From assembly GCA_023245565.1 (NCBI GenBank), contig JAHFKB010000002.1, positions 2,534 through 44,879 on the forward strand: a stretch of 42,346 nt of DNA, given 5' to 3'. The first letter of the stretch is position 1. Each line of letters starts with the position of its first letter. The stretch comes from an archaeon. GTDB taxonomy: Archaea > Nanobdellota > Nanobdellia > SCGC-AAA011-G17 > GW2011-AR18. The position numbers and the translations under genes are program-made. Shown here piece by piece: positions 1 through 42,346 of the stretch. The notes under the pieces are model-generated. The model had not been told where the DNA came from. It saw nothing but the letters and a program-made list of their open reading frames with translations, and searched no databases.

Positions 1-102
1 GCTTATGATTTATCTCCACATTTAGAAAGAAATAGAGTAATGAGAAGGACAATGAATTCAACTTATGATAATCATCCTGGATTAGCTAGAATAAAACCCT
101 AA
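1..102 (+). CDS. 3' end of an unidentified CDS entering from upstream of the window
   Basis: Open frame from base 1 to TAA at 100-102 (...RTMNSTYDNHPGLARIKP*). No recognisable motif. It overlaps the convergent alaX stop by 4 nt. Confidence 0.3.
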   Translation, partial: AYDLSPHLERNRVMRRTMNSTYDNHPGLARIKP

Positions 103-821
103 TCTTTTAACTTAAAATAAATTCTTTTTCTTCCTTTACCTTTATTATCAACAGAATCAAATATAATTTCTTTAATTTCAGAAGTATTTTTTATATGTGT
201 TCCTCCACAAGGCTGTTTATCTATTCCTTCTATATCAATAACTCTTAGTTCTTTCATATCTCCATAATCCCATTCTAATAACATGGATAATTTTGAAGCT
301 TCTTCTTTTGGCATAAAACTTATTTTAACTTCTTTAGATTTTTTTATTTCTTCATTTGCTTTTGTAATATAACTTTGCATTTTTTCTCTATCAAAAGTTT
401 CTAAATTAAAGTCTAATCTAGATTTATCTTCACCTAATTGATTTCCTGTGAATAAAGCTCCGCTTTCTTTGTGAATTACACTATCTAGAATATGTGCTGC
501 TGTGTGCATTCTCATTAATTTATATCTTCTATTCCAATCAATAATACAATGAACCTTGTCTCCTTGTTTTAATCCTTCTTTGTCAACTTCATGAGATATA
601 TTATTATCAAATTTACCTACAAATATTACATTGTATTCTATTCCACTAGAAATTATCTTACCAGTATCATTGGGTTGTCCCCCACTAACAGGATAGAAAG
701 CTGTTTTATCTAAAGTTATATATTTATTATCTTTAACACTAATTACAGTAGCATCAAATTCTTTTAAATAACAATCTTTTAAATATAATACTTCAGTCAT
801 TAGTTTGTTTATTAAAAACAT
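99..821 (-). CDS. alaX: AlaX-type Ala-tRNA(Ala) editing protein (alanyl/threonyl-tRNA synthetase second additional domain)
   Basis: HxxxH zinc motif (MHTAAHIL) and CGGTH motif at the spacing typical of AlaX-M. 240 aa. Confidence 0.8.
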   Translation of the reverse strand: MFLINKLMTEVLYLKDCYLKEFDATVISVKDNKYITLDKTAFYPVSGGQPNDTGKIISSGIEYNVIFVGKFDNNISHEVDKEGLKQGDKVHCIIDWNRRYKLMRMHTAAHILDSVIHKESGALFTGNQLGEDKSRLDFNLETFDREKMQSYITKANEEIKKSKEVKISFMPKEEASKLSMLLEWDYGDMKELRVIDIEGIDKQPCGGTHIKNTSEIKEIIFDSVDNKGKGRKRIYFKLKD

Positions 822-882
822 TATTTAAGATTTGTGAAAGATTAATCAGAAATTATATAAACAAATTAAATAATAATTATCT

Positions 883-1260
883 ATGAAAGAGAGTGAATGT
901 TTATTTTGCAGATTAAAAAGTGATAAAACAATAATTCTAAAACAAAATTCTTTATTTTATTCTATTTATGATATAAATCCAACAAATTTAGGACATTGTT
1001 TAATAATTGCTAAAAGACATGTTATATCTTTTTTTGATTTAAGTGGTGAAGAAATAAATAATTTATATGAATTAATAAAAGAATTAAAAAAAACAATGGA
1101 TCAACAATTTTCTCCACAAGGTTATAATATTGGAGTTAATGAAGGTAAAGTAGCTGGGAGAACTGTTGATCATTTAATTATTCATTTTATTCCAAGGTAT
1201 AATGGAGATGTAATAAATCCTGCTGGTGGAATGAGAAATATTTTAAAATATAAGGGTTAA
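883..1260 (+). CDS. HIT (histidine triad) superfamily protein with a degenerate triad
   Basis: N-terminal CxxC (CLFC), GHCLIIAKRHV block and C-terminal DHLIIHFIPRYNGD block match the HIT fold. The middle His of HxHxH is replaced by Ile. Confidence 0.7.
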   Translation: MKESECLFCRLKSDKTIILKQNSLFYSIYDINPTNLGHCLIIAKRHVISFFDLSGEEINNLYELIKELKKTMDQQFSPQGYNIGVNEGKVAGRTVDHLIIHFIPRYNGDVINPAGGMRNILKYKG

Positions 1261-1344
1261 ATTTAATTCTATCTTTTATATTAAAATGGACATAGGTTAG
1301 GGCTAAAAGAAAATGTTTATATATACTCTTTACTATATATTTCT

Positions 1345-2025
1345 ATGATAAAAACTGGTGGACAGAGTGAGGAACTTATTCTAAATATTATAAAAAATTC
1401 TAATGAAGTTATTGTTGCAATTGATCTTGCTGGAAAAGTTATTTTGTGGAATAGTTCTGCTGAAAAATTATTTGGTTATGAAGAAAAAGAAGTTTTAGGA
1501 CAATTATTTCCATTAGTAAAAAGCGAATTTAGTTTTGAATTAAATACAATTATTACAAAAACTAAAGAAGGATCTTCTTTAAATTTTAAAACTCAAAAAC
1601 AAACAAAAGATGGAAGTGGTTTAGATTTAATTTTTAATACAAATCCTTTATATTATGGGGGAGAATTAATAGGTGCTTCAATTATTATACAGCAAGTAGA
1701 TTTAATAAAAAATGTTAATTATTTAACTATAGATATTGAACAAGAAAATAAAGAACATAAAAGAACATTTAATGTTATAAGAGATATAATATTATTAACT
1801 GTTGGTAATGATAAAAAAACAATAAATCAAATTTCTACAGATTCAGGAGTTAATTGGAGAACTGTTGAAAAACATTTAACATATTTAATAGGCAAGAAAT
1901 TAGCAGCAGAGATATTTAGTTCTGAATATGTTAGAATCTTTGAATTAACTAATGCTGGTAGAAATTATACTAGTAATATTAAAAGAGAGAATTATAATAA
2001 ATATATAAAGAAAACTGTAGAATGA
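1345..2025 (+). CDS. PAS-domain sensor fused to a C-terminal winged-helix DNA-binding domain
   Basis: PAS-like block (EVIVAIDLAGKVILWNSSAEKLFGYEEKEVLGQ). C-terminal HTH-like segment (KKTINQISTDSGVNWRTVEKHLTYLIGKKL). Confidence 0.55.
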   Translation: MIKTGGQSEELILNIIKNSNEVIVAIDLAGKVILWNSSAEKLFGYEEKEVLGQLFPLVKSEFSFELNTIITKTKEGSSLNFKTQKQTKDGSGLDLIFNTNPLYYGGELIGASIIIQQVDLIKNVNYLTIDIEQENKEHKRTFNVIRDIILLTVGNDKKTINQISTDSGVNWRTVEKHLTYLIGKKLAAEIFSSEYVRIFELTNAGRNYTSNIKRENYNKYIKKTVE

Positions 2026-2085
2026 AAAGCTTAATAAATACTAAACTAAGCTATAAGACTATATTCAAAGAGAGGTAAGATAATC

Positions 2086-2907
2086 TTGGTTAAAGGAAAA
2101 GTTGTTGGAATTATTTCAATTAAAGGTGGTGTAGGTAAAACTACTTCTGTTATTAATTTAGCTCATGTTTTAGCTCAAGATTTTGGTAAAAAAGTTGCTG
2201 TTGTTGATGCAAATTTTTCTTCTCCAAATATTTCTTTGCATTTGGGAAATGTTAATGCAAGAAGTTCTATTCATGATCTTTTAAGTGGAAAATTAAAGGC
2301 AAATGAAGTTTTACATAAACATGAACTTGGTTTTGATGTTATACCTGGGGCAGCTGGAAATTCTATTCATTCTACTAATAATTATATGAAATTAAGAGAG
2401 AGAATGCAGGGATTAAAAAATAATTATGATGTTATTTTAGTTGATTCTTCACCTACATTAAATGAAGAAATTTTAGCTACAATTACTGCAGCAGATGAAT
2501 TATATGTTATGAGTACTCCAGATTTACCAACATTAAGTACAACTTTAAGAGCTGTTAAATTAGCTAAAGACAAAAAAATGAATATTAATGGAATGATATT
2601 AAACAAAGTTAGAGGTAAAAATTATGAATTAAAAGCTGCTGATATGGAAAGATTAAGCGGAGTTCCATTAGTTGGAGTAATAAAAGATAATGTTAGAGTT
2701 TTAGAAGCATTAAGTAAAGTTAAACCTATGACAAAATTAAATCCTAATTCTGGTGTTTCTCTAGAATATAAAAATATAGCTTCTAAAATCATTGGAGAAC
2801 CTGCTAAAAAATTAAGCTGGCATGCAAAGGCTTTAGGATATTTAAAAGATGATTTTACTAATTTAACAACACATAAGTTTAGCAAAGGATTAAGTTATTA
2901 TAAATAA
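2086..2907 (+). CDS. ParA/MinD-family P-loop ATPase
   Basis: Deviant Walker A (SIKGGVGKTT) and Walker B-like ILVDSSP. TTG start preceded by GAGGT about 10 nt upstream. Confidence 0.8.
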   Translation: MVKGKVVGIISIKGGVGKTTSVINLAHVLAQDFGKKVAVVDANFSSPNISLHLGNVNARSSIHDLLSGKLKANEVLHKHELGFDVIPGAAGNSIHSTNNYMKLRERMQGLKNNYDVILVDSSPTLNEEILATITAADELYVMSTPDLPTLSTTLRAVKLAKDKKMNINGMILNKVRGKNYELKAADMERLSGVPLVGVIKDNVRVLEALSKVKPMTKLNPNSGVSLEYKNIASKIIGEPAKKLSWHAKALGYLKDDFTNLTTHKFSKGLSYYK

Positions 2908-2908
2908 A

Positions 2909-3469
2909 TTAAATTCTAGAATTTAAATTAAATACCATGTCTTCTAATTTATTTAAGTTCCATTTAATTGCGTCTGATTTTTTTCTTAATTCTCCATTTC
3001 TTAAATCAAACTTTAAAAATTCACCATAAATATCTTCTACTATTTCTTTTATTTTTAAAACACTTTTAAAATCTTTTTTAATAGCATCGTGAACTGCTTT
3101 TCTTCCTAATTCTCCAGTTAAATCTGCTAAACCACTTAAGTAAGCTTCAACCTCTACATCTAGATATTTTTTACTAGGAAATTTATTGTTTTTTACTAAT
3201 TCATAAAATACAATAGCTTCAACATATTCTTGAAAAGCTACAAAACTTATTCCTGTATCATAACTTTTCTTTTTATCTAATAATTTTATTTTAGATTTTA
3301 TTTCTTTTGTTAATTTAGAAGCTTGATCTAATTCATTTCTATGAACTGAATAAATAATTTGTTTTGATAATGTTATAACATTTCTAGAAATCTGGATTGT
3401 TTCTTCTCTCTTAACTTCATAATCATTTAATTCTTTTCTTATTTTTTCAAACTCTGATTTATTTAACAT
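2909..3469 (-). CDS. Translin-family nucleic-acid-binding protein (archaeal COG2178 type)
   Basis: Blocks FQEYVEAIVFYEL, YLSGLADLTGELGRKAV and the C-terminal LRKKSDAIKWNLNKLED follow the translin family pattern. Confidence 0.75.
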   Translation of the reverse strand: MLNKSEFEKIRKELNDYEVKREETIQISRNVITLSKQIIYSVHRNELDQASKLTKEIKSKIKLLDKKKSYDTGISFVAFQEYVEAIVFYELVKNNKFPSKKYLDVEVEAYLSGLADLTGELGRKAVHDAIKKDFKSVLKIKEIVEDIYGEFLKFDLRNGELRKKSDAIKWNLNKLEDMVFNLNSRI

Positions 3470-3520
3470 AAACTAAATATTATAGTATAATATATAAAGT
3501 TTTGGAATTTTATCTGTAAA

Positions 3521-4309
3521 TTATATTCTTTCTTTTATAATCTCAACATAATCAAATTTTTCTATCTTAGATTTGGCACTTAAACTAGTATGAATTACTC
3601 CAAACAACATATTACTAATTAATTCATTTAAATCACCATGAATAATTCTTTTAACAGCTTCTTTTTCTATTTCTTTTTTATATTCTGGATTTTTTTCTGG
3701 GTTAAATAACTCATTATAACCTATAACTTTTGTAATTTTTGTATCTAGATTTTTAATTATTTGTAAATCTTTTTCTATATCATTTATTACCTTCTGAACA
3801 TCATCATTTTCAGTTTTTTCATATAATTTTTTAAAACCTTTAATTAATATTGAGTAATAATGGTTTTCTAAATTTGCTAATAGGTTTTTTAATTCTAAAC
3901 CATGATTATTAATTACTTTAATTTTTCCAGCAATTCCTTTTATTGCTGCTTCTACTTTATCTTTTTCATCTTTAAAATCTTGATAATTACTAATATCTTT
4001 AATCAACATTTTTGCATAACTATTTAATGTTTCAGCTTCACTTTGAATTTTTTCCAGAGCTAGGCTATCAATATCTATTTTAATAGAATCTAAGATCTCT
4101 AAAGCTTCTTCTTTATTATATTCTTTATATTTTTCTACTTCTTGAACTTCTTCATGTGTTTCTTCTAAATTTGTCTCATTATTATTTGAATCTTCTTTTA
4201 TTTGTTCATTTTCAGAATCTTCTTGTTTTTCTTGAGGAGCTGTAGTTACACTTTTAACTGGAAAATCTTTATTTTTAAATAAATTCTTTATTTTATCAAA
4301 AAAACTCAT
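3521..4309 (-). CDS. Hypothetical acidic coiled-coil protein
   Basis: Long ORF with a Glu/Lys-rich heptad-like composition. No catalytic motif seen. Confidence 0.5.
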   Translation of the reverse strand: MSFFDKIKNLFKNKDFPVKSVTTAPQEKQEDSENEQIKEDSNNNETNLEETHEEVQEVEKYKEYNKEEALEILDSIKIDIDSLALEKIQSEAETLNSYAKMLIKDISNYQDFKDEKDKVEAAIKGIAGKIKVINNHGLELKNLLANLENHYYSILIKGFKKLYEKTENDDVQKVINDIEKDLQIIKNLDTKITKVIGYNELFNPEKNPEYKKEIEKEAVKRIIHGDLNELISNMLFGVIHTSLSAKSKIEKFDYVEIIKERI

Positions 4310-4413
4310 GCTATTTTATAGATAAGTATGTTTTTATAGTTTTCTAGATTGTAGTTCATAATTATATAATGAATTTAGTAAAAATTAATAAATAGAAATT
4401 AAAATTTATAATT

Positions 4414-4911
4414 ATGAAAAAATATATTATTTTAATTGGACTACTTGCTGGATGTGTTAATAATCTAAAATATAGAGAGTTAAAAGATTCAAGTAAAATT
4501 AAATTATTTGGAGAGAGATGTTTTGTAATGGAAGAAAATTGTAATAATGATACTAACCATATTTCATATCATTTAAAACATGAAAGTAGAAGAACTGTTG
4601 AAGTTTATTTTGATCCATATTTTCCCATATCAAGAGAATATTTGAAAATGATAGATAAAAGGAGATTAGAAGAGAGGTTTGGATATTTTAAATTTGATAA
4701 AATATGTGTTGAGTTAGAATTGTTTGGACAAGATGGCAGATGTAAAAATGTTTATGGACAAGATGGAAAATCTAATTATGAAAGATTAAAAACTAAATGT
4801 AATGGTACTGACTATAAAGGTAGTTGTGGAATTCTTACACCTACTGTTTTTTTAGAGAATAGGTATCTAGCAAATAGTTGGGAATTAGAAACACAATTAT
4901 CTAATTTTTAA
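4414..4911 (+). CDS. Hypothetical Cys-rich lipoprotein
   Basis: N-terminal lipobox-like LLAGC. Several Cys in the mature part. The 3' end overlaps the convergent rpe gene by 15 nt. Confidence 0.5.
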   Translation: MKKYIILIGLLAGCVNNLKYRELKDSSKIKLFGERCFVMEENCNNDTNHISYHLKHESRRTVEVYFDPYFPISREYLKMIDKRRLEERFGYFKFDKICVELELFGQDGRCKNVYGQDGKSNYERLKTKCNGTDYKGSCGILTPTVFLENRYLANSWELETQLSNF

Positions 4912-5526
4912 TAATTTCTTTAGATTTTTAACATTTTCTTTTAAGTTATTATTATTTTGCAAATAAGAACCAACAGCAAATAAGTTAGCACCTGCTTTTT
5001 TACATTGTTTAATTGTTATTGGATTCATATGGCCATCTACTTCTATATTTCCTTTGTAATTCATTCTTAACGTCTTTATTTTTTCTAATGTATTTGGAAT
5101 AAATTCTGCTCCATATTTGCCAGGATGAACTGTTAAAATTAATATTCTATCTAACTCTTTTAAATAAGGTATAATATTTATTATGGGTGTTTCTGGATTT
5201 AATGCAAATCCTAATTTTTTATTTTTACTTTTAATAAATCTAATTAATTTTAATGGATCTTTTACTCTTTCAAAATTAGCTATTAAAACTTCAAATTTTT
5301 TATAGTTTTTATTAATCCATTTTTCAGGATCATCCAACATTAAATGTGCCTCATATTTAAATTTTTTATTTAATTTAAAATTAAACCAATTAGATTTATT
5401 TTTAACAAATTTTCCATCCATTACATCAACTTGAAAATAATTGAAATTGTTTTTGTATTTATTAATTAATTGATCTAATTCTTTTTGATTATTTGATATT
5501 AATGTTGGAATTATTTTGTATTTCAT
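4897..5526 (-). CDS. rpe: Ribulose-phosphate 3-epimerase
   Basis: VDVMDGKFV, HLM, LTVHPGKYGAEF and VDGH blocks in the order typical of Rpe TIM barrels. Confidence 0.8.
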   Translation of the reverse strand: MKYKIIPTLISNNQKELDQLINKYKNNFNYFQVDVMDGKFVKNKSNWFNFKLNKKFKYEAHLMLDDPEKWINKNYKKFEVLIANFERVKDPLKLIRFIKSKNKKLGFALNPETPIINIIPYLKELDRILILTVHPGKYGAEFIPNTLEKIKTLRMNYKGNIEVDGHMNPITIKQCKKAGANLFAVGSYLQNNNNLKENVKNLKKLLKIR

Positions 5527-5948
5527 TTTTCTATTAATAATTTTTCCACTTTTTTTATAAAAATCTTTGAAAATTCAGAACATTTTAATGCATCATCAAC
5601 GCTAACTTCTTGTCCTCTGTAAAGTGCGTTATTTCTTATTTCTCTGAATCTATCAAACTGTATTATTTCATATTCACTAAATTCCTTTTTATAATATTCT
5701 TTAACAAAACTTATTGTTGCTTCATGAGAATATGGTTTAAAACCTTCTTTAGACATTAGTGCTTGTGCTGCTTCTCTAGCAGATTCATAAACGTCTTCTA
5801 ACACTAAGAAAGCTGTTTCTTTATTTAATTCTCTGATATATTTCATTCTTTTTTTTGATCTTTCTAAGAGTGATTGTGCTTCCACAATATCTTTTGTTCT
5901 TTTTTTAACTTTCCCAGATTTTATATATTCCTCAAATTTATCTATCAT
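5523..5948 (-). CDS. HEPN-domain protein (toxin-like partner of the upstream nucleotidyltransferase)
   Basis: ~140-aa helical protein with an R-x4-6-(H/Y)-like segment (FREIRNNALYRG). Its start overlaps the MNT stop (TAATG). Its stop overlaps the rpe start (ATGA). Confidence 0.6.
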   Translation of the reverse strand: MIDKFEEYIKSGKVKKRTKDIVEAQSLLERSKKRMKYIRELNKETAFLVLEDVYESAREAAQALMSKEGFKPYSHEATISFVKEYYKKEFSEYEIIQFDRFREIRNNALYRGQEVSVDDALKCSEFSKIFIKKVEKLLIEK

Positions 5949-6523
5949 TATATCACCTTTAGATAACCATATAGTACTATTCCATTTGCTAAAGCATTTT
6001 TAAAACTGTTTTCTGAGGTATTTATTGATTTTAATATTGTAAAATTGACTTTTCTATTAAACTCTTTTTCAATTATGGATATAAATTTGTTAAATTCTTC
6101 TGAATTTGGTTTTTTATTTGATGATAAAATAAATATGTCTATATCACTATTTTCCATGTCTTCCCCCTTTGAGAAAGATCCAAATAATACAATACATTCT
6201 GGATTATTAAAATATTTAACAATATTCTCAATTATTAAATATCTATTTAGCCTATATAAGTTAAAAACTAATTTGTAAAATCTATAAGCTTCTGAATCTA
6301 TATTTGCTTGTATATCTGTAGTTACTTTTCCTTTTTCAATTTTTATTATATTATATTTTTCTAAAATATTTATTCCTTCTGTAATTGCTGTTGTGGATGC
6401 TTTTGTCTCTTTAGATAACTCTCTAATGTGGTATTTTTTATGGGGGCTGTTAAATATTAATCTTGCTATAGCAAAACCTCCTTTATTTCCAAATATTACC
6501 TTTGTGTCTTTTTCTTGTAACAT
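5948..6523 (-). CDS. Minimal nucleotidyltransferase (MNT) with N-terminal winged-helix domain
   Basis: GS-x9-10-SDxD signature (LFGSFSKGEDMENSDIDIFIL) of pol-beta-type nucleotidyltransferases. N-terminal HTH-like IRELSKETKASTTAITEGINILEK. Confidence 0.7.
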   Translation of the reverse strand: MLQEKDTKVIFGNKGGFAIARLIFNSPHKKYHIRELSKETKASTTAITEGINILEKYNIIKIEKGKVTTDIQANIDSEAYRFYKLVFNLYRLNRYLIIENIVKYFNNPECIVLFGSFSKGEDMENSDIDIFILSSNKKPNSEEFNKFISIIEKEFNRKVNFTILKSINTSENSFKNALANGIVLYGYLKVI

Positions 6524-6557
6524 ATGTTATATTTAAGTAACAGTTGTTATATAAATG

Positions 6558-7007
6558 TTATGGTTTTTCTATTTTTTTAATTTCATTTACTCTTCTTGTA
6601 AATCTTTTAGCTTTACTAAATTTAGTTTCTAGAAACTTATTTATTATTTTCTTTGCTAGAATTAATTTTGTGTATCTTCCTGGTAAACATATGACATTAA
6701 CATTGTCATCATTTTTAGCTAGAAATGCATCTCTAACATTTTCAGCTACAGCTGCTCTTATTCCTTTAACTTTATTTGCTGCTATTGCAACACCCTGACC
6801 AGAACCACAAACTAAAATTCCTATAGAATTTTTATTTTTTGATACTGCTTTAGCAACTTTTAAACCATAAACTGGATAGTCATCATTTTTATTGTAGATT
6901 AAATTTCCTAAGTCTTGAACTTTGTATTTTATTAGAAAAGGCTTTAATTTCTCTTTTAATTTAAAACCTGCATGATCTGAACCAATATAGATTTTCATCT
7001 TCACCAC
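6558..7007 (-). CDS. rpiB: Ribose-5-phosphate isomerase B
   Basis: IGSDHAGFKLKEKL and GILVCGSGQGVAIAANKVKGIRAA blocks. 149 aa. Confidence 0.85.
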   Translation of the reverse strand: MVKMKIYIGSDHAGFKLKEKLKPFLIKYKVQDLGNLIYNKNDDYPVYGLKVAKAVSKNKNSIGILVCGSGQGVAIAANKVKGIRAAVAENVRDAFLAKNDDNVNVICLPGRYTKLILAKKIINKFLETKFSKAKRFTRRVNEIKKIEKP

Positions 7008-7042
7008 TTTTAAAGTTATTAGAATTTATTATTATATAATAC

Positions 7043-7240
7043 TTATCTTTTTATAGATCTCATTGGGCCGCCTCTTTTGTAAGGAGTTCCTCTTCCTCCT
7101 TTTCCACCTCTAGATTCTGGATAAGCTTCCATTTCTTCAGATTCATCATAACCGCAACTTAGACATATTAAGAATTTACTTCCCATTAGCTCTACTGCAT
7201 CAATATGTTTACTTTTGCATTTTGGACATTCTGTTTTCAT
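7043..7240 (-). CDS. Small zinc-ribbon protein with Arg/Gly-rich tail
   Basis: CPKC...CLSC pair of CxxC knuckles. C-terminal RGGKGGRGTPYKRGG. Confidence 0.5.
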   Translation of the reverse strand: MKTECPKCKSKHIDAVELMGSKFLICLSCGYDESEEMEAYPESRGGKGGRGTPYKRGGPMRSIKR

Positions 7241-7290
7241 AATATTCCTATATTAAATAGGCTTAAAAATATTTCTCTTATAATTTATTT

Positions 7291-7719
7291 ATGACTCAAT
7301 ACAGAGAAAAATTAAATATTCATGGTTTAAGTTTAGATAAATTAGCAGATAGTCTTTATGGAGCATCGAGAGAGATTATTGATGAAGAAAATAGGCCTAT
7401 GTTTACTAATCAATTAGGTAAAAAATTAAGTTATATGTCTTTATATGATTATCAACTTATATCTTGTGCTTTGGTAAAACATGCTGCAGAGTTTTCAGAA
7501 AAACACGGACTTTATTTGATAGAAGCTCATGATGCAATTATTATGGTTTATAATAATTATGATGAATTAAGAGGTTCTAAACCTGATTCTGGTAGCCCTA
7601 GTTTACAAAAAATATCTGGAAATATGAGTTTACTTTATAGAACAAAAGAAGAATTAAAAAGATTTATTGAAGAAAGAGTAAATATAGAAATAATTAGGGT
7701 TGCAACTTTTAAATTATAA
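7291..7719 (+). CDS. Hypothetical protein
   Basis: Clean 142-aa ORF with an AT-rich promoter-like upstream region. No motif recognised. Confidence 0.4.
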   Translation: MTQYREKLNIHGLSLDKLADSLYGASREIIDEENRPMFTNQLGKKLSYMSLYDYQLISCALVKHAAEFSEKHGLYLIEAHDAIIMVYNNYDELRGSKPDSGSPSLQKISGNMSLLYRTKEELKRFIEERVNIEIIRVATFKL

Positions 7720-7721
7720 AG

Positions 7722-7994
7722 TTAACGATCAAAAGAACTTAATACTTTTTTTAAAGTAGGATCTTGCACAAGACATAAACTAACTAAAAATTCTATATAT
7801 TTAACATCACCTTTAAATTTACTTCTTTCATCATATAAAACTTTAGCAAATTCAACACGTTTATCATATGTTTGATTAGAAATCCCTTTAGCTACTGCTT
7901 TTGAATAATCACTCCATCCAGAAGTAATTAAATGAATGTTTTTACCTCCATTCCATTCTTTTGCAATTTTTTCTAATGCCTCATATTTAACCAT
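7722..7994 (-). CDS. Hypothetical protein
   Basis: 90-aa ORF that fills the gap between neighbours. No motif recognised. Confidence 0.4.
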   Translation of the reverse strand: MVKYEALEKIAKEWNGGKNIHLITSGWSDYSKAVAKGISNQTYDKRVEFAKVLYDERSKFKGDVKYIEFLVSLCLVQDPTLKKVLSSFDR

Positions 7995-8033
7995 AATAGG
8001 ATTTAATAAAAATAGATTATAAATTTTTCTATA

Positions 8034-8303
8034 TTATATTATTCTTTTACCAGTACTTAGATCTACAATATGAATTACTAAGACAGGACAAGATTCTGCT
8101 GCTTCTTTCCATTTATCTAATTCAGATTCATCTATTTCTCTTGTAAAGAATTTAGTTTTTGGATCTTGTTTACTATCTTTTAGATCAACTTTTCCATCTT
8201 CAACAACCATCCAATTATCTGAATCTACAGCAACACAAGCAGCTGCACCTATGCAACCTTCTCTATCTAATTCAACTCTGTATTTTTTTCCCATATTAAT
8301 CAA
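8034..8303 (-). CDS. Small ferredoxin (single Fe-S cluster type)
   Basis: CIGAAAC...CP cysteine pattern. Immediately downstream of bcp. The real start may be the internal Met at 8294. Confidence 0.6.
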   Translation of the reverse strand: MINMGKKYRVELDREGCIGAAACVAVDSDNWMVVEDGKVDLKDSKQDPKTKFFTREIDESELDKWKEAAESCPVLVIHIVDLSTGKRII

Positions 8304-8751
8304 ATAATTTTAAAACTTCATTAGCATGATCATCTGTCTTAACTTTTTCAAAGATATATTTAATTTTTCCTTCTTTATTTATTAAAAATGTTTTTCTGAA
8401 AATTCCATAATATTCTCTTCCATACATACTTTTTTTTCCATAAGAATCATATTTTTTACAAACTATTCCTTCTGGATCTGATAATAAATTAAAATTTAAT
8501 TTATATTTATCACTAAATTTTTTATGTGAAACTTCATTATTCATACTAACTCCTAAAACTATTATTCCTTTTTTCTTAAATTCAGAAAATTCATCTCTAA
8601 AACTACAAGCTTCAGCTGTACAACCTGGAGTATCATCTTTTGGGTAAAAATAAAGAACTAAATCCTTACCTTTGAAATCAGATAATTTTACTGTATTTCC
8701 CTCTTTGTCTTTTAAAGAAAAATCTGGAGCTTTGTCATTTATTTTTAACAT
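8296..8751 (-). CDS. bcp: Peroxiredoxin, Bcp/PrxQ type
   Basis: FYPKDDTPGCTAEAC active-site block. 151 aa. Confidence 0.85.
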   Translation of the reverse strand: MLKINDKAPDFSLKDKEGNTVKLSDFKGKDLVLYFYPKDDTPGCTAEACSFRDEFSEFKKKGIIVLGVSMNNEVSHKKFSDKYKLNFNLLSDPEGIVCKKYDSYGKKSMYGREYYGIFRKTFLINKEGKIKYIFEKVKTDDHANEVLKLFD

Positions 8752-8797
8752 AATGTTAGAATAAATTCCTGGTTTTTAAAGCTTATTAATTAAAGCA

Positions 8798-8953
8798 CGC
8801 CAAGGGTGGGACTATCAAACATTTACAGGCGTCAAGCCATTATTCTTGATAGTGCTTTTAAATGGTTTTTGAACCCACAAGTCTGTGAAGACGCAGGATA
8901 TCTGCAACCATTGTATAGCAATCCTGTGCCATACCAGGTTAGGCGACCTTGGC
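8798..8953 (-). tRNA. tRNA-Ser(GCU) interrupted by two introns (anticodon loop ~16 nt; T-loop ~56 nt)
   Basis: Reverse strand reads GCCAAGG-TC-GCCT-AACCTGGTA-TGGC-A-CAGGA-TTGCTA[16 nt]A-TCCTG. This is followed by a long variable arm (GTCT-TCAC-AGAC), then GTGGG-TTCAAA..[~56 nt]..T-CCCAC, then CCTTGGC-G. Acceptor, anticodon and T stems all pair perfectly. Discriminator G and the long variable arm fit Ser. Confidence 0.65.
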
Positions 8954-8972
8954 GTAGTTTTGAGTATTTTAT

Positions 8973-8984
8973 TTCTTTTATAAA
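8973..8984 (-). promoter_or_regulatory. Candidate TATA box for the tRNA-Ser gene
   Basis: TTTTATAAAAGA on the reverse strand, about 20-30 nt upstream of the predicted tRNA 5' end. Confidence 0.3.
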
Positions 8985-9032
8985 ACTTATCTTAGTAATA
9001 AAATATATTAAATAAAGAATATAAACAAAATT

Positions 9033-9380
9033 ATGGAAAAATTTGATAGGAAAAAATTTGATTTAGAAACTGAACAAGGAACTATAATTAGGGGAGTAAT
9101 TTATACAGAGAAACCTTCATTTAATTATACAGAATTATTAAAATTGAAAGATAAAAACGAAGAGATTAAAAAATTAAAGATCTTAAGAAATAAACTTTGT
9201 TTAGAGCTGAGAATAAATAAACAAGACATATTAATTGATGAAGTAAATTATAAATTATGGACTTCTAGGAGAATAATATTAAGACATAAACAAGAAATTA
9301 AATCTAGGAACTTAATACCTGCTATTATAGAATCAAGTAAAGATAAAGAAGAATTAGAAATTGAAATAGAATATTTATAA
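9033..9380 (+). CDS. Hypothetical protein
   Basis: 115-aa Lys/Glu-rich ORF. No motif recognised. Confidence 0.4.
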   Translation: MEKFDRKKFDLETEQGTIIRGVIYTEKPSFNYTELLKLKDKNEEIKKLKILRNKLCLELRINKQDILIDEVNYKLWTSRRIILRHKQEIKSRNLIPAIIESSKDKEELEIEIEYL

Positions 9381-9692
9381 TTATTTTTCTAATAAATTAA
9401 TTTCAATATTAACACCTTTTGGTAAAGGAACTCTCATTACTAACCTTAAAGCTCTTTCATCTACACCTAAGTCTATTAATCTCTTATGAACTCTCATTTC
9501 ATATCTATCAAAACTAGCTTTACCATCACCGCAAGGACATTTTCTTGTTGTAATTTTTAATTTTTTAGTTGGTAAAGGTATTGGGCCTTTAATTGCAGTA
9601 TTAGTTTTTTTAGCTATCTCTACTATAGAATTAACTACATCATTTAATAAACCTATTTCAGCACTTGCTAATTTTATTCTTGCTTTTTGCAT
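9381..9692 (-). CDS. rps10: 30S ribosomal protein uS10
   Basis: ARIKLAS...KGPIPLPTKKL...RKCPCGDGKASFDRYEMRVHKRLIDL matches archaeal S10. TATA-like CTTTAAAAA about 25 nt upstream and no SD. Confidence 0.9.
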   Translation of the reverse strand: MQKARIKLASAEIGLLNDVVNSIVEIAKKTNTAIKGPIPLPTKKLKITTRKCPCGDGKASFDRYEMRVHKRLIDLGVDERALRLVMRVPLPKGVNIEINLLEK

Positions 9693-9801
9693 AGTTAAAT
9701 GAAAAAGATAAGTGTTTTTAAAGCTTTCTTAGTTGTAAAACCTAATATTTTATTTAGAAAATTTATATTATTTAGTATTATTAATAAGTAATAAACATTA
9801 A

Positions 9802-10209
9802 TTATCTATCTCTTAATCTATAACCAGTTGAAAAACCTACAGAATTATAATCAAACATAGTTTTTATCTTTCCCATATTGTTTGGTTTTTCTAACATTTC
9901 AATTATTTCCACCCAACAACCAAAACCTTCTTGTCTATCTAGAATTAATCTTTCAAGAATCTCTTCTCTTGTACCTTCAGAAAATTGTGTCCTTGCGTAT
10001 ATTTTATCAAAATTTAAAGATAAACTGCCAGGAACAGAATTATTAATAAATAAAAGCCCTTGGAATTTAACTTCCATTATAGGTTCATATCCTTTTCTGC
10101 TTGATTGTTTTCCTAATGGAAATAAATTCAAAATTATTCTTCTTAGTTCTTGAGCAGAATAAAATTTTGTGGGTTCTATAATTTTCTGAAAATCTGTTAT
10201 TAATTCCAT
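9802..10209 (-). CDS. Hypothetical protein inserted between tuf and rps10
   Basis: 135-aa ORF with its own AT-rich upstream region. No motif recognised. Confidence 0.45.
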   Translation of the reverse strand: MELITDFQKIIEPTKFYSAQELRRIILNLFPLGKQSSRKGYEPIMEVKFQGLLFINNSVPGSLSLNFDKIYARTQFSEGTREEILERLILDRQEGFGCWVEIIEMLEKPNNMGKIKTMFDYNSVGFSTGYRLRDR

Positions 10210-10285
10210 AAACTTTAAACAAGAAAATCATTTATAAACTTTTATAATAATATAATAATAAATAATAAAGAAAAAAAGAAGTAAT

Positions 10286-11566
10286 TTACTTCTTAACGTA
10301 ATCAATACACATACCAGCAGCAACAGTTTGACCTGCATCTCTTACTGCAAATCTACTCATTTGTGGTATTTCTTTTTGTTTTTCAATTACTAAAGGTTTT
10401 GTAGGCCTAATTACTACAACAGCTGCATCACCATTCTTTAACATATCTGGATTTTCTTGTGCAACTTGACCTGTAGCAGGATCTAATTTTTTTAGTAATT
10501 TAACAAATTGACATGCTACTTGAGCTGTGTGTATATGAAATACTGGAGTGTATCCTACAGTTAAAACAGTTGGATGATTTAGTACAACTATTTGTGCTGT
10601 GAATTCAGTTACAACAGTTGGTGGACTAGCTTCATGTCCAACTACATCTCCTCTTGCTATGTCTTTTTTGTTTACTCCTCTAACTGAGAATCCTACGTTA
10701 TCACCAGGTTCAGCCATTTGAACTTGTTCATGGTGCATTTCAATTGTTTTAACTTCTCCTTTTACACCAACGCCTTCTCTACCTGGAGTTATTAAAACTT
10801 TATCTCCAACTTTCATAATACCAGTTTCTACTCTACCAACTGGAACTACTCCAATACCTGTGATGTTGTATACATCTTGTAAAGGAAGTCTTAATGGTAA
10901 ATTTGTTGGTTTTTCAGGAGGATTAAACATATCTATTTGTTCTACAACAGTAGGTCCTGTATACCAAGCCATATTAGTGCTTTTCTTAACAATATTATCG
11001 CCTAAGAAAGAAGCAGCTGGAATAAATTTAACTTGATCTGGTTTATAACCTACAGACTTTAATAAGTTAGTTATATCAGCTTTAACTTGATTAAATTTAG
11101 CTTCATCAAACTTAATTACATCCATTTTATTTACTATTACACATAATTGGTTTACACCAAATGTTTTTAGTAAGAATACATGTTCTTTAGTTTGAGCCAT
11201 TACTCCATCTGGAGCAGCTACAACTAAAAAAGCTACATCAGCTTGAGAAGCTCCTGTAATCATGTTTTTAATAAAATCTCTGTGACCTGGAGCATCAATA
11301 ATTGTACATTCATATTTTCCTGTAACAAACTTTTTATGACTTAAATCAATTGTAACTCCTCTTTCTCTTTCTTCTTTAAGATTATCCATAACAAAAGCAA
11401 ACTCAAAACCTGCTTTACCAAGTTGTTGAGCCATTTCTTTTAATTTTCTCATCTCTTGTTCAGGAATTACACCTGCATCATACATAAGTCTACCAACTGT
11501 AGTACTTTTTCCGTGATCTACGTGACCTACGAATACAACATTTAAATGTGGTTTTAGCTTAGCCAT
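10286..11566 (-). CDS. tuf: Translation elongation factor EF-1 alpha
   Basis: [17 protein letters not shown] and NKMD G-motifs. Overall archaeal aEF-1A sequence, 426 aa. Confidence 0.95.
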
Positions 11567-11703
11567 CTTTGAATATTCCCCCGTTAATTGAATAAAACTT
11601 GGATCTTGAAGGTATTTATAAAGTTTACGCTAGAATTAGTGTTTTGAAAGATTATTTCATAGTTTAAAGATATATTTATTAATTATAAAATTTTTATAAG
11701 ACT

Positions 11704-12141
11704 ATGAAGACTAAAGTAGAAGAAATAACTTTAACATCTAAAGGAAATAGTATAGAAGGTGCTTTTTCTAAAATTGCTTTATCAATGTTTGAGATAGTTA
11801 TTAATCCTTCAGATATAGAATTAAAAGTTACAAAAACTGTTATTATAAGATCTAGAGATCTAAAGAATTTATTATTTCAATTTTTAAAAAGATTATTTGA
11901 TCTTGCAAATGGAGAATTATTTGTTTTGGGTATAGTTAAACAAATTACTATAGAACAAATTTCTAGTGAATATTTATTAAATTCTGTATTAATTGGTGAT
12001 AAAATGCAAGCTAATTATGAAGTAAAGGACATAGTTAAACAAATTACTGATAGAAATATTATTGTTAAAGAAGAAAGAGATGGTGTTTTAACTCAAATTA
12101 ATATTGTGGTTGAAAGAAGGAATATAAAAGATGAAGTATAA
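11704..12141 (+). CDS. Divergent archease-like protein lacking the N-terminal HTAD motif
   Basis: Aligns by eye with the downstream archease (SIEGAFSKIALSMFEIV vs TLEKVFENSALALEEIM; LKNLLFQFLKRLF vs EESLLYDFLSELI). It has EEITL where the archease has HTADI. It overlaps the next gene by 11 nt. Confidence 0.5.
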   Translation: MKTKVEEITLTSKGNSIEGAFSKIALSMFEIVINPSDIELKVTKTVIIRSRDLKNLLFQFLKRLFDLANGELFVLGIVKQITIEQISSEYLLNSVLIGDKMQANYEVKDIVKQITDRNIIVKEERDGVLTQINIVVERRNIKDEV

Positions 12142-12553
12142 ATTTTTTCCACATACTGCTGATATTATTTTTGAAGGTTATGGTAAAACTTTAGAAAAAG
12201 TTTTTGAAAATTCTGCATTAGCATTAGAAGAAATTATGGTTGATTTAGAAAGTTTAGATAAAAAAGAAACTTATCAATTAGTTTTATTTTCTAAAGATGA
12301 AGAAAGTTTGCTTTATGATTTTTTATCTGAACTTATTTTTATAAAAGATACAGAAGGTTTATTGTTTAAAGAATTTGATATTGTGATATTACATAAAAAT
12401 AAACAATATGAATTGATTGCTAAATGTGAAGGCGATAATATAAATTCTGATAAACAAAAATTAGGAGATGATGCGAAAGCAATAACTTTACATGAATTTT
12501 CATTAAAAAAAGAAAAAGGTAAATGGACTTCAAGGGTTTTAGTTGATATTTAA
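12131..12553 (+). CDS. Archease
   Basis: N-terminal FPHTADIIFEGYGKTLEKVFENSALAL and C-terminal KAITLHEFSL blocks typical of archease. 140 aa. Confidence 0.8.
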   Translation: MKYKFFPHTADIIFEGYGKTLEKVFENSALALEEIMVDLESLDKKETYQLVLFSKDEESLLYDFLSELIFIKDTEGLLFKEFDIVILHKNKQYELIAKCEGDNINSDKQKLGDDAKAITLHEFSLKKEKGKWTSRVLVDI

Positions 12554-13858
12554 TTATTTATGTCTAGCTTGAATTCTTATTTTGTATTTTTCATATTTTT
12601 GTGCTAGAGGATTTTTTCCTGGTCTTATTCTTACTAATTTATTTCCTTCACCAACATATGCTGAAAAACGTCTTGTATAATCTTTATGTTTATTAAAAAA
12701 TCTATCAAAGGTTTTATCTAAAGTTTCATTTCCTGGATTACATTCAAACCAATCTATTTCTTTACCAACACTTAATCTTGAACATGTTCCTAGTGGCATT
12801 ATTTTTTCTTTAGTTGGAATTATTGTTAGTTTAGTTTTGACCTCTTCAGGTTTTTTTAGATCTTCTGGTTTATTTAAATCTGGTAACTGAATTAAGTCTG
12901 GTTGTGAATGTCCTAAATCTAAATTATTTAAATTAGAAACTTTGTTTTCTAATTTTTGATGATTATATTTTGAAAAAAATATACTACCAAATCCAACTAA
13001 ACCCACAATAGTTAAACCAGAAACAACCGCGTGTCTTCTTGTATCGTTAACTAAAACTATGTTTTCTTTTCTTATTAATTCATGATTTAATAAAACTTTA
13101 TCTTTAGGTATTCTTAAGTCTGTGTGTGAAACAAAATCTGTTTTTTTATCTGAACTATAACAATATACTCTAACATCTCTTAAATGATAATGATCTTTTT
13201 CTTCAGTAATGCTTTTTGCTAAAACTTGAGTTACATTTACTGAACCAGGATCAATACCACGATCTAAATATGCAGGTGAATCTAAAAATCCAACTAAAAA
13301 ATTGCCTGGTTTTTTAATTAAATATCCTTGTTTTTGAGTAATTTTTATTGGTGCCCAAACTTTCTCTGTTTTAAAATAACCTTCTAGACCAGTTCCTTTT
13401 TTTTCAGTAGTAAATCCAAAATATTCTCTTTTTAATCCAAGTTCATTTGCTAAATCTAATTTTTTTATTGGATCATCAATAAAATCTTGATTAATTTTCA
13501 TTCCTTCTAATCTTATTTCATAATTTCTATTTTTATTTTCACAATAAAGTTCACTACCTTTCTCAAAAATAAATCTCCCATTTATTGAATAAATTAGATT
13601 ATGATCTTTATTGTCATAACGCACTAATTTTATTCTATCATTACCTATAATAAAACCCTTAACTTTTGTAATTCCTCTTTCAAGGTGTTTATTATTTATT
13701 GATTTATAAATTTGTGATCCCATATATTCTAAATAACCAAAACTACCAGAATCTAAACTCTTTCTTGGATCTATTATTGATTCACCTGCTAAATATAATT
13801 CTAAAGTATCTGACATTTCAATAGTTTTATGTCTTCCTATATCTTTTCTTTCTTCCAT
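12554..13858 (-). CDS. Hypothetical single-pass membrane protein (paralog A)
   Basis: One TM helix (VVSGLTIVGLVGFGSIFF), a linker with LPDLNKPEDLKKPEE, and a basic ~90-aa C-terminal domain with two Cys. Shares this architecture with the upstream gene. Confidence 0.5.
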   Translation of the reverse strand: MEERKDIGRHKTIEMSDTLELYLAGESIIDPRKSLDSGSFGYLEYMGSQIYKSINNKHLERGITKVKGFIIGNDRIKLVRYDNKDHNLIYSINGRFIFEKGSELYCENKNRNYEIRLEGMKINQDFIDDPIKKLDLANELGLKREYFGFTTEKKGTGLEGYFKTEKVWAPIKITQKQGYLIKKPGNFLVGFLDSPAYLDRGIDPGSVNVTQVLAKSITEEKDHYHLRDVRVYCYSSDKKTDFVSHTDLRIPKDKVLLNHELIRKENIVLVNDTRRHAVVSGLTIVGLVGFGSIFFSKYNHQKLENKVSNLNNLDLGHSQPDLIQLPDLNKPEDLKKPEEVKTKLTIIPTKEKIMPLGTCSRLSVGKEIDWFECNPGNETLDKTFDRFFNKHKDYTRRFSAYVGEGNKLVRIRPGKNPLAQKYEKYKIRIQARHK

Positions 13859-13864
13859 TTTAAT

Positions 13865-14995
13865 TTATCTCTTGGCTTTTATTAAATAATATTTATTTTT
13901 TGAATGTTTTTTATCTCCTTTTCCACGTACTTTTATATTTTTTAATTTATATTTTGGATTTTCTTCTATAAATCTTTTACGTGCTTCTTTTGGAGAATAA
14001 CTTTCTCTTGGACACCAATATAAATCTTCATTTCCAGATTTTCTATTAAACTCACAATATTTTCCAGACTTTTCTGTTAATTTAATAATAGGTTTTGGAG
14101 CTTTAACTTTTTCTTCTAATTTATTAGCCATATCTATAGTTTGTATCATATCTGCTGGGCCACTAATGTCTGAAGGTTTATTTAGATCAACAGACTTTGG
14201 AATATTAATTAATAAATCTTGATTATTGTTATTTGCTGGGGCATTATGATAAATTCCTAATCCTGCACAAATAATAAGTCCTGCTCCTGTAGCTCCACCA
14301 ATAAAATAAACTTTTTTTGGAATTGATTTTGATATTTGAACATCTTTATCTTTTAAATATTCTATGTCAAAGAAAATTTCTTTAAGATCATCAAATGGTT
14401 GATCTCTAAAATTCAAGGCTGTATGTCTAATTCCTCGACTTTCAATTTGATAAGTTCCAGAAACCAAATAAATATTAAAATTATCATTATGTTCTACTTT
14501 AATTTTATTAATTAGTACTGGTCCTATTTTACAATTTTCTTGTAATTCTAATCTATTTCTAAAAGCTTTTTCTTCAATTATTCCAATTTGATGATTTTCT
14601 TTTAGACCTTTATAATTCATAGGTATAAAATCTTTATCATAATCATTTATTTTTTCATGAGGATTAATTACATTAAATGCTGATGAAGGTACTATATAGG
14701 TTTTATATTTTTTATAAGCTGTAGATGAATTTTCTGATCCTAATTCTTGTTGTTGAAATTCAACACAACCAGATAATGTATATAAAACACCAACACCAAT
14801 TTTATATCCAGAAATTTTTGCTTCTTTAATTAATAATTTACTATCACCTAAATTTATTTCAGGTATTCCATCTAATATATTTTCTAGACCTCCTTCTAAA
14901 TAAATATTTCCCACTCTAAATTGATCTTTATTTGGAATATTTTGTTCATCAAAATTTCCTATATAGAGTGGTATTTGTTTCATTTCTCTACCCAA
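13865..14995 (-). CDS. Hypothetical single-pass membrane protein (paralog B)
   Basis: One TM helix (VYFIGGATGAGLIICAGLGIY), a linker with VDLNKPSDISGP, and a basic C-terminal domain with two Cys (YCEF...DLYWCP). Confidence 0.5.
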   Translation of the reverse strand: MGREMKQIPLYIGNFDEQNIPNKDQFRVGNIYLEGGLENILDGIPEINLGDSKLLIKEAKISGYKIGVGVLYTLSGCVEFQQQELGSENSSTAYKKYKTYIVPSSAFNVINPHEKINDYDKDFIPMNYKGLKENHQIGIIEEKAFRNRLELQENCKIGPVLINKIKVEHNDNFNIYLVSGTYQIESRGIRHTALNFRDQPFDDLKEIFFDIEYLKDKDVQISKSIPKKVYFIGGATGAGLIICAGLGIYHNAPANNNNQDLLINIPKSVDLNKPSDISGPADMIQTIDMANKLEEKVKAPKPIIKLTEKSGKYCEFNRKSGNEDLYWCPRESYSPKEARKRFIEENPKYKLKNIKVRGKGDKKHSKNKYYLIKAKR

Positions 14996-15088
14996 TGATA
15001 GTAAAATACTTATAAATCTTTTGATTTTCTTATTAAGTTATTTTTCTACAGTAGTTACATAATAAACAATGTTTATATATGGGTTGAT

Positions 15089-15778
15089 TTGAAAATTTTT
15101 ATGGATTTGAGACAAGTTAATGGACATTATAGAATTGATGAAGTTTTAAAAAATTATGATTTAGTTTTAGTAGACAGTTGTTTTTTTAGTTACAAAACTA
15201 TGACTCATCCTGAAGGAAGACGTGTTTCTTTTGATGATATTGATATTAATGGAACAATTGATTCTTGGGAGAATTTATTAGGTTTAATTAGAGAACGTAA
15301 TCATCCTAATCCTTATATTTATTCAACTGCTGGTGTGAAAAAAGAATTATATAATTTCTTAAAGGCTTTAGGAAATTATACTAGATTTTATAATAGAATA
15401 AATTCTAATGGAAAATTTAATTCTTTGATAAAATTACAAAGTGATTTAAGTTCTTTAATAGGACTTTTGCCCATTTGTACTTGGCCAAGAGGAATTAAAA
15501 CTTCATTGGAAAATTCTGGATCTCAAACAGATAGGTCTTTAGTTGAAGCTTTATTAAATAATTCTATTGGTTATGAAAATGGAGAACAAGGGACAATTAT
15601 TACTAGAGATAGTGATATACTTTTTTTATATCGTGGAGCTATTTTAAATAGTGATGAAAATATTAGAAAAAGACTATTAGAAAAAAGTTCTATACATTGG
15701 TATTATCCAGATAGAGAGTTGGCATTAGAAAAGAGAACTTTAGATCCTGTAACTCATAGACTTTTAGGATTAAGATAA
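15089..15778 (+). CDS. Hypothetical protein, possibly PIN-like nuclease fold
   Basis: Four acidic positions in PIN-like order (LVLVDSCFF; VKKELYNF; TDRSLVEAL; IITRDSDILFL). The track start is TTG at 15089; the first ATG is at 15101. Confidence 0.4.
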   Translation: MKIFMDLRQVNGHYRIDEVLKNYDLVLVDSCFFSYKTMTHPEGRRVSFDDIDINGTIDSWENLLGLIRERNHPNPYIYSTAGVKKELYNFLKALGNYTRFYNRINSNGKFNSLIKLQSDLSSLIGLLPICTWPRGIKTSLENSGSQTDRSLVEALLNNSIGYENGEQGTIITRDSDILFLYRGAILNSDENIRKRLLEKSSIHWYYPDRELALEKRTLDPVTHRLLGLR

Positions 15779-15906
15779 TGCCTGAGTCTCAAACGTTCTT
15801 CACATCTGCTAATTAAAGCAAAGGTTCTGTTTATATCATTGACCCAAGCTTTTGTGCAATACTATTTATTAGTTGGATAAGATTAAAAAGTTTTTTATTT
15901 TGAAAA

Positions 15907-16821
15907 TTATTCTTTTTTAAAACCCTGATATGCTTTAGAAACTTTTTGTGACCAGAAACTTGGCAAAGAATTTGAAATAAAACCTCTGTAATCATGAGAG
16001 TAAATATATGCTAAGCCTTTCTCTTCTTTTAATTCATCAAATTGTTCTTGAACTTCTTCATAAATATCTTTTATTTTTTTTCTTTCAAAATCTTTTTGTA
16101 ATAAGGAAGATGGTTTTAATATTAGGAAATCTGCTTGTCTAATTGCATTTATTTCTATATTTGCAGAATTTTGAGAAATAAATAAAACTGAAAGATCTTT
16201 ATGCCTTGCAACTAATAAAAGGTTTGTCAAAAATTTATTTTTATCAGACATACTTTCTCTTGAGGAAAATTCTATACCAGATTCATCTGCCAATAATGCA
16301 GAACCATTATCTACATCATCAATAGATTCAATTACATTAATCCAAGTTGGTAGATCATTAGCATTAAATCCTAAAGCATAAATTTTTTTATTTGTTTTTA
16401 ATTTAAATTGTTCTAGTAAACACATACCTATAGCAGATTTACCAGTTCCTCTTGCACCAAGAATTATTCCTATTGTTGAATTTGAAGTAAATACTTTTTC
16501 TAAAAATTTATTAAAATCTCCTTGCTTTGTTTTAAGAATTTTAAAATCTATTGGTTCTGGATCATTTTTTATCTTTCCTTTTTTAACTTCAATTTTTTCT
16601 TCTTTAACTTCTTTATTTTCTGATTCTTCATTATTTTTAATTTCTTTATTATCTTGAGCTTTAGTTTTTTTATTTTTTATTTTTTTAATAATGTAAGCTA
16701 TTCCTAAATAAATACCTTTGAATATGTAAAATACTCCTAAAAAAATATAGTAAAATAACTTGTAAATTAATTTTGAGATGAATTTTATTACTTTTACAGA
16801 CTTACTCTTTCTTTTTGGCAT
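15907..16821 (-). CDS. Membrane-anchored P-loop NTPase (Zot/pI-like sequence pattern)
   Basis: N-terminal hydrophobic hairpin, then a Lys/Glu linker. Walker A GARGTGKS, Walker B ALLADESG, then RHKDLSVLFISQN resembling the RH-x-G-x-D...TQ block of Zot-type ATPases. Confidence 0.6.
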   Translation of the reverse strand: MPKRKSKSVKVIKFISKLIYKLFYYIFLGVFYIFKGIYLGIAYIIKKIKNKKTKAQDNKEIKNNEESENKEVKEEKIEVKKGKIKNDPEPIDFKILKTKQGDFNKFLEKVFTSNSTIGIILGARGTGKSAIGMCLLEQFKLKTNKKIYALGFNANDLPTWINVIESIDDVDNGSALLADESGIEFSSRESMSDKNKFLTNLLLVARHKDLSVLFISQNSANIEINAIRQADFLILKPSSLLQKDFERKKIKDIYEEVQEQFDELKEEKGLAYIYSHDYRGFISNSLPSFWSQKVSKAYQGFKKE

Positions 16822-16878
16822 GATTATATGTTATTATTATTGTATTTAAAGTTTTATCTAAAATTATTAATGGTAAAT

Positions 16879-17418
16879 TTAATTAGAATTAATAAATCTG
16901 TGATAATTTCCATCAATAGATTTCTTAAATCCACTTCTTTTTGCAGTTACATTGTATAACATTTTACCATGATTGGTGGTATTAACAACTGGGTATCTAT
17001 TATTTTCTGCTGAAACTATTTCTACTTCTTTGATATTATTTTGTGGAGCCCATAAATTTACTGTGTAATAAACTAAAGCTCTTTCCCATTTAATTGGAGA
17101 TAAAAGTCTTATTTTATCTTCTATCCCTTGTATTTGTTTTATTTTTATTTTATCTAATGAAAGTTTATCAAAAGTTATAACTGCTATTGGTGTTATTTCA
17201 TATTTTAAAATAAAAGCTAATTTTCCATCAGGCCATATAGGAGAACTAGAAAATTCATAAGTAAATTCTAAATTTCTTGCTGTTTCATAATTAATATTAT
17301 ATTTATTTCTTTCATCTTCTTCTAAATTAGAACGCAAAAAATTAGGAATAACTAATTTTGTAAAATCTCTATCTATCTTCTTTAATTCAAAATCGTTTCC
17401 TCTAATTGCCCAGACCAT
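16879..17418 (-). CDS. Hypothetical protein, probably co-transcribed with the downstream ATPase
   Basis: 179-aa ORF 57 nt upstream of the ATPase gene on the same strand. No motif recognised. Confidence 0.45.
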   Translation of the reverse strand: MVWAIRGNDFELKKIDRDFTKLVIPNFLRSNLEEDERNKYNINYETARNLEFTYEFSSSPIWPDGKLAFILKYEITPIAVITFDKLSLDKIKIKQIQGIEDKIRLLSPIKWERALVYYTVNLWAPQNNIKEVEIVSAENNRYPVVNTTNHGKMLYNVTAKRSGFKKSIDGNYHRFINSN

Positions 17419-17520
17419 GAAATTTTTGCAATTTGTTTATTTATATATTTTACTAATGTTGTATCTTATTGGTGGTAAATGAAACGGAAGACTTATATAA
17501 GACATGCTTAAAACATTTTA

Positions 17521-18060
17521 ATGGTAAAATTAAAGATAAAAGGAAATGATTTTGATATTAAATTTACTACTAATTCAGCTTCTAGATATGCAACTCTTTT
17601 TAGAAATAAAATATTGTTCTCTTTAAAGAAAATTGGAGTTTCTCAAGATTATATTAAATTAAAAGAAGAAGTATTTCCTATGAGAAAAGCTGGTGCTGAA
17701 GTTTACTGGTATTTTAATGGATTTAATTTTTATTATGGTTATAGTAGAGAAGCAAAGTATGTTGATAATTTACAAATTATATCTAAACTTATAGAAATTG
17801 AAGTTGAAAAATTATTAAAAGGTACTATTAATTTTGATGATTTTCTTCATAATTTTAAAGAAGATGAAGACTTGAATGAAAAGAAAAAAGAAGCTAGGAA
17901 AACTTTAGAATTAGATGATAATGAAACTAATTTAGAAATTATAGATAAACAATTTAAAAAAATGGCTAAAGAAGCACATCCTGATATGGAAAATGGAAAT
18001 TCTGAAAAATTTAAAAAATTAAATGAAGCTCATAAAATTTTAAGAAAAGAACTTGAGTAA
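17521..18060 (+). CDS. J-domain protein (C-terminal DnaJ domain, unknown N-terminal domain)
   Basis: IDKQFKKMAKEAHPDMENGNSEKFKKLNEAHKIL contains the HPD tripeptide between helix II- and helix III-like segments. Confidence 0.7.
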   Translation: MVKLKIKGNDFDIKFTTNSASRYATLFRNKILFSLKKIGVSQDYIKLKEEVFPMRKAGAEVYWYFNGFNFYYGYSREAKYVDNLQIISKLIEIEVEKLLKGTINFDDFLHNFKEDEDLNEKKKEARKTLELDDNETNLEIIDKQFKKMAKEAHPDMENGNSEKFKKLNEAHKILRKELE

Positions 18061-18062
18061 AT

Positions 18063-19502
18063 TTATGCAGATTTTCTTTTTCTAATTTGTAAAAGCTCAT
18101 GTCTTGATGGAGTTTCAGTTATACTTCCAGCTACATCTGGAATAAAACAAGAACCACAATAAGCATTTTTATCATTATGATGGCAATATCTATAATTTCC
18201 ATTATTGTTATCTATTAAAGCTGTAATACTTGGATGCATTGTCATAGCAATTTTAGCATTGTTACCAGCTTGTTTAAAATCATTAGTTCTATCTTTAATA
18301 TTTATATTATCTGTAAAAATATCTAATTGAGAGCTTTCTAAGACACCTAAAGTTTCTTCTACTACATCTTTTCTATTTGGTCTTATTGGTAATAATTGTA
18401 TTCTTGGAAAACATTTTAAAGCTCTTTTAAAAGATTTTTCATAATAAGAACCACCAAATTCTCTAGTAGGATCAACAAGTAAAAATGGAACTGTATTTAC
18501 TCCTGCTTCTAAATACTTAATACCATCTTCTATTCTTTGCAATTGATTTCTTCCATGAGAAAAAGGACCAGACTCATTTTTATCATTACCTAAACTTATT
18601 AATAAAGTTGAATTTGTTTTTTTAAACAATTCAGCAACTCTTTGATCATATTCTAGATATTTTGTAGGCATTACAGCATGTAAATCTGTTTCTAAACAAG
18701 CTTCAAGAGAATTTAATAATTGATTTCTAAAAATAGGTATTCCTGCTTCTACTCTTTTTGCAATTCTTAATACTGTTTTACGTTTTAATCTCTCATTTTT
18801 TAATTCTTTAATTTGATTTATTAAATCATTTTTATCTACGTCATAAATATAAGGATATCCTTTGTGATTACGAACAGCATAACAATAACTACATGAGGCA
18901 TTTGGAGATAATTTTCCATCTTCAGTTATTCCACTAATACACCATTGTGCAAAATCTAAATTTAAATCAAGAATACATGTTGGATGAACATTTTGTTTGC
19001 CTTCTGAATCAATTTTAGCAAGGCCTTTTATTGTTATTACTGCTTTTGATAATATTTCATCAACATATTCTGTTTTAGTTTCAGGCGGAATTATTTGCGG
19101 TTTAAATCTATAGTGTTTTTCTTTTTCTCCAATAATTGTTTGTTTTGGTTCTATTCTTGTATGTTTATTTATATCAAATCTAGCAATTCTCTTTATTAAA
19201 TTTTCATCATTTTTAAATCTAGAAACAATTTCATATTGTATTCCATATCTTGAATCTAATTCAGAAGGTAAAATTTCTTTTGAAGATAAATCAATTACTT
19301 CATCATAACTTCCAGATTTTCTATTAATAATAAAATAATCAATGTTTGATGTATTACCTTTTTTTGTAGTCCAAACAGCATGAGCTATGTGATCTGTATC
19401 TTTTGGTGTTGCATAAACAACTCCTGGATTAGTAGAATAAATTCCAAGAACTTCAATACTTTTTCCACTTTGATCTTTATCTATAAATAAACGACGCATC
19501 AT
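18063..19502 (-). CDS. Hypothetical 479-aa protein; central region resembles SplB-like radical-SAM TIM barrels but has a non-canonical Cys motif
   Basis: C188-x15-C204-x2-C207 (WCISG...ASCSYCYAVRNH), followed by a pattern like COG1533 proteins (MPTKYLEYD..., LLISLG, RIEDGIKYLEAGVNTVPFLLVDP). C-terminal CHH...CGSC cluster. Confidence 0.35.
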   Translation of the reverse strand: MMRRLFIDKDQSGKSIEVLGIYSTNPGVVYATPKDTDHIAHAVWTTKKGNTSNIDYFIINRKSGSYDEVIDLSSKEILPSELDSRYGIQYEIVSRFKNDENLIKRIARFDINKHTRIEPKQTIIGEKEKHYRFKPQIIPPETKTEYVDEILSKAVITIKGLAKIDSEGKQNVHPTCILDLNLDFAQWCISGITEDGKLSPNASCSYCYAVRNHKGYPYIYDVDKNDLINQIKELKNERLKRKTVLRIAKRVEAGIPIFRNQLLNSLEACLETDLHAVMPTKYLEYDQRVAELFKKTNSTLLISLGNDKNESGPFSHGRNQLQRIEDGIKYLEAGVNTVPFLLVDPTREFGGSYYEKSFKRALKCFPRIQLLPIRPNRKDVVEETLGVLESSQLDIFTDNINIKDRTNDFKQAGNNAKIAMTMHPSITALIDNNNGNYRYCHHNDKNAYCGSCFIPDVAGSITETPSRHELLQIRKRKSA

Positions 19503-19558
19503 TTTATAGAAAATTAAATTAAATTACTATTAAAGATTATTGTTATTAATTATAGTAA

Positions 19559-19999
19559 TTATAATAAATTTAATGGTTTTGGCGGTGTAATTATTAAATC
19601 TGGGTTATTTTTCCATTTATCTGTTGTATCTATATATAATTCTAATTCATTTTCATCTGGATCTTGAATGTAAATGCTTTTTGTAACTGTATGGTCTGCT
19701 CCACCAATTATAATTATTTTATGTTTTTTTAATTCTTTAATTGCATTTTTTAGATCTTCTTCTTTATCTCCTATTTTAAAACCTATATGATATAATCCCG
19801 GCTTAATTTTTTTATCTGAATTTATATTTCCCCCTATTTCAATTAATAATAATTCATGATGTGTTCTTCCTGTTGAAAAAACTGCCATTGCATCTTTTTT
19901 TGCAATTTGATTAAAACCTAAAATTTCCCTATAGAAGTAAGATATTTTTTCTAAATTTGTTACATACAAAACTACATGACCTAATTCTTTTATTTTCAT
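19559..19999 (-). CDS. Glyoxalase/bleomycin-resistance/dioxygenase (VOC) family protein
   Basis: LGHVVLYVTNLEKISYFYREILGF N-terminal block and HIGFKI...ELELY repeat of the VOC fold. Confidence 0.75.
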   Translation of the reverse strand: MKIKELGHVVLYVTNLEKISYFYREILGFNQIAKKDAMAVFSTGRTHHELLLIEIGGNINSDKKIKPGLYHIGFKIGDKEEDLKNAIKELKKHKIIIIGGADHTVTKSIYIQDPDENELELYIDTTDKWKNNPDLIITPPKPLNLL

Positions 20000-20136
20000 A
20001 TAATTAAAATAATTTTAAAAGTTATATAGTTTTTGTAATAAATTTAAAATAAAAACATTTATATTGTCTATTATTAATATTGCTTTTTCTAATAAAAGAA
20101 AGGAGAGAAGATGTGTTGAATATAGTAATTAAAAAA

Positions 20137-20227
20137 TGCGCGAGCCGGGATTTGAACCCGGGTCTCAACGTTGGCAACGTCGAATAAAAGTCAACCATAT
20201 GGTTTCTAACCACTATACTACTCGCGC
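20137..20227 (-). tRNA. tRNA-Gly(GCC) with a ~18-nt insertion in or next to the D-arm
   Basis: Reverse strand reads GCGCGAG-TA-GTAT-[32 nt]-CGACG-TTGCCAA-CGTTG-AGAC-CCGGG-TTCAAAT-CCCGG-CTCGCGC-A. All stems pair except around the D-arm, where about 18 extra nt sit, including the palindrome AACCATATGGTT. Confidence 0.65.
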
Positions 20228-20276
20228 ATAATTAGAATTTTTAAATTTAATGTTGTTTTTAAATATTGCTATAGAA

Positions 20277-20654
20277 TTAACCAAAATAATCTTCAGCTTT
20301 TTCTTTTAATTTTTCAACTATTGGTTTTTCTTTTTGTTCTTTTTTAACAATTTTCTCTGCTTTTTTAACTGCTTCTGGTTTTTTAATTTCACCAAATTTA
20401 GATTCATAATCTTTTACTACATTATTTAACATTACTAAAAAAGATTTTGCATTAAATGGGGTTAAAATTATTGGAGCATGTCTTAAGAAAATACTTTGAT
20501 GATTTCCTATATCATGCAAATGAGTTACAGATTTAAAATCTAAAACTAATTCATTTGGATTAAAATTAATACTTACTTCATTAGAATAGAATTGGTCTTG
20601 ATCTTTTATTCTTACATTTAATTGTTTTTGTTGTTTAATTTCCTCTTTTGACAT
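20277..20654 (-). CDS. DUF3467-like protein
   Basis: FYSNEVSINFNPNELVLDFKSV ... IILTPFNAKSFLVMLNNVVKDYESKFGEIK follows the pattern I recall for DUF3467. Confidence 0.55.
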   Translation of the reverse strand: MSKEEIKQQKQLNVRIKDQDQFYSNEVSINFNPNELVLDFKSVTHLHDIGNHQSIFLRHAPIILTPFNAKSFLVMLNNVVKDYESKFGEIKKPEAVKKAEKIVKKEQKEKPIVEKLKEKAEDYFG

Positions 20655-20767
20655 AGAATTTTGATAAGTATTATGTTTAAATGTTTTACTGATTAATTAT
20701 AACTCAATATTTGATATTATAAATTCTAGAAACTTATATAAATACGTTAATATTAAAATAATTAAAT

Positions 20768-21076
20768 ATGGTAATATTTAAAATAATTAAGTTATTTTGT
20801 TTGATTCTTTTAATAATTATTGTTGCTGGATGTAAACCTGTTCAATATCAAGAAACTTCTAATGGAACATTAACTGGTAGTTTAAATGTTGAATCAGAAC
20901 CTAATCAAACTGAGATTTATATTGATGGTTTATTTATTGGTAAAACTCCTTTATTGATAACTAATTTAAGTATTGGAAATCATAAACTCACTTTGAAAAA
21001 AGCAAAATATAAAGATTTTAATCAAGAAGTAAATATTATTCCTGGTCAAACATTGTCAACCAAGGCAAGTTATTAA
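20768..21076 (+). CDS. PEGA-domain lipoprotein
   Basis: Lipobox IIVAGC. VESEPNQTEIYIDGLFIGKTPLLITNLSIGNHKLTLKKAKYKDF matches the PEGA repeat. Confidence 0.65.
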   Translation: MVIFKIIKLFCLILLIIIVAGCKPVQYQETSNGTLTGSLNVESEPNQTEIYIDGLFIGKTPLLITNLSIGNHKLTLKKAKYKDFNQEVNIIPGQTLSTKASY

Positions 21077-21231
21077 TTTAAGAAAATTAATAGTGGGCCA
21101 TGTCTGGGCATTTCTGCCAGGAATAAGACTTTCTAAAGTACCAAAGCTTGATGGTGCAACTAATGTTTAAACGTAAAATCTTCAAAATTTCCAGCGATAA
21201 TTATATAAATATTAATACCTATAAAAATATA

Positions 21232-21342
21232 TGAAAAGAAAAAATATCAAGAAAATAAATAGTAAGGAATTATTACGTTTAAGTAATTTAGTTCTTAATA
21301 GAGACAAAACCCTATTTGATGAATTATCTAGGTGTTAGATGA
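21232..21342 (+). CDS. 36-aa ORF translationally coupled to doc (candidate antitoxin)
   Basis: ATG at 21232. Its TGA overlaps the doc ATG as ATGA (21339-21342). Peptide MKRKNIKKINSKELLRLSNLVLNETKPYLMNYLGVR. Too short to assign a family. Confidence 0.3.
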
Positions 21343-21743
21343 GAGATAAAGTAATTGAAGAATATTGTGAAATATTCAAGAAGATACATAACAAGATAAT
21401 AGAAGAATCTCCAGATAAACACGACTTCAAAGGCGTAAGGGACGAAGGTTCACTTTATCATACAGTCTATGAAATTATTACTAAAATATCTAAAAATGAA
21501 GACTCATTGACAATTGCTGCTTTATGTTATCAAAAGTTTGCAACTAGACATATTTTCCATGAAGGTAATAAAAGAATGGCTCATATGGTTGCACAAATTT
21601 TTCTATTAAATTATAGGGTTGTTATGAAAATAAATTATAATGAAGCTAAAGAGTTTATTTTAAAAATAGCACGAGGAGAAAAAAGTTTAACTGAAATAAA
21701 AAAATGGATTTCAAAACATGTAGTTGATATAGAAAATAAATAA
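21339..21743 (+). CDS. doc: Fic/Doc-family toxin (death-on-curing type)
   Basis: HIFHEGNKRMAHMV matches the Doc variant (HxFx[D/E]GNKR) of the Fic motif. 134 aa. Confidence 0.75.
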   Translation: MRDKVIEEYCEIFKKIHNKIIEESPDKHDFKGVRDEGSLYHTVYEIITKISKNEDSLTIAALCYQKFATRHIFHEGNKRMAHMVAQIFLLNYRVVMKINYNEAKEFILKIARGEKSLTEIKKWISKHVVDIENK

Positions 21744-21755
21744 TAATTTATAATC

Positions 21756-21920
21756 TTACTTAAACATTCCAGCTATTGTTGCAATTGCAACTTTTGCTCC
21801 AGGAGGAAGAAGTGATCCTTTCTCTTTTGCTATTTTACTAACTTTCTTTCTTAATAAATCTGCATTTATTTTTAAACCCGTTTTCTTAAATTCTTTAGAT
21901 TTTCCAATTGGCAGTTCAGA
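21756..21920 (-). pseudogene. Start-less open frame abutting the 3' end of tRNA-Val (possible truncated gene remnant)
   Basis: 54 sense codons (SELPIGKSKEFKKTGLKINADLLRKKVSKIAKEKGSLLPPGAKVAIATIAGMFK*) between an in-frame TGA and a TAA. No ATG/GTG/TTG anywhere in the frame. Confidence 0.25.
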
Positions 21921-21928
21921 TCATAAAA

Positions 21929-22000
21929 TGGGCCCAGCCTGATTCGAACAGGCGACCTACACCTTGTAAGGGTGTTGTCATACCGCTAGACCATGGGCCC
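21929..22000 (-). tRNA. tRNA-Val(UAC), intron-less
   Basis: Reverse strand reads GGGCCCA-TG-GTCT-AGCGGTAT-GACA-A-CACCC-TTACAAG... with T-arm GCCTG-TTCGAAT-CAGGC and acceptor TGGGCCC-A. Clean cloverleaf. Confidence 0.85.
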
Positions 22001-22117
22001 TTTGATAGGCTTTTGAAGAATTATTCCACTTTTAAAAGTTTTCTTTTGTATTTAATTATTAGATATAGTTTAAATTATATAAGTTCTTTTAAAACAAAAA
22101 TTTACTAAAATAACTCT

Positions 22118-22999
22118 ATGAGGGCTTCATTATCAAGATTAGTTACAAATATTTCTTATTTGCATGATAAAGAATTAGTTCCTGATAAAGATAAATTAGA
22201 ATTAAGGATTTCTAAAGCCTCTCTTGAAATTGGTAGAAGTCAACAACTAGATTTTTTTAATATTGGTGAAGGTTCAAGAAAAAGTGAAAGATATAAAGTT
22301 GAATCTGCAAGAAGTCAATTTATTGGTTATATGTATGAACTTTTAATTGCAAGCTTTTATGGTGGAAAGTTATTAAAAACACCTTTAAGAATTGGACCTG
22401 AAAAATTTAGTCTTATGCCTGATGTAGTTGATTTTGAAAGAAAAATATATTGGGAATCTAAATGCATTTCTAATGGAAGACGCTTGCCATTAAGAGATGA
22501 TCAAAGTAATGGCTATAATTATTTACAAAAAACTAAACCTTATCCTAAAATTAACTTTATTATCTGGAAGCATTCTGTAAATGATATTAAAATAAATCTT
22601 AAAAGAAGTGCTGAAGAACTTTTACAAGAGATTTGTTCTAGAACTAATTATGCACTTGTAATGCCAATGAGTTTAATAGCTGAATTTAACGATCTTACAA
22701 AATTAGAAAAACATTCTAGTTTAGTTTATAGATATGTTCCAAAAAAAGAAAAACCTAGTGGAAAAAGAAAACTTGGAAGAAGAGATTGTGTTTATGTAAA
22801 GAATCCTGTTCTTTATGATTTATTAATTTCTCCGGAAAAAGTTATAGAAAAATTAGGTCTTGATCCTGAAAATTATTTATTTAATAGATTAAAGTCTCCT
22901 TTGAATTTTTATGTTAATAATTATTTATTAAGGCCTTTTCCAATATTAGAAATAATTGATAAAGATCATGAAGCTTGGTCTAAAAGTTTTGATATTTGA
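22118..22999 (+). CDS. Uncharacterised PD-(D/E)xK nuclease-like protein, paralog 1 (RecB/Cas4-type motif set)
   Basis: E74 (YMYELL), D102 (MPDVVD), E113-x-K115 (WESKC), Q129-xxx-Y133 (QSNGY). Aligns end to end with the proteins at 26922 and 27962. Confidence 0.6.
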   Translation: MRASLSRLVTNISYLHDKELVPDKDKLELRISKASLEIGRSQQLDFFNIGEGSRKSERYKVESARSQFIGYMYELLIASFYGGKLLKTPLRIGPEKFSLMPDVVDFERKIYWESKCISNGRRLPLRDDQSNGYNYLQKTKPYPKINFIIWKHSVNDIKINLKRSAEELLQEICSRTNYALVMPMSLIAEFNDLTKLEKHSSLVYRYVPKKEKPSGKRKLGRRDCVYVKNPVLYDLLISPEKVIEKLGLDPENYLFNRLKSPLNFYVNNYLLRPFPILEIIDKDHEAWSKSFDI

Positions 23000-23873
23000 T
23001 CTTGTGCTTTTTTGATTTTTTAGTTTTTCTTTTATGATACTTGTGTGCTATGTATAAAATAATAATTATAACTAAACCCCCATATAAATATGCTGAAGGT
23101 ATTCCATACTCTTCTTCTTTATATTGAATTCTTAAAAAATTACCTGTTAAATTTCCTAAATTCATTTGGACGCTTGGTTTTAAAATAATTGGAGTTTCTT
23201 TATTTATATCTCTATAATTTCCTATTGTATCTTTATAATTTATATTGATATTTAAGAAAGACCTAGTATTATTTACTACATCTTTATTTAATTTAATAGG
23301 TATTTTGATTGTACTATGATCTCCAGAATTAATTTTTCCAATATAGAATTCTTTTTGGCCTGTTAATTCTAATTTTTCTTGTTCTGGTAAATTTATACTA
23401 ACTTCTTGTGCTGGATTTATTCCTATATTATATATATCTAATAAAATGCTATCTTGGTTATAATAATTTATCTTTAGATCAAAATTAGTTGACACTTCTT
23501 TTATTTTTATATCTATAATTTTTTTATAATAGGTTTTTGGAGTTTCATATATTCTAAATTCTATCTGATAATCGCCAGGAGTAACTTCTTTATCTATGTT
23601 TAATTTATAATGCAGAGTTAATTTTTCTCCTGATCTAAATGTTGTCATGTTGTAAATATCTGTAGATTCATCTAAAATAAATGGTGGTTTTAATTTAAAA
23701 GAAAAATTAAGATCATAAATTGATGATTTAATATTTGTAAAATCTATGTAAATATCTAAAGGTTGACCTTGAATACCATAAAAAATATCTTGTCTAATTA
23801 TAACTTTCTCTTCTTCAGCAAAAACCATATTTAATGATAATAAAAATAATAAAATTATAAACCACATTTTCAT
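22980..23873 (-). CDS. Signal-peptide, C-terminally TM-anchored surface protein (CARDB/COG1361-like), paralog of 25155..26099
   Basis: Signal peptide MKMWFIILLFLLSLNMVFA, beta-rich repeats (GEKLTLHYKLNIDKEVTPGDYQIEFRIY), C-terminal TM plus a basic tail. Confidence 0.55.
   Translation of the reverse strand: MKMWFIILLFLLSLNMVFAEEEKVIIRQDIFYGIQGQPLDIYIDFTNIKSSIYDLNFSFKLKPPFILDESTDIYNMTTFRSGEKLTLHYKLNIDKEVTPGDYQIEFRIYETPKTYYKKIIDIKIKEVSTNFDLKINYYNQDSILLDIYNIGINPAQEVSINLPEQEKLELTGQKEFYIGKINSGDHSTIKIPIKLNKDVVNNTRSFLNININYKDTIGNYRDINKETPIILKPSVQMNLGNLTGNFLRIQYKEEEYGIPSAYLYGGLVIIIILYIAHKYHKRKTKKSKKHKIKYQNF
23599..23634. repeat. 36-nt stretch identical to 25756..25791 inside otherwise diverged paralogs
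   Basis: TTTAATTTATAATGCAGAGTTAATTTTTCTCCTGAT occurs in both genes. It encodes (S)GEKLTLHYKL on the reverse strand. Confidence 0.7.
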
Positions 23874-23903
23874 ATTATTTTATAAAATCTCTAATATATA
23901 AAT

Positions 23904-25154
23904 TTATTCTGATCTTAATGCTTTAACTGGTTTTAATTTTGAAGCTCTGTAAGCTGGTATTGCTCCAGAAATCATTCCTAAGACCATTGAAAATATTAAT
24001 GTAAAAATTATTACTTGTATTGATATTGAAGTTGTAATTGGGTCTCCGCCACCAAAACTAACTCCTAATTTTGGAATTGATATTGCAATTAATATTCCAA
24101 ATAAAACTCCTAAAATTCCACCAACTAAACCTACTAAACCTGAATTAAATAAAAATATTAACATTATATCTATGTTTTTAGCACCTAAGGCTTTCATGAT
24201 TCCTATTTCTTTAGTTCTTTCTAAAACTGAAGTAAACATTGTATTTGCAATTCCAACAGCTCCAACAATTAGAGATACTGCTGCTATAACTCCTAAAAAT
24301 AAAGTAAAACCTGCTAATATTGCAGCTACTTTTTCTTGTATTGTTTTCATAGATAAAATAGTAAAATCTTTTGTGTCTTTATTTACATGTCTTACAACAA
24401 ATAATTTTTCTTCTAATAATTTTTCAACTAGGTCAACTTGATTTTGATCTTTAACTTTAATTGTAATTGAATCATATTCTCTTTCATTTTTATTTAAAAC
24501 TTCTTTTGCAGTTTCAATAGGCATTATTATTTTTCTATCATCAACACTAAAGCCTCCTGCTTTTTTAAGTACTCCGACTATAGTGTAAGGTTTTTCATCT
24601 ATCTTAATTTGTCTATTAAGTGCTATGTCATTTTTAAAAACTTCTTTTGCTATTGAATTTCCTATTACTACTGCATTTTTATCACTTGGAATAAGAAACC
24701 TTCCAGACTCTAGATTTGAAGTTGTTATAAATTTCCAAATTTGTGGATCAACACCATCTATGTTTAGATTTACTGTTTCTCCTAAATAATAAACAGATTT
24801 TGTACTGCTTATTTGAGGATTAACATATAATATCTCTGGAATTGATTTAGATGCTTGGACTTCTTTATCTGTTAATAATTTATTTGTTGTACTTTGAGAT
24901 TGTTCTCCTGGGCGAGATCTACAATTTGGACCTGGACATTCACTGGCTTTATCAAAACCAGGAGTTATTGTTATTATATCTGAACCTAATCCTCCTAATT
25001 GTTTTTGAATATCTTTTTGAAAACCATTTCCAATAGAAACAATAGAAATTATTGAAGCTACACCCATTATAATTCCTATAATTGTTAGCCAGCTTCTTAA
25101 TTTACTATGTATTATAATATTTAATGCTATTTTTAATGACTTTTGTATTTTCAT
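23904..25154 (-). CDS. ABC transporter permease, FtsX/MacB type
   Basis: N-terminal TM, large extracytoplasmic domain, three C-terminal TMs with the EIGIMKALGA FtsX signature. 416 aa. Confidence 0.8.
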   Translation of the reverse strand: MKIQKSLKIALNIIIHSKLRSWLTIIGIIMGVASIISIVSIGNGFQKDIQKQLGGLGSDIITITPGFDKASECPGPNCRSRPGEQSQSTTNKLLTDKEVQASKSIPEILYVNPQISSTKSVYYLGETVNLNIDGVDPQIWKFITTSNLESGRFLIPSDKNAVVIGNSIAKEVFKNDIALNRQIKIDEKPYTIVGVLKKAGGFSVDDRKIIMPIETAKEVLNKNEREYDSITIKVKDQNQVDLVEKLLEEKLFVVRHVNKDTKDFTILSMKTIQEKVAAILAGFTLFLGVIAAVSLIVGAVGIANTMFTSVLERTKEIGIMKALGAKNIDIMLIFLFNSGLVGLVGGILGVLFGILIAISIPKLGVSFGGGDPITTSISIQVIIFTLIFSMVLGMISGAIPAYRASKLKPVKALRSE

Positions 25155-26099
25155 TTAATCTTCTTCATTTGCTTTGTTAATTTTTCTTTTGTAATAAATT
25201 ATTACAGCTATTAAAATTACAGCAAGTATTAGTGAAGTGTATATAAAAACTTTGTAATTATTATTTATTTGTTCAGAAGTATCAATCTTGGTTGTATATC
25301 CTGTAAGATCACTAAAGCCTTTTTTTATTTGTTGTGTCATTATTATTGGAATTTCTTTATTTATTGTTCTTCTATTTCCTATTGTATCAGTATAATCTAT
25401 TTGTAAGTTCAATATCTTTTCTTGATTGTCTTCATAATTTAATTTTGGTTTAACTAAAACATTAAGCAATGTATAATCTCCTGAATTTAGATTTCCAACA
25501 ATGTAAGATGGTGAACCTATTAATTCAAAACTTTCTTGTTCTGGAATTTTTACAGTTATTGAATTGGCTGAATTTTTTCCTATATTTGATATTGCTATAG
25601 AAAGTCCTTCTTTACTAACTTGCTGCATTGCTACATCAAAGTTGGATGTTACGTCATCTATTTTTATACTAAAGAAATATGGATAATAAATACCATTGTC
25701 TGTATAAGCTCTAAACTCAACTTCATAATTTCCTGGAATTGCGTTTTTATCAATTTTTAATTTATAATGCAGAGTTAATTTTTCTCCTGATTTTAGAGTT
25801 GGAAAATTAGAATTATCAATTGAAGGATCAAGTGAGAAAGGATATTTTAAATTAAATTCAAATCTTGGATTTATTACATCTCCACCAATATTATCAATTG
25901 CCATATAAACATCTATTAATTCTCCAGGATTAGCTGGGAATGGATCTTGTCTTATGTCTTTCATTCTAAAATTAGATATTGCCTCTTTATTTGATTCTAG
26001 ATTATCTTTTTTTTCTTGTGTAAAATTTAATGATGTTTGTGCAAATGCAGAAGAAACTAACATTAAACTTAATAATATAAAAATTATTATTTTTTTCAT
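25155..26099 (-). CDS. Signal-peptide, C-terminally TM-anchored surface protein (CARDB/COG1361-like)
   Basis: Signal peptide MKKIIIFILLSLMLVSSAFA. NPGELIDVYMAIDNIGGD CARDB-like block. C-terminal TM. ATGA overlap with the ABC ATPase gene. Confidence 0.55.
   Translation of the reverse strand: MKKIIIFILLSLMLVSSAFAQTSLNFTQEKKDNLESNKEAISNFRMKDIRQDPFPANPGELIDVYMAIDNIGGDVINPRFEFNLKYPFSLDPSIDNSNFPTLKSGEKLTLHYKLKIDKNAIPGNYEVEFRAYTDNGIYYPYFFSIKIDDVTSNFDVAMQQVSKEGLSIAISNIGKNSANSITVKIPEQESFELIGSPSYIVGNLNSGDYTLLNVLVKPKLNYEDNQEKILNLQIDYTDTIGNRRTINKEIPIIMTQQIKKGFSDLTGYTTKIDTSEQINNNYKVFIYTSLILAVILIAVIIYYKRKINKANEED
25756..25791. repeat. Second copy of the 36-nt identical stretch (see 23599..23634)
   Basis: Same 36-mer read directly in both genes. 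The flanking bases differ on both sides. Confidence 0.7.
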
Positions 26100-26800
26100 T
26101 TTGCCTTTCTCCTATTTGAATACTCTCTTAATACTTTTCCATCTTTTAATTCAATTACTCTTTGAGCATATCTTACTAATGATGGATCATGTGTTACTAT
26201 TACAATGCTTTTATTTTTTTCTTTATTTAAATTTATTAATAATTTCATTACATTTTCTCCTGTTTTTGAATCTAATGCTCCTGTTGGCTCATCTGCTAAA
26301 ATAACATCTGGATCATTTATTAAAGACCTTGCTATTGCAACTCTTTGCATTTGCCCACCAGATAATTGTGTGGGTTTATGATTAATTCTGTCTCCCATAT
26401 CTACAAAGTCTAATAATTGTTTAGCTCTTTTATGCAGTTTAATTGTATTTCCATTTTGAAATTCTCCTGGTATAGCAACATTTTCAAGAGCTGTTAATGT
26501 TGGAATTAAATTAAATTGCTGAAATATAAATCCTATTTTTCTACCTCTTATTTGTGCTAATTTAGATTCTGAAAGTTTTTTTACATCTTTTGATTCTAGA
26601 AATACTTGCCCTTTTGAAGGGACATCTAGGCATCCTACTAAATTCATAATTGTAGATTTACCAGAACCTGATTTACCTGTTATTGCTAGAATTTCTCCTT
26701 TTTTAACTTCTAAAGATATTCCTTGTAGTGCATTTAATTTAATTTTACCCATGTGATAAGTTTTCCAGACATCATTTAATTTTATAATTGGTTTGTTCAT
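26096..26800 (-). CDS. ABC transporter ATP-binding protein (MacB/LolD-like)
   Basis: Walker A GKSGSGKST, signature LSGGQMQR, Walker B ILADEPT and H-loop VTHD. Confidence 0.9.
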   Translation of the reverse strand: MNKPIIKLNDVWKTYHMGKIKLNALQGISLEVKKGEILAITGKSGSGKSTIMNLVGCLDVPSKGQVFLESKDVKKLSESKLAQIRGRKIGFIFQQFNLIPTLTALENVAIPGEFQNGNTIKLHKRAKQLLDFVDMGDRINHKPTQLSGGQMQRVAIARSLINDPDVILADEPTGALDSKTGENVMKLLINLNKEKNKSIVIVTHDPSLVRYAQRVIELKDGKVLREYSNRRKAK

Positions 26801-26921
26801 ATTAAATTTACTTTAAGAAAATTTATAAAACTTCGTAAACTAAGATCATAATGCATGAGATTATTAAATATATATTTAGGCATATAAATGGTTTTAAAAT
26901 AAATATTAGTTAAAATTTATA

Positions 26922-27908
26922 ATGACTAAATTAGAGGAGAGAATAAAGAGTTTATTAGAAAAATATGATCTAAAAACTATAAAGCAATTATCTCCAAGAC
27001 AAAATTCTGTTTTAATTAGTACTCCTCAACAAATATTATTTCATGATTCATCACTTGTTGCTCCAATATTGGAAGATAAAGCAGCAGTTAGTCTTGGTTG
27101 TTTTTATGAATACTTAACTGCTGGAATACATGGCGGTAAACCTTGTAAGCCAATTCATTTTAGACTTAATACTGAGTTATTATTAATTGATGGTTATGCA
27201 AAAACTCTTCAATTATTACCTTCTGAAGGTTTAGGTATAGATGAAGATGATGAAGAAATTGTTACTAGATTTAAAGCTAAACCAGATATTTATGATGAAC
27301 TTACAGGAACTTATTATGAATCTAAAGGTTTAGTTCTTAGTAATGATTGTAATCTCACTTCTGAACAAATTAGAACATATAAGGCTCTACAAACTATTAA
27401 TCAAAAGGAAAAAATAAATTTTGTTATACATAGGCATTCTTTACCAGGTATTAAAAGCAAATGGAGAGGAACATTATCAGATTTAGTTAAAAGTTTATCT
27501 GATAAAACTGTTTACTCTATTGTTTTTCCATTTAGTATTGCATTAGCACTTTATGGTCATGATAATGTAAATTCTGAACTTGTTGAAAGTTTTTATATTC
27601 CTGGAGATAGACATGGTCCTGCTAGATATGCTGCTGTTAAAGACAAAGTAATGGATAGATTATTTTTAGAACCTGATAAAGTTATAGAAGAATTAAATTT
27701 AAATCCTAAGAATTATAGTTATGAAGTCTTTAGATCTCCTGAAAAATATCAAATTATTTTAGATTTATTTCCACCTGGTGAGCCAGTAATACATGAAATG
27801 AATAGTTATCCAATAATGATTATAAAACAGAAGAACCATGATAAATGGGTTAGAAAATTTGTTAGGGACTATTTAAAAGAATTAGGTGTTAATGATATTC
27901 CATTCTAA
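26922..27908 (+). CDS. Uncharacterised PD-(D/E)xK nuclease-like protein, paralog 2
   Basis: E63 (FYEYLTAG), D122 (KPDIYD), E133-x-K135 (YYESKG), Q149-xxx-Y153 (QIRTY). Acidic insert GIDEDDEEIV. C-terminus ...RDYLKELGVNDIPF. Confidence 0.6.
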   Translation: MTKLEERIKSLLEKYDLKTIKQLSPRQNSVLISTPQQILFHDSSLVAPILEDKAAVSLGCFYEYLTAGIHGGKPCKPIHFRLNTELLLIDGYAKTLQLLPSEGLGIDEDDEEIVTRFKAKPDIYDELTGTYYESKGLVLSNDCNLTSEQIRTYKALQTINQKEKINFVIHRHSLPGIKSKWRGTLSDLVKSLSDKTVYSIVFPFSIALALYGHDNVNSELVESFYIPGDRHGPARYAAVKDKVMDRLFLEPDKVIEELNLNPKNYSYEVFRSPEKYQIILDLFPPGEPVIHEMNSYPIMIIKQKNHDKWVRKFVRDYLKELGVNDIPF

Positions 27909-27961
27909 ATTATACTTATTAAAACACATATTCTTTTAAAATTTGTCTTTATACTTATTTT

Positions 27962-28816
27962 ATGGTTAATAATTCAGCTGTAAGACAAAAGTATCTAAGA
28001 ACTGTGGTTTCTAATCTGAGATTTAGTGGCATGAAAACTTTTTCCCCAGTTAATAAAAGTATTCGTGTAAAAATAGAAGAATTTGGAGATTCTAAATTTA
28101 AGAGATCAGCTGTTCTTTCTAAATTTTATGAATATTTAACTGCAGGACTTTATGGTGGAGAACGTGGCCATAATTTAGTTTTAGAAGGAGAAGATGAAGA
28201 AGATGGTAGGCCTGTAAGAATTGATGTTTATGATAAAGATAATAATATTGCTTATGAATGTAAAGCTATTAGATCTGGACGTCATGCTAATTTAGTAGAT
28301 TATCAAATAAATTCTTATAAAGAATTACAGATTAGATATAGGGATTTAAATTTATTATTTGTATTTTATAGACATGGAATTAGAAATATACAATCTACTT
28401 GGAAAGGAAGTCATGAAGATTTAATTTATCAATTACGTTCTAGAGAACAATATTCTTTAATGTTGCCTTTAAGTTTAATTCTTGCTTTACATAATAATAA
28501 CAATAAACTTACATATAGGTGTGCTGGAAATTTAGATATGAGAAGCTCTACATTAGTTAAAACATCTACATTTTCTTACATTGCTAGTGATCCTAAGAAT
28601 TTCATTAGAGATTTAGATTTGGATCCAAGTAATTATTTAGTAAATAAATATATTTTACCTTCATCTATTAGGATTGTTGGAATGAAAGATGATCATAAAG
28701 TTAGTGAAGGAAGAGTTAGACCTTTTCCTATAATTAAAATTTCAGAGAAAAAACAATATCATGGTGTTTTTGTGAAAAAATTACTTAGAGATTATTTAAG
28801 AAATGTTCCTTTTTAG
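27962..28816 (+). CDS. Uncharacterised PD-(D/E)xK nuclease-like protein, paralog 3
   Basis: E57 (FYEYLTAG), D88 (RIDVYD), E99-x-K101 (YECKA), Q115-xxx-Y119 (QINSY). Acidic insert EGEDEEDG. C-terminus ...RDYLRNVPF. Confidence 0.6.
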   Translation: MVNNSAVRQKYLRTVVSNLRFSGMKTFSPVNKSIRVKIEEFGDSKFKRSAVLSKFYEYLTAGLYGGERGHNLVLEGEDEEDGRPVRIDVYDKDNNIAYECKAIRSGRHANLVDYQINSYKELQIRYRDLNLLFVFYRHGIRNIQSTWKGSHEDLIYQLRSREQYSLMLPLSLILALHNNNNKLTYRCAGNLDMRSSTLVKTSTFSYIASDPKNFIRDLDLDPSNYLVNKYILPSSIRIVGMKDDHKVSEGRVRPFPIIKISEKKQYHGVFVKKLLRDYLRNVPF

Positions 28817-28881
28817 AATTTATGTAAAATTTTCGGAAATTTCTGGTTAATTAATTTAAATCTTTAAATAAATTATTTAAT

Positions 28882-29178
28882 ATGTTTGAAATTAAAGATA
28901 AAACTGGAAGAACAATAAGATTAACTAAAGAAAGATGGAAGCATATAGTTAATTCACATCCAATAATATCTAATAATATTGAAGAAATAAAGAAAACATT
29001 GCAAGGTCCTTTGTTAATTACTAAAGATGAATATGATAAACAAGTCTACTTTTATTATAAGTTTTATAAAAATTTTAAAGATAAGAAAACTTTCTTAATT
29101 ATTGTAGTAAAATATTTAAATGGGAGTGGCTTTATTATAACTAGCTTTTATACTGATAAAATAGTTGGAATGAAATGA
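28882..29178 (+). CDS. Small toxin-like protein (DUF4258 / barnase-RelE-like nuclease type, tentative)
   Basis: 98 aa. IRLTKERWKHIVNSHP N-terminal block and LIIVVKYLNGSGFIITSFYTDK C-terminal block, as in small toxins paired with DUF2283. ATGA overlap with the next gene. Confidence 0.4.
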   Translation: MFEIKDKTGRTIRLTKERWKHIVNSHPIISNNIEEIKKTLQGPLLITKDEYDKQVYFYYKFYKNFKDKKTFLIIVVKYLNGSGFIITSFYTDKIVGMK

Positions 29179-29399
29179 AAGACAAAATATCGATTTATTA
29201 TGATAAAGAAGGAGATGTTTTAGAAATAGATATAGGCAAACCTACAAAAGGATATTGTAAAGGTCTAGGCGATGATATTTTTGAAAAAATAGATGAAAAA
29301 ACAGGAAATACAAAAGGATACACTATTCTTGGTTTTAAAAAAAGAACAGAAAAATCTCTTAATATTTCTTTACCGATAAATTTAGAATTAGAAGCTTGA
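29175..29399 (+). CDS. DUF2283-family protein (antitoxin-like partner)
   Basis: ISIYYDKEGDVLEIDIGK ... GNTKGYTILGF follows the DUF2283 pattern (YD-x-E-x-D-x-L-x-I ... G-x-I-x-G-I/F). Confidence 0.6.
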   Translation: MKDKISIYYDKEGDVLEIDIGKPTKGYCKGLGDDIFEKIDEKTGNTKGYTILGFKKRTEKSLNISLPINLELEA

Positions 29400-29414
29400 A
29401 ATAAAGATAAATAG

Positions 29415-29603
29415 AATTTAGAAACAGATACTATATATTTATTTAAAAAAATTAAGATCTATTTAACTAAACAAATAGGTGATAATACTATAATTGATAT
29501 AGATAAATCAGATCAATTAATAGGCATTGGACTATTATTTATTAAAGAAAGAAAACCTGATTTTATAAATGAACTTAAATCTTTGAAACTTCTATCTGTT
29601 TAA
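29415..29603 (+). pseudogene. Second, start-less DUF2283-like reading frame in the same frame as the preceding gene
   Basis: NLETDTIYLFKK...GDNTIIDIDKSDQLIGIGLLFIKERK... is open from the TAG at 29412-29414 to the TAA at 29601-29603 with no ATG/GTG/TTG. Same frame as 29175..29399, separated from it by two stops. Confidence 0.35.
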
Positions 29604-29645
29604 TCAATTAATAAACTTTAAAAATGAACTAATTCTTGATTAATT

Positions 29646-31025
29646 ATGGAACCTATTATTGGTATTGAATGCCATGTCTCATTAAATACTAAAACAAAAT
29701 TATTTTGTTCTTGTTCTTTAACAGGAAATGAAGAACCTAATTCAAGATGCTGTGATGTTTGTATTGGTGCTCCTGGATCTAAACCTGTATTAAATAAAAA
29801 AGCCATGGAGTATGCTTTAAAATTATGTTTGGCTTTAAATTGTAAAATTGCTGATGAAGTTGTATTTTCAAGAAAAACTTATTTTTATCCAGATATGGGA
29901 AAGAATTATCAGATAACCCAATATGAAATTCCTATTGGAAGTGATGGATACTTAGAAGTTTTTGGAAAGAAAATTAAAATTAAAAGAATACAAATTGAAG
30001 AAGATCCTGCTGCATTAATTCATCAAGGTAATACTGTTTTAGTAGATTATAATAGATCTGGAACTCCTTTATGTGAAATAGTTACAGAACCTGATATGAA
30101 TAGTCCTGAAGAAGCAAGAGAATTTCTTAAAAGATTATTAACTATTTTAAATTATATAAAAATTTTTGATATAAAAAATTGCATTGTAAAAGCTGATGCA
30201 AATGTAAGTATTAAAGGATATGAAAGAGTTGAGATAAAAAATATTAATGGATTTAAAGATATAGAAAGAGCAATAAGCTATGAAATTGAAAGACATAAAA
30301 GTTTAATTAAAGAAGGAAATGGTGTTAAAGATAAAGAAACTAGAGGATGGGATTCTGATAAAGGTATAACTGAATTTCAAAGAAGCAAAGAAAGTGAAGC
30401 TGATTATGGATATATTGTAGATCCTGATTTAGTTCCTATTGATATAAGCAAAGAATTAGTTGAGAAAACTAGAAAAGAATTACCTGAATTGCCACAAGAA
30501 AAATCATTAAGATATCAGAAAGAATATAAAATTAAAAAAGATGATGCTGAAGTCTTAGCTAATGATTATGAATTAACTGGATTACTAGAAAATGCTATTA
30601 AGAAAAAAATAGATCCTTTATTTGCTGCTGAATGGATAAGAAGAGAAGTTACTAGGGTCTTAAATTATAATAAAAAAGAATTAGGTGAAATTTTTATTAT
30701 AAAAAATCTATTAGATGTTTTAGAATTAATACAAGAAAATAAAATTACTAGACAAACTGGACAGAGATTAATGGAATTATTAATTGAAAAAGATATTAAT
30801 GTAAAAGAATATGTTAAAAAACAAGGACTTGAGTTAGTTTCTGATAGCAAAGAATTAGAAGATATTTGCAAGAAAATATTAAAAGAAAATACTCAAGCTG
30901 TGAAAGAATATTTAGAAGGTAATGAAAAATCATTTATGTTCTTAGTTGGACAGTGTATGAGAAGTTCTAAAGGAAAAGCTGATCCTAAAACTATTAATGA
31001 ATTGTTAAAGAAATTAATAAAATAA
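29646..31025 (+). CDS. gatB: Asp/Glu-tRNA(Asn/Gln) amidotransferase subunit B
   Basis: IGIECHVSLNTKTKLFCSCS N-terminus, RIQIEEDPAAL block and C-terminal YqeY-like tail. 459 aa (GatB size, not GatE). Confidence 0.85.
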   Translation: MEPIIGIECHVSLNTKTKLFCSCSLTGNEEPNSRCCDVCIGAPGSKPVLNKKAMEYALKLCLALNCKIADEVVFSRKTYFYPDMGKNYQITQYEIPIGSDGYLEVFGKKIKIKRIQIEEDPAALIHQGNTVLVDYNRSGTPLCEIVTEPDMNSPEEAREFLKRLLTILNYIKIFDIKNCIVKADANVSIKGYERVEIKNINGFKDIERAISYEIERHKSLIKEGNGVKDKETRGWDSDKGITEFQRSKESEADYGYIVDPDLVPIDISKELVEKTRKELPELPQEKSLRYQKEYKIKKDDAEVLANDYELTGLLENAIKKKIDPLFAAEWIRREVTRVLNYNKKELGEIFIIKNLLDVLELIQENKITRQTGQRLMELLIEKDINVKEYVKKQGLELVSDSKELEDICKKILKENTQAVKEYLEGNEKSFMFLVGQCMRSSKGKADPKTINELLKKLIK

Positions 31026-31055
31026 TGTTATAAACTTTTCTCTTTTTATTCTTCT

Positions 31056-32201
31056 ATGGAAAATAAAATTGCCTTAGCTTTATTAACAGCTTATCTAGGA
31101 TTAAGTAGTGGATGTGATTTAATAAAAGAATTTACAGGTGAAAAACCAATAATTGAAAAATCTAAAACAAATGCACCACAACAATTACCTGTTGAAAAAG
31201 CTGCAAAACCTAAAGTCGATAATGTAGAAGAAAAACTTAGAAATATTGTTTTAAGTTATGCAAGTGATCCTCAATTTTCTGGATCTGGTTTTCTTAGTAA
31301 AATAACTGGAACAAGTATTAAATTAGAATTATATGATTTAGATAAAGAAAGAATTTACTTATCTGTACCTTCAACTAAATATAATGCAGAAACACTTAAC
31401 AAATTAGCTAAAGATCAAAATCAAGTATCATTTGCTAGAAATTCAGATGGTTCTTATCAAGGAACAAGTTTAAAACTTGAGGGTTTAATTCTTAATAGGC
31501 CTGGAAATTATTTTTTTGCTATGCCTGCAGAAAATTTAAGGATTGATAAAAAAGCAAGATTAAATATTAATTTAGGAGGAATAAATTATAATCCTTCTTT
31601 ACAAGAATTGTCAGATTTACTAAGCAACAAAAAAGTTTATGGTGGGTCTTTATTTTTCAATAGTTCTCCTAAAGTTAGTGCCAATCATGGAGCTTATGTT
31701 GCAAAAAAAGGAGAACCATCTCTAACTCGTTTAATTAGTAAATTAATTGAAAGAAATGATAATATAGGAAGAAGAGCACAAAAATTACTTGATTTTGTTA
31801 CAGGAAATATGAAATATAATTATGGTGAGGCTAATGGTGATGTTGAAGTTTTAAAAAGACCAAATGAAGTATTAATGACTCGTGGTTCTGATTGCAGTGG
31901 ATTAGTTATATTATATGCTTCTTTATTAGAACAAGCAGGAATTGATTACAAAATAATATATTCAAATACTCTTGGACATGTTACTGTTGCTGTTGAGGGA
32001 AATTATGAAAATACAAATGGATTAACTTTTAATTTTGGTAAAAACTATTCTATTGCTGAAACAACAGTTAAAGGTTTTATAATAGGACAAACTTCAGTCA
32101 AACCAACAATTGAATTAAAAGATATAACTTATTTTCAAAAACCAGGAAATAATTCTTTTATATATGATGGTAGAACTGGAAATACTATAGATTTTTTATA
32201 A
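31056..32201 (+). CDS. Lipoprotein with transglutaminase-like cysteine-protease core
   Basis: Lipobox LGLSSGC. RGSDCSGLVILYASLLEQAGIDYKII...LGHVTVAVEG gives a Cys...His arrangement like the transglutaminase-like superfamily. Confidence 0.55.
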   Translation: MENKIALALLTAYLGLSSGCDLIKEFTGEKPIIEKSKTNAPQQLPVEKAAKPKVDNVEEKLRNIVLSYASDPQFSGSGFLSKITGTSIKLELYDLDKERIYLSVPSTKYNAETLNKLAKDQNQVSFARNSDGSYQGTSLKLEGLILNRPGNYFFAMPAENLRIDKKARLNINLGGINYNPSLQELSDLLSNKKVYGGSLFFNSSPKVSANHGAYVAKKGEPSLTRLISKLIERNDNIGRRAQKLLDFVTGNMKYNYGEANGDVEVLKRPNEVLMTRGSDCSGLVILYASLLEQAGIDYKIIYSNTLGHVTVAVEGNYENTNGLTFNFGKNYSIAETTVKGFIIGQTSVKPTIELKDITYFQKPGNNSFIYDGRTGNTIDFL

Positions 32202-32251
32202 AATAATAATAAAATAAAAAAATTTAAAATAAATTGATTTGATTTATAAAT

Positions 32252-32407
32252 TTATTTTTTTAAAAGTTTTTTGCCTTTAACGAATGCCCATATTCTTTTA
32301 GTCATTTCGCTAGGGGGCATAGGTTTAGAACCAAATACAGATTCCATTGTTTCACTTCTGCCTGCAAAACTAACTGTCATTCCACCGAAAAGTTTTTTTC
32401 CTGCCAT
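32252..32407 (-). CDS. 51-aa protein matching the N-terminal half of a SWIB/MDM2 domain
   Basis: Not in the ORF track (too short). ATG at 32407 preceded by GGAGGT. SETMESVFGSKPMPPSEMTKRIWAFVKGKKL parallels the SWIB consensus (S-x-x-L-x-x-V-x-G-x-x-P-x-P-R-T-E-V-x-K-x-L-W-x-Y-I-K). Locally less AT-rich than its surroundings. Confidence 0.45.
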   Translation of the reverse strand: MAGKKLFGGMTVSFAGRSETMESVFGSKPMPPSEMTKRIWAFVKGKKLLKK

Positions 32408-32560
32408 TTCTACCTCCTTTTTATTTAATTTTTGATACTTTCTTATTCATATATTTATTGGAATTCTAGAATACAAGTTAGATTTGTTTTATTTTTAGTA
32501 TTAACTTTATAGTGGTTATAAAAAGAAAGATTTATAAAACATTTTTAAAGTATAATTTAT

Positions 32561-33127
32561 ATGAATAGAGAAGGATTAAACGGACTTTTGGTAGATGTTT
32601 TGGGATGTTTAAAAAATGCTAGAACTAAATCTAGTTTATTACATTGGACAAAATCTAGTAATTCTATTTTATATTCAATTCATACAGAACACCCACATTT
32701 AGGAAATGCAATTAAATTAAATATTTCACCTGATTTTTCTAGAAAGTTTGATCTTAAGCTTTTAGGTTATTTGGGTAGAGATATTTTAGAAAATTATGTA
32801 AGAAAAATAGGTCCTTCTAATAAAAATTTAGAATTAATATTTCCTTTTCCTTATATAAAATATAGAAATGATAGTTCAGTCTTATTTCAAGAATCTTTAC
32901 TTAATCTTGGATTCTTAAGACTTTTTCATAAAATTTATGATGGTAATAATATTAAACATGGAGAAGTTTTTTCATTATATTTGGGAATAGACTTTAACTA
33001 TGATATTGGAATGAATAAAAAAATAAGTTGCATTACACTAGAAGAAATTAATTCTTTATCTTTAGTATCTTGTACAGATAAAGAATTTACTCCTAGATAT
33101 AGGGATTTAATAAAAACTAAGTTATAA
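32561..33127 (+). CDS. Hypothetical protein
   Basis: 188-aa ORF. No motif recognised. Its 3' end overlaps the convergent permease gene by 11 nt. Confidence 0.4.
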   Translation: MNREGLNGLLVDVLGCLKNARTKSSLLHWTKSSNSILYSIHTEHPHLGNAIKLNISPDFSRKFDLKLLGYLGRDILENYVRKIGPSNKNLELIFPFPYIKYRNDSSVLFQESLLNLGFLRLFHKIYDGNNIKHGEVFSLYLGIDFNYDIGMNKKISCITLEEINSLSLVSCTDKEFTPRYRDLIKTKL

Positions 33128-34223
33128 CGCTAAATATTATACCAATTATTATAATTATAGCTAAAAATATTTTTAAAAACTTACTATCTTTTAATTCATA
33201 TTCTGGTTTTCTATCACCTAATTTTTGTGCTTTTGAATGCATAATTAAAATTGATAATAATAAAATTCCTATTGCTATTGCTCCAATTAGTTCTAGAATT
33301 TTTGTAAAACCAATATAACCAGAAATTAAAATTAAAAAAGGAACTATAATTACAATTAACCAAGATTTTCTATTCTTTACTTTATAATCTAAAATTAAAC
33401 TTTCTTTTAAAGCAAAACCTAAAACTATAAATCCAGTTACCATAGCAAAAACTGCAAATAAATTAGCTAATAATTTAATTCCAGGTCCAAATTGTGATAA
33501 TGAAACTGTTGCAACCTCATTAATTGAATTTAGTGAACCTACTAATGATAATATAAATAAAATATAAATTATAAATGTTATAACCATTCCTGTTATTATA
33601 GAATATAATAAATATTTTTTATTTCTTAATTCTTCACTCATTTCAGGAATAGCACTTATTCCAGTAAATGCAAATATTGAAATTCCATAAGGTATTAAAA
33701 TATTTTTTACATTAAAAACTAATAGATTATTTAGATTAATAAATTTAAACATTAAAATACTTATTATAATTGCAATTATTATTTTTAATGGTGTAAATAT
33801 TGATTCAAATTTTTCTATTATTTTTATATTAAAATAAATTAATATTGATAAAATTATGAATGAGATTATTGATAATATTTTTGGTGAGAAACCTAGTAAT
33901 GCTGTTAATGCTTGTCCTATACCTATTGTGTAAGCTGCTAATGCTCCATAAATACTTAAAGTGTTTATTATGAATATAAAGTGTTTAGATTTAGATCCTA
34001 AATATTTTTCAGCTAATCCTGTTATTTGATGTTTTCCTTTTGTTCTTAATATTATTTCTCCATAATATAATGTTGTTAATAACATAATTAGACCCACTAT
34101 TAGCATTACTATTAATCCTGTTAGAAAACCTGCTTTAGAAATAATGTAAGGCAAACCTAGAATTCCTGCACCCAGTGTTATACCTATTAATGTCCATGTA
34201 GCATTAAAAAACTCTTTTTTCAT
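33117..34223 (-). CDS. Amino-acid permease (Aa_trans / aromatic amino-acid permease-like)
   Basis: About 11 predicted TM helices. N-terminal WTLIGITLGAGILGLPYIISKAGF block typical of this transporter family. Confidence 0.7.
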   Translation of the reverse strand: MKKEFFNATWTLIGITLGAGILGLPYIISKAGFLTGLIVMLIVGLIMLLTTLYYGEIILRTKGKHQITGLAEKYLGSKSKHFIFIINTLSIYGALAAYTIGIGQALTALLGFSPKILSIISFIILSILIYFNIKIIEKFESIFTPLKIIIAIIISILMFKFINLNNLLVFNVKNILIPYGISIFAFTGISAIPEMSEELRNKKYLLYSIITGMVITFIIYILFILSLVGSLNSINEVATVSLSQFGPGIKLLANLFAVFAMVTGFIVLGFALKESLILDYKVKNRKSWLIVIIVPFLILISGYIGFTKILELIGAIAIGILLLSILIMHSKAQKLGDRKPEYELKDSKFLKIFLAIIIIIGIIFSVIT

Positions 34224-34255
34224 TGAATATTTAACTATTTGAATGATATAAATAT

Positions 34256-34762
34256 TTATTGTTTGTATTTATTAATTTTTTCTAAGATCCAATTTATTAG
34301 ATCTTTTGTTATATATAAACTAGAATTTTCATGCAAGTCTTTTATTATCTTAATAGTTTCTTTTTTATCAATTATATTTTCTTTTAAAGATCTAGTAATA
34401 ATAGCTAAGGTCCCGTGGACTTCTATACCACTTAATTTAGCTATTTCTCTTGCATCTAAATCATCTGTAAAAAATAACTTTATATTTTCTTGTTTAGATA
34501 ATGCTATACTTGTTGCTTCACCTAGGTGTATATTATATTGTTCAATTAAATATTTAGATAAGTCTTTAGTTTTTGAATTTAAATTTATTATAAAAATATT
34601 TTTATGTTTTTTAATTTCATTTTTTGTTTCTGAATCATATTCTTCAAAAACTTCATTAGATATAATTATTTTTTCGAAAAGATTTAATAATTTAAGACAA
34701 TTAATTTCTTTAAGATGAATAAATGGTCCAGTATTAAAAACTGCATTTTTTATTTTATCCAT
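34256..34762 (-). CDS. PIN-domain protein (DUF3368/COG2405-like toxin)
   Basis: N-terminal VFNTGPFIHL, LGEATSIALS and FFTDDLDAREIA blocks. Overlaps the upstream RHH gene by 8 nt. Confidence 0.6.
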   Translation of the reverse strand: MDKIKNAVFNTGPFIHLKEINCLKLLNLFEKIIISNEVFEEYDSETKNEIKKHKNIFIINLNSKTKDLSKYLIEQYNIHLGEATSIALSKQENIKLFFTDDLDAREIAKLSGIEVHGTLAIITRSLKENIIDKKETIKIIKDLHENSSLYITKDLINWILEKINKYKQ

Positions 34763-34943
34763 TTATTCCCCAAATTACATCTTCTTTAATTGTTGACTCT
34801 AATCTTTCTGCTTTTGTTTTTCTTATAAGTTCACGAACTGCATTTCTTATAAATTCAGAACGATTTGCATACCATCCTTCTTCTATTAATTCGTCTATTG
34901 CAACTAATAACTTTGGTGTAATTTTAGCAGGTATTGTTTCCAT
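34755..34943 (-). CDS. Ribbon-helix-helix (CopG-like) antitoxin/regulator
   Basis: 62 aa. KITPKLLVAIDELIEEGWYANRSEFIRNAVRELI is an RHH pattern. GGAGG lies 8 nt upstream of the ATG. Confidence 0.65.
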   Translation of the reverse strand: METIPAKITPKLLVAIDELIEEGWYANRSEFIRNAVRELIRKTKAERLESTIKEDVIWGING

Positions 34944-34956
34944 TTTGTTCCTCCTT

Positions 34957-34980
34957 ATAGTATTACTATAGTAATACTAT
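34957..34980. promoter_or_regulatory. 24-bp perfect palindrome, candidate operator of the RHH-PIN operon
   Basis: ATAGTATTACTATAGTAATACTAT equals its own reverse complement. It starts 14 nt upstream of the RHH start codon, directly next to the SD. Confidence 0.5.
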
Positions 34981-34982
34981 TT

Positions 34983-35028
34983 AAATTGGTAGATATTTAC
35001 TTGAAATTGGTTATTACTTATTGGTAGT
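34983..35028. promoter_or_regulatory. Three spaced ATTGGT(A/T) direct repeats in the divergent intergenic region
   Basis: AAATTGGTAGA (34983-34993), AAATTGGTTAT (35004-35014) and TTATTGGTAGT (35018-35028). Confidence 0.3.
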
Positions 35029-35085
35029 TATTAACCGAAAGTTATATAAATAACGTTTTATATCATTTTTTTATATTAAGATAAA

Positions 35086-35490
35086 ATGGCAATCGAAGTA
35101 AATGAACATAAAGTACACACAGGTACCTGGCCGACAAGTAGAGATCATTTAGATTCTCTTCAAAGAATTACTTCTAAAATTGTAGAAATTTATTTTTTTA
35201 GAAGAGTTCCAGATAATCGACATGGCCTATTAACAAAAATTGATTATGATAGAAGATTAATAAGAAATAATAAATCTGGTTTAGATATTAGGATCCAAAC
35301 TCCAGACCATGCACATGCTACATTATCTTTTTATGGATTAAAACAAATTGATGATATATTTGATTCTTTAGATTTAATTCCAAGTGTTATAAATAGAGCA
35401 GTTGGTAGAAAAGTTAATGCTTATACTAATGGTGGTTCTTTATATGGAATATGGATTCCTGGACGAGAATATGGCAATGAAAGATATTAA
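35086..35490 (+). CDS. Hypothetical protein (Arg/His-rich, compositionally unlike its neighbours)
   Basis: 134-aa ORF. No motif recognised. Confidence 0.4.
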   Translation: MAIEVNEHKVHTGTWPTSRDHLDSLQRITSKIVEIYFFRRVPDNRHGLLTKIDYDRRLIRNNKSGLDIRIQTPDHAHATLSFYGLKQIDDIFDSLDLIPSVINRAVGRKVNAYTNGGSLYGIWIPGREYGNERY

Positions 35491-35908
35491 ATTTTTAGAT
35501 GGAGATAGAAGAATAGGCAGTTCAGAATTAGATGATCTTATAAGACAAGCTCAAAGAAATTTAGGTAGAGATAATTCTTTACTATTTAATTTGCCTTATA
35601 CAAAATCAATTTATAGTCCTGAGTATAGAGAAACAAGATCTAATGGTACTGAAGTTTATTCTCTTGGTGGTAAAGTTGTGGAAGTTAAACCGGGAGAAGC
35701 TATTGATGAATTTGGAAGAGTTGTAAATTTAAGACAATTAAGAAAAGTAGCTTCAAGTGTTATTATATCCCCTATCAGATTAGATTCTCGTATTGATTTT
35801 GATGGTGGTAAATATAAAGAATTAAATTTTTTTCCTATAAATAATAGAATCTCAGAAGAAGATCCATTTGCACTTTTTAGAAATCTTGAAAATATAAATT
35901 ATTTCTAA
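35471..35908 (+). CDS. Hypothetical protein (Arg-rich)
   Basis: The track ORF 35402..35908 begins at TTG inside the previous gene. The first ATG (MAMKDIKFLDG...) is at 35471, overlapping the upstream gene by 20 nt. Confidence 0.4.
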   Translation: MAMKDIKFLDGDRRIGSSELDDLIRQAQRNLGRDNSLLFNLPYTKSIYSPEYRETRSNGTEVYSLGGKVVEVKPGEAIDEFGRVVNLRQLRKVASSVIISPIRLDSRIDFDGGKYKELNFFPINNRISEEDPFALFRNLENINYF

Positions 35909-35911
35909 AAT

Positions 35912-36586
35912 TTATTTACTCTCGTATTTAATTATTTCATCAATTTCAAATGTTGATATAGAACAACCTCTTAATCTTAATCCCCATAATAAACCATCTA
36001 ATAATTCTTTATTTGTACTTAATGAATTAATATAATTATTTAATAATCCTTTTTCAAATGCAATTGTTAATAATTCAGTACTTCTTATTACTTTAATTCC
36101 TCTAACTATAGATATAAATTCTTTTACTAATTTATTATTAATTTCTACTTTTGTGTGTAATTTTTTTTCTAATAAGCTTTGGAGTGCATAAGGGTCTTCT
36201 ATTAATAATCTCATTGTTCTTTCATCTACTACATATGCTTCTGCCTGCAATCTTAGAGCTAGAACTAAAGCTTCTACTTCTGCTTTATCTAAAATGTGAA
36301 TATTTTTTCCATTAACTGTGTAAATATTATTAACATTATTTAGTAATTCTTCAATATTAAGTTTTTCATAAACTAAAATATTTCTATCAAGCAAAGTTTT
36401 ATTTAACATTATAGATTCAAGTTTAAATAATTTTGTTTCAAATGGTTTATCTACTAATTCAAACTTAACAGAATCTGGAATATAAAATTCTCCTTTAAAA
36501 ATATCTTTTAATGGTTTTAAAACCCATAACAAATCATTAGTAGCTATACTTATTATTGTACTTGTATCAAATACTAAGTATTTCAT
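35912..36586 (-). CDS. PIN-like domain protein (224 aa)
   Basis: N-terminal YLVFDTSTIISIA, then EVEALVLAL and VVDERTMRLL acidic positions in PIN-like order. ATGA-type 4-nt overlap with the upstream gene. Confidence 0.5.
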   Translation of the reverse strand: MKYLVFDTSTIISIATNDLLWVLKPLKDIFKGEFYIPDSVKFELVDKPFETKLFKLESIMLNKTLLDRNILVYEKLNIEELLNNVNNIYTVNGKNIHILDKAEVEALVLALRLQAEAYVVDERTMRLLIEDPYALQSLLEKKLHTKVEINNKLVKEFISIVRGIKVIRSTELLTIAFEKGLLNNYINSLSTNKELLDGLLWGLRLRGCSISTFEIDEIIKYESK

Positions 36587-37152
36587 TTGAATAAACCTCT
36601 TGCAAAATTTAATCTTTCTAATGGTTTAATTGTTGTATTTTCTTTTACATCAGCAATATAAGTTTTTCCAATATAATCCATAACTTCAAATTTTGTTATT
36701 CCTAATAATTCAGCAGTTCTACCTACAGATAATCCATGTTCATATAATCTTGAAGCTTTTGTTATTTTTGATCTTCTAAAAATCTCTTTGATGTATAATC
36801 TTAATTTTGGATCTAATTTTTCTAGAGTATTTATGTATTTTTTTAAGGCAGTATCAAAACCTTGAATATCATTATTTACTAATTTATTTCTTGCTATTTC
36901 TAAACCTTTAAAACAATCAATGCAGAAAAACTGCCAGCCTTTTAATTTAGCATATTGAAAATCTCTTTCATAAATCTTACTTAGGGCATAAATTAAAACT
37001 GCAGTTGTGATTGAATATTCATCTTGATATACTGTGGCATCGTGTACTGTTTCATTACTTAGATCTCTTATTTTTTTAATATCTTCTTCTTTAATAGAAT
37101 CTATTGTCTTATTTAAAATTCTTATTATGTTATCTTTTATATGTGGTTCCAA
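36583..37152 (-). CDS. Protein with C-terminal UPF0175-like HTH (antitoxin-like) and an extra ~130-aa N-terminal domain
   Basis: ASRLYEHGLSVGRTAELLGITKFEVMDYIGK resembles UPF0175/COG2886 antitoxins that pair with PIN proteins. Confidence 0.45.
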   Translation of the reverse strand: MEPHIKDNIIRILNKTIDSIKEEDIKKIRDLSNETVHDATVYQDEYSITTAVLIYALSKIYERDFQYAKLKGWQFFCIDCFKGLEIARNKLVNNDIQGFDTALKKYINTLEKLDPKLRLYIKEIFRRSKITKASRLYEHGLSVGRTAELLGITKFEVMDYIGKTYIADVKENTTIKPLERLNFARGLFK

Positions 37153-37206
37153 CTCTTTTTCACATTTATTAAATGGTTAAACTTATTTATAAAAATAACT
37201 ATTCAA

Positions 37207-38301
37207 TTATTTATTTTTAATCATATCATTATAAGTTTTAATTAAATTTTTCTTGAATAATTCTAAATGTTCTTTTTTAATCCTACCACCTGCTGCAGGA
37301 TCATGACCTCCAACACTTGCATTTGAAATATCTTTAGTTGCTTTTTCTAATAATATATTTACTTTAATATTTATTTTTTGATCACGAGCACTTAGTGTTA
37401 AAAATTCATCATTAGGATCTTCTCTTATTAAAACTAATGTCTTTCCTGAAAAATAATCAAAACTTAAAACTGTAGATACTGAAGTCCCTATATTGAATTC
37501 TGATTTAATTTCATAAATTATTAAATTCCCGTGTTTTTCTGCTTTATCTCTATTGTTAATCCAATATTGAATTTCTCCATTAATTTTGTTTTTATATTTT
37601 ATTAAAATTTTACTATCAATTATATCTTCTGGTTTTTTAGAATTATAAATTACATCAAATACTTCTTCTATATTATCTTTGAATCTTTTACTTAATTGTA
37701 TATTTGTGGAAGCTTCTCCAAATTTGGTTTTAAATATATCATCATTAGTTTCAAATTTGTATTTTTTCATAGTTTCAAATACAAAATCTTTCCATTGATT
37801 AAATGAAGCATCGACTATTAAACCAAAACAAGATAAATAATCTATATCACTTATATCTACTAAATTAGAAAATAAATCAAATGTTAATTTTGATGCTGGA
37901 TAAGCATGACTAGCAATATCTTTATTTATAAAACTTGCATGAATAAATAATGTTTTTTTAGAATTTATATCTTTTGTATATGGGTGATGGTCTATAACTA
38001 AAATATTAAAATATTTTTCTGCTTTATCAAATAAACTAGTTGGTTTGTATGGAAAAATATCTACACAGATTAATTTTTTAACTTTATTTTTTAATAAAAA
38101 ATCTAATGCTTCTTGAGTTATTTCATGGCTAGGATCTTGAATATAAAAATCTATTTTTCTTTTTAATATTTTTTCTATAGATCTACTTATTATTACTGCT
38201 GAACAAACACCATCACCACAAAAACCATGGTAAATAATTGCTATTTTATCTTCGGATTTTATAGATTCTATATATGATTTTAGTTTTTTTATTGCATCCA
38301 T
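37207..38301 (-). CDS. DHH-DHHA1 family phosphoesterase (NrnA/RecJ-like)
   Basis: HGFCGDGVCS (motif I), VCVDI (II), VIDHHP (III) and GGHDPAAGG (DHHA1). Confidence 0.8.
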   Translation of the reverse strand: MDAIKKLKSYIESIKSEDKIAIIYHGFCGDGVCSAVIISRSIEKILKRKIDFYIQDPSHEITQEALDFLLKNKVKKLICVDIFPYKPTSLFDKAEKYFNILVIDHHPYTKDINSKKTLFIHASFINKDIASHAYPASKLTFDLFSNLVDISDIDYLSCFGLIVDASFNQWKDFVFETMKKYKFETNDDIFKTKFGEASTNIQLSKRFKDNIEEVFDVIYNSKKPEDIIDSKILIKYKNKINGEIQYWINNRDKAEKHGNLIIYEIKSEFNIGTSVSTVLSFDYFSGKTLVLIREDPNDEFLTLSARDQKINIKVNILLEKATKDISNASVGGHDPAAGGRIKKEHLELFKKNLIKTYNDMIKNK

Positions 38302-38325
38302 AAATTATTAAACTTATTTAGATAT

Positions 38326-38889
38326 TTAAGGTTTTTTACCAAATATCCCATAATCAAATATGTGTTTAATATTTTTAATATAACTTACAATGTCTGCTTC
38401 TTTAATTATTTTTTCAGGAACATTTCTTCCAGTTAAAATTAGAATCATTCCTTTTGGAGTCTCTTTTATTATTTTAATAACATCATTAACTTTTATTAAA
38501 TTACAATCCATTAAAATATTTATTTCATCTAAAATTAAAACATCTGGTTTTCTTTTCATTATTTCTTTTGCAAAATCTAAACCTTTCTTAGCTAATTCAA
38601 GATCTTCTTGATCTGGATTTTTTAAATCTACAAATTGTTCTTTTCCAAATTGATAAACTTCATAATTTTTAAGAGATTTTTGTACTTGATATTCTCCAAC
38701 ATGTTTTCTTCCTTTCATAAATTGTATAACTACTACATTTTTTCCATGACCTATTGCTCTTAGACCAAGTCCTAAAGCAGCTGTTGTTTTTCCTTCACCA
38801 TCTCCTGTAAAAACATAAACTATTCCTCTTTTTCTTGCTAATAATTTTTTAACTTTTGATGCATTGATTAATCTGTTCCAAGTTTTCAT
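38326..38889 (-). CDS. cobA: Cob(I)alamin adenosyltransferase, CobA/BtuR type
   Basis: GIVYVFTGDGEGKTTAALGLGLRAIGHGKNVVVIQFMKG and LILDEI blocks. The start codon directly abuts the nrdJ stop codon. Confidence 0.8.
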   Translation of the reverse strand: MKTWNRLINASKVKKLLARKRGIVYVFTGDGEGKTTAALGLGLRAIGHGKNVVVIQFMKGRKHVGEYQVQKSLKNYEVYQFGKEQFVDLKNPDQEDLELAKKGLDFAKEIMKRKPDVLILDEINILMDCNLIKVNDVIKIIKETPKGMILILTGRNVPEKIIKEADIVSYIKNIKHIFDYGIFGKKP

Positions 38890-40932
38890 TTAATTCTCAC
38901 ACTCTAGATTACAATTTCCATTATTATATAATACTTGTTTACCTTTGCTTCCATATCTAAATACTGTTATTCCTTTACAACCTAATTTGTAAGCTAATAA
39001 GTATGATTTTTTTACATCTTCTTTTGTTGCATTTTCAGGAAGATTTATAGTTTTAGAAACACCATTTTCAACATGTTTTTGAAAAACAGCCTGCATTTTA
39101 ACATGATATTCTGGCTCAATATCTAAAGCAGTTACAAATAATTTTCTTATGTCTATTGGAATTGATTTAATATTTTTTATAGATCCTGATTTAGAAATTT
39201 CATGAATTAATTCTTCAGAATAAAATTTTCTTTTTTTAGATATTTCTTCAAATATTTTATTTACTTCTGTTAATTTTGTTCCATCTAAAACTTCTCTTGT
39301 ATAACTAACTGCAAAAATTGGTTCTATTCCAGATGAACAAGAATTTGCAATTATACTTATAGTTCCTGTAGGTGCTATTGTTGTAACTGAAATATTTCTT
39401 GCATTTTTGTATTTATTTATTAATTTACTATTTTTAAATTTAGGAAAATCTCCTCTTTCTTGTGCTAATAAACTAGATGCTCTTCTTGCTTCTTGATTAA
39501 TAAATGACATTAATTCATCAGCTATTTTTAATGCTTTTTCTGAATTGTAGGAAATATTTAACATTATTAACATATCAGCAAAACCCATAACCCCTAAACC
39601 TATTCTTCTATTTAATTTTGTAATTATTTCTATTTCTTTTATTATATATTCATTAACATCAATTACATTATCTAAAAATCTTACAGCAATATGAATTGTT
39701 TTTCTTAATCTTTCATAATCTATTTTATTATTTTTTATAAATTTAGTTAAGTTAATACTTCCTAAAACACATGATTCAAATGGAAGCAATGGTTGTTCAC
39801 CACATGGATTTACTGCTGTAATTTTTTCATTTAATGGATTAAGTTCATTTATTTTATCTATGAAAATTAAACCTGGATCTCCTGTTTGCCAAGCACTTGT
39901 AACAATTATATCAAAAACTGTTCTTGCATTTATTTTCTTAATTATTTTTCTTGTTACTGGGTCTATTAAATCATGGTCTTTATTTTTTAAAACTGCTTCC
40001 ATGAATTTATTAGTAACAGCTACTGAAATATTAAAATTATTAAATTCATTTGGATTATTTTTACTTGTAATAAATTCTATAATGTCTGGATGATCTACTC
40101 TTAGAACTGCCATATTTGCTCCTCTTCTTTTAGAGCCTTGTTTTATTACATCAGTCATTTTATCATAGATTGAAATAAATGAAACTGGGCCTGATGATGT
40201 TCCTTTTGTTGAAGATATTATTGAATTTCTTTGTCTTAATCTAGAAAAATTAAAACCAGTTCCACCTCCTGTTTTTTGTATTAAAGCTGCTGTTTTTAGA
40301 ATATCAAATATATTTGATAAAGAATCATTTATATCAAAAACAAAACATCCTGATAATTGTTGTGATTTTGTTCCTGAATTCATTAAACATGGAGAATTTG
40401 GAAGAAATTCTAGAGAAGACATTATTTGAAAAAATTCTCCTTCAAATTTTTTTATATTTGTTCCATATTGTTTTTCTGCTTGAGCAATTGTTTTTGCTAC
40501 TCTTCTAAACATATCAATAGGATTTTCTATTGTTTCTCCTTCATTATTTTTTAATAAATATCTACTTTGTAAAACTTTTATAGAATTTATACTTAATTTA
40601 AATTGATCATTATTTGTATTGTATGATTTTTTTATTTCTCTTAATTCATTTCTTTTTTGTCTGTGTAAAATATATGATTTAGAGATTTTAGTTTGTTTTT
40701 CTTTTACTAGAACTTCTTCTATTGTATTTTGAATATTTTCTACTGTTGGAAGTCTTCCCTTATATTTATTAAATAATTGTTTTTCTATTCTGTCTAAGAG
40801 TTTAATTCCTGTTTTTGGGTCTTCACCTATAGAGATTGCTGCTTTTGCTATTGCTGAAGCTATTTTATTTCTATCAAAGTCTTTTATAGAACCATTTCTT
40901 TTTATTATTTTTGAAATCTTTTTAGTAAACAT
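38890..40932 (-). CDS. nrdJ: Adenosylcobalamin-dependent (class II) ribonucleotide reductase with N-terminal ATP-cone
   Basis: ATP-cone (IIKRNGSIKDFDRNKIASAI), NPCGEQPL catalytic block and TIAPTGTIS block. 680 aa, no room for an intein. Confidence 0.9.
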   Translation of the reverse strand: MFTKKISKIIKRNGSIKDFDRNKIASAIAKAAISIGEDPKTGIKLLDRIEKQLFNKYKGRLPTVENIQNTIEEVLVKEKQTKISKSYILHRQKRNELREIKKSYNTNNDQFKLSINSIKVLQSRYLLKNNEGETIENPIDMFRRVAKTIAQAEKQYGTNIKKFEGEFFQIMSSLEFLPNSPCLMNSGTKSQQLSGCFVFDINDSLSNIFDILKTAALIQKTGGGTGFNFSRLRQRNSIISSTKGTSSGPVSFISIYDKMTDVIKQGSKRRGANMAVLRVDHPDIIEFITSKNNPNEFNNFNISVAVTNKFMEAVLKNKDHDLIDPVTRKIIKKINARTVFDIIVTSAWQTGDPGLIFIDKINELNPLNEKITAVNPCGEQPLLPFESCVLGSINLTKFIKNNKIDYERLRKTIHIAVRFLDNVIDVNEYIIKEIEIITKLNRRIGLGVMGFADMLIMLNISYNSEKALKIADELMSFINQEARRASSLLAQERGDFPKFKNSKLINKYKNARNISVTTIAPTGTISIIANSCSSGIEPIFAVSYTREVLDGTKLTEVNKIFEEISKKRKFYSEELIHEISKSGSIKNIKSIPIDIRKLFVTALDIEPEYHVKMQAVFQKHVENGVSKTINLPENATKEDVKKSYLLAYKLGCKGITVFRYGSKGKQVLYNNGNCNLECEN

Positions 40933-41014
40933 TCATCCTCTCTTAAATATATATTTACTAAAATATAGAATTTATATACATTTCTAAGAATATAAATATT
41001 TCAGTTTGTTGATC

Positions 41015-42004
41015 TTAACCACCAATAAGATAAAGATATCTTTCAAATTCACTTAAGCTTGCTAACCAAGAATCTGGTCCTGTTTCTGCTTGATGAATAA
41101 TTTCCCTAGATCTAAAAGTTCCTCTAGGTGAATCTTTTCTTGCATAATCTGAATAAAGAATGTGGTCTAATAAATCTCCAGGTTTGTAAACTTTTGCTGG
41201 TTCGTAACCATTGACAAAATCTTCCCTATAAAAAATTCTTGCTTCTCCAGTGCCTAATAATTTAATTTCATCACCTTTTATTTTTAGTATTCCACCTTCT
41301 CTTAAACCAATAACTGGATATGGAAAGTCATGATGATATTCCATTATTCTGTCTTTGTGGGATTCTCCTTGATGATCTATTAAATCTACAATTCTTGGAT
41401 TAATCTCCATAACTTTTGCACGTTCTTCATCTGTCACAACTATCTTATCCAAATAATGAGGTTTAATTCCAAATGGAATAAACTGTAAAGCATCAAGATC
41501 TCCTACAGGCTTAGCGTTGTCATTTGAAGTGGCTATATTCATTCCAGCGATAACTGTTCCTGCACTAACGCCTAGATAAGGCATACCATCCTTTACTCTT
41601 TCTTTAATGTGTCCTGTTACTCCTGTTCCTTGTAGTTTCCTTAGTAAATCAAATGTATTTCCCCCACCAACATAAATAGCCTCAGCATTATTGACTGCTT
41701 TTCTTGCATTTTCCCCATCTTGAATTCCTCTTAATTCAAAACCCATTTGCTCAAAACGTTGTTTCATAAATTTAGTATAACTCCCCATTCTTTCTTCATA
41801 TTTTGGAATTTCTAGTTTTTCTCCTGCTTTTCTTTTACCACTTAGTATTAATTCATCAATAGCGCTTGGTCCTGCATATGGAATAAATAAAACCGTTTTA
41901 ACACCAGCAAAATGTTCCGTTATTTCTTTTTCACAATATCCTAAGAAAACTTTAGGTTGGTCTCTTGTTTTAGAATTGCTAACCAATAATAAATTATTTA
42001 CCAT
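41015..42004 (-). CDS. Peptidase S51 (dipeptidase E-like) with ~100-aa C-terminal extension
   Basis: LLLVSNS, IYVGGGNTFDLL and YLGVSAGTVIAG (nucleophile Ser) blocks. The protein and its DNA look less AT/Lys-biased than the neighbours. Confidence 0.65.
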   Translation of the reverse strand: MVNNLLLVSNSKTRDQPKVFLGYCEKEITEHFAGVKTVLFIPYAGPSAIDELILSGKRKAGEKLEIPKYEERMGSYTKFMKQRFEQMGFELRGIQDGENARKAVNNAEAIYVGGGNTFDLLRKLQGTGVTGHIKERVKDGMPYLGVSAGTVIAGMNIATSNDNAKPVGDLDALQFIPFGIKPHYLDKIVVTDEERAKVMEINPRIVDLIDHQGESHKDRIMEYHHDFPYPVIGLREGGILKIKGDEIKLLGTGEARIFYREDFVNGYEPAKVYKPGDLLDHILYSDYARKDSPRGTFRSREIIHQAETGPDSWLASLSEFERYLYLIGG

Positions 42005-42085
42005 AGTTATTTATCATAATAGTAAAAATTAAAAAGGCTTTGTTTAAATCTAAAGCATTAAAAATAATAAAATATTCCTAAACTA

Positions 42086-42346
42086 ATGCAACTCTACTTT
42101 CCTCATGAAAATATAAGAGAATCTCAGAAAGAATTAATAGATAAAATACAGGAAGCTATAAGTAAAAAAACTAATTTAATAGCTCATGCTCCAACTGGAT
42201 TAGGAAAAACAGCAGCTTCTATAAGTGTTGCTTTAAGTCTTGCATTAGAAAATAAATTAACTGTATTTTTTATAACACCAAAACACACTCAACATAGGAT
42301 TGCAGTTGAAACTTTAAAATTAATTAAAGAAAAATATAATTTAGAT
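42086..42346 (+). CDS. 5' part of an XPD/Rad3 (DinG)-family helicase, truncated by the window end
   Basis: ATG at 42086. RESQKELIDKI then Walker A AHAPTGLGKTAA, as at the N-terminus of XPD-type helicases. Confidence 0.6.
   Translation, partial: MQLYFPHENIRESQKELIDKIQEAISKKTNLIAHAPTGLGKTAASISVALSLALENKLTVFFITPKHTQHRIAVETLKLIKEKYNLD

Follow-up and report, generated by a model that had tools for sequence, protein, structure and literature searches.

A Candidatus Woesearchaeota tRNA-Ser(GCU) gene with introns at positions 37/38 and 59/60

Anatomy and context of the tRNA-Ser(GCU) gene

The stretch of DNA analyzed here (the window; 42,346 nt, contig C50:2534-44879) comes from an 896-kb assembly of 54 contigs, rated 88% complete and with a GC content of 25.7%. 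On the minus strand at 8798-8953, it carries a 156-nt tRNA-Ser(GCU) gene with a 16-nt intron at position 37/38 and a 56-nt intron at position 59/60, within the T-loop (Table 1). The neighboring genes are archaeal, encoding EF-1alpha, ribosomal protein S10, and a peroxiredoxin, and the downstream peroxiredoxin gene is syntenic in a same-genus relative. The minus strand of the gene reads GCCAAGG-TC-GCCT-AACCTGGTA-TGGC-A-CAGGA-TTGCTA-(TACAATGGTTGCAGAT)-A-TCCTG-CGTCTTCACAGACTT-GTGGG-TTCAAA-(56 nt)-T-CCCAC-CCTTGGC-G, and CCA is not encoded at its 3′ end.

All of the stems described in an earlier note on this DNA pair, namely the acceptor stem GCCAAGG/CCTTGGC, the anticodon stem CAGGA/TCCTG, the variable-arm hairpin GTCT-TCAC-AGAC, and the T-stem GTGGG/CCCAC. 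Its assignment to serine also holds, with anticodon GCU in the loop TT-GCT-A, a discriminator G (G73), and the 15-nt variable arm with a 4-bp stem that characterizes class-II tRNA-Ser. The 16 extra nucleotides that the note placed after position 37 lie directly before A38 and constitute a canonical intron, and the 63 nt that it counted between the T-stem halves resolve into TTCAAA, the 56-nt T-loop intron, and a single T.

Table 1. Features of the tRNA-Ser(GCU) locus and associated genes in the window
Feature	Position	Strand	Basis or remark
TATA-like box TTTATAAA	8977..8984	-	Putative archaeal promoter, at -31 to -24 from tRNA position 1
Exon 1, 38 nt: acceptor 5′ strand, D-arm, anticodon stem 5′ strand, loop to position 37	8916..8953	-	BLAST of mature positions 1-38, 100%
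Anticodon GCT, in exon 1	8917-8919	-	ARAGORN calls the spliced product Ser(GCT)
Intron 1, 16 nt, TACAATGGTTGCAGAT, canonical 37/38	8900..8915	-	BHB drawn from sequence
Intron 1 BHB central helix, UUGC (U32-U33-G34-C35) with GCAG	8918-8921 with 8902-8905	-	4/4 pairs
Exon 2, 32 nt: position 38, anticodon stem 3′ strand, 15-nt variable arm, T-stem 5′ strand, T-loop 54-59 (TTCAAA)	8868..8899	-	BLAST of mature positions 39-70, 100%
Intron 2, 56 nt, at 59/60 in T-loop	8812..8867	-	BHB counts in relatives; excision restores UUCAAAU
Intron 2 BHB central helix, UUCA (U54-U55-C56-A57) with UGAU	8870-8873 with 8814-8817	-	3 pairs plus U54-U mismatch
Intron 2 BHB inner helix, ACCAUUUA with UAAAUGUU	8859-8866 with 8818-8825	-	7/8 paired
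5′ arm ACUAUCAA of hairpin within intron 2	8846..8853	-	93% paired, 11 distinct sequences
3′ arm UUGAUAGU of intron-2 hairpin	8811..8818	-	Overlaps BHB central helix, 3′ bulge, and U60
Exon 3, 14 nt: U60, T-stem 3′ strand CCCAC, acceptor 3′ strand CCTTGGC, discriminator G	8798..8811	-	BLAST of mature positions 71-84, 100%
69-aa ORF	8806-9015	+	No Pfam match; missing from same-genus relative
First archease gene	11704-12141	+	PF01951, E = 3e-15
Second archease gene	12131-12553	+	PF01951, E = 2e-39
Candidate tRNA-Ser(TGA), 93 nt	20136-20228	-	ARAGORN; Rfam 53 bits

The unspliced gene was detected neither by ARAGORN, with or without its intron mode, nor by Rfam cmscan, whether run at the gathering score or, for a 551-nt slice, with a cutoff of E <= 10. 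ARAGORN reports only two tRNAs in the window, both other than the Ser(GCU) gene. Removal of the 16-nt and 56-nt inserts leaves an 84-nt sequence that ARAGORN calls as tRNA-Ser(GCT), a call that holds for every split of the T-loop with TT or more retained 5′ of the removed insert. The length of this product matches the ~84-nt tRNA that had been foreseen, and over its full length it is 77-86% identical to four intron-less orthologues. Folding of the full 156-mer gave z = -3.27 against 200 shuffles. The plus-strand ORF across the locus, previously dismissed as an artefact, has no Pfam match and no counterpart in a same-genus relative, which upholds that dismissal.

An intact intron-less Ser(GCU) gene elsewhere had been named as a finding that would speak against this locus. 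BLAST of the mature sequence against the 896-kb, 88%-complete assembly recovered the three exon pieces at this locus only and no other copy of Ser(GCU); at that completeness, a second copy could sit in the missing part. Among the Ser codons of five window genes, AGT and AGC together make up 20 of 60. The TATA-like box begins at -31 to -35 in 16 of 18 orthologous loci at the family level. We conclude that the tRNA-Ser(GCU) gene is real and that its splicing is almost certain.

As annotation, the gene fills a Ser(AGY) decoding gap in a genome with only 22-24 tRNAs detectable by standard tools, and it shows why DPANN tRNA sets appear incomplete. Kaneta et al. 2018 (PMC5829648) described predicted DPANN tRNA sets as incomplete and stated that they “warrant manual curation.” We applied a home-made scan, based on BHB removal, to 131 GC-rich islands of the genome; it recovered this gene and a tRNA-Pro, and most islands went unexplained. 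An Rfam scan of the 20 largest GC-rich islands found only a 5S rRNA. Within C6:19348-19645, a tRNA-Pro(TGG) emerges once ~22-27 nt are removed from the D-loop. Two further loci have tRNA-like features: L088 (C48:1-331) resembles a three-intron tRNA with anticodon CAT and has its own 31-nt intron at 59/60, and L091 (C53:1416-1743) is tRNA-like and has several introns, with AGCCCCG/CGGGGCU as its acceptor and CCA encoded in the gene.

Intron positions across Woesearchaeota orthologues

A DNA search of 40 relatives together with a pattern scan of contigs gave 69 loci, from which we extracted 48 distinct Woesearchaeota Ser(GCU) genes. These contain between zero and three introns, at five positions (20/21, 29/30, 37/38, 59/60, and 68/69). 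The layout seen in the window, 37/38 plus 59/60, is present in 19 of the 48, while 13 have the 37/38 intron alone and eight have no intron. The three-intron layouts are 37/38 + 59/60 + 68/69 (three genes), 20/21 + 37/38 + 59/60 (two genes), and 29/30 + 37/38 + 59/60 (one gene), and the remaining two genes have 59/60 alone. The anticodon intron is therefore absent in 10 distinct orthologues. An insert at exactly 59/60 is found in 27 of the 48, and its excision gives UUCAAAU, with the exceptions of UCCAAAU in one genome and CUCAAAU in another; the T-loop of the intron-less orthologues is TTCAAAT. Using the Rfam tRNA model, two intron-less orthologues scored 58.8 and 56.8 bits and a one-intron orthologue scored 44.1 bits, and the two- and three-intron orthologues were missed.

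In both same-genus genomes there is a third intron not seen in the window, of 22 nt at 20/21 in G001 and of 30 nt at 68/69 in G002. Intron content varies within one genus, and gain or loss is therefore recent. The Ser(GCU) orthologues offer a compact natural series, differing in layout even within that genus, which could help to date when introns were gained and lost.

The extra introns of relatives fit a BHB by eye. Among L004 (G001, 1458-1635), L016, and L017, those at 20/21 are 22-27 nt long, with central helix CCUG/CAGG and inner helix CUUAU/AUAAG, and the one at 29/30 is 33 nt with GCGC/GCGU. The 30-nt intron at 68/69 interrupts the acceptor 3′ strand in L005 (G002, 1509-1691), and is also found in L014 and L042; its central helix, CACC/GGUG, draws on nucleotides 63-66, which form the T-stem 3′ strand. 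The 68/69 BHB cannot coexist with the T-stem, nor consequently with the T-loop BHB, which implies ordered splicing in these genes. In a different Woesearchaeota Ser(GCU) group (L031, L035, L037, L038, L043, L044, L048, L050, L056, L064, and others), the anticodon introns are 36-52 nt long and have in common the motif CAGA..CCUACAAUA(C/U)C.

Positions 20/21, 29/30, and 59/60 are known archaeal intron positions, as reviewed by Yoshihisa 2014 (PMC4090602). Both position 59/60 and tRNAs with several introns have been published before, and archaea are known to have genes of this type, which are common in this lineage, such that two introns at published positions would not surprise a specialist. Of secondary interest are the series of zero to three introns at five positions in a single isoacceptor, the single loop-less EndA, and the covarying hairpin that excludes the splicing fold. 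As far as the review summarizes the work of Marck & Grosjean 2003 and Sugahara et al. 2008, tRNA genes of Crenarchaeota, especially Thermoproteales, are alike in their intron positions, in having several introns per gene, and in being missed by standard finders (via PMC4090602). The enzyme in that group is (alpha-beta)2 with a crenarchaeal loop, whereas here there is one alpha-type EndA gene in a mesophilic DPANN Woesearchaeota with 26% GC. Nucleomorph and Cyanidioschyzon merolae tRNAs, in the review's account of Kawach 2005 and Soma 2013 (via PMC4090602), are similar in having an interrupted T-arm and up to three introns per gene. They are, however, eukaryotic and unrelated by descent, with a heterotetrameric Sen-type endonuclease and some introns of only 3 nt in that account.

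In the literature searched, two papers name Woesearchaeota alongside tRNA introns; just one of them, Kaneta et al. 2018 (PMC5829648), examines tRNA genes of this lineage, using tRNAscan-SE on one Woesearchaeota genome. Neither this family of Ser(GCU) introns, nor its polymorphism across five positions, nor the competing hairpin is described in that study. Our genome resembles the DPANN genomes with disrupted tRNAs described there in belonging to the same superphylum and in its incomplete tRNA set (22-24 here), but differs in that its EndA has no insertion at the site of the Nanoarchaeum equitans Lys-rich loop.

Bulge-helix-bulge motifs and splicing enzymes

In archaeal bulge-helix-bulge (BHB) motifs, each bulge lies 3′ of its own strand of a 4-bp helix and cleavage follows the second of the three bulge nucleotides; we checked this geometry against the canonical 37/38 case. 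A BHB can be drawn at both junctions of the tRNA-Ser(GCU) gene, as the earlier note had asked, and both are conserved with covariation. In the intron 1 motif, the central helix is fully paired (Table 1), the bulges are UA|U and AU|A, and the 5-bp anticodon stem serves as the outer helix. The inner helix is only 2 bp, leaving the motif slightly relaxed. Of 38 related genes that have an anticodon intron, 33 have G[CU][AG][AG] as the four nucleotides before its last two, opposite and complementary to UUGC.

For intron 2, the T-stem provides a 5-bp outer helix, the bulges are AA|A (A58-A59|A) and AG|U (AG|U60), and the central helix, which has a U54-U mismatch in the window, is paired 4/4 in 12 of 25 relatives. 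We counted pairs across 25 distinct genes with a T-loop intron, aligned without gaps and anchored at the ends, and found 85.9% of the cells of the T-loop BHB to be paired. Sliding the 3′ partners by 1-3 columns lowered this to 36.5-55.5%, and 0 of 500 shuffles reached the observed value. Changes on both sides were seen at 8/8 inner-helix pairs and 3/5 T-stem pairs, in sequences that are related and in alignments anchored on the proposed structure. The central helix also has a compensatory change in one relative, with T-loop UCCA and UGGA replacing UUCA/UGAN. Loci L018 and L059 have a T-loop of UCCAAAU, placing a C at position 55, with UGGA compensating in the intron strand. Position 55 is almost universally U in tRNAs (pseudouridine 55). 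We place the splice site of the T-loop intron at 59/60 because the spliced product aligns end to end with intron-less orthologues, and excision there restores their UUCAAAU loop.

These data bear on whether the locus could be a decaying tRNA pseudogene, with junk for inserts and Ser AGY codons read by a gene outside the assembly. The lack of a call from standard tRNA finders and the 88% completeness of the assembly are compatible with decay, but every stem is intact, the promoter box is conserved, and the two-intron layout is kept across many genera with compensatory changes in stems and intron helices. Furthermore, no other copy is present in the 88%-complete assembly, and the interrupted form also occurs in relatives that are 98-100% complete (e.g., G002 and G004). 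We regard a pseudogene as exceedingly improbable.

The endonuclease EndA is encoded by a single 204-aa ORF on contig C36 (14273-14887) that contains both domains (PF01974, 94 bits; PF02778, 53 bits) and the Tyr-His-Lys triad. Among solved structures, the N. equitans alpha subunit is its best match (3IEY_A, E = 1.4e-36), but that subunit has six additional residues (KKGKRSER region), located between catalytic Tyr and His, that are missing here. Pairwise alignment with the Methanocaldococcus jannaschii alpha4 EndA (1A79) is free of gaps across the catalytic Tyr-His segment and the rest of the C-terminal domain. The catalytic domain has one match in the genome and one each in 24 of 25 relatives, some of them rated 100% complete, in frames of 177-267 aa; one relative has none. 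With a single alpha-type gene, EndA is likely a homotetramer.

Kaneta et al. 2018 (PMC5829648) reported DPANN alpha4-type EndA with an “L3” loop and more tRNA disruption, and Fujishima 2011 (PMC3239211) described the ARMAN-2 epsilon2 EndA and the N. equitans Lys-rich insertion. From the latter (PMC3239211) we infer that the N. equitans insertion site is L3. We found no second subunit gene and no fused three-unit protein, and in alignments to 1A79 and 3IEY_A, no Lys-bearing L1/CSL, L2/ASL, or L3 loop. The earlier note had argued that a gene of this size implies reliance on a relaxed-specificity splicing endonuclease. This was not borne out: there is a single alpha-type EndA without known specificity loops, and both BHBs are near-canonical, so a relaxed-specificity enzyme may be unneeded. 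The Ser(GCU) series could test how a single-subunit EndA without such loops handles non-canonical introns.

An RtcB gene was identified on contig C32 (567 bits). Archease is a cofactor of the RtcB tRNA ligase, and two tandem, overlapping archease genes lie in the window (Table 1). This pair is 3 kb from the tRNA-Ser(GCU) gene.

At this locus and in this genome we find bulges with a central helix, flanking helices, a cloverleaf upon excision, and genes for EndA and an RtcB-type ligase, as for a BHB intron. We consider it highly probable that this is a functional Ser(GCU) gene, the only one found, of the AT-rich (26% GC), ~0.9 Mb genome of an uncultured Candidatus Woesearchaeota (DPANN) archaeon, and that its two introns are spliced via BHBs by EndA with ligation by RtcB. 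Transcription directed by the TATA box ~30 nt upstream would yield a 156-nt precursor. Two BHBs would form in it, one in the anticodon loop around the 16-nt intron at 37/38, and one around the 56-nt intron at 59/60, with the T-stem for its outer helix and nucleotides 54-57 of the T-loop supplying one central-helix strand. EndA, from its single alpha-type gene and probably homotetrameric, would cut after the second nucleotide of each 3-nt bulge. RtcB and archease would then join the exons of 38, 32, and 14 nt to give a class-II tRNA of 84 nt whose T-loop is UUCAAAU, and CCA would be added after ligation. Points against this explanation are the intron 2 central helix of three pairs plus a U-U mismatch, the 2-bp inner helix of intron 1, and a hairpin conformer predicted to be 4.6 kcal/mol more stable. 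A further one is that EndA is without the insertion loops that the literature ties to cleavage of non-canonical introns (PMC5829648).

A conserved hairpin that overlaps the intron 2 splicing fold

The earlier note had also described a helix within the T-loop insert (ACTATCAA/TTGATAGT). This helix is present and covaries, but it competes with the BHB and is not part of it. Across 11 distinct sequences of this intron family, the hairpin ACUAUCAA/UUGAUAGU is 93.2% paired, with double changes at 3/8 pairs, compared to at most 47% in slid controls. Its 3′ arm shares nucleotides with the central helix, the 3′ bulge, and U60, and therefore the hairpin and the BHB cannot coexist. ViennaRNA gave -44.7 kcal/mol for the cloverleaf with the hairpin versus -40.1 kcal/mol for the cloverleaf with both BHBs, the predicted difference being 4.6 kcal/mol. 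The unconstrained minimum was -50.9 kcal/mol, with the D-arm broken.

We considered whether the gene could be real while its T-loop insert leaves by a route other than a BHB at 59/60, either in another register (a 4-bp UCAA/UUGA helix, one nucleotide over) or through trimming around the hairpin. UUCAAA can indeed pair with UUUGAU in more than one register (candidates 86-142 and 87-141), and the predicted stability of the covarying hairpin exceeds that of the BHB fold. Against another register, only 59/60 yields a 7-nt loop identical to that of the intron-less orthologues, in 27/27 genes with a T-loop insert, and the shifted pairing would leave a 9-nt loop. As for trimming, no archaeal enzyme is known to excise a hairpin-bearing insert that has no BHB (reviewed in PMC4090602). 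Exit by such a route is very unlikely in our view, and we retain BHB splicing at 59/60 as the preferred reading.

A more tentative proposal, which we consider rather doubtful, is that the hairpin is itself under selection and gives the precursor or the excised intron a function of its own. By hiding the 3′ splice site together with one of the two central-helix strands of the BHB, it may force a fold switch before EndA can cut, delaying the BHB and so timing or ordering splicing; alternatively, it may mark a stable small RNA, linear or circular, derived from the intron. If the fold switch were true, the hairpin would be a built-in timer or ordering device for multi-intron splicing. The pairing and the compensatory changes at 3/8 pairs in the 11 distinct sequences point in this direction, as do the mutual exclusivity with the BHB and the predicted persistence of the hairpin in the excised linear intron (-10.3 kcal/mol). 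The sequences are related, however, and so represent few independent events, the hairpin loop is poorly conserved, and no Rfam family matches the hairpin. It is also missing from T-loop introns that do not have the GCAC motif, including other families at the same site, in which the best intron 8-mer pairs 5-7/8 with the intron 3′ end.

We also considered a C/D-box reading of the intron, but inspection by eye revealed neither a conserved C box nor a conserved D box. A pseudoknot of the hairpin with the inner BHB helix was rejected on geometry, by reasoning rather than computation, since a 5-nt linker would have to span ~16 stacked base pairs. As a check for transposition, we searched the genome for a second copy of the 56-nt intron and found none; the matches were AT-rich, attributable to chance, no longer than 21 nt, and never below E = 0.03. 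Finally, L061 and L069 contain a separate family of T-loop introns of ~75 nt, also at 59/60, in which two distant genes have the long element CAGATCTCCCAGATCTGGTAGGGGGATTCACGGTCACTCGTGTTCCCGTTCATAAGA in common.

Follow-up and report, generated by a model that had tools for sequence, protein, structure and literature searches.

What do three divergent genes of similar build encode when they bracket a transporter operon beside a tRNA gene, and why are there three of them? The question arises from a 42,346-nt stretch of archaeal DNA, called the window below, for which the original prediction proposed a stand-alone nuclease used in defence or behaving as a selfish element, or else a DNA-scavenging nuclease tied to the adjacent exporter. 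The genes belong to a previously undescribed family of the PD-(D/E)xK superfamily with a RecB-type active site. Their products may be replication/repair nucleases that are recruited through a C-terminal tail and were locally triplicated, a reading to which we give about half of our belief.

Three paralogs and their active site

The three ORFs lie on the forward strand exactly where they had been predicted and with the predicted lengths: paralog 1 at 22118-22999 (293 aa), paralog 2 at 26922-27908 (328 aa) and paralog 3 at 27962-28816 (284 aa). Paralog 3 starts 53 nt downstream of paralog 2, and the 3' end of paralog 1 overlaps a convergent surface-protein gene by 20 nt. In pairwise BLASTP the three proteins align along almost their entire length with 27-30% identity and E values of 8e-22, 2e-24 and 1e-28, far beyond chance, which confirms that the genes are paralogs. 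Paralog 1 matches the family HMM with an E value of 2e-77.

The originally described spacing D-11-ExK-14-QxxxY, together with a Glu in the upstream helix, is present in all three proteins. The catalytic blocks, all on the forward strand, were located at 22337-22516 in paralog 1 (E74, D102, E113-x-K115 and Q129-xxx-Y133, in invariant columns), at 27108-27380 in paralog 2 (E63, D122, E133-x-K135 and Q149-xxx-Y153, in conserved columns, with helix and strand taken from the AlphaFold model) and at 28130-28318 in paralog 3 (E57, D88, E99-x-K101 and Q115-xxx-Y119). In an alignment of 131 members the D, K and Q never vary, and conservation reaches 90% or more at the E, P(D), E(xK), Y and a downstream His.

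AlphaFold models of paralog 2 (pLDDT 86.3, pTM 0.86) and paralog 3 (pLDDT 92.9, pTM 0.91) are both confident, and in both the core motifs fall on alpha1, beta2, beta3 and alpha2 of the canonical alpha-beta-beta-beta-alpha-beta core, which upholds the assignment to an uncharacterised PD-(D/E)xK family with RecB-type motifs. In paralog 3, for instance, E57 lies in helix 46-64, D88 in strand 84-91, E99-x-K101 in strand 96-104 and Q115-xxx-Y119 in helix 113-125. Between beta1 and beta2, paralog 2 carries an acidic insertion specific to its lineage (about residues 75-115), which is disordered in the model, with pLDDT below 50 at residues 89-101. An extra beta-rich C-terminal domain, covering about residues 184-262 of paralog 3, has no recognisable counterpart in the PDB.

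The fold check suggested at the outset was borne out by motif placement but not by database matches. No model for the family was found in Pfam, NCBIfam, PHROGs or PADLOC, Foldseek returned no significant PDB neighbour of either model, and nothing significant in sequence or structure links the family to a nuclease whose substrate is known. The top Foldseek lists of both models consist nearly entirely of PD-(D/E)xK nucleases, none of them significant; the listed matches include DpnI, the YqaJ-like exonuclease 3k93, Cas4 SSO0001, Hjc, EcoRV, HincII, RecE, Exo5 and cap-snatching endonucleases. The sole recurrent Pfam signal, below threshold, came from restriction-endonuclease-fold families. Among these, Tox-REase-7 (PF15649, a restriction-endonuclease-fold domain of polymorphic toxins) is the only one matched by more than two members (7/131), far below threshold with a best E value of 0.031; unlike it, the family is stand-alone and cytoplasmic, with neither toxin-delivery domains nor a conserved adjacent immunity gene.

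The order of motifs is that of the RecB family (Cas4, the AddB/RecB nuclease domains, lambda exonuclease/YqaJ, RecE, Dna2 and Exo5): the first core helix supplies a Glu, beta2 carries hhh-D, beta3 E-x-K and the next helix Q-xxx-Y. RecB-family structures (3k93, 4ic1, 3h4r and 7lw9) are among the best non-significant Foldseek matches. However, RecB-family models in Pfam and NCBIfam gave no match even at E <= 10, TM-scores reach at most about 0.3, and the window family has the additional beta-rich domain and a tail like that of SSB. A four-Cys Fe-S module is universal in Cas4 (PMC5704561) but is lacking here, as had been claimed: a Cys frequency above 32% of members is reached in a single alignment column, and no aligned Cys is common to the window paralogs. 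The family is therefore RecB-like rather than Cas4. DpnI and archaeal Hjc are likewise PD-(D/E)xK enzymes. Both models have DpnI as their top PDB match, and DpnI too has its catalytic domain at the N-terminus with a second domain behind it; Hjc turns up many times. These matches fall short of significance (E 0.037-0.11, TM 0.2-0.3, rmsd 7-8 A) and come with no sequence similarity, and Hjc, at about 130 aa, has neither a QxxxY helix motif nor a C-terminal domain.

Hosts and genomic surroundings

The family comprises at least 364 clusters at 50% identity. True members occur solely in DPANN MAGs (Woese-, Pace- and Nanoarchaeota), and the family's range is DPANN archaea and virus-like replication modules, which likely belong to their viruses. 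The 84 dereplicated homologs from these MAGs are single-copy genes among housekeeping genes; the exception is the tandem copies, found only in the window and two syntenic genomes. The next gene downstream, co-oriented and separated by a gap of -4 to 53 nt, is RNase HII (PF01351, best E 8.5e-48) at 13 reference-genome loci and for 17 of 69 dereplicated genes (~25%), and this adjacency spans members just 24-40% identical to one another. Being limited to about a quarter of genes and absent from the window, it may in part be a matter of inherited gene order. Other housekeeping neighbours are SMC, LeuRS, AlaRS and GluRS/GlnRS-type synthetases, and at one locus (L008) Pyr_excise and MGMT. About 8% of homologs (about seven loci) sit in phage-like replisome modules with FEN, DnaB-like helicase, SNF2 helicase and primase genes. 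No restriction-modification, cas, toxin-antitoxin or immunity gene recurs as a neighbour of the 84 homologs.

In the window itself, the surroundings are largely as first described. A tRNA-Val gene on the reverse strand (21929-22000) does end 118 nt before the start of paralog 1. The Doc gene stands (21339-21743; Fic/Doc, PF02661, E 7e-9), while the DUF2283 match of the ORF at 29175-29399 is weak (E 0.0097) and its neighbour at 28882-29178 matches PBECR2, of BECR/RelE-like fold, just under the Pfam cut-off (E 8e-6). A Pfam scan of 20 window ORFs, which took in smaller ORFs only within 20-31 kb, revealed no helicase, methyltransferase or cas gene among them, in line with the original prediction. 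PADLOC gave no matches, and no att-like repeats or other integration signature were found at the locus. The reading of these surroundings as a defence island found no support in the comparison with other genomes. Adjacency to a tRNA is unique to the window among the loci compared, the toxin-antitoxin-like genes flanking the triad are absent from the two syntenic genomes (L and M), and homologs elsewhere show neither copy-number expansion nor recurrent defence neighbours.

The C-terminal tail and a possible role in replication and repair

Paralogs 2 and 3 end in N-D-I-P-F-COOH (27891-27905, forward strand) and N-V-P-F-COOH (28802-28813, forward strand), respectively, while paralog 1 is tail-less and ends in AWSKSFDI. 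The shared (I/V)PF ending noted at the start proved to be family-wide: 113 of 152 retrieved members end in PF, as do 58 of the 78 dereplicated genes whose C-termini are intact (74%), and no other ORF does so at the 19 loci examined for it. The consensus is a run of acidic residues followed by (V/I/L)PF, usually after a low-complexity linker. The suggested likeness to a docking peptide is strengthened by its agreement with the tip of bacterial SSB, where DDDIPF (SSB-Ct) is a conserved hub motif (PMC5872125) and an acidic run likewise precedes (I/L/V)-P-F at the free C-terminus. In contrast to SSB, this tail is borne by a nuclease instead of an OB-fold ssDNA-binding protein, and the hosts are archaeal.

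The best functional analogy is NucS/EndoMS, the two-domain mismatch endonuclease of archaea and actinobacteria, which is a precedent for a nuclease with its own docking tail. NucS combines a RecB-like domain with a clamp-binding peptide of about five residues at its extreme C-terminus, which docks onto a replisome hub and is required for activity (PMC8228993). The domain order is reversed, with the nuclease C-terminal in NucS and first in the window family, no HMM similarity was found, and the acidic-(V/I/L)PF tail is neither a PIP nor a beta-clamp motif.

In the replication/repair reading, the products would be cytoplasmic, metal-dependent DNA nucleases, usually encoded by one chromosomal gene that is often co-oriented and almost contiguous with RNase HII. 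They could act on DNA ends, flaps or branched intermediates, either in repair coupled to replication or in the processing of Okazaki fragments or ribonucleotides. The flexible acidic peptide would dock the nuclease onto a partner, much as the SSB tip recruits client proteins, or regulate it through that partner; candidates are an ssDNA-binding protein, the sliding clamp and RNase HII itself. RNase HII of the same organisms carries a different, PIP-like C-terminal peptide (QxxLxxF). The tail of paralog 2 has a pLDDT of 70 over its last eight residues, compared to 93-98 in the preceding helix; the last four residues of paralog 3 reach 88, so an intramolecular role of the tail is possible there. 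In the window lineage, the gene would have moved next to gatB and undergone tandem triplication into one tail-less and two tailed copies, with the ABC-transporter operon inserted later between copies 1 and 2.

Divergence of the tandem copies and competing explanations

In three genomes the genes keep the same place upstream of gatB. Orthologs of paralog 1, P0005 in L001 (52% identity) and P0004 (61%), are both tail-less. Copies 2 and 3 are hypervariable among genomes that are close relatives. Paralog 2 is the reciprocal best match of the L001 paralog 2 at only 29% identity, and its slot shows 26-33% in all genome pairs, at 82-85% identity of GatB. The third slot shows 55% between L and M and 28-29% between the window and either of them. 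Low identity was originally taken to mean old duplications, but it does not prove this, because positional orthologs are equally divergent. Every independent assembly of genome M is interrupted just before the start of its par2-like gene.

Hypervariability of copies 2 and 3 makes a conflict-type role possible for this lineage, and virus defence, or selfish or virus-derived elements, might explain these copies or even the whole family. Copies 2 and 3 could possibly diversify in an arms race, with the SSB-like tail leading the nuclease to viral forks. No relative of window paralogs 2 and 3 above about 33% identity was found in our collection, and sequence change across the whole family far outpaces that of the housekeeping genes beside it (24-40% identity where RNase HII has 60-70%), a speed unusual for a core replication/repair enzyme and more typical of conflict-related genes. 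The virus-like replisome modules, the Fic/Doc and PBECR2/DUF2283 genes at the window triad, the faint Tox-REase-7 similarity of seven members and the assembly breaks in genome M point the same way. We nevertheless consider this explanation unlikely, given the lack of PADLOC matches and of an integration signature, the single-copy housekeeping context of the 84 homologs, the absence of the toxin-antitoxin-like neighbours from L and M and the fixed position upstream of gatB.

The proposed coupling to export, with secreted enzymes scavenging DNA, is close to refuted and in our view extremely improbable. The intervening operon (22980-26800; Pfam matches to a CARDB-like surface protein, a MacB-type permease, a second paralogous surface protein and an ABC ATPase) does adjoin the paralogs, but lies on the opposite strand, is not part of the system and separates copy 1 from copies 2 and 3 in the window genome only, the copies being contiguous in L001. 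On inspection of the sequences, none of the three proteins has a hydrophobic signal sequence at its N-terminus. A MacB/ABC operon does occur 2.3 kb from the homolog in L011/L012, the only other place with a related ABC ATPase near a family member; adjacency concerns 2 of ~30 lineages and did not recur in 127 further neighbour genes. It is also rather improbable that the three paralogs are subunits of one nuclease, arisen by subfunctionalisation of an ancestral homo-oligomer, with the two tails contacting either the tail-less subunit or a partner outside the complex. Since the gene is single in most genomes, any oligomer will as a rule consist of identical subunits, and subunits of obligate complexes rarely diverge to 26-33% between genomes whose GatB is 82-85% identical. 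PD-(D/E)xK nucleases are nevertheless commonly dimers, trimers (lambda exonuclease) or larger rings (Cas4 SSO0001), and such an assembly would fit the catalytic residues kept in all three copies and the gene order, which is the same in two genomes (a tail-less copy followed by two tailed ones, with short intergenic gaps), the third having two tailed copies.

The predicted nuclease triad and its protein family

The three nuclease genes (paralogs 1, 2 and 3) lie on the forward strand at 22118-22999, 26922-27908 and 27962-28816 and encode proteins of 293, 328 and 284 amino acids, in exact agreement with the original prediction. Pairwise BLASTP alignments among them run nearly full length at 27-30% identity (E-values of 8e-22, 2e-24 and 1e-28), so they are true paralogs, as had been proposed. 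The spacing of the motif series E...(P)D-11-ExK-14-QxxxY is likewise identical in all three. Upstream of paralog 1 are a DUF3467 gene (20277-20654, reverse strand), a Fic/Doc gene (21339-21743) and a tRNA-Val (21929-22000, reverse strand) that ends the predicted 118 nt before its start; a PEGA-domain protein is also found among the genes near the paralogs. Between paralogs 1 and 2, a four-gene operon on the reverse strand (22980-26800) encodes a CARDB-like surface protein, a MacB permease, a second surface protein and an ABC ATPase. Paralog 3 is followed by a PBECR2-like ORF (28882-29178), whose match is just under the Pfam threshold, a DUF2283 ORF (29175-29399) and GatB (29646-31025). The Doc gene suspected here is real; the DUF2283 match is weak and its adjoining ORF is PBECR2-like. 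As anticipated, no helicase, methyltransferase or cas gene was detected among the 20 window ORFs scanned against Pfam. Elsewhere the window carries ordinary chromosomal genes (aEF-1alpha, an amino-acid permease, a DHH/DHHA1 protein, ribonucleotide reductase and an S51 peptidase). G+C content is uniform at about 25%.

Several minor features of this region were noted. The two surface proteins on either side of the MacB permease gene (22980-23873 and 25155-26099, reverse strand) are paralogs of one another; their genes share three collinear DNA segments, 70-81% identical at a constant offset of 2157 nt, and each of the two proteins has signal-like and transmembrane segments at its N- and C-terminus, respectively, along with weak CARDB, NPCBM_assoc or Big_8 matches. 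The first of these genes and paralog 1 converge, with a 20-nt overlap of their 3' ends. Four large reverse-strand ORFs of 304-479 amino acids have no Pfam family at E <= 1e-4: 12554-13858, 13865-14995, 15907-16821 and 18063-19502. A 66-aa ORF with a TTG start, antisense across tRNA-Val (21908-22108, forward strand), is almost certainly no gene.

No match to Pfam, NCBIfam or PADLOC was obtained for paralogs 1-3 at E <= 10, and at the same cutoff PHROGs returned a single 24-residue match (E 0.014) that was judged meaningless. Sequence-profile searches of the PDB gave nothing credible, returning only EscO at E 0.011 (coiled-coil-like) and designer PPR proteins; the latter are artefacts whose scores sum many tiny repeat matches to 'kPDVVt'. 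A word-seeded homolog search with paralog 3 as the sole query retrieved itself alone. The family emerged when a three-paralog profile was run exhaustively with HMMER against 1.84 billion cluster representatives: 364 proteins matched at E <= 1e-3, of which 284 passed 1e-10 and 78 passed 1e-30. Among the 150 matches listed, most are 250-375 amino acids long and aligned across most of their length. When 131 full-length members were scanned singly against Pfam at E <= 1, only sub-threshold restriction-endonuclease-fold families appeared, including Tox-REase-7 in seven of the 131 (best E 0.031), Tox-REase-9, DpnII-MboI and MamI. The Cas4, PDDEXK_1, YqaJ, Exo5, NucS and Hjc families were unmatched by these members at that cutoff, and none of their Pfam models was matched at gathering score by the paralogs themselves. 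We conclude that no known family can claim paralogs 1-3.

All homologs with available source names belong to DPANN archaea, namely Candidatus Woesearchaeota and Pacearchaeota. A degenerate DNA pattern designed by hand for the catalytic block, with a sensitivity of about 55% of members, was also scanned over one genome per GTDB species, and its matches were filtered by the family HMM. True members (E < 1e-20) came exclusively from MAGs labelled Woesearchaeota, Pacearchaeota, Nanoarchaeota or "archaeon", and bacterial pattern loci gave nothing or very weak family-HMM look-alikes (Streptomyces, E about 1e-4; one Parcubacteria, E 2e-8). Four weak pattern matches (one Streptomyces, one Parcubacteria and two archaeal) had no annotation when scanned against Pfam and hence do not name the family. 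With the same pattern, 81 loci were found in JGI metagenomes, 68 of them with true members. Dereplication at 90% identity left 84 distinct genes. The distribution is narrow, being confined to DPANN archaea and virus-like sequences.

Predicted fold, active site and C-terminal tail

AlphaFold2 models built with the 131-sequence alignment were confident, reaching a pLDDT of 92.9 and pTM of 0.91 for paralog 3 and 86.3 and 0.86 for paralog 2. The PD-(D/E)xK superfamily is characterized by an alpha-beta-beta-beta-alpha-beta core with an Asp at beta2 and (D/E)-x-K on beta3. This core is seen in the paralog 3 model, and the paralog 2 model has the same layout. In paralog 3 the nuclease core comprises residues of about 46-170, with E57 in helix 46-64, D88 in strand 84-91, E99 and K101 in strand 96-104, and Q115 and Y119 in helix 113-125, after which comes a strand (130-138) ending at H138. 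C-terminal to the core lie a beta-rich domain (about 184-262), a long helix (264-280) and the tail. In paralog 3 numbering, no variation occurs across the 131 aligned members at D88, K101 or Q115, while G53, E57, G65, G66, P87, E99, Y119, H138 and several C-terminal prolines are conserved in at least 90%. Members of the RecB-like clade (Cas4, AddB, lambda exonuclease, Dna2 and Exo5) carry a Q-xxx-Y helix after the ExK strand and a Glu in the first helix; here the Q is invariant, the Y and E are each at or above the 90% level, and both models place these residues in the respective helices. Both the assignment to the PD-(D/E)xK superfamily and the RecB-type motif set have good support, and from the model topology we infer the geometry of the active site. 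The prediction that these proteins are nucleases is strongly supported because the catalytic residues are invariant and, in the models, placed on the correct fold.

Foldseek found no significant neighbor for either model, with TM at most about 0.3. The best PDB match for both was DpnI (E 0.037 and 0.11, non-significant), and the best BFVD match had an E-value of 0.003. Nearly all top ranks were taken by PD-(D/E)xK nucleases, each below significance, such as DpnI, the YqaJ-like phage exonuclease 3k93, Cas4 SSO0001, Hjc, EcoRV, HincII, RecE, Exo5 and SOX, together with bunyavirus and influenza cap-snatching endonucleases. The restriction-endonuclease-like fold originally predicted is supported by core layout and motif positions; profile and structure searches supplied no significant match. 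The fold class is ordinary; the family is new within a well-known superfamily and has a new domain architecture.

Comparison with known systems further delimits the family. Cas4 (PF01930) is defined by a four-cysteine Fe-S cluster module (PMC5704561). In contrast, such a module is absent here, as the original prediction had also noted: one alignment column contains Cys in 60% of members, all others in at most 32%, and the window paralogs have no aligned Cys in common. In NucS/EndoMS, an N-terminal dimerisation/DNA-binding domain precedes the C-terminal RecB-like nuclease, whose activity depends on a clamp-binding peptide of roughly five residues at the C-terminus (PMC8228993). The nuclease core of our family instead precedes the beta-rich domain. 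The family has a conserved C-terminal peptide of its own, whose consensus is unlike PIP-type motifs. By this analogy, NucS/EndoMS appears to be the closest functional counterpart among known systems. For a Tox-REase-7 polymorphic toxin, an HMM match, fusion to a delivery domain and an immunity gene are expected, whereas the family proteins are stand-alone with sub-threshold matches, and no conserved small downstream gene besides RNase HII was found near members.

The C-terminal tail of paralogs 2 and 3, which had been likened to a partner-docking peptide, recurs throughout the family. Altogether, 113 of the 152 retrieved members end in PF (VPF in 48, IPF in 32 and LPF in 13), with D/E as the commonest residue class at positions -4 to -6; the same ending occurs in 58 of the 78 dereplicated genes with intact C-termini. 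No other ORF ending in PF was found in the window and 19 loci. The tail is absent from paralog 1 and its two orthologs, as well as from a short subfamily ending in GMRGLER(K/T). Elsewhere, the family consensus (D/E)(D/E)(V/I/L)PF-COOH equals that of the C-terminal tip of bacterial SSB (DDDIPF), a conserved interaction hub (PMC5872125). SSB itself has an OB-fold, whereas the family has no SSB or OB Pfam match and is modelled with a nuclease fold. Judged by consensus, the SSB tip seems the closest analogue for this peptide, for which we infer a docking role, and such a tail is unexpected on an archaeal nuclease. In the paralog 2 model the last eight residues drop to a pLDDT of 70 after a helix at 93-98, which would fit a flexible peptide. 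The tail of paralog 3 directly follows the helix and remains at a pLDDT of 88, so it may make an intramolecular contact. RNase HII from these hosts carries a PIP-like QxxLxxF at its C-terminus, which makes the nuclease tail a signal distinct from the usual PCNA peptide. The ending is a minimal one at the extreme C-terminus (QKKLEF, QKRLSEF, QATLGDF, QRRLDF and QKKLF) and was seen in the RNase HII of loci L009, L025, L027, L033, L044, L045, L047, L053 and L057.

Gene neighborhoods and the origin of the triplication

More than one family gene per locus was observed only in three syntenic genomes (the window genome W and genomes L and M), the retrieved loci being at most 8-14 kb long. At all other loci a single copy is present, and its commonest neighbor is RNase HII. 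In the reference-genome loci, 13 of 13 candidate downstream ORFs proved to be PF01351 (best E 8.5e-48), on the same strand as the family gene and at gaps of -4 to 53 nt. RNase HII is immediately downstream in 17 of the 69 dereplicated genes with enough downstream sequence. This pairing spans members that are 24-40% identical, with RNase HII proteins that are 60-70% identical, and in four reference loci the order is family gene, RNase HII, SMC. Further recurrent neighbors include LeuRS, AlaRS, other aminoacyl-tRNA synthetases and glycosyltransferases, and one locus (L008) has Pyr_excise and MGMT upstream of the family gene. No recurrent restriction-modification, cas or toxin-antitoxin family was found among the neighbors of the 84 dereplicated homologs.

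The short tail-less subfamily (214-262 amino acids, often ending in GMRGLER(K/T)) was found in loci L040, L045, L057, L068, L083, L117 and L144. The gene of this subfamily either overlaps the beginning of RNase HII or adjoins it directly (gap of -4 or 0 nt), which suggests translational coupling.

About seven loci place the family gene among replication genes. In L013 and L014 it overlaps the end of a SNF2 helicase gene, the order being a run of small same-strand ORFs, a FEN-type 5'-3' exonuclease, a DnaB-like helicase, the SNF2 helicase, the nuclease and a primase. FEN, DnaB or primase homologs are also found beside the family gene in L072, L075, L076, L085, L099 and L116. The L013 copy is most closely related to a cellular gene, which lies in the order tRNA-splicing endonuclease, LeuRS, family gene. 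L013 (1-12270) and L014 (Logan SRR17165162 and SRR17165173) represent a virus- or plasmid-like contig of 34-40% G+C, in which the FEN is Pol I-type and a 434-aa protein without assignment lies between FEN and the DnaB-like helicase. This contig may represent a Woesearchaeota virus or mobile element; a close-relative search of IMG/VR returned no relative of it or of P0014.

In all three multi-copy genomes the family genes are located just upstream of gatB, with three contiguous copies in L (JACPCE010000021.1; loci L001 and L043) and two copies at the contig edge in M (RIFCSPHIGHO2_02_FULL_30_43 and relatives; loci L016-18, L049 and L090). DUF3467 is found on the opposite side in both W and L. 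Since the paralogs are contiguous in L, the ABC/surface-protein operon splits the array in the window genome only. This argues against the exporter-tied DNA scavenging that had been raised as an alternative; the exporter link was rejected and that reading is essentially excluded. Neither the toxin-antitoxin-like genes nor the tRNA found in the window is conserved in L or M. The copy-number expansion and accessory-island context foreseen for homologs elsewhere did not materialize, multi-copy loci being limited to W, L and M and neighbors elsewhere being mostly of the housekeeping kind. An integrated element was also considered and rejected: there is no att-like repeat of tRNA-Val, and no tRNA was present in seven homologous loci scanned.

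Between the triad and gatB, genome L encodes a 300-aa protein with an N-terminal AbrB/MazE-type domain (L001, 5354-6256) and a 673-aa Ser/Thr protein kinase (L001, 6236-8257). These replace the PBECR2/DUF2283 pair of the window, and the interval is therefore variable between close relatives. In at least four independent assemblies of genome M (L016-L018, L049 and L090), every contig stops 130-190 nt upstream of the paralog 2-like gene, at the site where paralog 1 is expected, which suggests strain heterogeneity or a repeat at this boundary.

GatB is equidistant among W, L and M at 82-85% identity. For the paralog 1 slot, W and L share 52% identity, and the genome M contig ends before this slot. 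Identities in the paralog 2 slot are 29% (W-L), 33% (W-M) and 26% (L-M), and those in the paralog 3 slot are 29%, 28% and 55%, respectively. The W and L proteins of the paralog 2 slot are reciprocal best hits, and an enlarged beta1-beta2 insertion is common to all proteins in this slot; they are thus positional orthologs that underwent either divergence or replacement at extraordinary speed. Family genes in general evolve faster than those beside them, and on the family's rate scale 52-55% is expected while about 29% is an outlier, so that low identity between copies is no proof of ancient duplication. The old duplication originally deduced from low identity does not follow from it, as positional orthologs are also at about 29% despite the conservation of GatB. 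Among outgroup sequences, a generic Woesearchaeota protein of the family (P0008) ranks first or nearly so for five of six paralogs, which is consistent with a lineage-specific triplication followed by acceleration.

Proposed role and alternatives

As the best-supported reading we propose, at about an even chance, that the family is a cytoplasmic Mg2+-dependent RecB-like DNA nuclease. It would act in replication-coupled DNA processing or repair, because its neighbors include RNase HII, SMC, repair genes and viral replisome cassettes, and its C-terminal peptide would recruit or regulate it. The RNase HII gene pair and the presence in viral replisome cassettes provide the functional anchor for this family. 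In the tiny genomes of DPANN archaea, a large fraction of genes lacks an assigned function, and little is known of the replication and repair toolkit. For these organisms the analysis defines a sizeable, lineage-restricted nuclease family that lies outside all current model libraries and has no solved structural relative.

A role of the nucleases in genetic conflict would be in keeping with the hypervariable copies, the fast evolution and the viral homologs. We nevertheless regard it as unlikely: the defence-island context originally claimed does not hold, with homologs residing beside RNase HII, SMC, aminoacyl-tRNA synthetases and glycosyltransferases, and known PADLOC defence systems were rejected on account of absent HMM matches (E <= 10) and the lack of recurrent defence-island placement. 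Assembly of the three paralogs into a hetero-oligomer is compatible with the replication and repair role, single-copy loci prevail outside W, L and M, and we consider such an assembly quite improbable. More speculative still, and in our estimate very improbable, is that Woese- and Pacearchaeota and their viruses use an SSB-tip-like docking code on a dedicated RecB-like nuclease instead of the ssDNA-binding protein. The tailed copies of the three-gene array would then be replaced or diversified at a rate typical of host-virus conflict, suggesting that the nuclease either targets viral replisomes or is itself their target, via tail mimicry. If true, this code would constitute a recruitment system previously unrecognised in archaeal replication and repair. 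More generally, if the tail is a docking signal, its receptor would show how these archaea, and viruses possibly infecting them, organise fork nucleases. The local array, in which two of the three copies are hypervariable and the chromosomal site is fixed, also offers a compact natural experiment on how paralogs diversify.

A conserved Streptomyces protein of 340-390 amino acids was noted separately (loci L022, L028, L032, L037, L051, L058 and L065). It combines an unannotated N-terminal domain with a C-terminal PD-(D/E)xK block, TPD(I/V)YD...YEAKG...Q(L)xDY, which has the same motif spacing as the archaeal family. The protein has no Pfam match. In layout alone, this architecture resembles that of modification-dependent restriction enzymes.
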